Below, one piece after another: positions 1 to 64,000 of a DNA stretch of 64,000 nt. The notes below the pieces were generated by a model. That model did no database searches and had not been told where the DNA came from. It saw only the letters and a program-made list of their open reading frames with translations. Each line of letters begins with the position of its first letter. Position 1 is the first letter of the stretch. Made by a program: the position numbers and the translations under genes. The DNA is from a virus (Duplodnaviria; Caudoviricetes): positions 174-64,173 of IMG/VR virus record IMGVR_UViG_3300037466_002669. One strand, given 5' to 3'.

Positions 1-300
1 GATTTTAGTACATCTGATATGGTAGGGTAATGACTCACTCCCAACTTACTTTATACATTTTTACCTGTTCAAAAGGATGAATTACGCTTGTAACCGAATA
101 CCCTAAATCCATTAATTTTTTAACACCTTCAAGATTTATATGGATACCGAATAATAGAACTTCTTCAAATCCTAATTTAGACTGTGATTCAATTCTTTCA
201 ATAGCCTTTTCATAGTTTGCTGATTGAGCTATTTTTGCATCTGATCTTGCTTCAGATGCGTATAAAGTCTTTTTTACTTTTTTATCTTCCATCTGTTTTA
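1..300. repeat. Near-identical block to 51259-~51560 (offset 51,258)
   Basis: gattttagtacatctgatatggtagggtaatg at 1 and 51259; 85-aa ORFs differ at two residues. Confidence 0.95.
35..292 (-). CDS. Hypothetical phage protein (allele A of 51293..51550)
   Basis: 85-aa ORF conserved in both copies. Confidence 0.8.
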   Translation of the reverse strand: MEDKKVKKTLYASEARSDAKIAQSANYEKAIERIESQSKLGFEEVLLFGIHINLEGVKKLMDLGYSVTSVIHPFEQVKMYKVSWE

Positions 301-310
301 TTTTAGTTAT

Positions 311-646
311 TTAAAAATCAAGGTCAAAAATGATAGTTCCTTTTGGTAGAATAACAGCTTCATCTTCGGCGGCTTCCCGGTCGCTTTCGTCTTCTGAATT
401 AGCGTAACTACTTTTTGTTTCCAACCCTTCACCGGACGGATTAATTAAATCATCCTGAATCTCAGAGATAGCGTAAATTCCGCCTGCTTTTTCTTCGCCC
501 CAAACTCTTACAGGTTGTTTTAATTTATCTGGCGTTAGGGTTAAGCAGAAGTTGTAAATGTCTTCCCATATTAAACTTTTTTCATCGCCCTTTTTGTCCA
601 TCCTGTGAGGACGAACAAGCTGTTTTGTCATTTGTAAATCTTCCAT
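311..646 (-). CDS. Hypothetical protein, copy A only
   Basis: 111-aa ORF co-oriented in early operon. Confidence 0.7.
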   Translation of the reverse strand: MEDLQMTKQLVRPHRMDKKGDEKSLIWEDIYNFCLTLTPDKLKQPVRVWGEEKAGGIYAISEIQDDLINPSGEGLETKSSYANSEDESDREAAEDEAVILPKGTIIFDLDF

Positions 647-650
647 TTTT

Positions 651-848
651 TTAAATTTTACTTGTTTTGTTTAAGAAATCTTTCAATGATTTTTGAAACC
701 CTTTTTGACAACAAAAAAGATATTTTTGATTACCGACTTTAATTTCATCGGTTGGCTCCTTATCACATGCTTCAATTTTGCATACCTGTATAAATTTTTG
801 TTTTGAATTTATACCATCCGGTTTCTGTAAAGAATTCTGCTTTGTCAT
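651..848 (-). CDS. Hypothetical Cys-containing protein, copy A only
   Basis: 65-aa ORF, tight spacing. Confidence 0.6.
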   Translation of the reverse strand: MTKQNSLQKPDGINSKQKFIQVCKIEACDKEPTDEIKVGNQKYLFCCQKGFQKSLKDFLNKTSKI

Positions 849-866
849 CTGGTTTTATTTTAATTG

Positions 867-1064
867 TTATTCTTCATCCAAAATAACAACTACAGTGTCC
901 CGCGCCAATGCTTCTTCATCGTCCGGATCTTCTATAAAATTTATCTCATCACTTCTTACTGAATTCACTAATCCATAAGCAAATTCTGTTTTTCTTTCAG
1001 CTACAAATACATCCATGTTATCTGGATATTGAGATAGCTCTTCGCGTAGTTGTTTTACTGTCAT
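867..1064 (-). CDS. Small acidic hypothetical protein (allele of 51873..52067)
   Basis: Near-identical protein in copy B. Confidence 0.8.
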   Translation of the reverse strand: MTVKQLREELSQYPDNMDVFVAERKTEFAYGLVNSVRSDEINFIEDPDDEEALARDTVVVILDEE

Positions 1065-1072
1065 AAGATTTT

Positions 1073-1516
1073 TTATTTTGGTTGTTGATATTGTTCGTAC
1101 TCTTCACGGGTGGATGGAACGCAATTATCGAGGTGCATACTAATTTCTTCTTCATCGTGAGTTCCGGTATTGTCTAAAACAAGTATTAGTGCATAAGGCT
1201 CGTTTTCATTCCCATAATTGTAGCCTTCATCTGGATAATTACCATAAGCAATAGGTTTAAAAACACCGCAGATGCTACATCCACTATTGACTACTTTTAC
1301 ATACTCCGGCAAGTCTTCAATCTTTCTTTCTTCCCACCACTCCAATTTTTTAAAAAGGTGCGGGTATTCTTGCATATAGCCGCTATTACAAAAGCCTTCT
1401 CCTTTTACCAAATATGCTGATGTTCCGATTATAATATTACCCATTTCAAATGCCTGCGAAGGATAATCAGCAATTACTTTGTAGCGCGGTTTCAAAATCT
1501 CTTCTTTACTAAGCAT
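1073..1516 (-). CDS. Hypothetical protein, copy A only
   Basis: 147-aa ORF. Confidence 0.7.
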   Translation of the reverse strand: MLSKEEILKPRYKVIADYPSQAFEMGNIIIGTSAYLVKGEGFCNSGYMQEYPHLFKKLEWWEERKIEDLPEYVKVVNSGCSICGVFKPIAYGNYPDEGYNYGNENEPYALILVLDNTGTHDEEEISMHLDNCVPSTREEYEQYQQPK

Positions 1517-1527
1517 AATTTTTTATT

Positions 1528-1992
1528 TTAGATAAGTTCAAAAATGTAAATCAAATCCTTGTTCCATACTTTCTGTTCTGCTTCTTCCCATTCAAGTAGT
1601 TCTAATGCACCGTTTCGTTGAGAAAATAAAATAGGTGTACCGTCCGGTTTTTCGCCTAATGGATTCTCAAAATAAACTCCGTTGGCTTGTAAATAAGAGA
1701 AGAAAGATTCTTTGGCGGTTTTTACCCATCTATCTATAATAACGCCTTGCCAGTTGTAATTTTGAAAATGCTGATCTTGCATTAATTTTTCTACCCAATT
1801 CTGGAATTGCTCTTCTGTTATATAGGTTAGTTTGCCGACTTCTTTAATATTAAAATCAAATTTTGCCACGACTTTTGAAAATGGTTTAAAGTATGTCAAA
1901 TAATTGCCAAATCTTACTTTTACATTATAAGCACCTTCCGGCATCTCTACTAACAATAATTTCTTTTTAAGATTGAGTATTTGTTGTTTCAT
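1528..1992 (-). CDS. Hypothetical protein, likely start MKQQILN at 1992 (mosaic allele of 52288..52683)
   Basis: Copy B homolog starts at the same MKQQILNLKKKLLLVE and ends EEAEQKVWNKDLIYxFExI. Confidence 0.75.
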   Translation of the reverse strand: MKQQILNLKKKLLLVEMPEGAYNVKVRFGNYLTYFKPFSKVVAKFDFNIKEVGKLTYITEEQFQNWVEKLMQDQHFQNYNWQGVIIDRWVKTAKESFFSYLQANGVYFENPLGEKPDGTPILFSQRNGALELLEWEEAEQKVWNKDLIYIFELI

Positions 1993-2153
1993 TTGGGTTA
2001 AATTATTTTTGAGAAATAATAAGTGATTAATTCTTTTATTGTTAACCATTTATGGCAACCTTTAATGTCATACATCGTAACGCCTCCTCTCACTTCTTTT
2101 TTACAACTTTCTTCAAATTGAGCAAAGCCTGTTATTTGTTGTTTCATTGATTG

Positions 2154-2348
2154 TTATTTTAATAGTTCTAACCTGCTTTTTATTAACGCAGCACCTTCAT
2201 AATTTTCGGTTTGAACCTGATGTTTCATTAGTTTCAATAAATCTTCTTTATTCATCAATACCACAAATTCTATTGGTATAGAAATTTCTTTTTCAGTCGT
2301 TTCCAATAAACCTAAATATTCAGAAATACCTTTATGAAACATTTTCAT
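2154..2348 (-). CDS. Hypothetical protein with UVR-like C-terminal coil motif (ENYEGAALIKSRL)
   Basis: 64-aa ORF; motif resemblance only. Confidence 0.5.
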   Translation of the reverse strand: MKMFHKGISEYLGLLETTEKEISIPIEFVVLMNKEDLLKLMKHQVQTENYEGAALIKSRLELLK

Positions 2349-2358
2349 TTTACTTCAT

Positions 2359-2562
2359 TTATTGGTTTAATAATTCAACTTCATACCACAAGAATCTTAC
2401 GGGTTTCCCGTTTTTCATAAGGCAGTTAATCCACTTTGTTTCTCGTGGGTACTTTCTTCCCTGTTGCACTATTTCAATATTTTTGACTTCAAATATTTGC
2501 CACAGATATAAGCCCAAAGACTGTCTGGTATTCTTATCCATATTTACTATTCTTGCTCTCAA
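2359..2562 (-). CDS. Hypothetical protein
   Basis: 67-aa ORF, overlapping stop/start with neighbour. Confidence 0.6.
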   Translation of the reverse strand: MRARIVNMDKNTRQSLGLYLWQIFEVKNIEIVQQGRKYPRETKWINCLMKNGKPVRFLWYEVELLNQ

Positions 2563-2744
2563 ATTGGTTTAATTTCTACTTCTACTTTAATACATTTCCA
2601 GCCACGTTTTTTAAATTCTTTCCATTCAAAAAATCCTTCGTCCTCAAAACACTTTATCGACCTCTTTTTAGTTTCGGCAAGCGTTGAAAAGTCGTAAAAA
2701 GTCTTTTTAAATTCCTTTACACAGCACCAAAGTTTTTGTTTCAT
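2559..2744 (-). CDS. Hypothetical protein
   Basis: 61-aa ORF, ATGA-type coupling. Confidence 0.6.
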   Translation of the reverse strand: MKQKLWCCVKEFKKTFYDFSTLAETKKRSIKCFEDEGFFEWKEFKKRGWKCIKVEVEIKPI

Positions 2745-3124
2745 ATTTTTTCTTTTAAAGTTTTAGAATCAATAGCAAGACCGGATTCAATTAATCCGAA
2801 AAGATCAAAATGGCGAGAAAGGAGATAACGTACATCCTCAGGAGACCACGTAGTTAATCTAATTATGTAATTCATGTCTGCTCGTTCAACTCCTTTCAAA
2901 TTCCCTCTTTCACTTCTTAAACTTTTCAACTCTTCATCTGTCATATCAGAAAGTTTGCGCAGTTGAATTTGTATATCCTTTATACTCCAGTCGGTAGTTA
3001 TTTTGTTTAAAACATTTGTGGTTAACTGCTCCCAAACAGTCCATGTATTTTCTTCGTAATCATAATACGTGTACCTGACTTTTGCACCTAAATAGAGGTG
3101 GATAAAATCTTTTAATTCTTTCAT
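2741..3124 (-). CDS. Hypothetical phage protein
   Basis: 127-aa ORF, coupled to neighbours. Confidence 0.7.
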   Translation of the reverse strand: MKELKDFIHLYLGAKVRYTYYDYEENTWTVWEQLTTNVLNKITTDWSIKDIQIQLRKLSDMTDEELKSLRSERGNLKGVERADMNYIIRLTTWSPEDVRYLLSRHFDLFGLIESGLAIDSKTLKEKI

Positions 3125-3318
3125 AATTTCTTTTTTACAGTAGTAATAACTATTTGGTTATCCGGTATGTTAAATTGTTTTTGCCAATCAAATACCTGTT
3201 TAGGGAACGGAATTAAACTTTCGCCTACTTCCAATTTTTTCCATTTGAAAAATATTTTTTTCAATAGAGAATATCTGTAGTTATCATTCGTACACTCAAC
3301 TTGTATCTTGTATTTCAT
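3121..3318 (-). CDS. Hypothetical protein (likely start MKYKIQ)
   Basis: ATG at 3318 is more plausible than the TTG at 3363. Confidence 0.55.
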   Translation of the reverse strand: MKYKIQVECTNDNYRYSLLKKIFFKWKKLEVGESLIPFPKQVFDWQKQFNIPDNQIVITTVKKKL

Positions 3319-3350
3319 AATTTCTTTTTTACAGTAAACAAATTTTAGTT

Positions 3351-3505
3351 TTATAAATTCCAAACAGCCTTGTATCTTTTAATAAAATCTGCCGGAAAAT
3401 CAGTTTTAAAACCACAGCGAGGACACACAAATTGTTCGTATTAATGCAATAAGGTGTGTACCCCTCCCTTGTCATTAAATTTTCTCTTACAATTGATGAT
3501 TCCAT
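3351..3505 (-). pseudogene. Frameshifted small CxxC protein gene
   Basis: MESSIVRENLMTREGYTPYC in one frame; EQFVCPRCGFKTDFPADFIKRYKAVWNL* in another, 8 nt later. Confidence 0.5.
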
Positions 3506-3510
3506 AACTT

Positions 3511-3765
3511 TTAATTTTTAAAAATGTATTCTCTTAATTCCGGTTCTATTGATTCATTCATTTTACTTTCTGCGATTAATACTATTTCCCATTCACTATT
3601 TTCCATAGCCCTTTGATACTTATTCTTAAGAGATTCTGTCATCCATTTTATATAAGATTCTCTTACGTGGTAATTACTTTCAAAATCCATAAAATAATCC
3701 TTATTAGGTGGGGTTAAATCCACCGTTACCATAAAAGAACCTCTTATGTATAGTTCAAGTTTCAT
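3511..3765 (-). CDS. Hypothetical protein (truncated allele at 53266..53364)
   Basis: 84-aa ORF; first 32 codons conserved in copy B. Confidence 0.75.
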   Translation of the reverse strand: MKLELYIRGSFMVTVDLTPPNKDYFMDFESNYHVRESYIKWMTESLKNKYQRAMENSEWEIVLIAESKMNESIEPELREYIFKN

Positions 3766-4059
3766 TCAGTATTCGCAGTCATAAAAGTTCAACCTGTTTT
3801 CAAAATCTTGTAATTCTTTCATGCTGTTTGCTACGAAATTTAACATTGCGCCATTCGGCAATAAAACAGCGAACGTCCAGCAATTATAAAAACCGTGAAG
3901 TATCAATTTTATATCAGTGTCTTCGGGTGTATTATTAATTGGATTCCTATTTTCTATTGCTTTTTCAAATAAGACGATTGCCGGTTTTTCTTTTGATTTA
4001 ATCCACCCGTCGGCCAATAATTCAGTTTCCGTTATTTGAGCTTTTTTAATTTTTGCCAT
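3766..4059 (-). CDS. Hypothetical protein, copy A only
   Basis: 97-aa ORF. Confidence 0.7.
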   Translation of the reverse strand: MAKIKKAQITETELLADGWIKSKEKPAIVLFEKAIENRNPINNTPEDTDIKLILHGFYNCWTFAVLLPNGAMLNFVANSMKELQDFENRLNFYDCEY

Positions 4060-4069
4060 TTTTTTTATT

Positions 4070-4348
4070 TTAAGTGTTACTGATAAATTTTAAAGTATGT
4101 AATATCCTTGCCGCCTGTCTTAAAGTTTCGTTAGTAAATCTGATTCCTGTTCCCCGGCATTCCCTGACTAAATCCACCTTCAACTCTTCTGGTAAATCTT
4201 CTATCGGGGTTAAATCTTCTCTCACAAGTAATTCGTAGGTTCTCAGTAGTACTCTTTTAGGAACCGGATTTTCTATAAAAAAATCGAGCATACTTTTATT
4301 CCTGTTGTACATTCCTACAAACTTTGAAGCGAGTTCGAGATCAATCAT
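4070..4348 (-). CDS. Hypothetical protein; C-terminal ~33 aa shared with 53812..54267
   Basis: DLVRECRxTGIRFTNExLRQAARILHTLKFISNT in both copies. Confidence 0.75.
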   Translation of the reverse strand: MIDLELASKFVGMYNRNKSMLDFFIENPVPKRVLLRTYELLVREDLTPIEDLPEELKVDLVRECRGTGIRFTNETLRQAARILHTLKFISNT

Positions 4349-5241
4349 TGTCTTAAATCTTTTCCTTTTACGTCAATAATGTTGAACATTTCTTTCATCC
4401 GGCTTCTTACCCTGAATCCGTACTTTTCCTGAATTTGATCAAAATTGCAATTAGTGGAAATTATCAATCTTGAAAAATCTGTACTGTTCAGATAATAGCT
4501 TTCTAAAAACTCTTTAAACCAATTAATTTTACTTCCGTAATGATTCACGGTTTCTTCGCTACCCACGTCGTCCAGATAGATTACTTTCCCTTTAGCCTGG
4601 AATCCACCGTATTCTCTCACTTCATCTGAAATATCAATCATAGAATAAATTGAGATTGGTTTTATTTTGTTATCCTTTACGCAATTCACCAGGTAGGTTT
4701 TTCCTATTCCCGAAATTCCCCGAATCAGCAAACCTTTTTTAAGTGAAAAGTTTAATTCTGTTTCAAAGCGCGGATCTTCTGAAAGAAAAAAACAAATAGT
4801 TTTTATTAGCGGTTTATTAAACTCATTTTGGATTAATTTTTTGCCATAATTCCGGCTGGCGCAAGACATAACTTTAAAAAAATAACTTGCGTCACATTCT
4901 TTTTTTAGTTGCTCGTAATCGAGTTTTTCTTGCTCTTCCAGCTGTTTTAATTTTTCCTTAATCTCAATGCCAGCGTGTTTATTTTCGTTAGCCACCCTTA
5001 GAATTTCCTCTACATCAATTTCTTTTTCCCAATCAATTGATTTTACTTTTAGTTCAATATTTTCAGCACTTTCTTTTTTATCCCACAGTTTCCAAACGAA
5101 ATGTTTTTTAGCAGTTTCTATGGCGTGGCTTACAGCTTGCTCTTTTTCTTCAGGGGTAAGAATCATTTCTTTTTCTTCAGGGATTATCGAAGTCCATTTC
5201 TTGCCCAACCTTTTGAGGGTGCTTTTTAGTAAGGTTTCCAT
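4345..5241 (-). CDS. DnaC/IstB-like AAA+ ATPase (helicase loader)
   Basis: Walker A GISGIGKT, Walker B IYLDDVG, ISTN sensor; directly downstream of initiator. Confidence 0.85.
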   Translation of the reverse strand: METLLKSTLKRLGKKWTSIIPEEKEMILTPEEKEQAVSHAIETAKKHFVWKLWDKKESAENIELKVKSIDWEKEIDVEEILRVANENKHAGIEIKEKLKQLEEQEKLDYEQLKKECDASYFFKVMSCASRNYGKKLIQNEFNKPLIKTICFFLSEDPRFETELNFSLKKGLLIRGISGIGKTYLVNCVKDNKIKPISIYSMIDISDEVREYGGFQAKGKVIYLDDVGSEETVNHYGSKINWFKEFLESYYLNSTDFSRLIISTNCNFDQIQEKYGFRVRSRMKEMFNIIDVKGKDLRQ

Positions 5242-5968
5242 TTTTTGCTTGTATGATTGATTGAAAATATTTTTCTATTTGGGTTAGTGAGTACCTGGAA
5301 AAATGTTTATCTGAAGCGACGAAAGAAACTAATTCTCCCCATCGGAGTTTGATTGCATACTGTTCGTCCTTGTTAGTAAAAATCGTTTGCTCCTTAAATC
5401 CGAGAATTTTCCCGAAATGAACCGAAATTTTTCTAAGCGATTGAAAATCTTTAATTTGATCTTCTGGATAACCTTCGTTTTTTTCGAGAAACATTTTCGA
5501 CATGGCAGGGATTAAATTTTCGATTCGCGCGCTTTCTTTTTCTTTTTCTTGTTCTTTTTCTTGTTCCATTTCCTTAGCCCCTTGTAAGGGGCTTGTAAGG
5601 GGCTTTAATGAAAAATCCGAATTTATTAAATCATATTTTTTAAGAACAGAAATAACATTTAAGTGCGCCCGGTTTTTTTCTGAAAGTTTCCCATATTGGA
5701 ACAAGATAAAAGAAGGAATAAACCATTTTTTACCGCCGTCAATTTTTACGATTCTAATTTCATCATCATTAAAAAGGGTTAGCGCTCCAGCCTGTGTAAT
5801 AGGCATATCTTTTCCTACATAAGTTTGTGCAATCTCAAAATCTACAATCCATATTCCGGCGTGGTCGCAATCGTGATAAAGGAAATCCCAAAGTAATTTG
5901 TAAGCTCCAGGTAAATTTCTCATAAATGGTTTTTTATACTTATTGGTGTCAGTGAATCTCTTAGGCAT
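5177..5968 (-). CDS. Phage replication initiator (replisome organizer)
   Basis: N-terminal winged-helix-like region, low-complexity EQEKE linker with DNA repeats, upstream of DnaC-like gene. Confidence 0.7.
   Translation of the reverse strand: MPKRFTDTNKYKKPFMRNLPGAYKLLWDFLYHDCDHAGIWIVDFEIAQTYVGKDMPITQAGALTLFNDDEIRIVKIDGGKKWFIPSFILFQYGKLSEKNRAHLNVISVLKKYDLINSDFSLKPLTSPLQGAKEMEQEKEQEKEKESARIENLIPAMSKMFLEKNEGYPEDQIKDFQSLRKISVHFGKILGFKEQTIFTNKDEQYAIKLRWGELVSFVASDKHFSRYSLTQIEKYFQSIIQAKNGNLTKKHPQKVGQEMDFDNP
5533..5606. repeat. Putative origin A: tandem cttgtaagggg repeats/palindrome plus purine-skewed tract inside initiator gene
   Basis: cttgtaagggg at 5581-5591 and 5592-5602; palindrome agcccctt..aaggggct; tttc/ttgttc run 5533-5566. 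Confidence 0.5.
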
Positions 5969-6017
5969 AATTCAGTTTGTTTTAAGTCTTTCATTGGAAT
6001 ATAAAATCAGTTAAAAA

Positions 6018-6443
6018 CTATATCATAGATTTAGCTTTATCCATTAAAGCCAGCATATCCTTCATATTGTTATACTCAATACATACAACAGCCTGTATAC
6101 CTTCATCGTCTATTATGTCAACTGATATAAACACGCTGCCGTCGTTATTTAGGAAAACAGTTTCAACAAGTATCCTATCGTTTGGTCTTAGATATTTCTG
6201 AGACAATATTGGAGCACCTATACTTTTGTGGTATTCAACAACCTTATGGCAATGTTTACAAAGTGTTTTTAATTTATCAACAGGAGCTTCCCAAGGGTCG
6301 CCGGAATATTCTTCGTGATGAACATGTAATTCAGTTTCTTTATCACCGCAAAGGGTACATTTAAAATTATCTCTGTTTAAAATTTCGAGCCGTTTTTTTT
6401 GCCATCTTGGGTCAAGCAGTTTTTCTGCATAGGTTTTTTTCAT
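6018..6443 (-). CDS. HNH endonuclease family protein
   Basis: RD..CxxCG...LHVHH...LCxxCH zinc/HNH pattern. Confidence 0.85.
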   Translation of the reverse strand: MKKTYAEKLLDPRWQKKRLEILNRDNFKCTLCGDKETELHVHHEEYSGDPWEAPVDKLKTLCKHCHKVVEYHKSIGAPILSQKYLRPNDRILVETVFLNNDGSVFISVDIIDDEGIQAVVCIEYNNMKDMLALMDKAKSMI

Positions 6444-6502
6444 TTTTTTTTCAGTTATTATTGGATAAAATCTAATCTCTTAATTCGTGTTACATAAGCG
6501 GG

Positions 6503-6685
6503 TTATTTTAGTGCGCGATCTTTCATTTCCCGGATCAATCTTAAAATTTCATTTGCGGTTTGAACATCTATTTTGTAGTCCACTGCAGAAACTTTTATAA
6601 AGTCTTCCATGAATTCTACATCATTAATAAGCTGCATTAATTTTTGTTCGTTCATTATTTTTATTTTTTTAATAATCCCCTCCAT
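6503..6685 (-). CDS. Hypothetical protein (2 aa differences from 57293..57475)
   Basis: ORF conserved in both copies. Confidence 0.65.
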   Translation of the reverse strand: MEGIIKKIKIMNEQKLMQLINDVEFMEDFIKVSAVDYKIDVQTANEILRLIREMKDRALK

Positions 6686-6905
6686 CGTAATCCATTTTTG
6701 TCTCTATATATTCGGCAGTAGCATCACTATCAACAGATTTATTATCCATGCGTGCCATATATCTATTGTTATTTTCATCTTTTGCATAAACGGTGACACC
6801 TGAGCCAACAAACATGAATAATGTTTTGGGCGCTTTCTTCATTACCCTTTTGAAACTTTTAAGCCAGTCGGTTTCTTCTTTTGTAAATTCTCTATACATT
6901 TTCAA
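6669..6905 (-). CDS. Hypothetical protein
   Basis: 78-aa ORF. Confidence 0.7.
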   Translation of the reverse strand: MKMYREFTKEETDWLKSFKRVMKKAPKTLFMFVGSGVTVYAKDENNNRYMARMDNKSVDSDATAEYIETKMDYDGGDY

Positions 6906-7116
6906 TTAATTTTAATTCTTTTATCGGAACGATTGATGCGTGTTTATTTCCCTTAAATAAAACCTTAGCGTGACTACCGGAAACATATCTTACACTCTTA
7001 ACTTTGCCGGTTATTTCCTGTACAATTCCGGTTTTAGTTATGTAGGTAAAAGACTTTCTATTTAAATGGTGTTTATAAGTCCATTCTACTGTTGCTCCGC
7101 TTTTTAAGTGTATCAT
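6892..7116 (-). CDS. Hypothetical protein
   Basis: 74-aa ORF. Confidence 0.7.
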   Translation of the reverse strand: MIHLKSGATVEWTYKHHLNRKSFTYITKTGIVQEITGKVKSVRYVSGSHAKVLFKGNKHASIVPIKELKLIENV

Positions 7117-7121
7117 GTTCT

Positions 7122-7759
7122 TTAAAATAATTCAGTTTGTAATATTTTTTTCGAGTGAATTCCTTTAAAGCAGTTAAGAATATGTAAGCCGGTTTCAGGA
7201 TGTACACAGTTTCTATAAATCTGATCTTTCCTGGAGTTTATTTTATATTTTGATAAATCAAAACCATATAGCTTACTCCATTCATCTCTTGTTCCTCTAT
7301 TTATGTCAGCTTCTTTTATCTCCGTATTAAAGATTCTAAAGTTGCTCCAAAATAAGTGTCGTCCCATTTCTTTTGTCGGTTTTATTAAAGGTTCATAAAA
7401 TGGATTTACATTTTCCACTACATACCCCCCCCGAAATAATGTTTGAGAAATATAATTTCCTGATACAACTTCATGTCAGGGTATTTCTTTTCTACTTTTC
7501 TATTATTTTTAAAACCCCACATTCTTGCCCTGCTATGGGTTTGACAAGGCGGAGAAGTCCATATAAAATCAAATTCTTCGTAATGGTCTAACAGGTATTG
7601 ATGGGCATCGGCTACAATCACATTATCATCAGGGAAGTAATCTTTATAAACCGCTGCAATGTCTTCCCTGTATTCAACCGCCGTCACTTGTACCTCTTCC
7701 CAAAGTTTCCGGTTTCCTCCGATGCCGGCATACAGGTTTAATACTTTGAATTTTTTCAT
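7122..7759 (-). CDS. C5-cytosine DNA methyltransferase split by a frameshift at a G8 tract (possibly phase variable)
   Basis: Motif I LYAGIGG and motif IV SPPCQ in 7418..7759; motif VI ENV begins 7122..7418; C8 on + strand at 7425-7432 is the junction. Confidence 0.85.
7425..7432 (-). repeat. G8 homopolymer (simple sequence repeat) in methyltransferase
   Basis: catacccccccc gaaata. Confidence 0.95.
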
Positions 7760-7783
7760 TTTTATTCAGTAAACAATTAGTTA

Positions 7784-7999
7784 TTACGCTATTTTTAAAT
7801 ATTCATCCACATTAAAAAATCCTTCTTTCACTGATTCTTTTTTCTTCCGGTTATAAGGGTATTTAGCCAGATTTTCTTCTCTTTTGAACTTCTGTATAAA
7901 GAATCTCGTCGTTCCTAAAATACTGGCCATTTGAGGTTCAGTTAATTTTAAATAGTTGTTGCGGATGAAGTTCTTTTCGTGGTCGGTTAATTGTCTCAT
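7784..7999 (-). CDS. Small HTH-like DNA-binding protein
   Basis: LTEPQMASILGTTRFFIQ helix-turn-helix-like pattern. Confidence 0.55.
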   Translation of the reverse strand: MRQLTDHEKNFIRNNYLKLTEPQMASILGTTRFFIQKFKREENLAKYPYNRKKKESVKEGFFNVDEYLKIA

Positions 8000-8039
8000 A
8001 ATTTTTTTAATTCAGTTATAATTATTATGCTGTGTAATT

Positions 8040-8450
8040 CTATTTACAGACTTTTCTTATAAACTCAATTGGATTTTTGCAGTTAAATTTTTTAGACAAA
8101 CTAAAAATTGCGAAGGCTCTATTTGTTCCGTTGGTCAGATCTAATTCGTTTTCTATAGCTTGAAAAATTCCAAATTGCCTACATTGCTTTAGTGTGATTA
8201 CTCCTGCGTCTAATTGGGATGGGCAAACCTGTCGTAACCAAAAATCAAGAGGGCAATTACTTTTTTCATTATAAGGTGCAATAACTTCATTAAAGTATTT
8301 ATTGACAGGTGCGAAGTCTGTAGTTTCAATTATAAAATAGTTATTTTTATCCCACTCGTAGCCACTTTTAAAAGGTAATGATTTTTTTAAATCAGGGAAG
8401 TGCTTAACAACTTCTTCTGAGCATAGGTAATATTCAATTTCTGTTTTCAT
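8040..8450 (-). CDS. Hypothetical protein
   Basis: 136-aa ORF. Confidence 0.7.
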   Translation of the reverse strand: MKTEIEYYLCSEEVVKHFPDLKKSLPFKSGYEWDKNNYFIIETTDFAPVNKYFNEVIAPYNEKSNCPLDFWLRQVCPSQLDAGVITLKQCRQFGIFQAIENELDLTNGTNRAFAIFSLSKKFNCKNPIEFIRKVCK

Positions 8451-8483
8451 TTTTATATTGGTTTAAATATTTCGTTTTATTTT

Positions 8484-8957
8484 TTAATGCTTCATAAAAC
8501 ACAACCAAATTGTTTTTCCAGATTTCGCAGTTCTATGACCAAACAGCGGTTTATGATTTGTCAGCTGTAATACTTCGCTAACTTTTATTTGCGCCTCGTT
8601 CCATTTAAATATTAAAATTCCAAACGGTTCTAAAACCCGGAAACATTCTGAAAAACCCTGCTCAATATCTTTATGCCAATCAAAAGATAAAACACCGTAC
8701 TTCTTAGCCATCCATGTGTTATGGCCTAATTTTTTCATATGAGGCGGGTCGAAAACAACTACTTTAAATTTATTGTCTTCAAAAGGCATATTCCTAAAAT
8801 CAACTTCTAAATCAGGTTTGATTTCAAGGCTTCTTCCATCACACAAAACGTGGCTTTCTATTCTTTTATCTGTAAATAAAACATCCGGGTTATTTTTATC
8901 AAACCAGAACATTCTACTTCCACAGCAGGCATCAAGAATTAAGGGTACTTCAGGCAT
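8484..8957 (-). CDS. SAM-dependent (amino-type) methyltransferase
   Basis: LDACCGS SAM-binding motif and FDPPH catalytic-type motif. Confidence 0.8.
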   Translation of the reverse strand: MPEVPLILDACCGSRMFWFDKNNPDVLFTDKRIESHVLCDGRSLEIKPDLEVDFRNMPFEDNKFKVVVFDPPHMKKLGHNTWMAKKYGVLSFDWHKDIEQGFSECFRVLEPFGILIFKWNEAQIKVSEVLQLTNHKPLFGHRTAKSGKTIWLCFMKH

Positions 8958-9005
8958 TGGTTATAAATATTTTTTGCTTCAAATTCTTGTTTAAACTTTC
9001 CTCAC

Positions 9006-9362
9006 TTATTTCACTTTCCTTTCAATAAGTTGTAGATCAATTACCATATCTTTTAAATAAAGATCATCGGTATAAAACGCTCTCATGTTTTCAAAACTTT
9101 TATCAACAAATGCGCGTAAATTTTTTATACCGCTTATATAGATTTCGGGTATTGATCTATCTTTAAAAAACTTCCCAAGCCTCGCAGCTTCATCAATTAT
9201 TTCCTGCCTGTTTTTGAAAGGGAACAATGATTCAGTTATTTCCGTTTCTGAGCTCCTCAAATCTTCGTCGCTTATCTCATCAATGACCACTACATCCTGG
9301 TCAACTACAACCACTTCTTTTGGCTGCAAAACGATTTTATTGAGCGTTGATAGCGATAGCAT
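9006..9362 (-). CDS. Hypothetical protein
   Basis: 118-aa ORF. Confidence 0.6.
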   Translation of the reverse strand: MLSLSTLNKIVLQPKEVVVVDQDVVVIDEISDEDLRSSETEITESLFPFKNRQEIIDEAARLGKFFKDRSIPEIYISGIKNLRAFVDKSFENMRAFYTDDLYLKDMVIDLQLIERKVK

Positions 9363-10608
9363 TTTTTAAGTTTTTAATTCCAAAATCTTTTCTGAACCAT
9401 CTTAATGTATAGTCCTGCTTTGCAATCACTCTTTCATATATCTTTTCTTCTATTCCTCTTTCTGAAAAAATCCAATACAGCATACATTCCTCCTCTCTGT
9501 CTTTTGACTGTATGCGTGCTTTTGCCTGTTGGTAGCTTACAGAAGAAAAGTCAATGTTGTACATCACAAGTGCATCGGCTGTGGAAAGGTTAATTCCTTC
9601 TCTGCCGCTTTGAATTTGCGAGCAAAAAACTTTATGTTTTGAATGATTAAACTCCTCTGGTGAAAGTGTGATCTGTTCGCCAAACACTTTTAAGAGCGCT
9701 GTAAACTCCGCTTTGAATTTGTAGAATATAGCAATCTTTTCTCCTGTGAAATAGGTTTTTATAAAGTCTGCTTTATATGTATCAAAAATTATTGAAGCGC
9801 CACTTTCAGCGATAACCGTTCCGGAATAAATTTGATGCAGCTTTTGCATCAACTTCACTTCTGTATCGGCAATTATTTCCTGTCCATCTTTGCCAATATG
9901 CACACGCGTTTTTTTTATTTTATCTGCAAGGGCATAGGTGCTGTTTTTCATCTCAACTTTTAAAACCTGCTCTTTTACAGCCTGCGTAAATCCTGCATCT
10001 TTTTGAGTGTAAGACAGAAACAAGTGCTTTATTTTTTCGTTAATCAAAAATTCGTTTGCGTAGCTGTAATCATTTAACTGGCGGTTAAAAACATATTTTG
10101 TCTTCTTATACACATAGCCAGCATTTGCCCAAGCGTAAAAGTTTTTATGATCAGCAAAAGGAGAGAAAGAGGAAACGTGTAATTGATGAAAAATTTGAGA
10201 AAAAGATTCAGGCGTAGGTGTTCCGGAAAGAAATATCACAGGTAGTCCTTGCGCAATATTTTTTAATAATTTTGTTCTTTCTGCAATCACAGGAAATTGT
10301 CCTAAACAATGCGCTTCGTCACAAATTATCAGATCAAAATTTTCTTCCTGAAAGTTTTGCAGTTGCTCATAGTTAGTAACCACTATTTGAAAAGAAGGTT
10401 TAAAATCCTGGTAGTCATTCTTAATTGATCTGATTGCTTTTTTCTTTGTAAGAAAAATTACTTTTTTTGCGCCATAAAGTTGTGCTGCATGAAAAGAGGT
10501 AATTGTCTTGCCTGTTCTAACCTCCATCGACAGGTAGGCGATCTTATGTTCTTTTAAAAGTACAGCCGCCGAAACGGCTATACTTAATTGGTAGTCTCTT
10601 AGTGTCAT
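9337..10608 (-). CDS. Superfamily 2 (SNF2-like, DEAH) helicase
   Basis: RTGKT, CDEAH, LSGTP, GREGINLS, QAKARI motifs. Confidence 0.9.
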   Translation of the reverse strand: MTLRDYQLSIAVSAAVLLKEHKIAYLSMEVRTGKTITSFHAAQLYGAKKVIFLTKKKAIRSIKNDYQDFKPSFQIVVTNYEQLQNFQEENFDLIICDEAHCLGQFPVIAERTKLLKNIAQGLPVIFLSGTPTPESFSQIFHQLHVSSFSPFADHKNFYAWANAGYVYKKTKYVFNRQLNDYSYANEFLINEKIKHLFLSYTQKDAGFTQAVKEQVLKVEMKNSTYALADKIKKTRVHIGKDGQEIIADTEVKLMQKLHQIYSGTVIAESGASIIFDTYKADFIKTYFTGEKIAIFYKFKAEFTALLKVFGEQITLSPEEFNHSKHKVFCSQIQSGREGINLSTADALVMYNIDFSSVSYQQAKARIQSKDREEECMLYWIFSERGIEEKIYERVIAKQDYTLRWFRKDFGIKNLKNAIAINAQ

Positions 10609-10973
10609 ACTACGGCCTCCTCTTGCTCCTGGTTAAATAAATTCCATTCTTCACTTGTCATTTTTTCGATAATCTTTTGATTGTTATCTTTTCTGATTAT
10701 CGTTTTCTTCCCCTGCTCTGGTTTGTGATATTTAATCTCACACTCAACTTCACGTATTTCATAGCCGCTTGCAACCTTATTTGAGAGAGAATTCAAATCA
10801 GACTGAATAGAATCAAGTCTTGATTTAAACTGACTGCTTACGCTTTTCTTTTCATCGCTTACCGTCTGGAATTGTTGCGTTTTATTTGCCAAGTCCATTG
10901 ACAGGTCATGAATTTCAGGTGCAGTAAAATCATAGCGAAGCCACCTTTTTTCTGAATTGTTTAACACTTCCAT
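10605..10973 (-). CDS. Hypothetical coiled-coil protein
   Basis: 122-aa ORF. Confidence 0.7.
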   Translation of the reverse strand: MEVLNNSEKRWLRYDFTAPEIHDLSMDLANKTQQFQTVSDEKKSVSSQFKSRLDSIQSDLNSLSNKVASGYEIREVECEIKYHKPEQGKKTIIRKDNNQKIIEKMTSEEWNLFNQEQEEAVV

Positions 10974-10992
10974 TTTTATTTTGGTTTAAAGA

Positions 10993-11592
10993 TTAAAAAG
11001 GCATTTCATCTTCTGTTTCTTCGCCGGCCATTGCAGGTTCAGGGGTAGCTGTTTTTGAAAGTTTTGGGAAAATATCGTTTACTACCATTCTTTCAAGAAA
11101 GCTCATTAAATCGCTATCATCCCATTGAAGCTTGCCTTTTACTTTTATTTGCACCATTTGAGGCAAACCATTTGGATTTTCTTTTGTGTAAAAATGCTTC
11201 AAGGCCTTGCCGTCCTGGTTTAAAAAAAGTGTTACTTTCTTTTTGTCGCCTTCAATTTTCATTGATGGAGAAAAGCGCACCCTCTTTGTCAGGTCAACAT
11301 TTGGCAGCGTCTTTAAAAATGCTGAAGCATAGCCGCCGGAATAATTCATTTGGAGAATATACTTCTCTTCTCCATCCTGAATTGACACGTTCCAAAATCT
11401 ACCGAAAGAAGGATGGTCATGCGTTTTGATGTCGGTAATAATACCGCTCACGCCATCATAAATTTCTTCGTGGATCACGTTACCATTTTTCAGCGTCCGT
11501 GATTGTGAAATGTCAGTGGGTTGCTTTACCCGCTTTGTAATTTTGCCGTCACCGATTGATAGGTAAACAGCGTTGTTGTTTTTTTCTAACAT
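10993..11592 (-). CDS. Putative single-stranded DNA-binding protein
   Basis: Beta-rich, acidic tail ending EDEMPF, in recombination/replication cluster. Confidence 0.55.
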   Translation of the reverse strand: MLEKNNNAVYLSIGDGKITKRVKQPTDISQSRTLKNGNVIHEEIYDGVSGIITDIKTHDHPSFGRFWNVSIQDGEEKYILQMNYSGGYASAFLKTLPNVDLTKRVRFSPSMKIEGDKKKVTLFLNQDGKALKHFYTKENPNGLPQMVQIKVKGKLQWDDSDLMSFLERMVVNDIFPKLSKTATPEPAMAGEETEDEMPF

Positions 11593-11598
11593 AAAATT

Positions 11599-12078
11599 TT
11601 AAAATTTAAATTGTGTTGATATATTGTTTCTAATTTGATATACGAGTGTGGAATAAGGAATTCTTGTTTTTATTGAAGCGTCCTTAATTGTATTAAATAT
11701 CTCTCCTGTTATTTTATCAATTATTTTTTTTGATTTGAAGTGCTTGCCCCCAGAGGGAGGTGTTCTTAAACCTGTTATTAATGCGTGTTTTTGATTTTCT
11801 GAAATGGTGCACCATTCCAAATTTTCGACAACATTGTTATGTTTATTACCATCGATATGGTTTATAAAATTCTTGCCGTAAACCTTTGGCAGAAAATGAA
11901 GTGCAACAAGCCTGTGAATTTTAATTGTAGTAATTGTGCCGTTTTTTCGCAGGTTTACGTGCTTATAACCATTTGAACTTTTACCAGGAGATAAAACCTT
12001 GCCTTTATTGTTTTTTACGCTCCCGTCTGGAGATATAAAATACAAGCCCTCAAAACCTTCGATGTCTTTATAAGCCAT
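11599..12078 (-). CDS. NUMOD4/HNH homing endonuclease
   Basis: YKDIEGFEGLYFISPDG N-terminus; IHRLVA...INHIDGNKHNNVVENLEW. Confidence 0.9.
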   Translation of the reverse strand: MAYKDIEGFEGLYFISPDGSVKNNKGKVLSPGKSSNGYKHVNLRKNGTITTIKIHRLVALHFLPKVYGKNFINHIDGNKHNNVVENLEWCTISENQKHALITGLRTPPSGGKHFKSKKIIDKITGEIFNTIKDASIKTRIPYSTLVYQIRNNISTQFKF

Positions 12079-12110
12079 TTTGTTTTTAATTTAATTGTTA
12101 ATGAAAATTA

Positions 12111-12692
12111 TTATTGAGTGACTAATTGTGGTTTGGTAATGAGGTTATAAATTTGCCTTGTCAGGTCAATATCATATTGAGCTTCATGCAATCTGGTTTC
12201 ATCTATTTCTATTCCTAAATGTTTGGCTACAGTTTTAAGTTTGAAATCTGTCATTGTATGGCGGTTCTGGATAAGATGTTGTGACGCTAATACGAATACA
12301 TCAATAGGACTACTCCAGAACCATGAGCCGAAATAGTTATCATTGTTTTGAACGAAGAAGGCGCGGAAAAAAGCGTTATCAAAAGAAGCGTTATTGTATC
12401 CGACAAGGAAAAACTTATCTGATTTATCGTACCTGTCAACATATTTGGAAAGCAGATTAATTATTTGACAATAGACCTTTTCAAAATCTTCATACCCTTC
12501 TAAATCATTTCGTGAAATACCTGCCACAGCCAATGCTTCATCTTCAATTAGTGCCTGTTTAAATGGCTTCACGTTGAAATTAAAACGCTCTTTTATTTCT
12601 CCATCTATTTCAATGGCACCACTTATTTGATGAATTCCATTTTTCCAATATTTAACGCCTGTGGTTTCAAGATCAAAAAAGAATAGTTTCAT
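12111..12692 (-). CDS. DEDDh 3'-5' exonuclease (DnaQ/RNase T-like)
   Basis: FDLETTG, VGYNNASFD, HEAQYD motifs. Confidence 0.9.
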   Translation of the reverse strand: MKLFFFDLETTGVKYWKNGIHQISGAIEIDGEIKERFNFNVKPFKQALIEDEALAVAGISRNDLEGYEDFEKVYCQIINLLSKYVDRYDKSDKFFLVGYNNASFDNAFFRAFFVQNNDNYFGSWFWSSPIDVFVLASQHLIQNRHTMTDFKLKTVAKHLGIEIDETRLHEAQYDIDLTRQIYNLITKPQLVTQ

Positions 12693-12813
12693 TTTTATTT
12701 ACAGTTATTGAGTGACTAATTTTATTAAAAAGGAAGGGAGTTATAATATTGCTATAATGAAGCAAGACGTTATAACAATTTAAATTATAACTACCCCACC
12801 TGAGTGACTAATT
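12111..12813. repeat. Direct repeats ttattgagtgactaatt (12111-12127, 12705-12721) and tgagtgactaatt (12801-12813)
   Basis: Read directly from sequence. Confidence 0.9.
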
Positions 12814-13570
12814 TGTGTTTCAGTTGATAAGACAATTGCCGCGGCATCGCTCCTTCATTTTCCGCAAGCCAAAGTTTGTGCGTAGCTTGAAAAAGGTTCC
12901 ACTCTTTATCCAGGTTATCTTTAATAATTAACTGCCATCCCTTACCCTGCATAGTGCCAGCTTTGCCGTCAGTTTTTGTTTTTGCATTAAGCCAAAGGAT
13001 TGCCGTTTTCTGAATTGGGTTATAGCCGTATTCTTCGGTCAAAAGTTTTTCGTACGCTGCCAGTTGAAGCCAGTATGATGGCCATATTGAGCCGCTTGTT
13101 TTGATGTCGATCAAATATTTTTCACCATTCATTTCTATTACCCTGTCAAGCGTTCCTGCGAAGCCTAATTTTGCAGAAGCAAGCGATAGTTCTGAATGAA
13201 TAACCTCAAAAGGAAACCTTTCTCTGAATTCGATGTAGCGCTCGAACATAGCCCATTCACTCATTTTAAAGTTTACGTTCTCATCACCATATAAACATAT
13301 TTCTTCACCGGCATCATAGCGCTCTGTAAGGTTATGAACAACTGAGCCGCGGTTGCCTGCTTCATCTCTTATGGTATCTGAATCTTCGCCGTTTTTCTTT
13401 AGCCACTCGTAAAAGGCTGCGCCTTTCGGATACGCCTCTAATACGGTAGTTACGCTTGGCACTGGCACGCCGGCATTATCAAAATAAAACCTGTTATCCA
13501 GGAATGTTATCCTATTTTGCGATAGATCTATTTTGAAGTTTTTAGATCCGATTTTTGTAATTAGTTCCAT
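12791..13570 (-). CDS. PD-(D/E)XK exonuclease (RecB/Cas4-like family)
   Basis: PSVTTVL, GSVVH, GFAGTLD, IDIKTS, WLQLAAY motifs. Confidence 0.85.
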   Translation of the reverse strand: MELITKIGSKNFKIDLSQNRITFLDNRFYFDNAGVPVPSVTTVLEAYPKGAAFYEWLKKNGEDSDTIRDEAGNRGSVVHNLTERYDAGEEICLYGDENVNFKMSEWAMFERYIEFRERFPFEVIHSELSLASAKLGFAGTLDRVIEMNGEKYLIDIKTSGSIWPSYWLQLAAYEKLLTEEYGYNPIQKTAILWLNAKTKTDGKAGTMQGKGWQLIIKDNLDKEWNLFQATHKLWLAENEGAMPRQLSYQLKHKLVTQVG

Positions 13571-13663
13571 TTGTATCTTTGCTTTTTAGGTTCTTTAATT
13601 GGCTTGTTTCCAGCAAGCCTTTTTTAATTTATATTCAGTTGTCTTACTAATCCGGTTCTTGGC

Positions 13664-13984
13664 TTAGGATTCAAGACCTGTTCGTACTAGACTTTTGGTT
13701 TGGGTTTGAAGATTTTTATTTTCATATTTTGATTTTATCGCTTCAATGAAATCCGATTCGGTTAAAACATATTCTTGTCCTGAACCGTGTTGCATTGGGT
13801 AGTCATTACTATAGCTAACAGCCCATTTTCCTTTCTTTGTAATCCTGACTGAATAATCATCTCCATTTGAATATTTATTTTCCTTAAACCATTTAATTAA
13901 TTTAGCTTCAATTCTTTTTGTTTGATGAAGCAAAAATTCAGTTCTTGGTATAGTAAACTTTCCGCAATCGGTATCGTATTCCAT
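13664..13984 (-). CDS. Hypothetical protein
   Basis: 106-aa ORF. Confidence 0.65.
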   Translation of the reverse strand: MEYDTDCGKFTIPRTEFLLHQTKRIEAKLIKWFKENKYSNGDDYSVRITKKGKWAVSYSNDYPMQHGSGQEYVLTESDFIEAIKSKYENKNLQTQTKSLVRTGLES

Positions 13985-13990
13985 TGATTG

Positions 13991-14290
13991 TTATTTTGAA
14001 TATCTTTCAATTAAATCTTTTGCTAATTCAGGAATAAAAGGGGCTATGTTTTTGGCATAAGTGAGAACCGCTTTTCTGCACGCTTCAATATGATTTTTGT
14101 CGCTTCCTTTTTCGTCCAATCGTAATACAAAATACTCCGCGTTGTCGTCACATGGTATTACCCTATATGGGTTTTCTGAATCCCCTAATTTTACTCCCAT
14201 GATTTCAATTTCGTTAGGTACTATTTTTTGGATATAGTACCGTTGGTGCAATCCTTTGGGGTTTTCTTTATGTGTTGGAATTATTTTCAT
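13991..14290 (-). CDS. Hypothetical phage protein
   Basis: 99-aa ORF. Confidence 0.7.
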   Translation of the reverse strand: MKIIPTHKENPKGLHQRYYIQKIVPNEIEIMGVKLGDSENPYRVIPCDDNAEYFVLRLDEKGSDKNHIEACRKAVLTYAKNIAPFIPELAKDLIERYSK

Positions 14291-14309
14291 TTTATTTTCT
14301 TTAAAGAAC

Positions 14310-14483
14310 TTATTCTGATTCTATTTTACTCAAACATTCATTAATCACTCCATCCCCGTAATCCACCCTTGCCCAATACTTTTTCAATTCAATATCTTTT
14401 TTAACTTCCAGGTCAGCACTTAATTTTACATATACCGCACTTCCCACAATTATTGCCACAACAGGAATTAGTAAGTATATCAT
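14310..14483 (-). CDS. Small N-terminally anchored membrane protein (57 aa; not in ORF track)
   Basis: MIYLLIPVVAIIVGSAVYVKLSADLEVKK...; fills the gap between neighbours. Confidence 0.55.
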   Translation of the reverse strand: MIYLLIPVVAIIVGSAVYVKLSADLEVKKDIELKKYWARVDYGDGVINECLSKIESE

Positions 14484-14504
14484 AGCGAGTTAATTTATTA
14501 GGAT

Positions 14505-14864
14505 TTATTCATCCGTTTTTTCAGGTTCAGAAAAAAGAATTTTAATACTATCCAATTTAGAAAGAGGAATATATGTGGTGTCAACATTGTTTAAATAACC
14601 TCCATAGTTAGAAGGATGGTGGATATTTAATTTAACGTAGATGCCATTGCTATCTCTACCCATTTCTTTAATTCCAGCTACTTTAAAAACAGTATCACGC
14701 CTCAGTAGAACATCTCCTTTTTTGTATGGCACGAATTCGATAAAAGAGTTTACTAAATCATTTAAAGTAGCTTCTGTAACCCTTTTCGCATGTTCAAGAT
14801 TTTCAATTTCCTGGATATAGTGAGCAACACTGTTTAATCTTGTTTCTAATAATTTTTTATTCAT
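14505..14864 (-). CDS. Hypothetical protein
   Basis: 119-aa ORF. Confidence 0.7.
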   Translation of the reverse strand: MNKKLLETRLNSVAHYIQEIENLEHAKRVTEATLNDLVNSFIEFVPYKKGDVLLRRDTVFKVAGIKEMGRDSNGIYVKLNIHHPSNYGGYLNNVDTTYIPLSKLDSIKILFSEPEKTDE

Positions 14865-14870
14865 TTTCAG

Positions 14871-14990
14871 TTAATTTATCAGTCTATCAATAGTTATATC
14901 ATCATCTTCATCTTTTATAACCGTTGCGGCTATGACCATTACCACAGCGACTATAATTATTATGATCATCAGTATTAAAAATCCTTTCAT
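14871..14990 (-). CDS. Small single-pass membrane peptide (39 aa; not in ORF track)
   Basis: MKGFLILMIIIIIVAVVMVIAATVIKDEDDDITIDRLIN. Confidence 0.55.
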   Translation of the reverse strand: MKGFLILMIIIIIVAVVMVIAATVIKDEDDDITIDRLIN

Positions 14991-15119
14991 TTTGCAGTTG
15001 CTTTAATTCGTTTTTTAAAAATTTTTCTTGTGTTTCAGAGATCGGTTTTTCAAGTAGTTTGGAATAATGTTCTATCTGGAATTTCTTAAGATCGGATGGT
15101 GTGATTACGTGCATTTATT

Positions 15120-15893
15120 TTAGGATGACCAGTGTAAAAAATATTTTTCTATATCGGGTTGGCTTAACACATATTCTATTGTTTCCTTAACAATCTTTAA
15201 TGCAGTTATATACCAGCTATTTTGACCTTCTGTGATAACATAAGTGCACTGCTGTTTCTTTAACCAGGATTTCGTTCCAGGTATAAGCCCGAATACTTTT
15301 AGCGGCTCTGATAAATTGAATTCGCCGTTTATGTTTCCGTAATTACAATCATGATTTTTAGAAAGTTCAGCCGCGAAGACATTTAATGCGTCCTTTTCGG
15401 ATTCACATTTCGGTTGGCCTAATATGTTGTGGGAAACAGAAAAGCATCTATAATTTCCTGCATTTTCAAGTAAGCGAATTGATTCGTTACATTTATTTAG
15501 CGCAAGTTTCCATTTTGGCTGAAAGCAATATTCATCGCCTGCATCAAAAATATCGTTCAAGTCAGGCACGCTAAGGTTTCGTAAAATATTGTTTATTCCA
15601 CCTCCGTTATATGAGCTTCTAAAATATCCGACCTTAAAATAGTGATCCTTGTCAATGGCAGAATCACACTCAATTTTTACTTTATTTTTATCATCTTCGC
15701 CATATTCTCCAAGTTCCATTTCGATGGCTAATTCTTTATTTTTTCTACGAACCTCATCTTTCTTTTCCTGTGACATGGTTTCATAGCCTCCTGCATCATT
15801 CCAGTTTTTTTCTGAAATAACTTCATATTCTTTTTCGAGCCTGTCTGTTTCAGACTTATTTTCGTATTTATACAGAAAAACATCTAATCCCAT
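15120..15893 (-). CDS. Hypothetical phage protein
   Basis: 257-aa ORF. Confidence 0.75.
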   Translation of the reverse strand: MGLDVFLYKYENKSETDRLEKEYEVISEKNWNDAGGYETMSQEKKDEVRRKNKELAIEMELGEYGEDDKNKVKIECDSAIDKDHYFKVGYFRSSYNGGGINNILRNLSVPDLNDIFDAGDEYCFQPKWKLALNKCNESIRLLENAGNYRCFSVSHNILGQPKCESEKDALNVFAAELSKNHDCNYGNINGEFNLSEPLKVFGLIPGTKSWLKKQQCTYVITEGQNSWYITALKIVKETIEYVLSQPDIEKYFLHWSS

Positions 15894-15903
15894 ATTTTTG
15901 ATT

Positions 15904-16128
15904 TTAGTTTTGTCTCGAAAGTGTTGGAATATTATTTAATTCGGTTTCGAGTTCTTTTAATCTGGAACGGTCTCTCATATCTTCCTGAGCTAATTTTTGC
16001 CATCTGTATTCAGCAGAATTTGCTTTTCTTGTATGCTCATTAAATTCTTCTTTCAGTTTATCTAAAGATTCTGCACGCTGTTTAATTACACGGGATAATA
16101 AATTGTAGCGGTCTGTTAAGTTGCTCAT
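15904..16128 (-). CDS. Hypothetical coiled-coil protein
   Basis: 74-aa ORF. Confidence 0.65.
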   Translation of the reverse strand: MSNLTDRYNLLSRVIKQRAESLDKLKEEFNEHTRKANSAEYRWQKLAQEDMRDRSRLKELETELNNIPTLSRQN

Positions 16129-16134
16129 TTGTCT

Positions 16135-16362
16135 TTATTTTGATTGTCCTTCGATATTCCAATTCATAAATTCATCTTCATATATATCTTCAATCCATCC
16201 GTCATATGGTAGTTGATATCTTTTTATTAAAGACAATGCAACATCTTTAATAACAGCCCTTAGCAGGTTTGATTTATCAGCGGGTATACCATAAAAATCT
16301 ATTGCGTATTGTATTTTTTCACCGGGCGTATTAACCTCGTCTGGATATAATGTAGTTTGCAT
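16135..16362 (-). CDS. Hypothetical protein
   Basis: 75-aa ORF. Confidence 0.65.
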   Translation of the reverse strand: MQTTLYPDEVNTPGEKIQYAIDFYGIPADKSNLLRAVIKDVALSLIKRYQLPYDGWIEDIYEDEFMNWNIEGQSK

Positions 16363-16550
16363 TATTTTGCGTTTAGTATTAAAAAAGAGATTGCATTTTC
16401 TATCGAGTACCCTTTGTTGTAGAGTTTTTTACAGAGTTTTTCTGAAAGTTTATAATCACTATTTATAAACCTTAGTTTTAAACCTACCTCCTTTGAAAAC
16501 TCTTCGTAAGAAATTATTTTACCATCTTTCAATTGACCGTATGTACTCAT
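16362..16550 (-). CDS. Hypothetical protein
   Basis: 62-aa ORF, coupled. Confidence 0.6.
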   Translation of the reverse strand: MSTYGQLKDGKIISYEEFSKEVGLKLRFINSDYKLSEKLCKKLYNKGYSIENAISFLILNAK

Positions 16551-16584
16551 TTTGTTTACTTTGGGGAGTTACTTATTTGGTTTT

Positions 16585-16830
16585 TCAATAATTCACATTC
16601 TGCCAGTGATCTTCAAATTGGCGCTGTTCTTCTGAATCATCATAATCCTCCAATTTATAGTCGATATGATCTTTGATTTCATTGAGGGTTTCAAATGCGT
16701 CATCTGACCCTGGGTAAAAAAAGAAGCCGTCCAGTTCTGTAATTGACCAGCCTTTGTATCTGGTTACAATATTTTCCATTAAATTTGCCATGTTATGTAT
16801 TTTAAGTTTTATTGAGCCTTGTTGACGCAA
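16585..16830 (-). CDS. Hypothetical acidic protein
   Basis: ORF; true start probably internal. Confidence 0.55.
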   Translation of the reverse strand: MRQQGSIKLKIHNMANLMENIVTRYKGWSITELDGFFFYPGSDDAFETLNEIKDHIDYKLEDYDDSEEQRQFEDHWQNVNY

Positions 16831-16841
16831 GGCTTTTTTTA
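16815..16841 (+). terminator. Intrinsic terminator-like hairpin with T-tract on + strand (antisense to early operon)
   Basis: agccttg-ttgacg-caaggct followed by T run. Confidence 0.6.
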
Positions 16842-17114
16842 TTTTGTTGCGTGATCATTTAAGTAATTATCAATTTCTTTTTTCAGATACTTAATCTTTC
16901 TCCCGGTTGCAGTACTGTAAGTAAATACTCCGCGACTCCTTTTTTTTCTTAAACTACTTTTACCCAAACCGGTTAAGCTCATTACATCTTCTTCGCTAAT
17001 CCATTTGTGAGGGGTTTTATTACTCTTTGCTTCTTTTACAAAAGCTTCAATAGTATTAATCCGGTTCATTAGCTGCCTGAACTCTTTTCTATCTATAGTT
17101 AATGATTCTGACAT
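16839..17114 (-). CDS. Excisionase-like HTH DNA-binding protein
   Basis: WISEEDVMSLTGLGKSSLRKKRSRG...KIKYLKKEI MerR/HTH_17-type pattern. Confidence 0.75.
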   Translation of the reverse strand: MSESLTIDRKEFRQLMNRINTIEAFVKEAKSNKTPHKWISEEDVMSLTGLGKSSLRKKRSRGVFTYSTATGRKIKYLKKEIDNYLNDHATK

Positions 17115-17117
17115 TAT

Positions 17118-17387
17118 TTAATGAGTTTCTTGCAGTTGTGAAATTTGTGTATTAATATTGTCTTCTTTTTCTGTTACCACTTCAAGAAGATTTTTCTGAT
17201 TTATTTTTAAGTAATCAGATAAATGTTTCAATACCGTAACCTGTGTTAACTTGACACTATTATTATCGTTCAACACTTTCCGCATAGAAAGAATTGTGTG
17301 GCCGGTAAGTGATGCTATCTGACCATAAAGAATTGGGTCTTTTTTTATTTCATCCACTATATCCTTTTTCAAAGCAAATCGTTCCAT
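17118..17387 (-). CDS. Cro-like HTH regulator (likely start MERFAL)
   Basis: First gene of leftward operon; upstream ORF extension contains the promoter. Confidence 0.6.
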   Translation of the reverse strand: MERFALKKDIVDEIKKDPILYGQIASLTGHTILSMRKVLNDNNSVKLTQVTVLKHLSDYLKINQKNLLEVVTEKEDNINTQISQLQETH

Positions 17388-17430
17388 TATCTTAATCTTT
17401 TGTATTATTGTGTTGAATTGTTTTGTTGTA

Positions 17431-17438
17431 CAAATATA
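17431..17438 (-). promoter_or_regulatory. Bacteroidota -7 element of leftward early promoter
   Basis: TATATTTG on - strand matches TAnnTTTG. Confidence 0.7.
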
Positions 17439-17445
17439 TGTCGTA

Positions 17446-17478
17446 AAAGAGATAAAAAGAGACATAAAATATCTCTTT
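17446..17478. promoter_or_regulatory. Candidate operator, inverted repeat AAAGAGATA-N15-TATCTCTTT
   Basis: Perfect 9-bp inverted repeat between divergent regulators. Confidence 0.55.
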
Positions 17479-17503
17479 AACAATATTTTAACATTGCCTA
17501 AAT

Positions 17504-17836
17504 ATGGATTACAAAAAAGAGTTACAAAAACTAATTGATGCTTTGGATGCTAAAGGCGTAACCAGGGAGAAAGTAGAAAAAGATCTTCGTTATAGTGAAA
17601 ATTATATAGACAAAGTTCTATCCAAAGGCGGGAATTCGCGAGCATATAATAAGATAAAAACCTATCTTGAGGAAAAGCAATACGCATTACCAAAAGATGG
17701 TTTAGCAGAAGATCGGGCAACAATACAGGTGCTTATTATGGAAGTAGCAAAATTGAAATCTAGAATTTATGGGATTTCAGTAGAAGATGCAATCGAAGAG
17801 CTCCGTCAAAATAGTAAGCTTGCTTTGAAAAACTAA
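17504..17836 (+). CDS. CI-like repressor (HTH, no S24 peptidase domain)
   Basis: Divergent from cro-like gene; TREKVEKDLRYSENYIDKVLS HTH-like region. Confidence 0.6.
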   Translation: MDYKKELQKLIDALDAKGVTREKVEKDLRYSENYIDKVLSKGGNSRAYNKIKTYLEEKQYALPKDGLAEDRATIQVLIMEVAKLKSRIYGISVEDAIEELRQNSKLALKN

Positions 17837-18017
17837 TTTCTTTTTTTGAAAATTTAATTTTTTTAGATTCCTTTTTTTTGTTTTTCTTTCTCATGATTCG
17901 GTAATATTAGAAATGGCAAAGTACAAAGAAAAACTAATAATGTTAGCAAGTTTTTCCTAAATACTTTAGTTAATAAAAAGTTCGGTTAGCGAAAATAAAA
18001 AGACGTGGGACATTCAG

Positions 18018-18143
18018 AAGCGGTAACGAAGGTTCGCAAAAACCCTTTCCCCAACAACTAAAGCCCACGCCTTAGACGTGAGCGATAAGCTATTTCGGGG
18101 AATTTTAAAATTTGCGATTTACGTTACCCTAAAGCCTTCGCTT
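18018..18143 (-). ncRNA. Candidate rod-shaped structured RNA
   Basis: Nested complementary segments ggtaacg/cgttacc, tcgcaaa/tttgcga, ttcccc/ggggaa, gcccacg/cgtgagc (a G-U pair on the - strand). Confidence 0.45.
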
Positions 18144-18308
18144 AAATATTTTACAGGGCGTAAAATAGAAATAAAATTTGTATTAAAAAATAAAAAGCAA
18201 AAGAATACTTTTAATCCTATAAAATGAGAGCAATAATTTTAGAATTGTTTTAGTAAAATACTCACATTCTCTTGTAAAGCAATACGGTAAAGAATTCCAG
18301 AAACATGG

Positions 18309-18329
18309 TCGAATCCGCTCGGGACCTCC
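18309..18329 (+). other. attP-like core: 3' end of a tRNA (T-loop half plus acceptor strand)
   Basis: tcgaat-ccgct-cgggacc-tcc; 5' half of tRNA absent; 120 bp upstream of integrase. Confidence 0.7.
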
Positions 18330-18337
18330 TATAAATG

Positions 18338-18414
18338 TACTGAAAACTACTGAAAGCCGCGTAAAATGCGGCTTTTCGCTTTAAATCAAGAAGGAATAAG
18401 TGATAATAAGTGAT
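18338..18414 (+). repeat. Candidate integrase arm-type sites: tactgaaa x2 and aataagtgat x2, each at 10-bp period
   Basis: 18338-18345 and 18348-18355; 18395-18404 and 18405-18414. Confidence 0.55.
18353..18376 (+). terminator. Hairpin after att core
   Basis: aaagccgc-gtaaaat-gcggctttt. Confidence 0.7.
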
Positions 18415-18424
18415 ACTATTTTAC

Positions 18425-18432
18425 TACATTTG
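18425..18432 (+). promoter_or_regulatory. -7 element for integrase
   Basis: TACATTTG 19 nt before ATG. Confidence 0.6.
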
Positions 18433-18451
18433 TTTTAGATAAGTTTTAGAA

Positions 18452-19615
18452 ATGGATAAATATACCATCCGACTGACATTATGGAAGCACAACGCAAACG
18501 CAAAAGGGCTTTTCCCTATATATTTGAAGATTACTGTAAACAGGAAAACATCTTATAAGTCCACAGGGTATTTTGCGAATAAAAAAGACTGGGATGACAA
18601 GAACGAAAAACTAAAATCAAATCATCCTAATTATACTTCAATAAACGCTAAACTTTCTATTTTAAAAAATGATTGGGAAAAACAAATTATTTCAACCCAG
18701 TTAAAAGGATTGCAAATTTCTGCAGCCTCTATAAAAAAATCTTTCGGCAAAGATCTTACTAATATTTTTGAGTATGTTGACGATCTGATAATTAATCAAA
18801 AAGGCAAAAAATCAGACAATACCCTTGAAAACTACCGGAAGCATTTATTAAAACTTGAGCTGTTCAATAACGGACGCGTATTAAGGTTTGATGAGATCGA
18901 TGTAAGTTTTCTTGGGCGTTATGAAAGATGGTTACGGGAAAATATCAACTTTAGAAAAGAAGGTGATCAAAAAAACTACATTCACGCGATTTGGAAAACA
19001 TTAAAGACTTGGTTCAATGCCGCAAAAAAGCAAGGGCTAATTTCGTGCTATCCATTTGACTTTTACGAAAATCCTACCTATGTAGCTCCAGACAAAGACC
19101 ATTTAAATAAAAATGAATTAAAGTTAATGGAAGATTTTGCTGACACAACCCCGGATCCAGTTTTGAAAGAATGTGCAATATATTTTTTATTTGGCTGCTA
19201 TTCAGGATTAAGAATTTCAGACTGGTATAGGTTTAGCTTTAAAGAGCACGTAAAAGAAAATAAAATCAGAATCCGGCCCGCAAAAACAAAAAACAAGTGG
19301 GTAGAAATGATCATCAGTAAACCACTAGAAAGGAATTTTAAAAGAATGAAATCCGCCCCTCTTACACTCAAAGAACCGACAATAAATGAAAAATTAAAGA
19401 TCATTGCGAAGAAAGCAAAAATAAAAAAGTATCTTACCTCACACAGTGCGCGAGGATCCTTCGCAGTAACTATCTGCTTAGGAAATAAAATAAGTAGTGA
19501 AACGGCGGCGGAACTTATGGGAATTACTCTTGAGACCTTTGTAAAAAATTATAGCGAAGTAACACAGGAAAAGATTGACAGTGAAACCAGGGATGCATGG
19601 AAAATGTTATTATGA
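18452..19615 (+). CDS. int: Tyrosine recombinase (phage integrase, Bacteroidota type)
   Basis: Arm-binding N-terminus (FPIYLKITVNRK); GLRISD, KT, TSHSAR catalytic motifs. Confidence 0.92.
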   Translation: MDKYTIRLTLWKHNANAKGLFPIYLKITVNRKTSYKSTGYFANKKDWDDKNEKLKSNHPNYTSINAKLSILKNDWEKQIISTQLKGLQISAASIKKSFGKDLTNIFEYVDDLIINQKGKKSDNTLENYRKHLLKLELFNNGRVLRFDEIDVSFLGRYERWLRENINFRKEGDQKNYIHAIWKTLKTWFNAAKKQGLISCYPFDFYENPTYVAPDKDHLNKNELKLMEDFADTTPDPVLKECAIYFLFGCYSGLRISDWYRFSFKEHVKENKIRIRPAKTKNKWVEMIISKPLERNFKRMKSAPLTLKEPTINEKLKIIAKKAKIKKYLTSHSARGSFAVTICLGNKISSETAAELMGITLETFVKNYSEVTQEKIDSETRDAWKMLL

Positions 19616-19646
19616 CGGAAATAATCGGTAATCTTAACTTTGTATT

Positions 19647-19964
19647 ATGCCCCACTATCGCCTGACAATAAAGCTGGAAAATAAAGAAGTAAAGGAGTAC
19701 ATCATAGAAGATGAACGAAAGCAAATAGATTTTGTTTACCTGGATTACCGCAAAAGAGTTTACGATAAAAATGGCGCCGGAAGGGTGATTTATTTTGACC
19801 TGGTAATGCTGGCTGAAGAAAGTTTAAATCACCTGGAAGATCGAAGAGAAGTCTTCAATGAAGAGAATAATTTCCGGGTGCCTGAGATGACTGATAAAAA
19901 ATTTAAAAGAAATCCACCCACGCCAAAAATGACACTTGGCGAAAGGGCGAAATTGAAGAAATAA
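19647..19964 (+). CDS. Hypothetical protein with own TAACTTTG promoter (19635-19642)
   Basis: 105-aa ORF. Confidence 0.7.
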   Translation: MPHYRLTIKLENKEVKEYIIEDERKQIDFVYLDYRKRVYDKNGAGRVIYFDLVMLAEESLNHLEDRREVFNEENNFRVPEMTDKKFKRNPPTPKMTLGERAKLKK

Positions 19965-19982
19965 GTTTATCGTGGTATCTTT

Positions 19983-20192
19983 TCACCCATTGTCAGGATG
20001 TGAAGCCCATTGATTAAAAGCGAAAATGACGCCTTTTTTGCTTAAGTTAATTTCAATTTCTTCTACATCGTCTCTGGTACTATTTTCTTTATTCGTGTTG
20101 TCGGCTTTTAAAGCATCTTTTTTATTTGAAAAATATTCATAGCCTTTATGTTCAGCAAATTGATCTCGGTAAGATACCCTGTATAATTTCAT
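19983..20192 (-). CDS. Hypothetical protein
   Basis: 69-aa ORF. Confidence 0.6.
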   Translation of the reverse strand: MKLYRVSYRDQFAEHKGYEYFSNKKDALKADNTNKENSTRDDVEEIEINLSKKGVIFAFNQWASHPDNG

Positions 20193-20268
20193 AATTTTTT
20201 ATTTTATAATTCCTTAGCCGGTTGCCCGGCGTTGGTTTGATTAAAAAGAGAGTTTATAAATGTAATGA

Positions 20269-20460
20269 TTATTGATAGATGTTTTGAATTTTAGATAATA
20301 TTTCTGCTTTCTTTTTTGCCATCTCTTTTGTATAGGCAAAGAATTCTTTGTTTGATGCGAAATCTGTTAAAGGTTTGCGTGTGTTGCGCAGTGCATTCAT
20401 TTCATCAATTAAGATTTGAGATTCAGCGACAGATTTAGATACATCCCAGGCTTTTTTCAT
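20269..20460 (-). CDS. Hypothetical protein
   Basis: 63-aa ORF. Confidence 0.6.
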   Translation of the reverse strand: MKKAWDVSKSVAESQILIDEMNALRNTRKPLTDFASNKEFFAYTKEMAKKKAEILSKIQNIYQ

Positions 20461-20487
20461 GATTTTTTATTTTTGGTTGATTTATAA

Positions 20488-20664
20488 TTATTCCCCTTTC
20501 CACTCATTTACTACCCTTTCGCGTTCTTGGCTAATTTTTGCCCACTCTTCTAATATTGTTCTGCGTTCTTCTTTTGTAGTTTTCATATCTGCAAAAGTGT
20601 TAAGATCATTTTGCTGTTGATTAAGACTTTTTAATTCGCTTATTGTTTTTTCAATTGTGTTCAT
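20488..20664 (-). CDS. Hypothetical coiled-coil protein (start MNTIEK)
   Basis: Promoter lies within the annotated 5' extension. Confidence 0.6.
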   Translation of the reverse strand: MNTIEKTISELKSLNQQQNDLNTFADMKTTKEERRTILEEWAKISQERERVVNEWKGE

Positions 20665-20683
20665 GCTGTTTGCTTTTGTTACA

Positions 20684-20715
20684 CAAATGTACATCAAAAT
20701 GAAATACAAAACAAA
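20684..20715 (-). promoter_or_regulatory. Complete Bacteroidota promoter TTTG-N20-TACATTTG
   Basis: caaatgta at 20684-20691 and caaa at 20712-20715 on + strand. Confidence 0.75.
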
Positions 20716-20800
20716 TTTATTTCAATCTTTTTAAAACTTTAACATTTAGCGAGTTAAATAATTATTTGTACTTTAAAATAAAATACATTATCTTCGTATC

Positions 20801-20956
20801 ATGCCTATCAGAAAAAAAGCTAAAACAATTCGCATGGCACCCGATACAGATCAGCTGCTAAAAAAGTTATGCGAGAAATTAAACGATTCTGAATCGAATG
20901 TGATCAGAAAGGCGCTGGAAGACCTGGGTAAGAAAGAAAAGGTTAAAATCCAATAA
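20801..20956 (+). CDS. Ribbon-helix-helix (CopG/Arc-like) protein, 51 aa (not in ORF track)
   Basis: KTIRMAPDTDQLLKKLCEKLNDSESNVIRKALE. Confidence 0.7.
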   Translation: MPIRKKAKTIRMAPDTDQLLKKLCEKLNDSESNVIRKALEDLGKKEKVKIQ

Positions 20957-21049
20957 GAATAAGGTAATATACAATCACTTTTGCACACAATGTTAATAAA
21001 TTTAGCAAAGAAAAAGTGAATTGCTATGTATATTAGCTAAACTTTTCTA

Positions 21050-21274
21050 ATGAGCGCAAAACTATTTCATGCTAATATCAGAATATTGAGAAGGCAAGCC
21101 AAACTATCGCAAAAACAATTCTCTGAAAAGATCGGCGTAGAATTAAAGCGATACGCCAAATGGGAAGAAGGAAGATCGCAGCCCGACATTGATAATATCG
21201 AAGCTATTGCCCAGTCTCACAATATTCCTCTCGATGTACTTTTTAATTTAGACTTTGCCAGATTTACAAGCTAA
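21050..21274 (+). CDS. XRE-family HTH transcriptional regulator
   Basis: NIRILRRQAKLSQKQFSEKIGVELKRYAKWEEGRSQPD. Confidence 0.9.
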   Translation: MSAKLFHANIRILRRQAKLSQKQFSEKIGVELKRYAKWEEGRSQPDIDNIEAIAQSHNIPLDVLFNLDFARFTS

Positions 21275-21278
21275 TATA

Positions 21279-21314
21279 TTTAGCACGTTTCTACTAAAAT
21301 CGTTACTAATTTTG
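21279..21314 (+). promoter_or_regulatory. Late promoter 1 (terS): TTTAGC-N8-ACTAAA-N8-TAATTTTG
   Basis: Motif repeated before portal, capsid and two tail genes. Confidence 0.75.
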
Positions 21315-21319
21315 TTATA

Positions 21320-21856
21320 ATGAAATTAACTGCCAAACAGGAAAAGTTTTGCAATGAGTACTTAATTGATCTGAATGCTACACAGGCAGCAATCAGGGCC
21401 GGTTATTCACCTAAGACGGCACAGGTAATCGGAGCCGAAAACCTTACAAAACCTATTATTTCCGGATATATTCAAGAGCAACGGCACAAATCAGCCGAGA
21501 AAGCAGAAATTTCACGTGAAAAAGTCATTAACGAATATGCAAAACTTGCTTTTTTCGACATAAGAAAAATACTAACCGTCGATGGAGGATTGAAAGACAC
21601 AACAGAATGGGATGACGATAGCGCCGCCGCAATAGCCGGACTTGAAAGCTATGATGAAAAAGAACCCGATTCAGGAATGGTACTTGGAACCGTTAGGAAA
21701 ATAAAGGTCTCAGACAAACGCGCAGCCCTGGATAGTCTTTGCAAAGTCTTAGGTTATAATGCTCCCGAAAAGTCAGAAATGAAAATAAATAATTCTCCTT
21801 TCAATGATTCACAGGTAGAAAAAATTCTACATGAAATTAAACGCGCTCGCAAATAG
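21320..21856 (+). CDS. terS: Terminase small subunit
   Basis: LTAKQEKFCNEYLIDLNATQAAIRAGYSPKTA signature. Confidence 0.95.
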   Translation: MKLTAKQEKFCNEYLIDLNATQAAIRAGYSPKTAQVIGAENLTKPIISGYIQEQRHKSAEKAEISREKVINEYAKLAFFDIRKILTVDGGLKDTTEWDDDSAAAIAGLESYDEKEPDSGMVLGTVRKIKVSDKRAALDSLCKVLGYNAPEKSEMKINNSPFNDSQVEKILHEIKRARK

Positions 21857-23252
21857 TTTATTCAAAGATCTATCGGAAGAACTTCAGCATAATTTAAAAC
21901 TTTCCGGCGTTGTTCCCGTTGCTGATCCAATTATACCATTATGGGAACTTCCCGAAAAAACCAATACTGTAATTTTAATCGGTGGCCGGGGTGGAATGAA
22001 AACGTATGGCGTCTCTCAATTTATCGCTAACCAGGCAGCAGTTAATAAAAAACGGTGCGTCATTCTCCGTGACGAACATTCACTAATCAAAGAATCTATC
22101 CTATCGGAAATATTGCAGAGGTATGATGATATTCCATTTTCAACCAACACAGAAAAGTTAACCACCGGGATAAAAGATAAAGAAACGGGAACGGAATTAG
22201 TCTTTACCAAAGGCTTCAAGGCGTCGGATAATCAGAAGAAAGCCAATATGAAAGGCGTGTCGAATATAGATATCGCCGTGATTGAAGAGGCGGAAGATTT
22301 AACCGATAAAGACAAATTCAATACGTTCGTGGATTCACTCAGGAAAGAAGGGTGCCTGGTGATCGTCTTAATGAATACCCCTGATATTGGGCACTTCCTC
22401 CTTAAAAGTTATTTCTATACTAACATTCCTGCTCCTGTTCCTGTTAACATTCCAGAAAAACTTAAAGATGATTTTGACGGATATTTTGAAATTAAGCCAA
22501 AAGAAATTCCTGGCTTCGTTTGCATTCACACCGGATTTGAAGATAACAAATTTTTACCCCAAAATATAGTCGACCGTTATAAATCTTATGGCGATCCGGA
22601 TTCACATACTTACAATCCTCACTATTATATGACCGCTGTTAAAGGTTATGCGAGCACCGGAAGAAAAGGACAAGTATTAAGGAAGGTAAAAGAAATCTCA
22701 CTCAAAGATTACCTTGCCCTACCGTTCAAAGAATATTACGGCCAGGACTTCGGAACTGCTTCGCCGGCTGGATTGGTAGGAGTTAAATTTGACAAGAATA
22801 ATTGCTATGCGAGGGAGATTAATTACCTTCCTATGAATACGATCGCAATCGGGAAATTATATTGTACACTCAATTTCGGACTGAATGATAAAGTTATAGC
22901 CGATTCAGCAGATAAAGATGCGTGTGATAAACTCGCCGCTGGTTACCAAGCTAAAGAATTAAGCCAGGAGGATTTAATGAACTTTCCTAAGCTATTAAGG
23001 GGCTTCTTTGTGGAGAAATGTGTTAAAGGTGAAGGATCAATAAGGGCCGGGATCTCCACCATGGATGGGCTTAACTTATTTGCGGTAAAAGAATCTGAAA
23101 ACCTATGGAATGAAATCAGAAATTATACTTACGATGTTGATAAGAATGGTAATCTAACTAATGATCCTATTGATGCCTTCAACCATCTTATTGACCCCTG
23201 GAGATACGTATGCACCGATCAGCGCGGCAAACGCGAAATGTTTGGTATATAA
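21831..23252 (+). CDS. terL: Terminase large subunit (PBSX-like)
   Basis: GGRGGMKT Walker A, IEEAE Walker B, GQDFG and NHLIDPWRY nuclease motifs. Confidence 0.93.
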   Translation: MKLNALANSLFKDLSEELQHNLKLSGVVPVADPIIPLWELPEKTNTVILIGGRGGMKTYGVSQFIANQAAVNKKRCVILRDEHSLIKESILSEILQRYDDIPFSTNTEKLTTGIKDKETGTELVFTKGFKASDNQKKANMKGVSNIDIAVIEEAEDLTDKDKFNTFVDSLRKEGCLVIVLMNTPDIGHFLLKSYFYTNIPAPVPVNIPEKLKDDFDGYFEIKPKEIPGFVCIHTGFEDNKFLPQNIVDRYKSYGDPDSHTYNPHYYMTAVKGYASTGRKGQVLRKVKEISLKDYLALPFKEYYGQDFGTASPAGLVGVKFDKNNCYAREINYLPMNTIAIGKLYCTLNFGLNDKVIADSADKDACDKLAAGYQAKELSQEDLMNFPKLLRGFFVEKCVKGEGSIRAGISTMDGLNLFAVKESENLWNEIRNYTYDVDKNGNLTNDPIDAFNHLIDPWRYVCTDQRGKREMFGI

Positions 23253-23260
23253 CTAAAATA

Positions 23261-23297
23261 TTTAGCCATTTATTGCTAAAATTCTTACTTAGTTTTG
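23261..23297 (+). promoter_or_regulatory. Late promoter 2 (portal): TTTAGC-N8-GCTAAA-N9-TAGTTTTG
   Basis: Direct reading. Confidence 0.75.
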
Positions 23298-23301
23298 ATT
23301 T

Positions 23302-25026
23302 ATGATCTATACAGATGATCAAATCGCGGCAATAATCAAACTAAATCCTCAAAAAAAGCTGGTGGCTGATGCAAGGGCGCAAGCCGATAAATTAATGATG
23401 CTCATTCATGGGCACAATATAGCTTCAGCACTTTCACGTGATCTTTATTTTGAAAATGACGACATATTTAAATCCAGGAATAGTAAGGCGATGTCAAATA
23501 AAGACTTGTTCGCCAGATTATTTCAAAGGGAGCAAATGGTTTTCACCGCACAGGGAGGAGCTTCTTACTTCACAGGAATAACTGACGCCCAAGTGAAGCA
23601 GCTGAACGAAATATTAGATAGTATTCGTTTTTCCATGTCAATAAGAAGATGGATAGAGCATTTTGCTTTACCAGCTTTCAGGTGTGACCCTATGGGAGTT
23701 ATCTTTATTGAATCAGATGATGACAGTTCTTATCCGACTTACAAATGTAGTTCTACTGTTTACGATTATCTTCCGAATGGGAGAAAATTAGAGTATATTT
23801 CATTTCAACTGACTAAAGCTGAATGCGATCTGTTTAAAGTAGAGGATGAAAAGCTAAAAGACCAACAACCAGACTTTAAAACTAATTACTACCGGTTTGT
23901 AGATGACGTGAGAGATGTAATTGTGAGATATGAAAATTCAGTGGTTACAGAAGTTGATCGGTTAACACACGGATGGCAACAAACACCTGCCTTTATCATT
24001 TCTGATATTATTTCTTTTGAAAATACACAAAAATTTCTTTCACCAATTCATACAGTTGTTGAACTGGCTGATAGCTTTCTTAATGACCGTTCAATCCGGG
24101 ATCTGCAGAAGAAATATCACGGATTCTTAAAGGCTATTGAACCATTATTACAGTGTGGCATTTGTCAAGGAACCGGATTCTTATCAGGAGCAGCTTGTCC
24201 GGAGTGCACTCCAATTGGAGCTGACAAAGGAACGGGCTATAAATTAAGAACAAAGGTTGCCGATGTTGCCCGCTTCCCTATTAAGACCGGATCAGGGGAA
24301 AATTTTGATTTTAATAAATATTTTGGTTACGTAAAACTTCCGATTGAGGTGTGGGATAAACAAGATGCCTCTTTACAGGACATTGAAAATCTAATCACTG
24401 ATGTTTATTGGGGAACTGAAAAAAGACAGCAAACCAACGGGCCTAAGGTGGGTGATAAATCGGTAGAAGAAACGGCAACAAAAACACTTTCTAACTTACA
24501 ACCAATATACGCCAGGCTTAACGCAACCGCTGATTGGGCTGAAAAGACAGAAAATATAATCGCTGATTTTATAGGAAAGAAAGAATTTACTACATTCAAG
24601 AAGGCACAAATTTCCTATGGAAGATATTATATTCTTGAGACACCAGCGGAATTGATGGATGAATATCTTAAGTTAAAAAAAGAAGGCGCCTCGCAGTCGT
24701 CCTTATTTGCGGCACTCAAAAGATATTTACATTCAGCGTATGAAGCAGATCCTTCCATGCTCGCTGTAGAACTTAAGATGATCAATGTAGAACCGTTCAT
24801 TCATTATACTGTAAGCGAAGTGCTTGCAAACAATCCCGCAAAGATTGATTACTACTGTAAACTTTATTTTTCAGAATGGCGGCAATTGCAGGACTTTAAT
24901 TACCTGTTGGCAACCAAAGAAGACGTTTTAAGGCAGTCTCTCATTGAATATGCAACAGCAAAAATGGCGTTAGATCCAACCGAAGCCGTTGAAGCTGTTG
25001 GGGTAACAGAAAAAGTAAAAAATTAA
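23302..25026 (+). CDS. Portal protein with internal DnaJ-like zinc-finger motif
   Basis: Position after terL, 574 aa; CGICQGTG...CPEC...KGTG. Confidence 0.75.
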   Translation: MIYTDDQIAAIIKLNPQKKLVADARAQADKLMMLIHGHNIASALSRDLYFENDDIFKSRNSKAMSNKDLFARLFQREQMVFTAQGGASYFTGITDAQVKQLNEILDSIRFSMSIRRWIEHFALPAFRCDPMGVIFIESDDDSSYPTYKCSSTVYDYLPNGRKLEYISFQLTKAECDLFKVEDEKLKDQQPDFKTNYYRFVDDVRDVIVRYENSVVTEVDRLTHGWQQTPAFIISDIISFENTQKFLSPIHTVVELADSFLNDRSIRDLQKKYHGFLKAIEPLLQCGICQGTGFLSGAACPECTPIGADKGTGYKLRTKVADVARFPIKTGSGENFDFNKYFGYVKLPIEVWDKQDASLQDIENLITDVYWGTEKRQQTNGPKVGDKSVEETATKTLSNLQPIYARLNATADWAEKTENIIADFIGKKEFTTFKKAQISYGRYYILETPAELMDEYLKLKKEGASQSSLFAALKRYLHSAYEADPSMLAVELKMINVEPFIHYTVSEVLANNPAKIDYYCKLYFSEWRQLQDFNYLLATKEDVLRQSLIEYATAKMALDPTEAVEAVGVTEKVKN

Positions 25027-25031
25027 ATATT

Positions 25032-25397
25032 ATGGCAGATAAAAAAACAGAAATTAAAAAACTACCAAATGACAATTTGGATTTATCAAACTTTGATTAT
25101 GATAACCTAACAGGTGAATCATTTGAAAAATATCAGGAATTAGTAAACAGTCTTCCAGGGCACGAAAACAGAGACTTTGTGCAGTACATGGCCAGCGGCG
25201 TGTTTAAAACAATTTTGAATGATAACGCCGATAAAGAGGTGGTATTAGTGGGGATTAAGATAAACAACATTAAACCGGTAAACGTTACAAGAGTTCCCGT
25301 AAATGTTGCCCGTAATCTCAATGCGCAGATTATGGATAGAAACAACCCGTCTTCCAACAGCCGGTATTTTTTACTTAAAAAACCTTCCAATGCTTAA
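25032..25397 (+). CDS. Hypothetical head-module protein
   Basis: 121-aa ORF. Confidence 0.65.
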   Translation: MADKKTEIKKLPNDNLDLSNFDYDNLTGESFEKYQELVNSLPGHENRDFVQYMASGVFKTILNDNADKEVVLVGIKINNIKPVNVTRVPVNVARNLNAQIMDRNNPSSNSRYFLLKKPSNA

Positions 25398-26211
25398 AAA
25401 AGAAACAGCCGAAAAAATTAAATCATTTGGCTTTGATGTTGATAAACTTATAGCCGCAATCAAAGATGAAGCAGAAGTAGATTACCCATTACCGGAAATA
25501 CAGGTATTTTCCGCTGCCGATCTTGCTTCCAGAGATGTCAACACGAAATCCGAAGGTGAAAAAGAGGGCTTCAAAAAAGGTAAAGAAGCTGGAATAATTG
25601 TAGCCGGCAAAGCACTTGCAAAGAAATTTAATCTCCCGGAAACTGTTGACGTAAAAGAGCCGGATAAGGTTGCAGAAGCAATCAGCACGACCGTAAGTAA
25701 AGGTGATGCCGGCCTGCAGGAGCAAATAAAACTCCTTCAAAAAGATAAAGAAACTTTACAAAGTGAGGTTGAAAATACCAAGAAAGAAAAAGAAGCCCTG
25801 GCGTTTGACACTTCTTTAATCTCTTATTTTCCTCCAAATCGGGATGCTTCTTTGGAAGATTCCGAAAGGTTAATGCTGGTTAAACATGCGCTTCAGTTTG
25901 AAGTTGTTGACGGCAAACAAGTGGTGAAAAAGAATGGTGAAATATTAAGAAATCCAACCACAAAAGACCCGCTGCCGGTGAAGGACGCGATCAGCACTTT
26001 ATTCACTGAAAGAAAATGGGTAGCGGAATCAGGTGGTGGTAGAGGCGGCCAAGATAACCCGGGTAAAAGCGCAGGCGGATTAAAGAAATTCAGCGATGTA
26101 CAGGCCCAATGGCAAAAAGATAATCCAAACTTAAATCCGATATCCCCTGAATTCACTGCTTATGTAGGTGGCATCGCAAAAGAAACAACAGATTTTGACT
26201 GGAATAATTAA
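25390..26211 (+). CDS. Capsid scaffolding protein (likely start MLKKET)
   Basis: Charged coiled coil with GGGRGG linker, upstream of capsid gene. Confidence 0.65.
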   Translation: MLKKETAEKIKSFGFDVDKLIAAIKDEAEVDYPLPEIQVFSAADLASRDVNTKSEGEKEGFKKGKEAGIIVAGKALAKKFNLPETVDVKEPDKVAEAISTTVSKGDAGLQEQIKLLQKDKETLQSEVENTKKEKEALAFDTSLISYFPPNRDASLEDSERLMLVKHALQFEVVDGKQVVKKNGEILRNPTTKDPLPVKDAISTLFTERKWVAESGGGRGGQDNPGKSAGGLKKFSDVQAQWQKDNPNLNPISPEFTAYVGGIAKETTDFDWNN

Positions 26212-26214
26212 GTT

Positions 26215-26508
26215 ATGGGGAAAGCATCTAAATTAAAGCAAATCAGAAAGGCCCCAAAAGGCTTGCCTGCACTAGAAAGAAAAACAGTTGTAGGGATTAA
26301 CGTAACCGGAGCCGAATTAATCAAAGGAGGCGTGATAACAGTTAAAGAAAAAGAAGTAGATGAAAAAGAAATGTACCACGCAAAACGAACGGTTCGTCTT
26401 CCCGTAAACCATGCACGTTCAATGAAAAAACTGTATAATAAATACGACACCAAAGGAGTTAATGGCTATATTAATGCTGTAAACGATTTTGCGGGTAAAA
26501 TAAAATAG
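26215..26508 (+). CDS. Basic hypothetical protein
   Basis: 97-aa ORF. Confidence 0.6.
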   Translation: MGKASKLKQIRKAPKGLPALERKTVVGINVTGAELIKGGVITVKEKEVDEKEMYHAKRTVRLPVNHARSMKKLYNKYDTKGVNGYINAVNDFAGKIK

Positions 26509-26537
26509 TTTTCTTGTATCTCATAAGCGATCAATCA

Positions 26538-26560
26538 CCCTTGTTTCTACAGGGGTTTTT
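26538..26560 (+). terminator. Intrinsic terminator
   Basis: cccttgt-ttct-acagggg-ttttt. Confidence 0.7.
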
Positions 26561-26572
26561 ATTGCTACAATA

Positions 26573-26608
26573 TTTAGCTAAATAATACTAAATACTTTAC
26601 TACTTTTG
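26573..26608 (+). promoter_or_regulatory. Late promoter 3 (capsid): TTTAGC-N8-ACTAAA-N8-TACTTTTG
   Basis: Direct reading. Confidence 0.75.
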
Positions 26609-26702
26609 TTCCGTTGGTTGTACCAATCTAAAGGCTGTGCCTATTTTCTCCGAGCAGTGCTCAAACTCCAAACTCTTTCTCAAAAATTAAAATATACCAA
26701 AA

Positions 26703-27773
26703 ATGGCAGATTATGCAGCATCGGTATTGGCTAAAGGTCAAACCGTAGTAACCGCAAAATACCAGACACCGGAGCAGCGCAGGAAAATTCCGACTGTAAT
26801 GGAGCTTGCAATCAAAAATCAAAAAATCTCTATCCCGAATGCGCAGGATTTGAGAGTTTCCCCTTTGCGCACAGTTGATGTAAACTTTTTAACGAATATC
26901 GCAGCCGGGTCAGCAACCGCAAAAGTCGCCGCTCATACAGGTACTTATGGCGATTCCGCTAAGATCAATGTTGTTTACGTAACACACGTAGAAACAATGA
27001 GCTTGCCACGTAAGTTAGCTTACAACAACATCAATTCATACCAGGACTTGTTTAACAACCTGTTTGAAATGAAGTGGAAGAACCTTCGCACCCGCCAGGA
27101 CACTTCCGCTTTGGCTTTCCTTTTGGCTAACCGCTGCCAGTTGGATGCAGCCGTTATTAACCCACAGATTGCACCTGCCGGTTTCTCTGACACCTCCGCA
27201 ATTGGTTCGTGGGATAACACAAATTTTGCCGGATTGATTAAGGTGGCCGAAAAAGCCAGATTTATTCAATGGGCAAAAGCATTCATGGCAGCACGGCACT
27301 TTACCGGCGCCTATGATATTGTAGCCGATCTTCAAATGGCTGCTCAGTTTGAATACCAATTGAACCAGGGCCAGGGTAATGCAGCTAATACTTCGTTCCA
27401 GTTTGGGGATGCAGGAATAGCCACTACCCAGGATTCAGTTTCTTCTTTCTATCCACAAGGTTCTGCACTTGTGATGCCACAGGGCACACTTGCAGGTTTG
27501 GTTTGGAACGAAGGGTTAAACAAAGCTGGTGTAAATGCAGGTCAAAACAGCGTAGGTAATTTGGGAACCGTTGCCGATCCATTAGGGTCTGGTGCAATTG
27601 CTGATCTCTCAATGTACACAGCAAGGGCAGATACCAGTGCCAACACTACTGGTGGTTCTACTCAGGATATTGTGGATCAGTGGGAGCTTTCATTAACTAT
27701 AGGTTATGTAACTCCACCTCTCAGTGTAGCAAGTGATTCAGTAATTCATTTATTTGGACAATCAGCAACCTAA
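26703..27773 (+). CDS. Major capsid protein
   Basis: 356 aa, follows scaffold, own promoter; synteny-based. Confidence 0.7.
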   Translation: MADYAASVLAKGQTVVTAKYQTPEQRRKIPTVMELAIKNQKISIPNAQDLRVSPLRTVDVNFLTNIAAGSATAKVAAHTGTYGDSAKINVVYVTHVETMSLPRKLAYNNINSYQDLFNNLFEMKWKNLRTRQDTSALAFLLANRCQLDAAVINPQIAPAGFSDTSAIGSWDNTNFAGLIKVAEKARFIQWAKAFMAARHFTGAYDIVADLQMAAQFEYQLNQGQGNAANTSFQFGDAGIATTQDSVSSFYPQGSALVMPQGTLAGLVWNEGLNKAGVNAGQNSVGNLGTVADPLGSGAIADLSMYTARADTSANTTGGSTQDIVDQWELSLTIGYVTPPLSVASDSVIHLFGQSAT

Positions 27774-28915
27774 TGAACCCCGTGTATAGTAACGGTTTTG
27801 AAATTCAATCAGTTCTTAGTTCTTTGACAAAAAGATTAGGATGGAGGCAGCCGACACTTGCCGGCTCGCCCGTCCTGAATGCAGATAATAAAATGTCAGT
27901 TTCAGGCAGGTACTTTCAAAGTTTTCACTCACTGGTAACAATTGCAAAAATTAAAGACGTTTGCGAAGATAAAGATATAAGTGATGCTGACTTTAATACT
28001 TACCTGACTAATCTTCAGCAGGATGCCATAATGAGGTGCCTTAATGAAGTTTTCAGGGAGCCGGAACTAATAGAACAAAAACTATTATATACACGGTTTG
28101 CGACAATGGACCAGCCGGTAGGTAATTCAGGACTTTTTACAGGGTACATCATTAACGTGGCAAATGACTTTGGAATTTCTACTCAGATTAGTTCAGCTAC
28201 TCTTTATTTTGACCAGGATTGCTCCTTTAACCTTTATTTGTTTCAGGACGGCGTCAAAGCTCCTTTACAGACAATACCGGTTTCATGTGTAGCTTTTCAA
28301 AGAACGGTAAAAGAGTTTGATAACCTTGTACTCAATTTCAAGACAGGCCAAAAGTATTATTTCGGTTATTTTCAATCAGAACTTGGAGCGGCACGGGCCA
28401 TAAGAGAACAGGTTGAAACTTGGGCAACTACCCGCTGTTTTGAGGCTTTTGTTTTCCAGGCACCAGCTATAGATAATAATACCGATTTTGATCACAATCT
28501 CAGACAATACGGTTTTCTTCCTTACGGGTTAAATCTTGAGATGATCTCCTTTAAAGATCATACCCAAAAGATTTTAAGGAAAGCAAACCTCTTCGATGAA
28601 GTAGTAGGATTACAGGTAGCAGCGATGGTAATTGAAGAAATAGTAATGACCACCCGCACCAATAAGGACGAAAGGCAAATCGGGGAGATAGCCGGTAAGA
28701 TTTATGCCGAACTTAATCAGGCTTACGCAACGGAAACGGTTCCTATCATGCCGGGTTTAAAAAGTCGCATAGCAGGTGAATTAAAAAGGTTGAGATCAAC
28801 GTTCTTTCCGGAACAAAAGCCCATGTCAATCAGTATGGAGGCTGACAGTTTAGGAATAGAATCGAGCTGGTACAAACAAAATTATCGTCAACTTACTAAC
28901 CCGCCAATACAATGA
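27773..28915 (+). CDS. Head completion/structural protein
   Basis: Synteny. Confidence 0.5.
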   Translation: MNPVYSNGFEIQSVLSSLTKRLGWRQPTLAGSPVLNADNKMSVSGRYFQSFHSLVTIAKIKDVCEDKDISDADFNTYLTNLQQDAIMRCLNEVFREPELIEQKLLYTRFATMDQPVGNSGLFTGYIINVANDFGISTQISSATLYFDQDCSFNLYLFQDGVKAPLQTIPVSCVAFQRTVKEFDNLVLNFKTGQKYYFGYFQSELGAARAIREQVETWATTRCFEAFVFQAPAIDNNTDFDHNLRQYGFLPYGLNLEMISFKDHTQKILRKANLFDEVVGLQVAAMVIEEIVMTTRTNKDERQIGEIAGKIYAELNQAYATETVPIMPGLKSRIAGELKRLRSTFFPEQKPMSISMEADSLGIESSWYKQNYRQLTNPPIQ

Positions 28916-29466
28916 GTTTGATAATTAAAAATAACCCGGTTGGTATTGACGAAAGGATAGATATTTTACAGAAAGGATTATTTAGTTCTTTGATTAAAAA
29001 ATGGAATCTGGCAGAAAGTAAATACAACTGCTATCCAAGATGTTACCGCAATCAGACAGTTGACGGATATACCGCCGAAATGTTTACCGGCGGTACAGAC
29101 TACGAAGAACTCTATATAAATGATCAGGTTAGTATAACCAGTTTCTTTGGAATAGGACAAAATTCAAGAATTCAGGCTGATCAAGTGCAGGCAGATATTC
29201 ATTTGATCTTCTCGCTGAATTTAAATGAAATAAAGCCCGGAATTCAAAGAAACGACGAGGAAGCAAGATTAGATGTGCTGAGAGTGTTGGACACCTTCGG
29301 AGCGGCACATGGATTTTTATTACAATCACAAACAACAGGAATTGATAAGATACTCGCGGAATATCCAGGATCAAGAAAAACAATAGGACTTAAATATACG
29401 GATATGCACCCTAATCTTTGGTTCAGATTTGATCTTCAAGTTTTTTATCAACCCACTTTATGTTAA
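28912..29466 (+). CDS. Putative tail terminator/neck protein
   Basis: Synteny, size. Confidence 0.45.
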   Translation: MSLIIKNNPVGIDERIDILQKGLFSSLIKKWNLAESKYNCYPRCYRNQTVDGYTAEMFTGGTDYEELYINDQVSITSFFGIGQNSRIQADQVQADIHLIFSLNLNEIKPGIQRNDEEARLDVLRVLDTFGAAHGFLLQSQTTGIDKILAEYPGSRKTIGLKYTDMHPNLWFRFDLQVFYQPTLC

Positions 29467-29485
29467 CATTTAAAAATTAAAAACA

Positions 29486-30433
29486 ATGCTTATAAACCCT
29501 TGCGATCTAAATGTCGCACAATCCAACACCGGAATTGATTGTAGTGCTGCCATGAAGGCAAGCGCTATGATTATTGTGATGCCTCACGGCACTAAATGGA
29601 CTGACGCAGATATTACAGCAGCCGGTTCATTCACTGCTTTTTTGAATACCAAAATTTCTGCTGCTCCTGCTTTACGCTGGTATCCTATTTTCGGCAATAA
29701 CGCCCCCATCGCGTCAATTACTGAGAGCAATGAATCAGACGTTTTGGAAACATTGGATGACGGCTCACAATCTTTCATCCGTTACGGGATGTACAACAGG
29801 ACTTTTTTAACTACTAAAGGTGGTTTAAGCCTTGCGTCTCACTTAATGGGTTTGAGAGGTTCTTCTTATGATTTTATCGAAGTGGATATTATCGGACAAG
29901 TTGCATCAATGCAAAATGCTGATGCATCTTATAGCGGTTTTCCTGTAAATCTGATGTATGCGCCTGCTTCTGAGCTTGCCAATCTGAAAACTACTTTTAA
30001 GAATAAATTCATGATCTCTTTCAGTCCTAAAGTTTATATCCAGCAGGGTAAAATTTTCGCCTCTGATGCTACGGAAGATATTCTTAGCGTAACAGGTTTG
30101 AAAGATACTCAGGTCACAGCTGGTACCACTACTCAGACAGCCACCAATATTTTTGTAGGAGTGTCAACAGTAGGTGCAAAAACTGATCTGGTTGCTCTTT
30201 ATCCGGGCGTGTCTGGGATAGCACAAATTTCAAATTTCATTGTAAAGAAGAAATCTGATGGAACTGTAGTAACGATTTCAGCAGCAGCTATCGTGGGCGG
30301 CGAAGTTCAATTAACAGGAACCTTTACCACAGGAACCGATTACACAGTGGCATTGGCAGCACCCGCTGTAATGTCCACTAACGGAGTGCCAGGATATGAC
30401 GGAGTAATTACCGCAACTATTACAATACCATGA
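29486..30433 (+). CDS. Major tail (tube) protein with C-terminal Ig-like extension
   Basis: Synteny; Thr/Gly/Ala-rich beta C-terminus; followed by terminator. Confidence 0.6.
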   Translation: MLINPCDLNVAQSNTGIDCSAAMKASAMIIVMPHGTKWTDADITAAGSFTAFLNTKISAAPALRWYPIFGNNAPIASITESNESDVLETLDDGSQSFIRYGMYNRTFLTTKGGLSLASHLMGLRGSSYDFIEVDIIGQVASMQNADASYSGFPVNLMYAPASELANLKTTFKNKFMISFSPKVYIQQGKIFASDATEDILSVTGLKDTQVTAGTTTQTATNIFVGVSTVGAKTDLVALYPGVSGIAQISNFIVKKKSDGTVVTISAAAIVGGEVQLTGTFTTGTDYTVALAAPAVMSTNGVPGYDGVITATITIP

Positions 30434-30618
30434 TAGTTCACGGCAGTGATATTAACCTTGCAGCATTAAGTGAGGTTAAAAGTTTAGCTGACTTAAAAAA
30501 GCTCAACATATTTTCTCACCTAGCTAATGAAGATGAAGCTAATGAGAACCTATGGAAAATTCTAAAGCCGGTGAAAAAGCCGGAACCAAAACCAACTGAA
30601 GTGCCGGAAGGTAACTAA
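30430..30618 (+). CDS. Small hypothetical protein
   Basis: 62-aa coupled ORF. Confidence 0.6.
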   Translation: MIVHGSDINLAALSEVKSLADLKKLNIFSHLANEDEANENLWKILKPVKKPEPKPTEVPEGN

Positions 30619-30624
30619 AATAAG

Positions 30625-30646
30625 GCCGGGTAACACCGGCTTTTTT
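30625..30646 (+). terminator. Intrinsic terminator
   Basis: gccgg-gtaaca-ccggc-tttttt. Confidence 0.75.
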
Positions 30647-30649
30647 ATT

Positions 30650-31108
30650 ATGCTTGACTTGAAAAATTTAGAAACGATTATGAAAGGGCTTTCGTCCTTT
30701 AATGCGCATGATGAAGTAGAGCGAATTGTGGATGATAACCATGATGTAATAGTACAGCTGGAGCGCGATCAATTAAGCGAAGGAATCGATAGAGATGGCA
30801 ACGAAAGAAAAGACCATTACGCTCCCTTTACGGTAAAGATGAAAGAAATGTACGGCAAAGGACTTGGAGCCGTAACAGACCATGTAACATTCTATATGAC
30901 GGGCACGATGTATGAAAGTTTATTCTACAAGTCAGAAGGAGATGAATTTACGGTTACTTCACCGCTGGAGACTTACGATAAAATGATAGAGAGAATTGGT
31001 GAAGATGAATACGGGTTAAGCCCTGAAAAAAGACTTTATTTTGCTGAAGAGAAAGTACTCCCAAAATTTGCTGAAATATTCAAAGAAAAAACCACTTTTT
31101 TACTTTAA
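30650..31108 (+). CDS. Virion morphogenesis/tail completion-like protein
   Basis: YAPFTVKMK...TFYMTGTMYES resembles morphogenesis-family motif. Confidence 0.5.
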   Translation: MLDLKNLETIMKGLSSFNAHDEVERIVDDNHDVIVQLERDQLSEGIDRDGNERKDHYAPFTVKMKEMYGKGLGAVTDHVTFYMTGTMYESLFYKSEGDEFTVTSPLETYDKMIERIGEDEYGLSPEKRLYFAEEKVLPKFAEIFKEKTTFLL

Positions 31109-31170
31109 ATAAATTACTTTTATGATGATTATTTAAGAAGAAAAAACTTTATAAAATCAACAACTGAAAA

Positions 31171-31350
31171 ATGTCAAACAAATGCGATTGCGGTTTTAAT
31201 GGAGTTATTTTCGTAAGTAGGTATCTTGTAAAAAAGTATGGCGTGGAAGAGGCTATAAGAAAATCTATTGTAAGACGAAATTCAAAATATAAGAGTTTCA
31301 AGATAACCCTTGCCGATCCGTCTGTTTTTAATCAAGAAATAAAACTATAA
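31171..31350 (+). CDS. 59-aa hypothetical protein (not in ORF track)
   Basis: MSNKCDCGFNGVIFVSRYLVKKYG...; TAA overlaps next ATG. Confidence 0.6.
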   Translation: MSNKCDCGFNGVIFVSRYLVKKYGVEEAIRKSIVRRNSKYKSFKITLADPSVFNQEIKL

Positions 31351-31913
31351 TGGAATTACAAGATATTACAGTACGGGTTTTTATGAGATGCCTTTTCAAT
31401 AAGGATTATACAGGCGTGGATAATTGGGATGAACTCTATACAAAATATATTGATCTTTCCGGATTAGGAGAACAAGGGCAATTAAGTATCCATGTAGCAA
31501 TACATAATCTAAATGTGAGACTTTTCAGAATTACGGCTTTTCTTGAACTACATTCAAAAGTATTTGGTCTAATAGGGATGCCACACCTGGAAAAGATGGA
31601 TGACATGGCAGAATACGGACATAAACTAACTTGGGATCCTGACGAACCGGAAAAGTTTTTATCTCAACTGATCAGGATTGAGCAAAAGGAAAAAAGAAAT
31701 TACGTGGAGTTAAAGGAAATGGAAAAAGAACTGGAAGAAATGAAACAGGCAGAAGATCCAAAGACCGTAAGCGCCCGTAATTCATTTGTGATCATGCTTA
31801 ACGTACTCGGAAAAGAAGGTTATAAGATCGACAAGGATAAAACTGATATGGAGGAATTAAGCCTCATGATTAAACAACACAGCGACGACATTGCCGCACT
31901 AAACCAAAACTGA
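31350..31913 (+). CDS. Putative tail assembly chaperone
   Basis: Immediately upstream of tape measure gene. Confidence 0.45.
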   Translation: MELQDITVRVFMRCLFNKDYTGVDNWDELYTKYIDLSGLGEQGQLSIHVAIHNLNVRLFRITAFLELHSKVFGLIGMPHLEKMDDMAEYGHKLTWDPDEPEKFLSQLIRIEQKEKRNYVELKEMEKELEEMKQAEDPKTVSARNSFVIMLNVLGKEGYKIDKDKTDMEELSLMIKQHSDDIAALNQN

Positions 31914-34900
31914 TGGCGCAAAATATTGTTGATGTATCCTGGGATTTAGCCAAGTTTGACGAACAAACACAAGCTGTCCTGGCAAACATGACCAAAGTAT
32001 ATGATCTGGCAAACCAGGCAAAAGCTACAGGTATTAAACTTGGCAGCGATGGTGGTTTTACTGAACTTAAAAAAAACGTCACCGATTTCAATAAGGTACA
32101 GGAACAAAGTTTAAAGTTAACGGCTTTGCAAGAAAAAGCCGAGCAGGCCCGGATAAAAACACAAAAAGATGCAGCACTGGCAGCCAAAGCAAGGGATGCC
32201 GCCGAACAGCAACGTTTAAAAACTCAGTCGGCTCAACTTGACCTAACTAAAAAACAAACCGCTGCTGATGAGAAGGCCGCCGCCGCAAAAAAATCTGTAA
32301 ATGATATTTCGCTTATAATCCGCAATAAGGGTGACGATCCTGCCTCGGCAGAAACTACCGCTGCTTTTGAAGCTCAAAGACGTGCAGAAGCGGACGCCTC
32401 AATGGCCGCGATAGAGTACGGCAATAGTGTTAATAAATCCACCACAGCATTAAAAGAGCGTGAGGTTGTTTCTAAACAAACCAGTGCTGAAAGTATCCGT
32501 GATAAAGAAATTCAAAAACAACTTGAAAGGCAAGCGGCGCAAGAATTAAAAAACAATGTGCGCGAACAAATAGCCGCTAAGGGTTCACTCGAACAAAGGA
32601 GGGCCGCGTTAATTAGATTGAACGCTGTTTATGATCACTTGAATGCAAGCGAAAGAAATTCGCCTTATGGAGCAAGATTGCAAAAAACTATTGCAGGGGT
32701 GACTACGCAGGTAAAGGAATTGGAAGCCGCCACAGGACGAGCACAAAGAAATGTCGGTAATTACCCGAATGCATTAGAAAAGTTTGGAACTAGGGTAGAA
32801 TCTGTTTTCAGGAGACTTGCGGCCTATGTTTCTATTTTTGCAGTTTTTAATTTTTTCAAGACAGTTGTTGGTGACACATTAGAAGCAGAAAATGCATTGG
32901 TGCGTTTTAAGGCGACACTTGACAATTTAGGGAGGTCTGATGTTTTTGGCAGATTGGATTCCAAAGCGGAACAATTTACAGACCGGTTTAAATATTTGAA
33001 AAAAGAAGATGTTTTAGGCGTATTTGAGCTATTAATTAACTACGGAAAATTAACCGAAAATCAAATCACTGCTTTAATTCCTGTTATAACCAATTTCGCT
33101 GCAAAACAAAGAATCTCAATAGTTGAGGCTACACCAATTATTATTAAAGCACTTGCCGGACAGGGACGCGGATTAAAACAGTATGGAATAGATGTAAAAG
33201 ATGCTCATTCAGTTACAGAAAGGCTTGGGATGATCATGGATGATTTGGGGCCAAAAGTCGAAGGAGCTGCCGATGCATTCGGAAAAACAACACAAGGTAA
33301 AATCGCACAGACAAAAGAAGATTTTGTAAAGCTAAAAGAAGAAATTGGTAATGGATTACTTCCAACTATAAATAAATTATTAGCGGGGTTTGATAATTTA
33401 ATCAATCGCTTCCGTAATATGCACAGTGATATTGATTTGAATACAAGTGCATTTGGAAGAATGTGGGAAAAGATTCAAAACCTATTGCCGTCAAGAGGAA
33501 CCGACAGCAACGGACAAACATTACAGGAGCATTTAGATTCTGAAATGGCTCGCAAATTTGGCGGTCATCAGGTTGCTAATCCTGGCAATGGTGTTAATAC
33601 GTTTATATTACCAGATGATCTGAATCCAAATGGGAATAAAATTTTAGGCACGGGAGGAAGAGATCGGGATAAAACAAAAAAAGAACACAAGGCCGTTGTT
33701 TTAGAATCTGTGAAAAACGAGCTTGATCTTGAATTTGAGCTTTACAAAATTTCGCAACAGCATAAAATTAAATTACTTGATGAAGAGCAAAACGATACAA
33801 AAAAATCATTGGCAGAAAGAATGCTAGCTGCTGAAGATTTTACTAAAGCATCTATTGAACTTTCCGATAAAACTTATCAGCATGAAATAGCTAATGATAA
33901 GGAGAAATTAAAAATAATGGAAATTAATTTTAAGAGACTGAAAAAAGGAACTGAAAAAAATAATCTTGCTGTTGAAATAGAAAATACCGGAAAGGAAATT
34001 AAAGTTGCTCAGGCAAAACAAAATGATGAAAGACTTGCATTACAAGAAGCATTTGGTAAGAAATACCTTGAAATAGCTAAAGATACAGAAGCAGAAAGAT
34101 TAAGGATTTTAGAAAAAGCAGAAAAAGCGATTGAAAACGTACGTATAGAGCAGCATAATGCCATAGAAGCTAACAGGGCCTCAGAAAAAGCAGCACATGA
34201 TAATCTATTGCACGATAAAATAATCAGCCAGGAAAAGTATGATAAGTTAGAAAAAAAATCTATTAAGGAAAACGCTATCCTCCAAGCGCAATCTGATTTA
34301 CAGAAAGCACAAAGGATGAAAGATCTTGTTTTCACAAATTCGCGTTCTACCACTGAAGATAAAAATAACGCAGTTAATAATGTTACTACCGCTAATGCTA
34401 ATTTAATCAGTGCACAAAATACAGATGATAAAACTGATAAAGGACTTGAAAAAAGGCAAGAAATAGTAAAAGATGCACAATTGATCACTCAAACTATTGA
34501 TAGTTTGGTGGACATTGGATATCAAAAAGAAATTAACGCTATTCAGAAAATAATCGATCTTAACGAAGAGAGGAAAAACAGAGAAATTGCCAATATTAAT
34601 GCCTCGACTTTAAGCAACCAGGAGAAAGCGGCGCAAATGCTCCTTTTAGATAATACAGTCGCCGCAAATAACAAAAAATTAAAAAGAGAACAAGTTGCCG
34701 TCCAAATTAAACAGGCAAAGTTTGACCGTGATATGGCTGTTTTAGGCATTCTTGAAAATGTTGCTACTGCTAACTTCAAATTGATTGCACAAGGTGGTTT
34801 TGCTGGTATTGCCGCAGGTGTCGCAGTTGGATTACAAGCGGTATCGGCAATTGCTATGTTAATGGCCAAGCCTCTTCCTCAGATGCCGGCGTACGCCAAA

Positions 34901-35290
34901 GGAACTGATAACCACCCTGGTGGACCTGCAATAGTTGGTGAAGGGCAATATAAAGAACTTGTAACAGAGCCTGGAGGAAAATCTTTTATAGCCTCGCGGC
35001 CAATGTTATTAAACAATCTTCCGAAAGGTTCAAAAGTTACACCTTTAACTAATGAAATGATCATGGCAAGCATGACGCAAAGCGCAAATGCATCAATGGC
35101 AGAAAGAATGGTAGCAAGCAATAGTATTCAGGCAGAAGGAAACCGCGTAGAACTTACCGCAATCAAAGAGGCGGTTTATGAAACCGGACGAATGACTGCA
35201 CAGGCATTAAGAAAACAAAAAGGTGCAAACGTTGTGGTAAACGTTGATTCAAAATTTTATGCTCACATTATGAAAGTTGTGAAAGAGTGA
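31913..35290 (+). CDS. Tail tape measure protein
   Basis: 1125 aa, Ala/Lys/Glu coiled coil, hydrophobic patches, YAKGT...VGE C-terminal motif. Confidence 0.88.
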   Translation: MAQNIVDVSWDLAKFDEQTQAVLANMTKVYDLANQAKATGIKLGSDGGFTELKKNVTDFNKVQEQSLKLTALQEKAEQARIKTQKDAALAAKARDAAEQQRLKTQSAQLDLTKKQTAADEKAAAAKKSVNDISLIIRNKGDDPASAETTAAFEAQRRAEADASMAAIEYGNSVNKSTTALKEREVVSKQTSAESIRDKEIQKQLERQAAQELKNNVREQIAAKGSLEQRRAALIRLNAVYDHLNASERNSPYGARLQKTIAGVTTQVKELEAATGRAQRNVGNYPNALEKFGTRVESVFRRLAAYVSIFAVFNFFKTVVGDTLEAENALVRFKATLDNLGRSDVFGRLDSKAEQFTDRFKYLKKEDVLGVFELLINYGKLTENQITALIPVITNFAAKQRISIVEATPIIIKALAGQGRGLKQYGIDVKDAHSVTERLGMIMDDLGPKVEGAADAFGKTTQGKIAQTKEDFVKLKEEIGNGLLPTINKLLAGFDNLINRFRNMHSDIDLNTSAFGRMWEKIQNLLPSRGTDSNGQTLQEHLDSEMARKFGGHQVANPGNGVNTFILPDDLNPNGNKILGTGGRDRDKTKKEHKAVVLESVKNELDLEFELYKISQQHKIKLLDEEQNDTKKSLAERMLAAEDFTKASIELSDKTYQHEIANDKEKLKIMEINFKRLKKGTEKNNLAVEIENTGKEIKVAQAKQNDERLALQEAFGKKYLEIAKDTEAERLRILEKAEKAIENVRIEQHNAIEANRASEKAAHDNLLHDKIISQEKYDKLEKKSIKENAILQAQSDLQKAQRMKDLVFTNSRSTTEDKNNAVNNVTTANANLISAQNTDDKTDKGLEKRQEIVKDAQLITQTIDSLVDIGYQKEINAIQKIIDLNEERKNREIANINASTLSNQEKAAQMLLLDNTVAANNKKLKREQVAVQIKQAKFDRDMAVLGILENVATANFKLIAQGGFAGIAAGVAVGLQAVSAIAMLMAKPLPQMPAYAKGTDNHPGGPAIVGEGQYKELVTEPGGKSFIASRPMLLNNLPKGSKVTPLTNEMIMASMTQSANASMAERMVASNSIQAEGNRVELTAIKEAVYETGRMTAQALRKQKGANVVVNVDSKFYAHIMKVVKE

Positions 35291-35303
35291 TTATATTTGG
35301 TGT

Positions 35304-35834
35304 ATGAGAATAATAATAATAGTGTTGATTGCGCTATTTAATACCGCCTTCGCACAATTACCGGTTGATCCTGCAACACATTTAATAACCTTTACCGGTG
35401 TAATACAGGCCAATGGAACACAGGCCGAGCTTTATTCCCGTGCGAGAGAATGGTTTGCTAAGACTTATAATTCTGCTACCGATGTAATAAAAATGGACGA
35501 TAAAGATAAAATTGTAGGAAAGGCGAATATGATTGCTTATTATAAAAATTATCATTTCGGGAATATATTTTATCAGGTTTCAGTCTATTTAAAAGACGGG
35601 AAGTTTAAATATGAGATCACTGATTTTTACCATAAAGGCGAATTTGTAAACACCGGATATTCTTATACTCAAACACCGGATTTAGGACATTGCGAAGATT
35701 TGATGAATTCATCAAAAAAAAGAGATCAAAAAATATTTGAAGCCTTTTCTAAACAAATTAATGATGAAATTGAGCCGTTAATTTCCAGCCTCAAAGAAGC
35801 AATGAATAATCAGGTTGCCACCAAAGACTTTTAA
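35304..35834 (+). CDS. Secreted DUF4468-like protein (moron)
   Basis: Signal peptide with Gln+1; ELYSRAREWFAKTYNSATDVIKMDDKD...IVGKA; own TATATTTG promoter at 35292-35299. Confidence 0.65.
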   Translation: MRIIIIVLIALFNTAFAQLPVDPATHLITFTGVIQANGTQAELYSRAREWFAKTYNSATDVIKMDDKDKIVGKANMIAYYKNYHFGNIFYQVSVYLKDGKFKYEITDFYHKGEFVNTGYSYTQTPDLGHCEDLMNSSKKRDQKIFEAFSKQINDEIEPLISSLKEAMNNQVATKDF

Positions 35835-35842
35835 CTAAAAAT

Positions 35843-35879
35843 ATTAGCCTTCTATCCCAAAACCTTTAGTTTAATTTTG
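35843..35879 (+). promoter_or_regulatory. Late promoter 4: ATTAGC-N8-CCAAAA-N9-TAATTTTG
   Basis: Degenerate copy of the motif. Confidence 0.6.
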
Positions 35880-35884
35880 GAGGA

Positions 35885-38800
35885 ATGTTACCGTATAAAA
35901 CATTCCTTTACTTTCTATTGGATACTCCAACAGGTAAAGTATATTACCGTGATAATGGCACTTTAAAGATTCAGATAATTACTGCTGATTCTGACGTTTC
36001 TCTTAAAAACGCTCCTTTAAACTGGCTCGATACAGAATTATCTTTTGCCCGTAATTCGACTTACCACGGGATAAACAGATCTTATTCTACCCCACAGGAA
36101 TTTGTAAAGGATGCCGTAGTAATGATCAAAGAACTGTTCTTATTAGGCGTAGGTACAGAAGTTCCTTTAACGCTGGCTGTATTTAAATATAATTCACAAC
36201 CGCTCACCGGCGAACCTCAATACAAACTTTATTTTAAAGCCAATCTTGACCTTCCGGAAATAAACGAAACGGTACTGGAAACTCTCACGGTGAATTTAAT
36301 GGAGGGCGGCGTAACACAATTACTAAAGTCTTACGAAGGAACCACCTTACAAATTCCTTGCGATGGCTCAATTCAGGAAAATCAAAAAGTAAATTTGGAC
36401 GGCCTTTTAGTACCGGATGTATTTTACTACCAGACTGTTCCCCTGAAAGATTTAACCGAAGTAAAACCACTATGGATTTCAATTTCTCCACTTCCTCTCA
36501 CTTTCGTTAATAACGAAGGCGATAATTATGGCATTATTCACAACGATCAGACCTTAGAAGTGATTACCTATGACGGCTCTATTGATCCTAACCAGATAAT
36601 TACTTATTCCGCAACTTCTCCTAATTATCTTTTCTTGTCTGTAAGTAAGATCACTCTTTCAATAAAAGGATCACTTCCGTTAAGATATAATAACCCGGCT
36701 CAGGTTCAATTATTTCTTTCGACAAGCCAGGGGCAACTTATTCCCGTATCAGATAATTATTTTTCAGACAGTCACAGAATAATAACTTTTTCTATTGATA
36801 CGCAAATCACACTTGATGAAAACGAGGCGTTATTTTTATTTATTCAGATCAGAAACCCGTCTGGAGACATAACCCTTTCAAGAAATTTAATTGATGTTTT
36901 GAATGGCTCTTTTTCTCTTTCTTTTGTTTCCCAGGCTAAACCAACGCGCGCATGGGCCATAAGTGCTGCAGATCTCTTCAAATTAATGGTGAAAGAAATC
37001 TGTTTACTCGCCTCTACAACTAATCAGACTTTTAATTATTCAGCAGTAAGCAGTCTTTTAGCGGCGAACCTGAATATAATGTTTACTTCAGGGGATGCTC
37101 TCAGGGCTTCAGGGGATAGTTCTTATCAGAGGTTCTTTTCTTTAACTCAAAATAATAATATTCTTCAAACTTCATTCGGGCCGGTTATTAAGCTGACTTT
37201 AAAAGATTTCTACCAGGCAATAGAAACAATTCTGGTGGCTGAATTGAACGCAGGCCATAACGGTGTAACTGAAACGCTGGAAATTGAAGATTTAGAATCG
37301 ATTTATGATAGCAGTGTAGTTGATTTTTCTATTGGCGAAATGGCTTCTTTAAAATGGAATTTTGCGAAAGATTTGGCCTTTTCAGATTTAGAAATAGGTT
37401 ATCCACCGCAAACTTACGACCAGAAAGCCGGGAAGTATGAGTACAATACTACTCTTGAAATGAAGGCTCCAATTAATTCGTTTTCAAAGAAACTTTCTAA
37501 AATCTCAAAGATAAGGTTTGATTCTTACGGCATAGAGAGGCTTCGCTCGAATGTAGGAGCCCCGACTTCGACCACTCGGAACGATTCAGATAACGGCGTA
37601 TTCGGATTAAACGTTGATCTTAACCAAACTATTTTTGATTATTACAGTGCTGGGTTTACATCTCAGATTCCCGATCCAGGCAATCCGTTAAACACGAATA
37701 TTAACTTTCAGCAAAATGTAAGCTGTCAGCAAATACCAGCAACTTCTTTTGATGGAGAATACTTCCAGCCCAATACGGATAACGCCATTGTCATGTTTAG
37801 CGTGCCGGGATATATTGTTAATGAAACCTGCAATCTTACTGTTAGCGGGCTGATCAATTCAGTAAATAAGCCCCCACTAGCCCCGGACGATAGCTTTACA
37901 CTTAAATTGTGGCATAATGGGCAAGTAATCTATACTTATACCGTGGGAGTTTCGGGGGTGAATACGCCTATCTCTATTAATTACGACTTCACTCAGTTTT
38001 TCGCTTATAAGGACTGGGTCTATATTACGATGGAAACCACCGCTACCGGTGAAGCCACCATTAACACAGCTTCACTTAATATCGGTACTTACATAATAAT
38101 GAACGCGGCAAATATCCCGGTACTTTCAGGAAGTTTCAAATTACTTTCATGGCTTTCTTTTAGCCCGGATTCCAAACCGTATGTAGAAACCTCTCACGTC
38201 CAGTATGGATTCCAGTATTTTGTCTTTAACTCGCTCGTTCCCAATACAAACTTTTTACTTCAGTCTTTCTTTAATTCATGGATTTCTAACCAGGTTGCGG
38301 ATTTTTCGGTTGATTGTCATATAAACGATTTAGTTCAAAGTTCAGTTGTTACTGGCTCTGTTGATGGATTGCCGTTGGTAAATAGTATCAGTCTACCTCG
38401 CGATTATGCTTTAAATGATATTGTATTTTTTTCTGCAAATGTTTTAGGCAGCGTTTTAAACGTTTCCATGACAAGCCTGGACGTCACTTTCTACTCCACT
38501 CAAATAAAGTGCTATTCCTTAAAAAGAGTGCAGTATGATTCACTTTCAGGTGTTCCAAATATTGCTAAAAATGACGCAGGAGAAATAAGAACAGATATTT
38601 CGGGTGCTCCCTATAATATTGAGGACTTAACGCCAAAGACTTTATACAGAAAATGGAGGAATTATATTATGTCCACCTTTATGGATCAGGTAACAGGATT
38701 AATGAAGTTTCAAACGTTGAGTAAAAACTCTTACCTCTCAAGATCTATTAACGGCGAAGTGATCACAGAAAATTCCGATGAACAGGTACTGGGATTTAAA

Positions 38801-40003
38801 CGGCTGTTTTATCCGATCGAACTACAGGTAAAAGCGAACGTTCCCTTAGGATTCGCAGAACTGATGAACAAAACGAAAAACGCTCATATTCACGGCACAT
38901 TTATGGGAACGGATATTTATTTCTTTGCGGATTCCCTTAATCAGAAAGCAGCCTTAAATGAATCGCAGACCTGGAAAGCAATCCTTTCTCCCAAAACAGA
39001 TTTAACAGCTTTTGCACGAATAACATCTTTTAAAATTCCCGCTATGGAAGACAATCAAATATCGTATGCCTTTTCTAACGCAATTCAGTTAGTGCCCTAT
39101 AACCAAACCTTACCGGATAAATACCACACAAGAAACCGTGATACGTTCTTATTTAAAGACCAGATAGGCAATTGGGTAAATCAGGATGATTATGGCCAAC
39201 CAGTTCAAATCGGCGATCCGTTGCCGTTCCAGTTTATTACGAACGGACTAAGTAACATTACTTACACGGTTTATAATTGTGACGGCATTTACTTAGGCCC
39301 AACGGCTTTGGATGTAGCTATTTCACCTGCTGTAAGTGATCCTTATGCATTGTGGCAAAAAATTATTGATACAACAGGATGGGCGCGCGATAATTATTAC
39401 ATCGTGATCAGCGCTGCCGGTTCGCCTGTTTATAGAAGTGAGCCGTTATGGTTAAGGAATAAGATTGAACTGGAAGGCAGCGTACTACTGGAAGCCACCA
39501 ACACCTTTAATACACAAGGAATTGTATTTGATGCGGGATTTGTGATCTCGATGCGTTTCAAAGGTGGTTATGATAATAAATTCAAACAAAAGTACTTGGG
39601 CAAATTCTACATAGATCAACCCCAAGACATTACCGTTCTTAACGCGATTCCGTATGAAACGAGCACCCTTTTAATCGGCCGCGATGGTGGAGTTCCGGAT
39701 TACGTTCCTAAGAAGATTTTAAGAATGCTATTGATGGACGGATGTATGTTGGACGGCGAAGGGTTCTCTTTAAATGACGGCGCAGAACTGGAAGAGGTCT
39801 TTACCAAAGGTGCACCAAAGAAATTCCAAAAAGTAGAAATCAGACCATCCAAGAATAAGCCCGGAATTAGCACACTTCCTTCCGGTGTGTCTTCGGATGA
39901 TAGTAGTATGATTGTAACAGTTAATCCGCAATCTTTTGGCCCGAACGTAACTAATTCAAGTGGTACGACTGAAACAGATTTAATAAGTATTATAGTAGAA
40001 TAA
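35885..40003 (+). CDS. Large tail tip/structural protein
   Basis: 1372 aa, beta-rich, downstream of tape measure gene. Confidence 0.75.
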   Translation: MLPYKTFLYFLLDTPTGKVYYRDNGTLKIQIITADSDVSLKNAPLNWLDTELSFARNSTYHGINRSYSTPQEFVKDAVVMIKELFLLGVGTEVPLTLAVFKYNSQPLTGEPQYKLYFKANLDLPEINETVLETLTVNLMEGGVTQLLKSYEGTTLQIPCDGSIQENQKVNLDGLLVPDVFYYQTVPLKDLTEVKPLWISISPLPLTFVNNEGDNYGIIHNDQTLEVITYDGSIDPNQIITYSATSPNYLFLSVSKITLSIKGSLPLRYNNPAQVQLFLSTSQGQLIPVSDNYFSDSHRIITFSIDTQITLDENEALFLFIQIRNPSGDITLSRNLIDVLNGSFSLSFVSQAKPTRAWAISAADLFKLMVKEICLLASTTNQTFNYSAVSSLLAANLNIMFTSGDALRASGDSSYQRFFSLTQNNNILQTSFGPVIKLTLKDFYQAIETILVAELNAGHNGVTETLEIEDLESIYDSSVVDFSIGEMASLKWNFAKDLAFSDLEIGYPPQTYDQKAGKYEYNTTLEMKAPINSFSKKLSKISKIRFDSYGIERLRSNVGAPTSTTRNDSDNGVFGLNVDLNQTIFDYYSAGFTSQIPDPGNPLNTNINFQQNVSCQQIPATSFDGEYFQPNTDNAIVMFSVPGYIVNETCNLTVSGLINSVNKPPLAPDDSFTLKLWHNGQVIYTYTVGVSGVNTPISINYDFTQFFAYKDWVYITMETTATGEATINTASLNIGTYIIMNAANIPVLSGSFKLLSWLSFSPDSKPYVETSHVQYGFQYFVFNSLVPNTNFLLQSFFNSWISNQVADFSVDCHINDLVQSSVVTGSVDGLPLVNSISLPRDYALNDIVFFSANVLGSVLNVSMTSLDVTFYSTQIKCYSLKRVQYDSLSGVPNIAKNDAGEIRTDISGAPYNIEDLTPKTLYRKWRNYIMSTFMDQVTGLMKFQTLSKNSYLSRSINGEVITENSDEQVLGFKRLFYPIELQVKANVPLGFAELMNKTKNAHIHGTFMGTDIYFFADSLNQKAALNESQTWKAILSPKTDLTAFARITSFKIPAMEDNQISYAFSNAIQLVPYNQTLPDKYHTRNRDTFLFKDQIGNWVNQDDYGQPVQIGDPLPFQFITNGLSNITYTVYNCDGIYLGPTALDVAISPAVSDPYALWQKIIDTTGWARDNYYIVISAAGSPVYRSEPLWLRNKIELEGSVLLEATNTFNTQGIVFDAGFVISMRFKGGYDNKFKQKYLGKFYIDQPQDITVLNAIPYETSTLLIGRDGGVPDYVPKKILRMLLMDGCMLDGEGFSLNDGAELEEVFTKGAPKKFQKVEIRPSKNKPGISTLPSGVSSDDSSMIVTVNPQSFGPNVTNSSGTTETDLISIIVE

Positions 40004-40013
40004 TACTATAATT

Positions 40014-40050
40014 TTTAGCCATAAATTACTAAAGGCTTTGGGTAATTTTG
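40014..40050 (+). promoter_or_regulatory. Late promoter 5: TTTAGC-N8-ACTAAA-N9-TAATTTTG
   Basis: Direct reading. Confidence 0.75.
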
Positions 40051-40054
40051 TTTA

Positions 40055-41419
40055 ATGCAAATAAGCGTATCAAGCCAGACTACCCTGCTAAATGCAAGCA
40101 ATTTTTTTGTTTTTGCGCTTTATGATGCATCGGCCCCAACTGTATTACTGGAATCGCAGCAGCCCCCAAAACCTTACGGCAACCCTATTCAAATATCCTT
40201 TACGTACAACTGCCTGGCAGGGCATATCTATATAATCAAGTTATGGGAATCTCCTGATGATACCCCTACAGGCATCGTACGTAACTCATTTTCTCAGGCG
40301 GTTAACTCAAATGAAAGCTCCGTTAAAATTAAGTTAGACGAATATTTAGAAGCAGATCTTACCGCCGGACTTGTAAGCGGTACAACTGCTTACGTAAATA
40401 CAGACTGGGCAGGATGGGATTACTCAATAGAAAGGGTAGGTGCAGGAACGATGACACCGGATTCTGAAGTGAGCGCCAACCCACAGTATCATCAAGATGC
40501 TACAGGAGGTTTCCATTTAATTATCGACGGAGATGTTTTTGCCGCAAACGAAAAGTTTGTAGTAAGATTCATTCCACAGGTAGTTTCTATTACTCCTGCA
40601 GGCGTTCCTTCTTCTATATTCTCCGATGGGAGAATAGTCACAGCGGATGCCACTTTGACTCTTACGGACATAGGGAAAGCAATATTTATTCAATCGGCGA
40701 CCACGAAGATCACAATTGCTTTACCGGCCTTATCCACCGTTTCAGATTATTCGTTTTTTTATCTCTTTTCTAATGGTGGTTTACATTATAACGCAATTAT
40801 TCAGGCGCCAGGATCAGACAAATTCTTATTTAATACAGACCGATCACAGCTTATTTTAGGCCAATGCGAAAACGCCAAAATCTTCAAAGCAAACGGAAAG
40901 TGGAATATCGAAAACGACTTACCAGGGGTTTTGAAAGTGGGAGAACTATTTCATACTCACATGGGAGAGGAAATAAATTCCCTGCCATTGTCAGGCCAGC
41001 TGGTTTCCCGTGCTGATTATCCGAGACTTTGGGCATGGGCTCAATCTCTTCCGTCTGGAAGTATCGTTGCTGATTCTGCATGGACTTCAACAAGTGTTAC
41101 AGTCGATGATATCGGGTACTACACTTTAAAAGGCGGTTTTAGTGTAGGAGATGGATCAACAACTTTCCGCCTTCCTTTAATTGACAAATATTTTATTCGT
41201 CCTATTAATTCTGACAGGGTTGCAGGATCTCTTGAACTTCAAACAGTACAATTACACGACCACGGAATTACAGGGTCAAGTCTTACCAACTTTGGCGGCA
41301 ATGGATGGGTTCCGGCTGTTAATCCGCGGACTCCTGAAAGTGCAGGACGCACCGACAAAGCTGGCAGCGTAGAAACCAAACCAACAAATATCGGAGTTCC
41401 CTTATTAATCAGAATATGA
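40055..41419 (+). CDS. Tail protein with C-terminal phage tail collar domain
   Basis: GQLVSRADYPRLW...GDGSTTFRLP...ETKPTNIGVPLLIRI. Confidence 0.8.
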   Translation: MQISVSSQTTLLNASNFFVFALYDASAPTVLLESQQPPKPYGNPIQISFTYNCLAGHIYIIKLWESPDDTPTGIVRNSFSQAVNSNESSVKIKLDEYLEADLTAGLVSGTTAYVNTDWAGWDYSIERVGAGTMTPDSEVSANPQYHQDATGGFHLIIDGDVFAANEKFVVRFIPQVVSITPAGVPSSIFSDGRIVTADATLTLTDIGKAIFIQSATTKITIALPALSTVSDYSFFYLFSNGGLHYNAIIQAPGSDKFLFNTDRSQLILGQCENAKIFKANGKWNIENDLPGVLKVGELFHTHMGEEINSLPLSGQLVSRADYPRLWAWAQSLPSGSIVADSAWTSTSVTVDDIGYYTLKGGFSVGDGSTTFRLPLIDKYFIRPINSDRVAGSLELQTVQLHDHGITGSSLTNFGGNGWVPAVNPRTPESAGRTDKAGSVETKPTNIGVPLLIRI

Positions 41420-42381
41420 AAAAACTATTTACAATATTACTAGTCTTAATTTCTTTGACCTCACAAAGTCAGGTATTGCAAGAACCTACTATTTACGGGA
41501 TCTTGTATAACATTAATGGAGCGAAAACCGCAACCCTTGTTCCTACCGTTAACGGTGTTCCAGTTTTACCTACTCCTCTAAAAAAATACAATCAAGGCGC
41601 CATCTGGATAGATTCTACCAATAAAAAACTTTACTTCTATAACCCTTCCGATTCTTCCTATAACGAAGCAGGTCTATCTCAATCCACAGTAGACAGTATT
41701 TTAGGAGGGTATTATACTAGAGGACAAGTAGATAGTATAATAGCAGTAACTAAATCTCTTTTTAACGGCGGTACAACAGGGCAAACTTTAGTAAAAAACA
41801 GCAATACAGATTTAGATTTTAGCTGGAGTACGCCCGCGGGTTCGACTAATAGTAATACAGGTTCGGGGTATAGGCTCGCAGTTCCTTTCACGAATAATAT
41901 AAGAACAATATTTTCAGTTTCGCCAATTCTATTAGACAGCGTAACAAATACTAATGCACTGACTTTTACTTTTGACACAACTTTATATCATAGTACAGCT
42001 TACAGTAATACTGTTTACGGTTCACTTTCTCAGCAAAACACCAACACTTCAAACATTGCAAGTAATACAACTGCTATTACAGGTAAACAAAATTCTTTAA
42101 CTCTCACTACAACCGGAACAAGCGGTGCGGCTACTTTAACAGGGAGTACTTTAAATATTCCGCAATATACAGGCGGCGGAATAACAGCCGATAGCATTAT
42201 AACAGCAACAGCAGGACAAACTTCATTCATATTTTCAAGTGTGCCAGCTTCAATAAATGATTACATAATTTTTATTAACGGAAATGCTACGACAAATTTC
42301 ACTACTTCAGGTAATACGATAACTCTTGGAATGACAGATTTACTTGCAGGTGACAAAGTAAGATACAAAAGAATAAAATGA
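41416..42381 (+). CDS. Tail-fibre-like protein with N-terminal signal peptide
   Basis: MKKLFTILLVLISLTSQSQ; fibre motifs GGTTGQTLVK, LTLTTTGTSGAATLTGSTLNIPQY. Confidence 0.65.
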   Translation: MKKLFTILLVLISLTSQSQVLQEPTIYGILYNINGAKTATLVPTVNGVPVLPTPLKKYNQGAIWIDSTNKKLYFYNPSDSSYNEAGLSQSTVDSILGGYYTRGQVDSIIAVTKSLFNGGTTGQTLVKNSNTDLDFSWSTPAGSTNSNTGSGYRLAVPFTNNIRTIFSVSPILLDSVTNTNALTFTFDTTLYHSTAYSNTVYGSLSQQNTNTSNIASNTTAITGKQNSLTLTTTGTSGAATLTGSTLNIPQYTGGGITADSIITATAGQTSFIFSSVPASINDYIIFINGNATTNFTTSGNTITLGMTDLLAGDKVRYKRIK

Positions 42382-44351
42382 GAATTATTTTAACGATATT
42401 ATTTCTTTTTTCAGTTGCTTACGGGCAAACAAATTATTACGTTTCTAATGCAGGGAATGATAGTAATGATGGGCTTACCACAACAACAGCGTGGCAAACG
42501 CTTTCTAAAGTAAATGCCTCAACATTTAATGCAGGCGATTCTATCCTACTTAAAAGAGGCGATTCGTGGAATGAGAAGCTGACTTTAACAAGCTCAGGAA
42601 GTGCGGGAAGTCCTATTGTAGTGAGTGCTTACGGGTCAGGAGTAAAGCCGCTAGTAACCGGATTTCAAACACTCACAGGCTTTGTAAATACCAGTGGGAA
42701 TATTTGGACGGTAACAGCATCAAATTCAGTTCCTAGTTTAAACACGGTATTAGTCGATGGGAAGATTCAGGCTAAAGGACGTTACCCCAATGCGAGTGGG
42801 GTAAATGGAGGGTATTTAACTTACCAGACAGCAACCCAAACATCTTTAACGTCAAGTTCTCTTACTGGTGCTCCAAACTACACCGGCAAAGAATGTGTAG
42901 TAAGAACTGCTGCATGGATTCTTGATGTGGTGAAGGTTGCTTCTCAATCAACAAGTACTTTAAACTTTAGCCAATTGTTGACTTATAATGCCGGTACATT
43001 GGGGGGATCAGGGTTCTTCTTTCAAAATGACAGTACCTTTTTAGATGTTCAGGGAGAATGGAGTTTTGATTCAGCAACAAAAAGACTACAGGTTTATTCA
43101 ATTTCCTCACCAACAGTTCAGATTTCAACTATTGACACCTTAATTTATGTCAATGGCCATCATTATATCACTTTTGACAATCTTTCTATAACAGGAGCCA
43201 ACAAGGCGGCATTCCAGTTTGATTCATTAAGTAATATTACTGTACAGAATAGTTCCATAAATAACTCTGGAAACATCGCCTTATCGGCTCAAAAATCATC
43301 CGACCTCTCTATCATAAATGACAGTGTTCAAAACTCTTTAAGTAACGGCATTTTCTTCAAAAGTATATACTACAACAACTTAATGATTGACACCTGTAAT
43401 TATCCTGTAATAAGTAATAATTATATTAAAAACACGGGTATCTATGCTGGAATGGGTATGAGTAACAATGGCAGATATGTGGGCGTTTATGTAATAGGTC
43501 ACAAGCCTAACATATCTAATAACCAAATAGATTCGACAGGATATAATAGTTTAATGTTCAATGGTGACACCTCTCTAATCGAGAAAAACTATGTGAGCAA
43601 TTTTTGTTTTGTAAAAGACGATGGCGCAGGAATTTACACAGTAGTAGGAACGTACATTCCGGCTGATTACAATAATGGCTCTATTATAAGAAAAAACATC
43701 GTTGTTAATGGAGTTGGTGCACCGCAAGGTAAGTCATTTCGTGCAGAGGCTTATGGTATTTACCTAGACAATGGCATTAAAAATATAGCCATAGATTCCA
43801 ACGCAATTTATAATGCGACGTTTGGAGGGCTTTATTTACATGAAGCTGATTCTAATACCGTCAGGGTTAATAATGTTTTTAATACCGTTGGGAACGGGTT
43901 TTATTATAATGGAGACAACTCTTTAATATCTGCCGGAGGGAATCAGATTAAAAATAATGCTTTCTATTCTTCTTCTCCATCCTGGTACAATATATTAAGA
44001 TCATCTGGAACTAATTTGGGTAATATCGATAGCAACTATTATTCTCGCCCTTCTGATACCCTTACAAATTTCAGCTTAAATGGCGTAAACTACGCGCTTG
44101 CAGGGTGGAAATCAGCAAGTGGGAAAGATTTAAATTCTGTAGGAACTCCGCTAGGAATAGTAAGTAGTTCAGCAACTATCGTTTATAATCCTACTCAAAA
44201 CGATAGCACGATTTCTTTTACGAACAGAAAAATGTCAATAAGAAACGTTCGTTACAATTCAATAACATTGGCCCCCTTTGCTTCAGCTATTCTCTTTGAT
44301 GAGATTATCACAATTGCCCCAAGACAATACCAATATAAACATTACCAATGA
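42378..44351 (+). CDS. Right-handed parallel beta-helix protein with signal peptide (depolymerase/adhesin-like)
   Basis: YYVSNAGNDSNDG..AWQTL N-cap, PbH1-like Asn-rich repeats, KDDGAGIY. Confidence 0.75.
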   Translation: MRIILTILFLFSVAYGQTNYYVSNAGNDSNDGLTTTTAWQTLSKVNASTFNAGDSILLKRGDSWNEKLTLTSSGSAGSPIVVSAYGSGVKPLVTGFQTLTGFVNTSGNIWTVTASNSVPSLNTVLVDGKIQAKGRYPNASGVNGGYLTYQTATQTSLTSSSLTGAPNYTGKECVVRTAAWILDVVKVASQSTSTLNFSQLLTYNAGTLGGSGFFFQNDSTFLDVQGEWSFDSATKRLQVYSISSPTVQISTIDTLIYVNGHHYITFDNLSITGANKAAFQFDSLSNITVQNSSINNSGNIALSAQKSSDLSIINDSVQNSLSNGIFFKSIYYNNLMIDTCNYPVISNNYIKNTGIYAGMGMSNNGRYVGVYVIGHKPNISNNQIDSTGYNSLMFNGDTSLIEKNYVSNFCFVKDDGAGIYTVVGTYIPADYNNGSIIRKNIVVNGVGAPQGKSFRAEAYGIYLDNGIKNIAIDSNAIYNATFGGLYLHEADSNTVRVNNVFNTVGNGFYYNGDNSLISAGGNQIKNNAFYSSSPSWYNILRSSGTNLGNIDSNYYSRPSDTLTNFSLNGVNYALAGWKSASGKDLNSVGTPLGIVSSSATIVYNPTQNDSTISFTNRKMSIRNVRYNSITLAPFASAILFDEIITIAPRQYQYKHYQ

Positions 44352-45613
44352 AAAAAAATACTATCCTAATGAAAAAAATACTATTAAGCATATTATTATT
44401 ATCACCTTTCTTTTTAGTGGCCCAACAGGCAAGGGTACTGAATGGGCAATATAACGATGGGCAAAGTTTCGGCAAACCTATTCCTGATACCGTTAGAACA
44501 CTCGTAGCCACATCTCCCTTATCCATCGCAAGCGGTGGGGCTTCTTTGGTAGACACTATTAAATCCAGTGGCTCAGGAACTCCGGCTGGCTCAAATGGGT
44601 ATATTCAATTTAATAATTCTGGTAGTTTTGGAGCAAGTTCAAACCTTTTCTGGGACAATACAAATAGTAGGCTTGGATTGGGAGGTGTACCCAGCTATCC
44701 ACTTCATATTCAAACAAACGCAAATTCAACACAAAGAATACGTATTGAAAATATCAATACTGGTTACGCAGCAGTAGCTCAGATTGATGCAGGAAATGGA
44801 ACAGGCTCTTTTAAGGAGGGAGTGACAAGTACTGGATTCACTCCTAATGGTCTCCTTGTTCCCAATACAGTTTTCTTTCAATCTAGCGCTGCAAGCAGGC
44901 TTTTGTTTCAGTCCGTATCTACTACTGCACCGATTATTTTTGCAAGTGGCACAGATGGTTTAGGTAATACAGAAATAATGAGAATGTTTGTAAACGGCAC
45001 TGTGGCCATTGCGCAAAATACAGACAGCACCTCTGGAAAATTGGTTGTCGGCGGAAATATAGTAGCAGGGAACAATATAATAGACGCAACCAACAACAGA
45101 ATAGGAGTAAATACTAAAGTACCAATCCACGCCCTTGACGTTCAGGGAGCATCAGGTAATACCATTGTAGGGGTTGGTGATAATTTCGGCACCGCGCCAC
45201 TTATCTATTTACAGGCGGATGCTACTAACGGGGTTGTATCCTTTAATTCAAGACGGAATTACCCTTTCGCTATTCTTGTTAATAATACAGAGTACATAAG
45301 AACATTAACGACCGGCAATACAGGATTTGGGCTGACTGTTCCAACTGCGATAATTCACATAAAGGCAGGTACGGCAACAGCCGGAACAGCACCTTTAAAA
45401 TTTACATCTGGGATCAACTTGACTACATCGGAAGCGGGAGCAATGGAATACGATGGCAATAATTTATTTTTTACGCCAAGTTCAGCTGTTAGGAATGCCC
45501 TTTTAATGACGGCGTCTGTTAATACTGTTTCACCAACTTCGCCTAATAGGACTTTGACCGTAGTAATTAACGGAACCACATATTACATACCAGCTAAAAC
45601 TTCAAATGACTAA
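44348..45613 (+). CDS. Tail-fibre-like protein with signal peptide
   Basis: MKKILLSILLLSPFFLVA-QQ; PAGSNGYIQFNNSGSFGASSNLFWD and RIGVNT beta-repeat motifs. Confidence 0.65.
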   Translation: MKKNTILMKKILLSILLLSPFFLVAQQARVLNGQYNDGQSFGKPIPDTVRTLVATSPLSIASGGASLVDTIKSSGSGTPAGSNGYIQFNNSGSFGASSNLFWDNTNSRLGLGGVPSYPLHIQTNANSTQRIRIENINTGYAAVAQIDAGNGTGSFKEGVTSTGFTPNGLLVPNTVFFQSSAASRLLFQSVSTTAPIIFASGTDGLGNTEIMRMFVNGTVAIAQNTDSTSGKLVVGGNIVAGNNIIDATNNRIGVNTKVPIHALDVQGASGNTIVGVGDNFGTAPLIYLQADATNGVVSFNSRRNYPFAILVNNTEYIRTLTTGNTGFGLTVPTAIIHIKAGTATAGTAPLKFTSGINLTTSEAGAMEYDGNNLFFTPSSAVRNALLMTASVNTVSPTSPNRTLTVVINGTTYYIPAKTSND

Positions 45614-45831
45614 TGAAAATACTATTTCTTTTATTGATTCCAATTCTAGTAAACGCACAAGAGAAAAAAGATACTTCAATCTATATTTTAAAAGGTAAAA
45701 TACCTGATTTCCAAATGCTTTATAAAGCTGTAACGCAGCCCCGTGATGTAACGCCTAATCAACAGGAAGCAATCGCAAAATGGATTGAGGGGATTAAACC
45801 TGAAAAAGAAAAAGCTGATTCTACTAAATGA
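45613..45831 (+). CDS. Small secreted protein
   Basis: MKILFLLLIPILVNA-Q. Confidence 0.65.
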   Translation: MKILFLLLIPILVNAQEKKDTSIYILKGKIPDFQMLYKAVTQPRDVTPNQQEAIAKWIEGIKPEKEKADSTK

Positions 45832-45868
45832 AAACCCTAACCATATTAACCTTCAAAACAGATCAAAC

Positions 45869-45958
45869 ATGACTAAAGAAAAAGAAGACCATATCCCATT
45901 TGCCTTAATGATTATCCTCTTACTGGCAATGTTGGTGGGGGCTATCTTTTCAATATAA
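45869..45958 (+). CDS. 29-aa membrane peptide (not in ORF track)
   Basis: MTKEKEDHIPFALMIILLLAMLVGAIFSI. Confidence 0.4.
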   Translation: MTKEKEDHIPFALMIILLLAMLVGAIFSI

Positions 45959-46076
45959 TTCCCGTGCTCACCGAAGGGAACAAAACTGCCGGTGAAAAAC
46001 ATTTATAACTAAGGGATTTTAAAGGAAATCCTTGCAAAATGGATTGTTCAGGTTATTAGATTTTAAACTTTAAGGG

Positions 46077-46105
46077 AGGAGGTTTTTAGTTAGCGAAAAG
46101 CCTCC
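46077..46105 (+). terminator. Hairpin (terminator-like)
   Basis: ggaggtttt...aaaagcctcc. Confidence 0.5.
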
Positions 46106-46113
46106 TTATTTAT

Positions 46114-46455
46114 ATGAAACATTTACTTACGATATTATTTTTACTGTTGAGCTCGATGGCTTTTAGCCAGACTACAAATACAGTTACTTTAGACGGTTCC
46201 GGATCAACAGATCCCGATGGAACAATCGTAAAGTACAAATGGGTGCAAACATCCGGTACAACGACCCCGATTGTGAATTCAGATTCGGCCAAAGCCACAG
46301 TAGTTTATACCATTCCGGGGATTTATGTGTACTCTCTAACTGTAACCGATAATAGTGGAGCCACAGCGACCGGAAGCACCCAAGTAACCGTTTTACCTCC
46401 AAATCAATTACCTCACGCTGTAATAGTGCCTAAAATAACAATTCAGCTTCCATGA
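46114..46455 (+). CDS. Secreted stand-alone PKD domain protein
   Basis: Signal peptide; VTLDGSGSTDPDGTIVKYKWVQ...YVYSLTVTDNSGAT. Confidence 0.85.
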   Translation: MKHLLTILFLLLSSMAFSQTTNTVTLDGSGSTDPDGTIVKYKWVQTSGTTTPIVNSDSAKATVVYTIPGIYVYSLTVTDNSGATATGSTQVTVLPPNQLPHAVIVPKITIQLP

Positions 46456-46685
46456 AATACCTCTTAATCATATTACTTTCCTCTTGTGTGACTACTGAAA
46501 AGGTCACTCTTGACGGATCAAAAAGTTATGATACGGACGGGAGAATAGTCAGTTACGAATGGCAGGTAAATGGACGGGTGGTGAGCCGTGATATTACAGC
46601 TTCAGTACCGGTAAATTCAACAGTTAAACTAATAGTAACGGATGATAAAGGAGGGATAGGTTCAACAACTAAAATAATACAATGA
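46452..46685 (+). CDS. Lipoprotein with PKD domain
   Basis: Lipobox LSSC; VTLDGSKSYDTDGRIVSYEW...LIVTDDKG. Confidence 0.8.
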   Translation: MKYLLIILLSSCVTTEKVTLDGSKSYDTDGRIVSYEWQVNGRVVSRDITASVPVNSTVKLIVTDDKGGIGSTTKIIQ

Positions 46686-46810
46686 AAACAGAGCACAATT
46701 TTAAAAACACGGCCTTAGCAATATTCTATTGGACTTTAGCCATAGGTGGAATTATTACGGCGATCTGTTTTATTTCATGGATGATCTCAAAAACAATTTT
46801 TCAACAATAA
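46682..46810 (+). CDS. 42-aa membrane protein (not in ORF track)
   Basis: MKTEHNFKNTALAIFYWTLAIGGIITAICFISWMISK...; ATGA coupling. Confidence 0.55.
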   Translation: MKTEHNFKNTALAIFYWTLAIGGIITAICFISWMISKTIFQQ

Positions 46811-46820
46811 ATTTTAAATT

Positions 46821-47012
46821 ATGAAACGTTTCTCTTTATTACTTATTGCAATTCCGGGAGGACTGGGATTTGTATTTTTATTCTGTGTGACCAGACTAGC
46901 TTATTTCCACAACAGCTTCTTTCAACGCAATCACATTGCTCTTGGCCTGTTATGTCTGGTCATCGCAGCAGTAATTTTTAAACTCAATTACAAACCTGGA
47001 AAAAAGAGATGA
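46821..47012 (+). CDS. Two-TM small membrane protein
   Basis: Two hydrophobic segments, basic tail. Confidence 0.6.
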   Translation: MKRFSLLLIAIPGGLGFVFLFCVTRLAYFHNSFFQRNHIALGLLCLVIAAVIFKLNYKPGKKR

Positions 47013-47320
47013 GCGAGGACGAAAAAAAAGAAATCATAGATAAAGAGTTAAGAGGCGTTACAGCCCGCAATCTACTATGGCTTATGGGTGGCATTGTAAC
47101 CGTCCTTATAACGGTAATGTCCACTTACTTTTCTATTATCCGAAAGTTGGACGGGCTTAATGTGATGCAGAATAATATCAATGTTATGTCTACTAAGGTC
47201 GAAAATAACACCGAAGATATCAAGAACATTCAACAACACATCATCCCTTCACTTGACAACCGAATGAGCATTATGGAAGAAAAAATGAAAGATAAAGTAT
47301 TTTTAAAAACAGCACCATGA
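47009..47320 (+). CDS. Single-TM coiled-coil protein (holin/antiholin-like)
   Basis: One TM segment plus coiled coil. Confidence 0.5.
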   Translation: MSEDEKKEIIDKELRGVTARNLLWLMGGIVTVLITVMSTYFSIIRKLDGLNVMQNNINVMSTKVENNTEDIKNIQQHIIPSLDNRMSIMEEKMKDKVFLKTAP

Positions 47321-47628
47321 CACAACTTATTTTACAGGTCTCTTTCATTATTCTGGCGGCAATTTGCAAGGCATTGACCGATACCATTGCCTTTCATAAA
47401 GGTGGTGTATTTAAGAGTAAGTTTTTCGACATTAATTCGCAAGGGAAATTCCTGCCGTTCACAAAATACCCCTTGGACGGGTTTCACCTCTCTAACTCTT
47501 TAATGATTGCCTTTTTCGTGGCTGCGATGTGCATCCCTTCGCCATTAGTCTGGTATTTTAATATTGTGCTTCTCGGCGTAATATTCAACCTTGTTTTTAA
47601 TCTTTTTTGGAACCATATTTTTAATTAA
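47317..47628 (+). CDS. Multi-TM membrane protein
   Basis: Three hydrophobic segments. Confidence 0.6.
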   Translation: MTQLILQVSFIILAAICKALTDTIAFHKGGVFKSKFFDINSQGKFLPFTKYPLDGFHLSNSLMIAFFVAAMCIPSPLVWYFNIVLLGVIFNLVFNLFWNHIFN

Positions 47629-47642
47629 AAAACTTTTTTGTT

Positions 47643-47801
47643 ATGAAAAATTTAAACTGGTATTTAATCAAATCAATTTTTGTTGAAGCTTTCGCAGGTG
47701 GTCTCTTTTGGTCTTATGGACACCATATAACTGGTGGGATCTTCTTTGCCCTTTGCGCGGCAACATTCGTGTATGCCATACTTAAAAAAATAATTCAATG
47801 A
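47643..47801 (+). CDS. 52-aa two-TM protein (not in ORF track)
   Basis: MKNLNWYLIKSIFVEAFAGGLFW...; TGA overlaps next ATG. Confidence 0.55.
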   Translation: MKNLNWYLIKSIFVEAFAGGLFWSYGHHITGGIFFALCAATFVYAILKKIIQ

Positions 47802-48190
47802 AAGAATTAATCTTCAAGTCCATTCATGACACCTTCACGATAATTGGAGGAGGAAAGCAGTTAAGCTATTATCTCGCGGGGTTCTTTTTTGCGTTCCTGG
47901 GAATTATGCTTTCGCTCTACCAGAGTTCTCGAAGCCGTGACAAATTAAGTCCAAGTACACCTTTAAAGTTTTCCTGGTTATTTCTTATTTGGGATAACCT
48001 AAGAAGGGCGGTAGTAACCCTTGTTGTGATGTTCATTCTGTTTCGGGTGCTGGATCTCTCTTATGTTCCTCTCATGATTGGGGTAGGGATAGTAGTTTCA
48101 GTGGCGCTCGATAGAATTATTGTATTGCTCATGAGTTGGAGTGATAACATTTTTGATTTACTCGCTTCTGCCAGAAAAAAAGCACAATGA
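47798..48190 (+). CDS. Putative holin
   Basis: Three TM segments, directly upstream of spanin. Confidence 0.5.
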   Translation: MKELIFKSIHDTFTIIGGGKQLSYYLAGFFFAFLGIMLSLYQSSRSRDKLSPSTPLKFSWLFLIWDNLRRAVVTLVVMFILFRVLDLSYVPLMIGVGIVVSVALDRIIVLLMSWSDNIFDLLASARKKAQ

Positions 48191-48708
48191 TAGACTATAA
48201 AAAATGGTTGCTCTTTTTATGCATTGCTGCGGTCGTGGTAATGCTGCTGACTTCATGCACCACCTCTAAAGACAATAAAGCATTCGCCAGGGTAACCGCA
48301 AATACAACTCTTCTTAACAAGGCTGGCCGCATTTGGGAAAAGTCAAACCCTTGTGTAGTTGATACAGTAATTCAATTTAAAAATGGTGTTGAAACGATTC
48401 GTTATGACACTCTTTGGAATGATGTAGTAAAAGTTTATTATGATACTGCAACCCGGACTAACACCGTAACAGAATACAAGACCATCGTGAAAAACGTAGT
48501 CAAAACCGACACCATTTTAGTCGACAAAACGGATGTGCGAAGATTGAATTTAGCCTTGTCAGATAACGACAAGTTACAAGCCGAAAACAACCAGGTTAAA
48601 TCCGACAATAAGGATCTGAAAAGTAAGTTAAATAAACGCACTTGGGAGTTTTGGGGATTGATAGTACTGATTGCAGGTGCAATAGGATTGAAATTTTATT
48701 TAAAATGA
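48187..48708 (+). CDS. Unimolecular spanin (u-spanin)
   Basis: N-terminal lipobox LTSC plus coiled coil plus C-terminal TM (WEFWGLIVLIAGAIGL). Confidence 0.75.
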   Translation: MIDYKKWLLFLCIAAVVVMLLTSCTTSKDNKAFARVTANTTLLNKAGRIWEKSNPCVVDTVIQFKNGVETIRYDTLWNDVVKVYYDTATRTNTVTEYKTIVKNVVKTDTILVDKTDVRRLNLALSDNDKLQAENNQVKSDNKDLKSKLNKRTWEFWGLIVLIAGAIGLKFYLK

Positions 48709-48743
48709 AACCTTTCTGTAAATAGGTTAACAGAATTAAAATT

Positions 48744-49019
48744 ATGAGTTGGAATATAGATTTTATCGGAAATCCCGAAAACGTAGTAAAGGCTCTTCAA
48801 GAAAACAGCGCAAAACTTGATGGAGCATCAAAAGTTGAATACGATGCTGTGGTGCCTCATCTTATAGGGTTAGTGAGTCAGAATTTCAATAGTAACAAAG
48901 CAGTTGGAATAGTAGTGAAAGTAACCGCATCTGGCCACGGTTATATTAGCACAGATGGTACTGATCAATACCGTCAATGTTCAGCTTCAGTAGAGCAACT
49001 TTATGGCGTTCTTGTTTAA
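48744..49019 (+). CDS. Hypothetical protein
   Basis: 91-aa ORF. Confidence 0.7.
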   Translation: MSWNIDFIGNPENVVKALQENSAKLDGASKVEYDAVVPHLIGLVSQNFNSNKAVGIVVKVTASGHGYISTDGTDQYRQCSASVEQLYGVLV

Positions 49020-49047
49020 GTGAAAAGTTCTTTAAAATACCAATAAT

Positions 49048-49216
49048 AGCGGCAAACCTTTGGCGGCGTGCGAAAGCGAATAACAGTAGCGAGTAGATGT
49101 ACCGACTGGCAAGCAGGGCTATAAGCTCTATTCCATAACAATTAAAAGAAAGTGAAGGAGGTAATTAGCGTGAACAAGATCTATTCCGGCGTTAAAATAT
49201 GCCTTCACTGTTTTTT
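49048..49216 (+). ncRNA. Candidate structured RNA
   Basis: GC-richer intergenic stretch; gc-gaaa-gc, gggct-ata-agctc, agtgaagg/ccttcact stem plus T6. Confidence 0.35.
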
Positions 49217-49229
49217 AGATATCTAAAAA

Positions 49230-49382
49230 ATGTACCAGGTAAAAGTATTTGTGTGCACGTGCTCGCAATGTAAAGGAGTAAAAAATAAACGTCACAAAGC
49301 CAGAAAAAAGATCAAAAGGATGTTGAACAAAAAGAGACGCAAGATGAAACTTGGGGAAGTTTATAATTTTTATTACGCATGA
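49230..49382 (+). CDS. 50-aa basic Cys-rich protein (not in ORF track)
   Basis: MYQVKVFVCTCSQCKGVKNKRHKARKKIKR... Confidence 0.55.
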   Translation: MYQVKVFVCTCSQCKGVKNKRHKARKKIKRMLNKKRRKMKLGEVYNFYYA

Positions 49383-49495
49383 AAAAAGAAAAACCAATAT
49401 CCGCTATTCGTCTTGTAATGAGAAAGGCAGAATTTAAAAAAGTAATCAGTTACTTCAAATTTAAAATTTGGAAAACAACTTCATCAACGTTATGA
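49379..49495 (+). CDS. 38-aa basic peptide (not in ORF track)
   Basis: ATGA-coupled at both ends. Confidence 0.45.
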   Translation: MKKEKPISAIRLVMRKAEFKKVISYFKFKIWKTTSSTL

Positions 49496-50076
49496 CAGCA
49501 CAGGAACAAAGACAACAGCTATTTGACACAATGATTATCCGGGATAAGATAACCAAAGGTGACACCGTTATTATGGATGATGTAGAAAAAATAGCGGATT
49601 ATATTGTAGGGCGAATCTTAGAAAATAAATACCGGTATGTTAACATCGCGCATAAATTCCCAAATCCAGGCTTAAAGTGGTGGCTAATCGCGGTTATTCA
49701 CTATATGGAATGCAACTTGAATTTTAATTGTTATCTTGGCAATGGCCAGCCGTGGAACCAACGAACAACCATAGTTCCCAAAGGTCGTGGAGCTTTCAAG
49801 TCTTTTGAAGAGGGCGCAATTGATGCAATTAAATTACAGGGCTTGGATAAGGTCACTGATTGGAGCATAGGGAATGTTCTTTATATTCTTGAGGGATATA
49901 ACGGCTATGGTTATGCGAAATATCGCGGAATTAATTCTCCTTACTTGTGGTCAGGGACTAATCAATATACTTCCGGTAAATATATTTTTGATGGAACGTA
50001 TAAAGCAGACGCAGTAAGTAATCAAATTGGCGCCGCTGTTTTACTAAAAAAACTATTACGAAAGACGCATTGGTAA
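49492..50076 (+). CDS. Endolysin, lysozyme-family (COG5526-like); likely start MTAQ
   Basis: IAVIHYMEC, NGQPW, TTIVPKGRG, LEGYNGYGY, SPYLWSGT motifs. Confidence 0.8.
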   Translation: MTAQEQRQQLFDTMIIRDKITKGDTVIMDDVEKIADYIVGRILENKYRYVNIAHKFPNPGLKWWLIAVIHYMECNLNFNCYLGNGQPWNQRTTIVPKGRGAFKSFEEGAIDAIKLQGLDKVTDWSIGNVLYILEGYNGYGYAKYRGINSPYLWSGTNQYTSGKYIFDGTYKADAVSNQIGAAVLLKKLLRKTHW

Positions 50077-50081
50077 CTTCT

Positions 50082-50150
50082 TAGCCGCCGTTAACATTTT
50101 ATAACATCGTTTATAATTTGTTTTTTCAAAGAGGGGCGGCGGCTATTTTT
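50082..50150. terminator. Inverted repeat at convergent late/early junction
   Basis: tagccgccg (50082-50090) / cggcggcta (50137-50145) plus T-run. Confidence 0.5.
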
Positions 50151-50154
50151 TAAA

Positions 50155-50481
50155 TTATTTCAATTTCGTTTTCCAAAAATTCAAAGCACCTTTTGCAAGC
50201 GTTTCTGGATCTGTTGACATATCCTGTACGGTTACTGGAAGGTTTACGTGTTTACAAAGTTTTATTGCTTCTTTTAAATCGCTGGAATAGCGTGGCGCAA
50301 AAAATCCTTTATGAATTACACCCACCCGTGGTAGCCAATTATAATATTCTTGTGTTGCTTCTTTATTAGCATCAAATAATATTTCGCAAGAGTTTTCGCC
50401 AAAGGCGTCTTTTCCCACATAAATTGGCTTCCATCCGAATATTGTTTCTACTATTTCTGCATCTAAATCTCTATTTGTCAT
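50155..50481 (-). CDS. Phage hypothetical protein (ABA-sandwich-like)
   Basis: DLDAEIVETIFGW...PRYSSDL pattern. Confidence 0.5.
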   Translation of the reverse strand: MTNRDLDAEIVETIFGWKPIYVGKDAFGENSCEILFDANKEATQEYYNWLPRVGVIHKGFFAPRYSSDLKEAIKLCKHVNLPVTVQDMSTDPETLAKGALNFWKTKLK

Positions 50482-50643
50482 TTTATTATTTTTTCTTCTT
50501 TATCACTAAAAAATAACGATACAACGATAGCTAATATTCCTAATCCATTGTGATTGAAATGTATTAACACACAACCTAAAGTAAATACCGGACAGGTAAA
50601 AATTCCAATTATCGTTAGTAGTATCATTTTATTAATTTTTCTA

Positions 50644-50850
50644 TTACGCAACAGTTACCAGCATCACAGAAGGAGGCAATATTGTAATTTTTACAACCGC
50701 GTACTCAAGTTGTTTTTCGTGTGGCATAAGATTGCATTCCGTTTCTTTGAAATTTACAAATTGGCCTTTACAAGGGGTAAAGAAACATTCCCAATCTCTG
50801 AAAATTTCTTTTCTTTCTAAGGTTTGATAAATGATAACTTTTTTATCCAT
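50644..50850 (-). CDS. Hypothetical protein
   Basis: 68-aa ORF. Confidence 0.55.
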   Translation of the reverse strand: MDKKVIIYQTLERKEIFRDWECFFTPCKGQFVNFKETECNLMPHEKQLEYAVVKITILPPSVMLVTVA

Positions 50851-50861
50851 TTTGGTTAATT

Positions 50862-51302
50862 TTATTTTTCACATTTAATATTTTTTTCAACTTCTCTTAA
50901 AACTTGCTGGTAATTAATACAGGTAAATCGTAAAACTTTCCACCCTAAACTAATTGCCAGATTAATCTTTTCAGTGTCTTTTGTGAATCCGAGAAGGGTT
51001 GTATGGCTCGACTTATCACTATTTAATCCATCGTACTCAATTGCTATTTTAAATTCCGGCAAAGCAAAATCAAACCTGAATCTTCTTTTACTGAATCGGT
51101 ATTCCTTTTCCAATGTGTACCCCTTTTCCTGGCACCAATATTTTAATTGCCATGCAATCCACTGCACTTCTTTACAATCGTTACGGGCTTTCTTTGCACT
51201 TTTCTTTGCAGGTTCTTTGCAGTTGTTTGCAAGGTGCTGGTTTCTTGGAGCACAAGCTGATTTTAGTACATCTGATATGGTAGGGTAATGGCTCACGCCC
51301 AA
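50862..51302 (-). CDS. DUF559/Vsr-like PD-(D/E)XK endonuclease
   Basis: EYRF..RRFRFDFA..KIAIEYDG...H...GWKVLRFT. Confidence 0.85.
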   Translation of the reverse strand: MGVSHYPTISDVLKSACAPRNQHLANNCKEPAKKSAKKARNDCKEVQWIAWQLKYWCQEKGYTLEKEYRFSKRRFRFDFALPEFKIAIEYDGLNSDKSSHTTLLGFTKDTEKINLAISLGWKVLRFTCINYQQVLREVEKNIKCEK

Positions 51303-51550
51303 CTTACTTTATACATTTTTACCTGTTCAAAAGGATGAATTACGCTTGTTACCGAATACCCTAAATCCATTAATTTTTTAACCCCTTCAAGATTTATATG
51401 GATACCGAATAATAGAACTTCTTCAAATCCTAATTTAGACTGTGATTCAATTCTTTCAATAGCCTTTTCATAGTTTGCTGATTGAGCTATTTTTGCATCT
51501 GATCTTGCTTCAGATGCGTATAAAGTCTTTTTTACTTTTTTCTCTTCCAT
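51293..51550 (-). CDS. Hypothetical protein (allele B of 35..292)
   Basis: Homology within window. Confidence 0.8.
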   Translation of the reverse strand: MEEKKVKKTLYASEARSDAKIAQSANYEKAIERIESQSKLGFEEVLLFGIHINLEGVKKLMDLGYSVTSVIHPFEQVKMYKVSWA

Positions 51551-51556
51551 CTGTTT

Positions 51557-51847
51557 TTATTTTAATTGTGATTGTAAACGATCAATTTCGGCAGCGATTA
51601 ATGCACCGGCAATAACAAGGCGTTCAAAATATGGTTTCCGGCACAACCGATAAAACCAAACATGATCCCAGTTTTTAGGGTACCAAACATTCCCGGATAA
51701 ATCAGGCGTACTTAAAACTTTTGCAGCCTCTACTAATTGGTTTTCATCATACCATTCTATATGATTTACATGATGTTCACCTGTAAATCCATGCTTAATA
51801 ATTTGCTCTTGCCTTTCTTCTGCAATTAATTCAACTCCGTTTTTCAT
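51557..51847 (-). CDS. Hypothetical phage protein, copy B only (likely start MKNGVELIA)
   Basis: Flanked by 18-bp direct repeat. Confidence 0.7.
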   Translation of the reverse strand: MKNGVELIAEERQEQIIKHGFTGEHHVNHIEWYDENQLVEAAKVLSTPDLSGNVWYPKNWDHVWFYRLCRKPYFERLVIAGALIAAEIDRLQSQLK

Positions 51848-51872
51848 TTTATTTATTTTAATTGTGATTAAA

Positions 51873-52067
51873 TTATTCTTCGTCCAAAATAACAACAGTG
51901 TCCCGCGCCAATGCTTCTTCATCGTCCGGATCTTCTATAAAATTTATCTCATCGCTTCTTACTGAATTCACTAATCCGTAAGCAAATTCTGTTTTTCTTT
52001 CAGCTACAAATACATCCATGTTATCAGGATATTGAGATAGTTTCTCTTTTAATTCTTTTACTGTCAT
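51873..52067 (-). CDS. Small acidic protein (allele of 867..1064)
   Basis: Homology within window. Confidence 0.8.
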   Translation of the reverse strand: MTVKELKEKLSQYPDNMDVFVAERKTEFAYGLVNSVRSDEINFIEDPDDEEALARDTVVILDEE

Positions 52068-52287
52068 ATGTTTTCATTTTAAATTATTTCAAAAATGGTT
52101 CACCTATACACCATAAGGTTTTTGAACTTAAAACATTTGCCTGTGCTGAAATATCCCGTTGTAAAACACGTCAACGCCGACAATTTTCCCATTTCTTTGT
52201 ACTTCAAAGACAATGGTTTCACCTTTTAATTTTGCCATGATTTATTCTGTTACCTATACACAGAAAGGTTTTTAATTATAAATATTT

Positions 52288-52683
52288 TTAGATGATCTCA
52301 AAAACGTAAATCAAATCCTTGTTCCATACTTTCTGTTCTGCTTCTTCAAACTCTTTAAAATCTTCTTCACTTGCACCATAATACACACTACCATCACCTT
52401 GCCTCATTGTTAATTCAGGATCGCGTAATTTATTCTCAAAATAAATCCCCTGCGATTCCAAATAAGAGAAGAAAAATTCTTTAGCGGTTTTAAATGAAAT
52501 ACTCCACCCTATTAATGCCAATTGCGCAAATTGTTGTTCTGTTATACCAGTTAGTTTGCCGATTAGATGTTTGGTTTTTATAGAATATCCATCCCACACG
52601 AAATTTGTAATATTTTTTTTATCATCTTCCGACAATTCTACTAACAGTAGTTTCTTTTTAAGATTGAGTATTTGTTGTTTCAT
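52288..52683 (-). CDS. Hypothetical protein (mosaic allele of 1528..1992)
   Basis: Shared termini. Confidence 0.75.
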   Translation of the reverse strand: MKQQILNLKKKLLLVELSEDDKKNITNFVWDGYSIKTKHLIGKLTGITEQQFAQLALIGWSISFKTAKEFFFSYLESQGIYFENKLRDPELTMRQGDGSVYYGASEEDFKEFEEAEQKVWNKDLIYVFEII

Positions 52684-52692
52684 TTCAGATTA

Positions 52693-52962
52693 TTAAAGTT
52701 TTTTGCCACATTGACAAATCCATTCCACTTTTGTAACATTATTTTCCGTCGTTCTCACTTCCCTGTATTGGTGCTTTCCTTTACAGATAAATTGATCTTT
52801 TACAGTTTCAATAGGGTATGGATTGTTTATAATAAGCGGTTCCGATTTAGGGAAGGGTAGTTGCTTTGCTTCCTCAGGTGAAACAAGAATAGCCTTATCC
52901 ATTTTTTCTAAAATGGTTCTTGCTGTTATTCCGCTACCAATAATTGCGATTTGTTGTTTCAT
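52693..52962 (-). CDS. Hypothetical protein with C-terminal CxxxH..CxCG motif, copy B only
   Basis: 89-aa ORF. Confidence 0.65.
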   Translation of the reverse strand: MKQQIAIIGSGITARTILEKMDKAILVSPEEAKQLPFPKSEPLIINNPYPIETVKDQFICKGKHQYREVRTTENNVTKVEWICQCGKKL

Positions 52963-52973
52963 TGATTGTTATT

Positions 52974-53219
52974 TTATGCATTTGAAGTAAAACAAGCAAT
53001 ACAAACATCCTTGGGTCTCGAATCTTTACATTTTATATCTATTTCATCAAAGGGCATCCCACACACTCCGCAGTGTGTAACTCCTACCGCTTTATGGTAA
53101 TCAATAGCTAGTTTTTCTATAACATCCCATACTTGATAAACTTGTTTCATCATAATGTTATCAGGATCAGGGTGGACAGATGATACGAAATTGGAAAATG
53201 GCGTATTGCTTGTTTTCAT
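52974..53219 (-). CDS. Hypothetical CxxC zinc-binding protein, copy B only
   Basis: CGVCG...C...CIAC. Confidence 0.65.
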   Translation of the reverse strand: MKTSNTPFSNFVSSVHPDPDNIMMKQVYQVWDVIEKLAIDYHKAVGVTHCGVCGMPFDEIDIKCKDSRPKDVCIACFTSNA

Positions 53220-53265
53220 TTTACTTCATTTATTGGTTTAATCTTTAAGTTTTATGTGATAGCTT

Positions 53266-53364
53266 TTAATAATTGCTTTCAAAATCCATAAAATAGTCTT
53301 TATTAGGCGGCGTTAAATCCACCGTGACCATGAAAGAGCCTCTTATGTATAGTTCGAGTTTCAA
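53266..53364 (-). pseudogene. Truncated allele of 3511..3765
   Basis: TTG-KLELYIRGSFMVTVDLTPPNKDYFMDFESNY then TAA. Confidence 0.7.
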
Positions 53365-53801
53365 AACGGTAAATCGTCTGAATCAAATGATATACTATCG
53401 CCTTTGCTTATCAAATCTTCAATTACGCATTTTTGATACATAATAACGGTTTGTTTTTCTCTGTGAGTTCCAGTTTTACTAATAGCATCGAGCATATAAT
53501 AAACGGACATCAGTTTACTCCTGTTTCTTACCCCAACTTCCTGCAGGTGTTCTTCAAACTTTTTTTTATTTCGTTCAATTTCATCTTTCAGTGAAATAAT
53601 TTCGTTTCTTCTTTCATCAAATAAGTGCCCGTTTGTCCTTAGATACGATTCGGCAAGCAACCATGCGTTTTCTTCGTTGTCGCTGCAAAATGAATAATCA
53701 TACCCATTGCAAGTGCCATAGCAGTAATAGTTGTTTGTCACATTATTTTTCATGATTTTAAAATTCTCTTTAAACCATTGTAAACAGTGTACTTGTTTCA
53801 T
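53361..53801 (-). CDS. Hypothetical protein, copy B only
   Basis: 146-aa ORF ending DDLPF. Confidence 0.65.
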   Translation of the reverse strand: MKQVHCLQWFKENFKIMKNNVTNNYYCYGTCNGYDYSFCSDNEENAWLLAESYLRTNGHLFDERRNEIISLKDEIERNKKKFEEHLQEVGVRNRSKLMSVYYMLDAISKTGTHREKQTVIMYQKCVIEDLISKGDSISFDSDDLPF

Positions 53802-53811
53802 AATTTTTATT

Positions 53812-54267
53812 TTAAGTGTTACTGATAAATTTTAAAGTGTGTAATATCCTTGCCGCCTGTCTTAAACTTTCGTTAGTAAATCTTATTCCTGTAGCCCGGC
53901 ATTCTCTGACTAAATCTGTTTTCTCAGATTCCGGTTTCAATTGTTTAAAAATCGATTCCCACCTTAAAGCCTTGCCTGGATTGAGTTGTAGCTTATTGGG
54001 AATCGATTTTATCGTTTTTTCTCCGTTTCTTACTTTTCTCTGAGAAAAAAATATTGAAAAAAAATAGGGGTGGGTGGTAAAATGAAAAAAATCGGTTCCA
54101 TCGGTTACCTTGTTGATTATCAATGAGAAATCGATTCCCAAATCGATTCCCAATCGGTTACTATTTCTATAAATCGATTCCCTAAAACTGTGACTGGGAA
54201 AAAAATTTATCAAGTCACATACCTTTTTACAGAATTTTTTTATCCAGTCACATATATTTCGCTTCAT
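53812..54267 (-). CDS. Chimeric ORF: shared C-terminus with 4070..4348; N-terminal part overlaps iteron array
   Basis: C-terminal homology clear, N-terminal coding status doubtful. Confidence 0.45.
   Translation of the reverse strand: MKRNICDWIKKFCKKVCDLINFFPSHSFRESIYRNSNRLGIDLGIDFSLIINKVTDGTDFFHFTTHPYFFSIFFSQRKVRNGEKTIKSIPNKLQLNPGKALRWESIFKQLKPESEKTDLVRECRATGIRFTNESLRQAARILHTLKFISNT
53949..54252. repeat. Iteron-like array AAATCGATTCCC (putative origin B)
   Basis: Direct copies at 53949, 54128, 54140, 54171; inverted copy at 53998-54010; variants at 54089, 54152; tgtgactgg/ccagtcaca inverted pair. Confidence 0.7.
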
Positions 54268-56774
54268 ATTGCTTCCATTTTTACATAAAGAAGGTTGTTG
54301 TCTTGCTTATTTTTCTTTTCCGTCAACCGGTAACCGAAATTATCGGCACTGATTTTTAATCCTTTTTTAAATCTTTTCATGCTGTAATCCTTTTTATCGA
54401 ACCCACTTACATTTTGAAATTGAGTGAACAGGTCCATAAACTTGTGCTCGGTAGCGCATCCATTTTGAGAATAATCGTCGAACCAGGAAAGAAACTCTTC
54501 CCCGAACATATTTTTTATCTTCTTTTTCTTATAGCTGTCTTTTTGATTTAAATCCTTAATCCCATGTTTTAAATAAAACCTGATGCAGTAAAACATAAAG
54601 TTGTAAAACCGGTTCCATTCATCTTTATCCCAATCGTCAAAAAGCAGGTGGCCATATTCATCTAATGGGGTTCTGTCAGGAGAAAAATAATTTGAAAACT
54701 CAATTAATTTCTGCCGGCGCTTGGCATGGTTGCCATCGTCGTTAACTGTATAGTTCGTAGTAAGGATCACTTTTGGGCTGTCATCATACTTAATATATAA
54801 TTCGTCCTTATTCTTTTTCTCTATTGGCATTCCTTCTGTAATTATGGAATAGAATTTTTTAAAGTCAAAGTTTTGCTCCACATCCTGTATGGCGATTAAC
54901 TTTGTGTCAAGGGAAACTCTTTGGAAGGCGAAAGTTTTGTCCGGTTTAAAATTTTTACCATCCACTGTTTCTACATTGATCATCTTTTCAATGGCTTTAA
55001 TAAAAACCCCCTTCCCGGTCCCACCACCTTTTGATTCATCCTCTGTTTCTTCGCCAAGGATAACAGCGAATGATTTTGCGGGATGCTTATATTTGTGCAG
55101 CAGATAGCCAATAATGGAAATAATATTTTCAAGCCTTTCCTGATCTTCGGCGGCAACCTTGCTCACAAAATCAAGGAACTCACAGCCGTTATCATCTTCA
55201 AGCTGAATATCCACATTGAAATCTATAAGGTCGCTCTTCCAAATAACCTTATTTACCTGCCCATGTTTTAATATTTGAACGTCACTGGCTTTTATTTCTA
55301 CAATACCATTTTTAAAAGGGATATAACACGTATCTTTGGTGTCTCTTAAAAAGTCAATTTGTAAGGAAGGAAGGTATTCATAAAGGCTATCTGCAAAAAT
55401 GTTATTATTCCTGTAAAGCACTTCTAAAAGCTGCTCCTTAGTATATTGTACTCCTTCAAGATTATAATTCTCAATGTATTCCTGGGTAATCTTTTTTATA
55501 CGTTCATTGCTTGCCTCTTCTAATCTGTTGTAGTCATTATGAACTATTTTAAATATAGTTGAGGATGGATCATAAAAATATAATCCAAAGCCTTTGGATT
55601 GAAGAAAAAGTTTGAAGCGTGTGTAAATAATAGAGATTTTTTCTTTGTCTGCATCCCAGCTCCAAAAGCTATCATCGTCTTTTTCTTCGGACCTTAAAAC
55701 AGACTCAATTACCTCTTTTGCTTCAGTAAGTGTAAGGTCATGGGATGCAGAAAGTTTGGCCTGAATCTTTGATTCTTCCATCCCTTCCTCTGTCATCTTT
55801 ATTACGGATTTCCTTACATCGCGCGAAACTTTTTTAAACGGTTCACCAAAACCTTCGGCAAGTAATTTTTTTGCAGCCACCTTATAATCATTGCCACATT
55901 CAAGCATAGCGTATACCGATGCAGGCCTGTAACCTTTGTTTGGCTCAAACTCACTTGAAGTGGTAAAGACACTAAAGAGGCCCATCTTTTTTGAATAATC
56001 GCCACTGCTTTTACTTTTTGTGTCGCCAGGGCGAAGTACCACTGTTTTTTCAGGAGTTTCTTTTACTACGCGCCAGCCGTGTTTCTGTAAGACACTTATT
56101 ATGTCGCCGCGTTCATTATAATCCTGAAAAGGGCTTTTATTAAAAGGCTTATTTTCTATAAAAGAATGATTGTGCACCTCCTCAATAACCGTGTTAAAGC
56201 TGCGGGCCGCGTCCAAAATTAATTGCCGTTCTGCCGGCGTTATTTCGGCAATATCTCTGATTGTACCCTGAAAATATTTATATCCATCTGTCGGCGCTGC
56301 AATCACATAACCTGCCTCTCCACGGGTTTCAATTAATACTTTTACTTTTTCATGCGGATTATCTTCTTTCTCTTTATCGGTGGTAAATCTTTGTGCCAGC
56401 TTCTTGTTACCTTCAACAGTCCCGCACCTGTAAAAAATATGATAACCGGCGGATTTTGTTTTTGATACCACCAGCTTTTTAGCAATCTCAGGATCCGCGT
56501 CAACAATAGCCTGCATAAAATCCTCAAAGAGCGATCCTGTAATATCATATTTACAATCCACATCAATAACCTCCATATTGCCGGAAACCTCACCACAGAT
56601 TGCGGCAATTCCTACAGCTCTATCACTTGCAAACATTTCTGAAATTTCAGTGTCTGTAGCAATGCGTTCCTGGTATTTTTTCCATTGCTGTATAGATCGC
56701 TTATTTACATCCGTAGCAATTACGGACACGCCAAGTTTTTTATATTCAGCAGCAGCCTTTAGTAATTTACTCAT
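54264..56774 (-). CDS. Primase-helicase: N-terminal bifunctional primase/polymerase (Prim-Pol) plus C-terminal P-loop NTPase
   Basis: EVIDVD, TKSAGYHIF, IETRGEAGYVIAAPT; GGTGKG Walker A, IAIQDV, ILTTNY. Confidence 0.9.
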   Translation of the reverse strand: MSKLLKAAAEYKKLGVSVIATDVNKRSIQQWKKYQERIATDTEISEMFASDRAVGIAAICGEVSGNMEVIDVDCKYDITGSLFEDFMQAIVDADPEIAKKLVVSKTKSAGYHIFYRCGTVEGNKKLAQRFTTDKEKEDNPHEKVKVLIETRGEAGYVIAAPTDGYKYFQGTIRDIAEITPAERQLILDAARSFNTVIEEVHNHSFIENKPFNKSPFQDYNERGDIISVLQKHGWRVVKETPEKTVVLRPGDTKSKSSGDYSKKMGLFSVFTTSSEFEPNKGYRPASVYAMLECGNDYKVAAKKLLAEGFGEPFKKVSRDVRKSVIKMTEEGMEESKIQAKLSASHDLTLTEAKEVIESVLRSEEKDDDSFWSWDADKEKISIIYTRFKLFLQSKGFGLYFYDPSSTIFKIVHNDYNRLEEASNERIKKITQEYIENYNLEGVQYTKEQLLEVLYRNNNIFADSLYEYLPSLQIDFLRDTKDTCYIPFKNGIVEIKASDVQILKHGQVNKVIWKSDLIDFNVDIQLEDDNGCEFLDFVSKVAAEDQERLENIISIIGYLLHKYKHPAKSFAVILGEETEDESKGGGTGKGVFIKAIEKMINVETVDGKNFKPDKTFAFQRVSLDTKLIAIQDVEQNFDFKKFYSIITEGMPIEKKNKDELYIKYDDSPKVILTTNYTVNDDGNHAKRRQKLIEFSNYFSPDRTPLDEYGHLLFDDWDKDEWNRFYNFMFYCIRFYLKHGIKDLNQKDSYKKKKIKNMFGEEFLSWFDDYSQNGCATEHKFMDLFTQFQNVSGFDKKDYSMKRFKKGLKISADNFGYRLTEKKNKQDNNLLYVKMEAI

Positions 56775-56986
56775 AGTTCGCTAAATTCTTTTTCCAATTG
56801 TTTAACAACTTTTGCCAACTCTTTTTTGACGGCTGTAAAGGCTTTTTCTTTCATATTCTCTTTATATGGAGAACTAAGGTTTTCAAGAAAAGAGAGGTTC
56901 CCCTCATCAGTTTTGGCAAGTACAGCTTGTAACTCTAAAATTTCTTTGCGAAGGCTTTGCGCGCGGTAAAAATTTTCAATTTGCAT
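56771..56986 (-). CDS. Hypothetical coiled-coil protein, copy B only
   Basis: 71-aa ORF. Confidence 0.6.
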   Translation of the reverse strand: MQIENFYRAQSLRKEILELQAVLAKTDEGNLSFLENLSSPYKENMKEKAFTAVKKELAKVVKQLEKEFSEL

Positions 56987-56992
56987 AAGACA

Positions 56993-57235
56993 TTATATTT
57001 TATTCATTATTTCTGTTTTGCAGCCGTACTTTTCCAGTTGGTTAATGCGGTATTTTTGCAGTTCACTAAGCCGCCCTGTTTCGGTCTTTACTTCAATAAA
57101 AAAAGGATGAACACCCTCTTTGATTAGCAGCAGGTCAGGAATTCCGTTTTTTGAGCTTTGGATGATCTTTATTACTAAAAAGCCTTTGGCTTCATAGTGC
57201 TTAATAATTTTAGCCTGCAGTTCTGATTCTTTCAT
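56993..57235 (-). CDS. VRR-NUC domain nuclease
   Basis: ESELQAKI...GIPDLL...FFIEVKTETGRLSELQ. Confidence 0.9.
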   Translation of the reverse strand: MKESELQAKIIKHYEAKGFLVIKIIQSSKNGIPDLLLIKEGVHPFFIEVKTETGRLSELQKYRINQLEKYGCKTEIMNKI

Positions 57236-57911
57236 AATTTTTCATTATTATTGGATAAAATCTAATCTCTTAATTCGTGTTACATAAGCGGGTTATTTTA
57301 ATGCGCGATCTTTCATTTCCCGGATCAATCTTAAAATTTCATTTGCGGTTTGAGTATCTATTTTATAGTCCACTGCTGAAACTTTTATAAAGTCTTCCAT
57401 GAATTCTACATCATGAATAAGCTGCATTAATTTTTGTTCGTTCATTATTTTTATTTTTTTAATAATCCCCTCCATCGTAATCCATTTTTGTCTCTATATA
57501 TTCGGCAGTAGCATCACTATCAACAGATTTATTATCCATGCGTGCCATATATCTATTGTTATTTTCATCTTTTGCATAAACGGTGACACCTGAGCCAACA
57601 AACATGAATAATGTTTTGGGCGCTTTCTTCATTACCCTTTTGAAACTTTTAAGCCAGTCGGTTTCTTCTTTTGTAAATTCTCTATACATTTTCAATTAAT
57701 TTTAATTCTTTTATCGGAACGATTGATGCGTGTTTATTTCCCTTAAATAAAACCTTAGCGTGACTACCGGAAACATATCTTACACTCTTAACTTTGCCGG
57801 TTATTTCCTGTACAATTCCGGTTTTAGTTATGTAGGTAAAAGACTTTCTATTTAAATGGTGTTTATAAGTCCATTCTACTGTTGCTCCGCTTTTTAAGTG
57901 TATCATGTTCT

Positions 57912-58549
57912 TTAAAATAATTCAGTTTGTAATATTTTTTTCGAGTGAATTCCTTTAAAGCAGTTAAGAATATGTAAGCCGGTTTCAGGATGTACACAGT
58001 TTCTATAAATCTGATCTTTCCTGGAGTTTATTTTATATTTTGATAAATCAAAACCATATAGCTTACTCCATTCATCTCTTGTTCCTCTATTTATGTCAGC
58101 TTCTTTTATCTCCGTATTAAAGATTCTAAAGTTGCTCCAAAATAAGTGTCGTCCCATTTCTTTTGTCGGTTTTATTAAAGGTTCATAAAATGGATTTACA
58201 TTTTCCACTACATACCCCCCCCGAAATAATGTTTGAGAAATATAATTTCCTGATACAACTTCATGTCAGGGTATTTCTTTTCTACTTTTCTATTATTTTT
58301 AAAACCCCACATTCTTGCCCTGCTATGGGTTTGACAAGGCGGAGAAGTCCATATAAAATCAAATTCTTCGTAATGGTCTAACAGGTATTGATGGGCATCG
58401 GCTACAATCACATTATCATCAGGGAAGTAATCTTTATAAACCGCTGCAATGTCTTCCCTGTATTCAACCGCCGTCACTTGTACCTCTTCCCAAAGTTTCC
58501 GGTTTCCTCCGATGCCGGCATACAGGTTTAATACTTTGAATTTTTTCAT
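57912..58549 (-). CDS. C5 methyltransferase split at G8 (copy 2)
   Basis: Same as 7122-7759; C8 at 58215-58222. Confidence 0.85.
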
Positions 58550-59273
58550 TTTTATTCAGTAAACAATTAGTTATTACGCTATTTTTAAATATTCATCCAC
58601 ATTAAAAAATCCTTCTTTCACTGATTCTTTTTTCTTCCGGTTATAAGGGTATTTAGCCAGATTTTCTTCTCTTTTGAACTTCTGTATAAAGAATCTCGTC
58701 GTTCCTAAAATACTGGCCATTTGAGGTTCAGTTAATTTTAAATAGTTGTTGCGGATGAAGTTCTTTTCGTGGTCGGTTAATTGTCTCATAATTTTTTTAA
58801 TTCAGTTATAATTATTATGCTGTGTAATTCTATTTACAGACTTTTCTTATAAACTCAATTGGATTTTTGCAGTTAAATTTTTTAGACAAACTAAAAATTG
58901 CGAAGGCTCTATTTGTTCCGTTGGTCAGATCTAATTCGTTTTCTATAGCTTGAAAAATTCCAAATTGCCTACATTGCTTTAGTGTGATTACTCCTGCGTC
59001 TAATTGGGATGGGCAAACCTGTCGTAACCAAAAATCAAGAGGGCAATTACTTTTTTCATTATAAGGTGCAATAACTTCATTAAAGTATTTATTGACAGGT
59101 GCGAAGTCTGTAGTTTCAATTATAAAATAGTTATTTTTATCCCACTCGTAGCCACTTTTAAAAGGTAATGATTTTTTTAAATCAGGGAAGTGCTTAACAA
59201 CTTCTTCTGAGCATAGGTAATATTCAATTTCTGTTTTCATTTTTATATTGGTTTAAATATTTCGTTTTATTTT

Positions 59274-59747
59274 TTAATGCTTCATAAAACACAACCAAAT
59301 TGTTTTTCCAGATTTCGCAGTTCTATGACCAAACAGCGGTTTATGATTTGTCAGCTGTAATACTTCGCTAACTTTTATTTGCGCCTCGTTCCATTTAAAT
59401 ATTAAAATTCCAAACGGTTCTAAAACCCGGAAACATTCTGAAAAACCCTGCTCAATATCTTTATGCCAATCAAAAGATAAAACACCGTACTTCTTAGCCA
59501 TCCATGTGTTATGGCCTAATTTTTTCATATGAGGCGGGTCGAAAACAACTACTTTAAATTTATTGTCTTCAAAAGGCATATTCCTAAAATCAACTTCTAA
59601 ATCAGGTTTGATTTCAAGGCTTCTTCCATCACACAAAACGTGGCTTTCTATTCTTTTATCTGTAAATAAAACATCCGGGTTATTTTTATCAAACCAGAAC
59701 ATTCTACTTCCACAGCAGGCATCAAGAATTAAGGGTACTTCAGGCAT
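59274..59747 (-). CDS. SAM-dependent methyltransferase (copy 2)
   Basis: Translation identical to 8484..8957. Confidence 0.8.
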   Translation of the reverse strand: MPEVPLILDACCGSRMFWFDKNNPDVLFTDKRIESHVLCDGRSLEIKPDLEVDFRNMPFEDNKFKVVVFDPPHMKKLGHNTWMAKKYGVLSFDWHKDIEQGFSECFRVLEPFGILIFKWNEAQIKVSEVLQLTNHKPLFGHRTAKSGKTIWLCFMKH

Positions 59748-60126
59748 TGGTTATAAATATTTTTTGCTTCAAATTCTTGTTTAAACTTTCCTCACTTATT
59801 TCACTTTCCTTTCAATAAGTTGTAGATCAATTACCATATCTTTTAAATAAAGATCATCGGTATAAAACGCTCTCATGTTTTCAAAACTTTTATCAACAAA
59901 TGCGCGTAAATTTTTTATACCGCTTATATAGATTTCGGGTATTGATCTATCTTTAAAAAACTTCCCAAGCCTCGCAGCTTCATCAATTATTTCCTGCCTG
60001 TTTTTGAAAGGGAACAATGATTCAGTTATTTCCGTTTCTGAGCTCCTCAAATCTTCGTCGCTTATCTCATCAATGACCACTACATCCTGGTCAACTACAA
60101 CCACTTCTTTTGGCTGCAAAACGATT

Positions 60127-61398
60127 TTATTGAGCGTTGATAGCGATAGCATTTTTTAAGTTTTTAATTCCAAAATCTTTTCTGAACCATCTTAATGTAT
60201 AGTCCTGCTTTGCAATCACTCTTTCATATATCTTTTCTTCTATTCCTCTTTCTGAAAAAATCCAATACAGCATACATTCCTCCTCTCTGTCTTTTGACTG
60301 TATGCGTGCTTTTGCCTGTTGGTAGCTTACAGAAGAAAAGTCAATGTTGTACATCACAAGTGCATCGGCTGTGGAAAGGTTAATTCCTTCTCTGCCGCTT
60401 TGAATTTGCGAGCAAAAAACTTTATGTTTTGAATGATTAAACTCCTCTGGTGAAAGTGTGATCTGTTCGCCAAACACTTTTAAGAGCGCTGTAAACTCCG
60501 CTTTGAATTTGTAGAATATAGCAATCTTTTCTCCTGTGAAATAGGTTTTTATAAAGTCTGCTTTATATGTATCAAAAATTATTGAAGCGCCACTTTCAGC
60601 GATAACCGTTCCGGAATAAATTTGATGCAGCTTTTGCATCAACTTCACTTCTGTATCGGCAATTATTTCCTGTCCATCTTTGCCAATATGCACACGCGTT
60701 TTTTTTATTTTATCTGCAAGGGCATAGGTGCTGTTTTTCATCTCAACTTTTAAAACCTGCTCTTTTACAGCCTGCGTAAATCCTGCATCTTTTTGAGTGT
60801 AAGACAGAAACAAGTGCTTTATTTTTTCGTTAATCAAAAATTCGTTTGCGTAGCTGTAATCATTTAACTGGCGGTTAAAAACATATTTTGTCTTCTTATA
60901 CACATAGCCAGCATTTGCCCAAGCGTAAAAGTTTTTATGATCAGCAAAAGGAGAGAAAGAGGAAACGTGTAATTGATGAAAAATTTGAGAAAAAGATTCA
61001 GGCGTAGGTGTTCCGGAAAGAAATATCACAGGTAGTCCTTGCGCAATATTTTTTAATAATTTTGTTCTTTCTGCAATCACAGGAAATTGTCCTAAACAAT
61101 GCGCTTCGTCACAAATTATCAGATCAAAATTTTCTTCCTGAAAGTTTTGCAGTTGCTCATAGTTAGTAACCACTATTTGAAAAGAAGGTTTAAAATCCTG
61201 GTAGTCATTCTTAATTGATCTGATTGCTTTTTTCTTTGTAAGAAAAATTACTTTTTTTGCGCCATAAAGTTGTGCTGCATGAAAAGAGGTAATTGTCTTG
61301 CCTGTTCTAACCTCCATCGACAGGTAGGCGATCTTATGTTCTTTTAAAAGTACAGCCGCCGAAACGGCTATACTTAATTGGTAGTCTCTTAGTGTCAT
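60127..61398 (-). CDS. SF2 helicase (copy 2)
   Basis: Translation identical to 9337..10608. Confidence 0.9.
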   Translation of the reverse strand: MTLRDYQLSIAVSAAVLLKEHKIAYLSMEVRTGKTITSFHAAQLYGAKKVIFLTKKKAIRSIKNDYQDFKPSFQIVVTNYEQLQNFQEENFDLIICDEAHCLGQFPVIAERTKLLKNIAQGLPVIFLSGTPTPESFSQIFHQLHVSSFSPFADHKNFYAWANAGYVYKKTKYVFNRQLNDYSYANEFLINEKIKHLFLSYTQKDAGFTQAVKEQVLKVEMKNSTYALADKIKKTRVHIGKDGQEIIADTEVKLMQKLHQIYSGTVIAESGASIIFDTYKADFIKTYFTGEKIAIFYKFKAEFTALLKVFGEQITLSPEEFNHSKHKVFCSQIQSGREGINLSTADALVMYNIDFSSVSYQQAKARIQSKDREEECMLYWIFSERGIEEKIYERVIAKQDYTLRWFRKDFGIKNLKNAIAINAQ

Positions 61399-61782
61399 AC
61401 TACGGCCTCCTCTTGCTCCTGGTTAAATAAATTCCATTCTTCACTTGTCATTTTTTCGATAATCTTTTGATTGTTATCTTTTCTGATTATCGTTTTCTTC
61501 CCCTGCTCTGGTTTGTGATATTTAATCTCACACTCAACTTCACGTATTTCATAGCCGCTTGCAACCTTATTTGAGAGAGAATTCAAATCAGACTGAATAG
61601 AATCAAGTCTTGATTTAAACTGACTGCTTACGCTTTTCTTTTCATCGCTTACCGTCTGGAATTGTTGCGTTTTATTTGCCAAGTCCATTGACAGGTCATG
61701 AATTTCAGGTGCAGTAAAATCATAGCGAAGCCACCTTTTTTCTGAATTGTTTAACACTTCCATTTTTATTTTGGTTTAAAGA

Positions 61783-62382
61783 TTAAAAAGGCATTTCATC
61801 TTCTGTTTCTTCGCCGGCCATTGCAGGTTCAGGGGTAGCTGTTTTTGAAAGTTTTGGGAAAATATCGTTTACTACCATTCTTTCAAGAAAGCTCATTAAA
61901 TCGCTATCATCCCATTGAAGCTTGCCTTTTACTTTTATTTGCACCATTTGAGGCAAACCATTTGGATTTTCTTTTGTGTAAAAATGCTTCAAGGCCTTGC
62001 CGTCCTGGTTTAAAAAAAGTGTTACTTTCTTTTTGTCGCCTTCAATTTTCATTGATGGAGAAAAGCGCACCCTCTTTGTCAGGTCAACATTTGGCAGCGT
62101 CTTTAAAAATGCTGAAGCATAGCCGCCGGAATAATTCATTTGGAGAATATACTTCTCTTCTCCATCCTGAATTGACACGTTCCAAAATCTACCGAAAGAA
62201 GGATGGTCATGCGTTTTGATGTCGGTAATAATACCGCTCACGCCATCATAAATTTCTTCGTGGATCACGTTACCATTTTTCAGCGTCCGTGATTGTGAAA
62301 TGTCAGTGGGTTGCTTTACCCGCTTTGTAATTTTGCCGTCACCGATTGATAGGTAAACAGCGTTGTTGTTTTTTTCTAACAT
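61783..62382 (-). CDS. Putative SSB (copy 2)
   Basis: Translation identical to 10993..11592. Confidence 0.55.
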   Translation of the reverse strand: MLEKNNNAVYLSIGDGKITKRVKQPTDISQSRTLKNGNVIHEEIYDGVSGIITDIKTHDHPSFGRFWNVSIQDGEEKYILQMNYSGGYASAFLKTLPNVDLTKRVRFSPSMKIEGDKKKVTLFLNQDGKALKHFYTKENPNGLPQMVQIKVKGKLQWDDSDLMSFLERMVVNDIFPKLSKTATPEPAMAGEETEDEMPF

Positions 62383-62388
62383 AAAATT

Positions 62389-62868
62389 TTAAAATTTAAA
62401 TTGTGTTGATATATTGTTTCTAATTTGATATACGAGTGTGGAATAAGGAATTCTTGTTTTTATTGAAGCGTCCTTAATTGTATTAAATATCTCTCCTGTT
62501 ATTTTATCAATTATTTTTTTTGATTTGAAGTGCTTGCCCCCAGAGGGAGGTGTTCTTAAACCTGTTATTAATGCGTGTTTTTGATTTTCTGAAATGGTGC
62601 ACCATTCCAAATTTTCGACAACATTGTTATGTTTATTACCATCGATATGGTTTATAAAATTCTTGCCGTAAACCTTTGGCAGAAAATGAAGTGCAACAAG
62701 CCTGTGAATTTTAATTGTAGTAATTGTGCCGTTTTTTCGCAGGTTTACGTGCTTATAACCATTTGAACTTTTACCAGGAGATAAAACCTTGCCTTTATTG
62801 TTTTTTACGCTCCCGTCTGGAGATATAAAATACAAGCCCTCAAAACCTTCGATGTCTTTATAAGCCAT
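62389..62868 (-). CDS. NUMOD4/HNH endonuclease (copy 2)
   Basis: Translation identical to 11599..12078. Confidence 0.9.
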   Translation of the reverse strand: MAYKDIEGFEGLYFISPDGSVKNNKGKVLSPGKSSNGYKHVNLRKNGTITTIKIHRLVALHFLPKVYGKNFINHIDGNKHNNVVENLEWCTISENQKHALITGLRTPPSGGKHFKSKKIIDKITGEIFNTIKDASIKTRIPYSTLVYQIRNNISTQFKF

Positions 62869-62900
62869 TTTGTTTTTAATTTAATTGTTAATGAAAATTA

Positions 62901-63482
62901 TTATTGAGTGACTAATTGTGGTTTGGTAATGAGGTTATAAATTTGCCTTGTCAGGTCAATATCATATTGAGCTTCATGCAATCTGGTTTCATCTATTTCT
63001 ATTCCTAAATGTTTGGCTACAGTTTTAAGTTTGAAATCTGTCATTGTATGGCGGTTCTGGATAAGATGTTGTGACGCTAATACGAATACATCAATAGGAC
63101 TACTCCAGAACCATGAGCCGAAATAGTTATCATTGTTTTGAACGAAGAAGGCGCGGAAAAAAGCGTTATCAAAAGAAGCGTTATTGTATCCGACAAGGAA
63201 AAACTTATCTGATTTATCGTACCTGTCAACATATTTGGAAAGCAGATTAATTATTTGACAATAGACCTTTTCAAAATCTTCATACCCTTCTAAATCATTT
63301 CGTGAAATACCTGCCACAGCCAATGCTTCATCTTCAATTAGTGCCTGTTTAAATGGCTTCACGTTGAAATTAAAACGCTCTTTTATTTCTCCATCTATTT
63401 CAATGGCACCACTTATTTGATGAATTCCATTTTTCCAATATTTAACGCCTGTGGTTTCAAGATCAAAAAAGAATAGTTTCAT
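62901..63482 (-). CDS. DEDDh exonuclease (copy 2)
   Basis: Translation identical to 12111..12692. Confidence 0.9.
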   Translation of the reverse strand: MKLFFFDLETTGVKYWKNGIHQISGAIEIDGEIKERFNFNVKPFKQALIEDEALAVAGISRNDLEGYEDFEKVYCQIINLLSKYVDRYDKSDKFFLVGYNNASFDNAFFRAFFVQNNDNYFGSWFWSSPIDVFVLASQHLIQNRHTMTDFKLKTVAKHLGIEIDETRLHEAQYDIDLTRQIYNLITKPQLVTQ

Positions 63483-63580
63483 TTTTATTTACAGTTATTG
63501 AGTGACTAATTTTATTAAAAAGGAAGGGAGTTATAATATTGCTATAATGAAGCAAGACGTTATAACAATTTAAATTATAA

Positions 63581-64000
63581 CTACCCCACCTGAGTGACTA
63601 ATTTGTGTTTCAGTTGATAAGACAATTGCCGCGGCATCGCTCCTTCATTTTCCGCAAGCCAAAGTTTGTGCGTAGCTTGAAAAAGGTTCCACTCTTTATC
63701 CAGGTTATCTTTAATAATTAACTGCCATCCCTTACCCTGCATAGTGCCAGCTTTGCCGTCAGTTTTTGTTTTTGCATTAAGCCAAAGGATTGCCGTTTTC
63801 TGAATTGGGTTATAGCCGTATTCTTCGGTCAAAAGTTTTTCGTACGCTGCCAGTTGAAGCCAGTATGATGGCCATATTGAGCCGCTTGTTTTGATGTCGA
63901 TCAAATATTTTTCACCATTCATTTCTATTACCCTGTCAAGCGTTCCTGCGAAGCCTAATTTTGCAGAAGCAAGCGATAGTTCTGAATGAATAACCTCAAA
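63581..64000 (-). CDS. PD-(D/E)XK exonuclease (copy 2, 5' end outside window)
   Basis: Matches 3' part of 12791..13570. Confidence 0.85.
   Translation of the reverse strand, partial: FEVIHSELSLASAKLGFAGTLDRVIEMNGEKYLIDIKTSGSIWPSYWLQLAAYEKLLTEEYGYNPIQKTAILWLNAKTKTDGKAGTMQGKGWQLIIKDNLDKEWNLFQATHKLWLAENEGAMPRQLSYQLKHKLVTQVG

Follow-up and report, generated by a model that had tools for sequence, protein, structure and literature searches.

What could a host secretion signal be doing on every gene that lies past the last tail gene of a tailed phage and before its lysis genes, when tailed-phage particles are built in the cytoplasm? The question is raised by a temperate Bacteroidota phage (IMG/VR record IMGVR_UViG_3300037466_002669), of which we analyzed 64,000 nucleotides, referred to here as the window. 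Six consecutive genes of this phage (41416–46685) start with Sec-type leaders.

Six consecutive leader-bearing genes

A sequence-only reading of the window had reported the six ORFs and quoted their N-termini, and both were confirmed when the sequence was read again. Leaders were called with a simple n/h/c-region heuristic, which flagged all six genes: five have a small-x-small motif followed by Gln, and the sixth, 46452, has a lipobox. Among the ∼106 ORFs of the window, the heuristic otherwise flagged only a gene at 35304–35834 (DUF4468), a seventh leader-bearing gene that the sequence-only reading had overlooked, and, in a first pass, a multi-TM protein at 46821. A positive n-region, a hydrophobic h-region and small residues at −3/−1 characterize 41416, 42378, 44348, 45613, 46114, and the additional gene 35304; none of the cytoplasmic phage proteins was flagged. 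A short h-region followed by a Cys-terminated lipobox is seen in 46452 (L-S-S-C) and in 48187 (L-T-S-C, plus a C-terminal TM segment). Gln occupies position +1 after the predicted cleavage site in 5/5 SPI-type leaders of the run, the “Q-rule” of Sec/signal peptidase I substrates of Bacteroidota (PMC5837995).

Across a background set of 137 IMG/VR loci (1.55 Mb, 1949 ORFs), leaders were called on 2.7% of ORFs and the longest run comprised three genes, found in relatives of the cassette described here; a run of six is far beyond chance. No T9SS C-terminal domain (CTD) had been evident in the six proteins, and Pfam and NCBIfam searches agreed: even with thresholds as loose as E 0.1–1, neither these proteins nor 35304 matched Por_Secre_tail/TIGR04183.

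Two translationally coupled units

The run had been taken for a single module, but its six genes fall into two translationally coupled groups split by a hairpin (Table 1). Stop/start overlaps chain 40055, 41416, 42378, 44348, and 45613 into one unit headed by the collar fiber gene 40055, whose own stop overlaps the start of 41416, while the PKD genes 46114 and 46452 are coupled to holin-like lysis genes and form the second. Judged by its homologues, 44348 probably starts at its second Met (44369) rather than at the position first assigned. Exact palindrome sites precede terS, portal, capsid, and the collar fiber gene, with none further downstream and no late-promoter-like site inside the run, and the GC content of the run genes is like that of the structural module. 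Judged from such sequence features, the fiber-run genes do not resemble morons, which typically have their own promoter and terminator, deviant composition, and expression apart from the late operon. The holin-like block has 84–92% identical copies in the lysis region of a related uncultured phage, L083, and a canonical endolysin lies 3′ of the homologous block in another, L084.

Table 1. Leader-bearing genes of the window and neighboring features
Feature	Coordinates	Strand	Basis or remark
DUF4468 protein, 176 aa, leader-bearing	35304..35834	+	Directly 3′ of tape-measure gene; Pfam DUF4468 E 2.7e-12; phrog_4002
Last late-promoter-like element	40015..40050	+	Palindrome and TAnnTTTG-like box, before collar fiber gene
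SP-less tail fiber, collar-type C-terminal part	40055..41419	+	PHROG tail fiber and tail collar families; no leader
Fiber/adaptor-like protein, 321 aa, leader and Gln+1	41416..42381	+	All near homologues keep leader
Right-handed beta-helix protein, 657 aa, leader-bearing, glycan-cleaving enzyme-like	42378..44351	+	Pfam Beta_helix
Trimeric-fiber-like protein, 421 aa, leader-bearing	44348..45613, probable start 44369	+	Near homologues all with leaders
72-aa protein, leader with Gln+1, last coupled gene of fiber unit	45613..45831	+	Sequence read and heuristic
Possible 29-aa single-TM ORF, uncertain gene	45869..45958	+	Sequence read
Terminator-like hairpin, 12-pair stem then T-rich tail	46076..46107	+	Separates fiber unit from PKD/lysis unit
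Single PKD (K319L-like) domain protein, 113 aa, leader-bearing	46114..46455	+	Pfam E 2.2e-20
PKD lipoprotein, 77 aa	46452..46685	+	Lipobox, Pfam PKD_4
42-aa TM ORF	46682..46810	+	Coupled (ATGA) to PKD lipoprotein gene; sequence read
Five small membrane proteins, holin-like block	46821..48190	+	TM segments
Lipoprotein with C-terminal TM helix, unimolecular-spanin-like	48187..48708	+	Lipobox and C-terminal TM; homologues in L083, L084 lysis blocks

Fiber-, enzyme-, and docking-type domains

The short motifs previously singled out as typical fiber repeats do recur in many phage fiber-like proteins, and are common to many that are leaderless. AlphaFold gave poor models (mean pLDDT 45 and 58), which is unsurprising for monomers of trimeric fibers, and usable fold matches came only from the C-terminal 70 residues of the 321-aa protein. 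This C-terminal domain (253–321) resembles the N-terminal docking domains of podovirus tail fibers, including T7 gp17, at middling scores (VIA Z 8.6–6.0; model pLDDT 64–79 for blocks from 261 and about 49–53 for 241–260), and has an HMM match to the N-region of a K1 depolymerase (E 2.8e-4). No docking-type domain was seen in 42378 or 44348.

The 42378 protein matches Pfam Beta_helix (E 9.5e-11) and TIGR03804. Its helix cap aligns from residue 16–20, directly after the leader, leaving no particle-binding N-terminal domain before the helix, an observation that counts against a periplasmic route to the virion. Long relatives of the protein carry PKD and T9SS CTD domains; its own C-terminus appeared CTD-like by eye, but neither Pfam nor NCBIfam supported this, and we take it for the ordinary end of a beta-sandwich. 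The model of the 421-aa protein gave no fold match above Z 5, but its family profile matches the Bdellovibrio MAT fiber Bd2133 (PDB 8OND; E 6e-9) over two stretches, and its ESM Atlas neighbors, taken as leads only, are phage fiber clusters. The 72-aa protein had no family match in Pfam, NCBIfam, or PHROG searches. These assignments suggest that 41416–45831 encodes accessory receptor-binding gear: a putative fiber or adaptor (321 aa), a candidate glycan-cleaving beta-helix enzyme, a MAT-like, presumptively trimeric fiber (421 aa), and a 72-aa partner.

Leader conservation and O-glycosylation sequons

Leaders are kept in all near homologues despite sequence drift. The Gln+1 pattern occurs in 34/50 leader-bearing homologues versus 6/148 leaderless ones, and 109 of the 120 full-length beta-helix homologues were leader-flagged; most homologues of this protein have A-x-A followed by Thr in place of Gln+1. 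Most members of the 321-aa family also share a conserved Cys pair in the N-domain.

The general O-glycosylation motif of Bacteroidota, D-(S/T)-(A/I/L/V/M/T) (PMC8550257), is enriched ∼3-fold in the leader proteins of the window (20 observed vs 6.8 expected), compared with 16 observed and 20.2 expected in its leaderless late proteins. Related cassettes repeat the pattern (leader proteins 95 vs 33 expected; leaderless proteins 43 vs 43.4), with control motifs flat in the same comparison. Among fiber homologues, the observed/expected ratio is 2.05 with a leader and 0.81 without one; the excess reaches 893 versus 297 in the beta-helix family and 6 versus 1.5 in the 321-aa protein. Such enrichment is compatible with any periplasm-exposed protein, virion-bound or not.

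The leaders therefore look functional, given their conservation, the leader-limited sequon excess, a T9SS domain in a relative, and homology to MATs. These independent lines back the export proposed from the sequence; the two fates suggested there, attachment to virions at lysis or a fiber-like structure on the host envelope, are both hypotheses.

Recurrence of the cassette

Genomic contexts of homologues were drawn from scans of IMG/VR and GTDB. In the loci L082, L083, L084, L085, and L139, too, the cassette fills the interval from the last tail gene to the lysis genes, and the uncultured phages that bear it, at least five, have different head and tail modules. The partners of 321 aa and 421 aa and the beta-helix protein co-occur repeatedly on other contigs, and contigs of matching length among their homologues agree with this. 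L082 has a DUF4468 gene on the opposite strand. A 561-aa PKD protein of L083 has a T9SS type A sorting domain recognized by two libraries (28.6 and 25.3 bits). A second such domain, suspected in a reading frame downstream of the L084/L085 PKD gene, gained no Pfam support and was dropped. Against a periplasmic route to the virion, it may be noted that the cassettes include T9SS cargo and lipoproteins, which are bound for the cell envelope.

In one genome that CheckV rates 100% complete (G404), all identifiable fiber-like ORFs are leader-bearing, a statement that is not airtight since tail proteins of 389 aa and 716 aa resisted identification. Leader-bearing, fiber-like paralogues also occur in non-phage chromosomal contexts in Chitinophagaceae. 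Among isolate phages, neither blastn with the 41416–46685 DNA nor tblastn with the 321-aa, 421-aa, and beta-helix proteins gave a useful relative; the 321-aa family was absent from 401 sampled Bacteroidota genomes (profile search, E 1e-6), and an initial pattern scan of GTDB returned no match. The description of the locus as an unusual system holds against the literature searched, but the system is not unique, as the cassette recurs in other phages.

Comparison with known systems

The closest analogues come from cultured Cellulophaga phages. phi10:1 (gp091–095, NC_021802) and phi18:3 (gp085–087, NC_021794) have five and three consecutive fiber or pectate-lyase genes that all start with leaders, mostly with Gln+1, positioned as here between tail/hub genes and a block of TM-protein and endolysin genes in a phage of a Bacteroidota host. 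GenBank calls gp091–094 of phi10:1 and gp085–087 of phi18:3 structural protein, tail fiber protein, or pectate lyase by “experimental MS/MS proteomics analysis”, and their virion association rests on these notes. Envelope material that co-purifies with the particles might account for the MS/MS detection, which would count against a periplasmic route to the virion. Unlike the window phage, the two phages show no sequon excess, and no homology between the window cassette and their proteins was detectable beyond the leaders, making them analogues only. We found no paper on these leaders in the literature searched.

The 421-aa protein resembles the MATs of Bdellovibrio bacteriovorus, which have a signal peptide, an N-terminal domain, a phage-fiber-like trimeric shaft, and variable tips (Caulton et al. 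2024, PMC10769870); the shaft repeats are homologous in sequence to the 421-aa family. MATs differ in being cellular proteins, shown on the surface of the predator, and in carrying an S74 chaperone domain in 13/21 cases (PMC10769870). No Pfam match to Peptidase_S74 was found in the run proteins of the window, and no counterpart of the conserved ∼130-aa beta-rich MAT N-domain is apparent, the region after the leader in the 421-aa family spanning only about 50 residues.

Earlier reports already describe Bacteroidota phages whose proteins are adapted for the Sec/SPI and T9SS routes of the host: T9SS cargo encoded by ‘Cryophage’ (Bellas et al. 2020, PMC7468147) and proteins of Porphyromonas gingivalis phages that follow the Q-rule (Matrishin et al. 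2023, PMC10367356). Those reports differ in regarding the proteins as host-modifying cargo and describe no tail-coupled fiber-like proteins. Unlike T9SS cargo, the six window proteins are without a CTD, although a cassette relative has one. Signal-bearing genes that act on the envelope or receptor are also found in or beside tail-fiber modules, as in lambda (lom and bor), T5 (Llp), and phi80/T1 (Cor), but each of these is a lone small gene with expression signals of its own, whereas the window has a coupled run of large fiber- and enzyme-like proteins in the late operon.

With T7 gp17, CBA120 TSP4, and the Klebsiella K1 depolymerase 9K4A, the window shares a predicted beta-helix enzyme beside fiber genes; a putative docking-type beta-sandwich resembles their N-terminal attachment domains but sits C-terminally. 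Unlike tailspikes and branched complexes, its beta-helix is without a particle-binding N-domain and all members carry export leaders.

A proposed periplasmic route for accessory fibers and its alternatives

The account that we tentatively put ahead, while holding it at a little under even confidence, is that the fibers mature in the periplasm and join the particle at lysis. The genes from 41416 to 45831 would be transcribed and translated late in infection together with the SP-less collar fiber gene, but their products, unlike every other virion protein, would pass through Sec into the periplasm. There, signal peptidase I would cut the leader, the new N-terminal Gln would be cyclised in most proteins, and the general O-glycosylation system of the host would decorate their many sequons. 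Trimers would fold in the periplasm and probably dock on one another, meeting finished tails only after the neighboring holin block has opened up the inner membrane, or afterwards, in the lysate. Attachment at lysis had been proposed from the sequence, and the MS/MS-annotated proteins of phi10:1 and phi18:3 favor it by analogy; the two PKD genes fit it less well, looking more like lysis-linked envelope cargo than fibers. Counting against the route, we know of no tailed phage that assembles virion parts from the periplasm. Moreover, an SP-less collar fiber is present, and leader-bearing proteins may thus not be needed for infection. It is conceivable, with a shade less assurance, that the route extends to a broad set of Bacteroidota phages including those of Cellulophaga, whose virion fibers and depolymerases would be Sec-exported, host-processed and O-glycosylated in the periplasm, and added at holin opening.

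The alternative that deserves most weight, though we consider it rather unlikely, is that the exported proteins never become virion parts and, made late or in lysogens, either work on the cell envelope or escape when the cell lyses. They could possibly destroy or mask a glycan receptor, sparing progeny from debris and excluding superinfecting phages, or remodel the surface as adhesins do. The T9SS type A domain found by two libraries in a relative's PKD protein, the fusion of PKD and CTD domains to long beta-helix homologues, the lipoproteins within cassettes, and the homology of the 421-aa family to cell-surface MATs all point this way, as do the chromosomal Chitinophagaceae paralogues, the co-occurring SP-less collar fiber, and the printed precedents of Cryophage and P. 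gingivalis phages. Yet four genes of the run are coupled to a tail fiber gene and, as typical morons do not, match the structural module in GC content; fiber-like proteins lacking both CTD and lipobox would have no way out of the periplasm; the analogous Cellulophaga proteins are annotated as virion proteins after MS/MS detection; and G404 has only leader-bearing fiber candidates, its two unassigned tail proteins aside.

Two further explanations appear improbable. Were the run an assortment of morons, host genes for secreted proteins that the phage had captured and whose functions are unrelated, its place would be apt, the tail/lysis junction being the classic site of morons such as lambda lom and bor, and both the opposite-strand DUF4468 gene in L082 and the cellular-looking T9SS relatives of the beta-helix and PKD families would be in character. 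That three partners repeatedly travel together, that stops overlap starts and composition is shared with the module, and that the arrangement is conserved in at least five phages leave this little credence. There is a similarly slim chance that the leaders are not used for export and that these are ordinary fibers whose assembly onto tails is cytoplasmic, which is the rule for tailed phages and what the position, coupling, and fiber homologies of the genes would lead one to expect. It seems just as doubtful that the hydrophobic N-terminus does nothing, is cut off by a different protease, or serves in, for example, membrane contact during infection, given that divergent homologues retain the n/h/c layout together with small-x-small and Gln+1. 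The link between sequon excess and leader presence, the Cys pair in the N-domain of most 321-aa family members, and the T9SS CTD fusions within the same families likewise argue for export.

If fibers do pass through the periplasm, they would represent an extracytoplasmic branch of tailed-phage assembly, of which all textbook cases known to us are cytoplasmic, and would yield host-glycosylated fibers. Folding, disulfides, N-terminal capping, and glycosylation would then depend on host envelope machinery, and host range would be set by the glycosylation system of the producer strain as well as by fiber sequence. Recombinant cytoplasmic expression of such fibers or depolymerases may yield wrong products, and such proteins would be misclassified by the signal-peptide filters used to sort phage structural genes from host-modifying cargo. 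If instead the proteins stay on the cell, the cassette would be a large, late-expressed receptor- or surface-modifying system, equally undescribed. The cultured Cellulophaga systems make the choice between virion and envelope directly testable.

Predicted exported proteins outside the fiber unit

The PKD proteins 46114 and 46452 and the DUF4468 protein 35304 are predicted to be exported and are more likely envelope accessories linked to lysis or injection than virion parts. Domains homologous to 46114 occur at the matching position in leader-bearing PKD proteins of 561–1191 aa in L083, L084, and L139. Leader-bearing DUF4468 genes adjoin the tape-measure gene also in L082, L084, and Flavobacterium phage 6H.

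Operon anatomy and genomic setting

The window carries a temperate siphovirus-like genome of ∼51 kb, with a late operon on the + strand running through integrase, terminase small and large subunits, portal, capsid-type proteins, tape-measure, tail/hub, and fibre genes. The early region is present twice, at the window ends, with near-identical proteins but different intervening genes, so the source IMG/VR virus record (64,173 bp) seems either to span more than a single unit genome or to join two variants.

Six ORFs (41416, 42378, 44348, 45613, 46114, and 46452, named by start coordinate) begin with Sec-type export signals (leaders), confirming the positions and N-termini quoted by the sequence-only reading. 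Five of these leaders fit the Bacteroidota Q-rule (PMC5837995), with Gln directly after a small-x-small ending, and 46452 has a lipobox; as that reading also held, the six proteins show no detectable T9SS sorting domain. A simple n/h/c-region heuristic flagged only these genes and 35304-35834 among ∼106 window ORFs, against a background of 2.7% (1,949 ORFs from 137 unrelated or distantly related IMG/VR loci), in which the longest flagged run is three ORFs, itself in relatives of the window's cassette.

The genes had been described as a single six-gene tail-fibre module. Stop/start codon overlaps chain the leaderless collar fibre gene, 41416, 42378, 44348, and 45613, and the operon's last late-promoter-like palindrome lies just 5' of the collar gene. 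A 12-pair hairpin with a T-rich tail separates this chain from 46114 and 46452, which are coupled via ATGA overlaps to a 42-aa TM ORF; directly downstream on the same strand are holin-like genes, several mutually overlapping. Overlaps, hairpin, and ATGA coupling thus resolve the module into two units: a fibre unit joined to the collar fibre gene, and a PKD pair joined to lysis genes. The GC content of the run equals that of the structural module. The block beyond the PKD pair is identified as a lysis block because its homologues in relatives terminate with a canonical endolysin.

Coordinates of features in the window and in related loci
Feature	Position	Strand	Description
Early region	1-13570; 51293-64000		two copies
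Tape-measure protein	31913-35290	+	1125 aa
DUF4468 gene, window	35304-35834		directly 3' of tape-measure gene
Tail/hub protein	after tape-measure	+	1372 aa
Collar fibre	after tail/hub protein	+	454 aa; C-terminal part matches tail-fibre and tail-collar PHROGs
Hairpin	46076-46107		
Lysis block	downstream of 46821		five small membrane proteins and a lipoprotein with C-terminal TM helix (spanin-like)
173-aa protein	48187-48708		end of holin-like block; lipoprotein signal and C-terminal TM helix; predicted unimolecular-spanin architecture; homologues in phage loci L083 and L084
202-aa protein	49468-50076		at position of relatives' endolysin; no match in Pfam, PHROG or NCBIfam; may be an unrecognised lysis enzyme
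DUF4468 gene, phage locus L082	L082:2815-3420	-	
DUF4468 gene, phage locus L084	L084:2199-2723		
DUF4468 gene, Flavobacterium phage 6H	L203:13992-14546		
240-aa ORF	L084:2804-3526		between DUF4468 gene and tail hub gene; not in window
Two small lipoprotein genes	L083:2133-2809	-	between tape-measure-like gene and head protease gene; look like moron insertions
653-aa fusion protein	L139:8351-10312		Bacteroidota MAG contig
Three tandem paralogues	L187:8108-15018		Ilyomonas chromosome; 780/724/771 aa

Protein content of the run

The 657-aa product of 42378 is a right-handed beta-helix whose cap begins immediately after the leader, without a particle-binding domain. Its family is well conserved (>250 full-length homologues, 36–71% identity; leader in 109/120), and in a few long members the beta-helix is joined to K319L-type PKD domains plus a T9SS sorting domain (P0351, P0354, and P0360); the long relative P0343 has FN3 with a T9SS sorting domain instead. 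The window's separate beta-helix and PKD parts occur elsewhere as one secreted protein.

By homology, 44348 (421 aa) is a predicted fibre: its family profile matches the shaft of the Bdellovibrio MAT fibre Bd2133 (PDB 8OND, E 6e-9), and its C-terminal ∼100 residues are also found terminally in other fibre-like and in beta-helix proteins of Bacteroidota, Patescibacteria, and Bdellovibrionota. In the L139 protein, this tip domain shares one chain with an N-terminal membrane anchor and a pectate-lyase-like beta-helix, so enzyme and fibre tip can be fused. The 321-aa product of 41416 appears to be composed of phage-fibre parts. Its central segment is 76–80% identical to segments of 1161–1750-aa leader-bearing proteins in other phages, and its last 70 residues match a K1 depolymerase by HMM (E 2.8e-4) and, in poor monomer models, resemble podovirus tail-fibre N-terminal docking domains (VIA Z 8.6–6.0, including T7 gp17 and CBA120 TSP4).

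Both 46114 and 46452 encode a single K319L-like PKD domain, and no relatives were found for 45613 (72 aa). Gene 35304 encodes a DUF4468 protein; leader-bearing DUF4468 genes adjoin the tape-measure gene in four phage lineages, before or after it and on the same or opposite strand. A possible role for the protein is to act from the envelope on DNA injection, e.g. in superinfection exclusion.

Evidence for export

Leader conservation, a sequon excess, a cysteine pair, and envelope cargo in the same cassettes make genuine export of the leader-bearing proteins very probable from sequence; unused leaders are improbable. Across all near homologues of the 321-aa, 421-aa, and beta-helix proteins the leader is retained while its sequence drifts. 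Gln+1 occurs in 34 of 50 distinct leader-bearing fibre homologues, compared to 6/148 leaderless ones (a chance pattern).

The Bacteroidota O-glycosylation motif D-(S/T)-(A/I/L/V/M/T) (PMC8550257) is ∼three-fold above composition-matched shuffles only in leader-bearing proteins, and control motifs are flat. Observed and expected counts are 20 and 6.8 for the window's leader-bearing proteins vs 16 and 20.2 for its leaderless late proteins, 95 and 33 vs 43 and 43.4 in related cassettes, and 893 and 297 in the beta-helix family. Fibre homologues that have a leader reach an observed/expected ratio of 2.05, leaderless ones 0.81; because the excess is missing from leaderless homologues that share these folds, it is linked to export rather than to fibre structure. 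The cysteine pair, located in the domain behind the leader, is conserved in most 321-aa family members. One related cassette encodes a PKD protein of 561 aa in which both Pfam and TIGR04183 detect a T9SS type A sorting domain, and several lipoproteins are also encoded in the related cassettes.

Related cassettes and Cellulophaga phages

In the related phage loci L082, L083, L084, L085, and L139, the interval from the last leaderless structural gene to the holin-like genes holds leader-bearing fibre-like proteins, frequently accompanied by lipoproteins and a leader-bearing PKD protein. L082 encodes a 265-aa homologue of 41416 and a beta-helix with 50% identity to 42378. The phages differ in their head and tail modules; G404, the record containing L083, shares early/replication genes (83–97% protein identity) and the lysis block with the window, whereas its structural module is unrelated. 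The cassette thus moves as a unit. G404 (L206/L207/L208 with L083) is a complete 56.8-kb phage and a clear case of whole-module exchange.

In two cultured Cellulophaga phages, consecutive genes between the hub/tail genes and a TM-protein and endolysin block start with canonical leaders, mostly with Gln+1: five in siphovirus phi10:1 (NC_021802, gp091-095) and three in podovirus phi18:3 (NC_021794, gp085-087). GenBank labels gp091-094 and gp085-087 structural protein, tail fiber protein or pectate lyase "based on experimental MS/MS proteomics analysis", which changed our reading of the virion-or-envelope question. These proteins have no detectable homology to the window's and, unlike them, no sequon excess; they are analogues, and the argument is one of architecture only.

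Virion parts or envelope proteins

The sequence-only reading proposed either fibres attached at lysis or a structure on the host envelope. We tentatively favour periplasmic maturation and joining to tails, at somewhat below an even chance, given the translational coupling with a tail fibre gene, the docking-type domain at the end of 41416, the complete genome G404, where the only ORFs recognised as fibre-like bear leaders, and the Cellulophaga architecture. From the observed leaders, coupling, conservation, sequon statistics, and homologies we infer every biochemical step: the four fibre-unit proteins would be Sec-exported, processed, mostly cyclised at the N-terminus, and O-glycosylated, fold as periplasmic trimers, probably assemble with one another by way of the 321-aa protein's docking-type domain, and join completed tails once the inner membrane is breached by the neighbouring holin block, or later in the lysate. 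Exported accessory proteins would be the role of the PKD pair and of the DUF4468 protein.

The main rival, export without incorporation into the virion, is rather unlikely but draws on several observations: T9SS cargo and lipoproteins in related cassettes, homology to MATs, which cells display on their surface (PMC10769870), leader-bearing paralogues at chromosomal, non-phage sites in Chitinophagaceae, the window's own leaderless collar fibre, and two reports of secretion cargo encoded by Bacteroidota phages (PMC7468147, PMC10367356). An unrelated pile of morons is about as improbable as unused leaders. On the Ilyomonas chromosome, three tandem leader-bearing fibre-like paralogues have no phage genes nearby, and the third weakly matches a T9SS sorting domain (21.8 bits, below cut-off).

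In the literature searched, we found no discussion of leader-bearing tail fibres, and phage-encoded Sec or T9SS cargo of Bacteroidota phages is described only as host-modifying (PMC7468147, PMC10367356); the Cellulophaga records hold the evidence without commenting on it. Distinctive in the window are the six-gene run, the division of the operon into two units, the DUF4468 gene apart from the run, and a leaderless fibre in the same operon.
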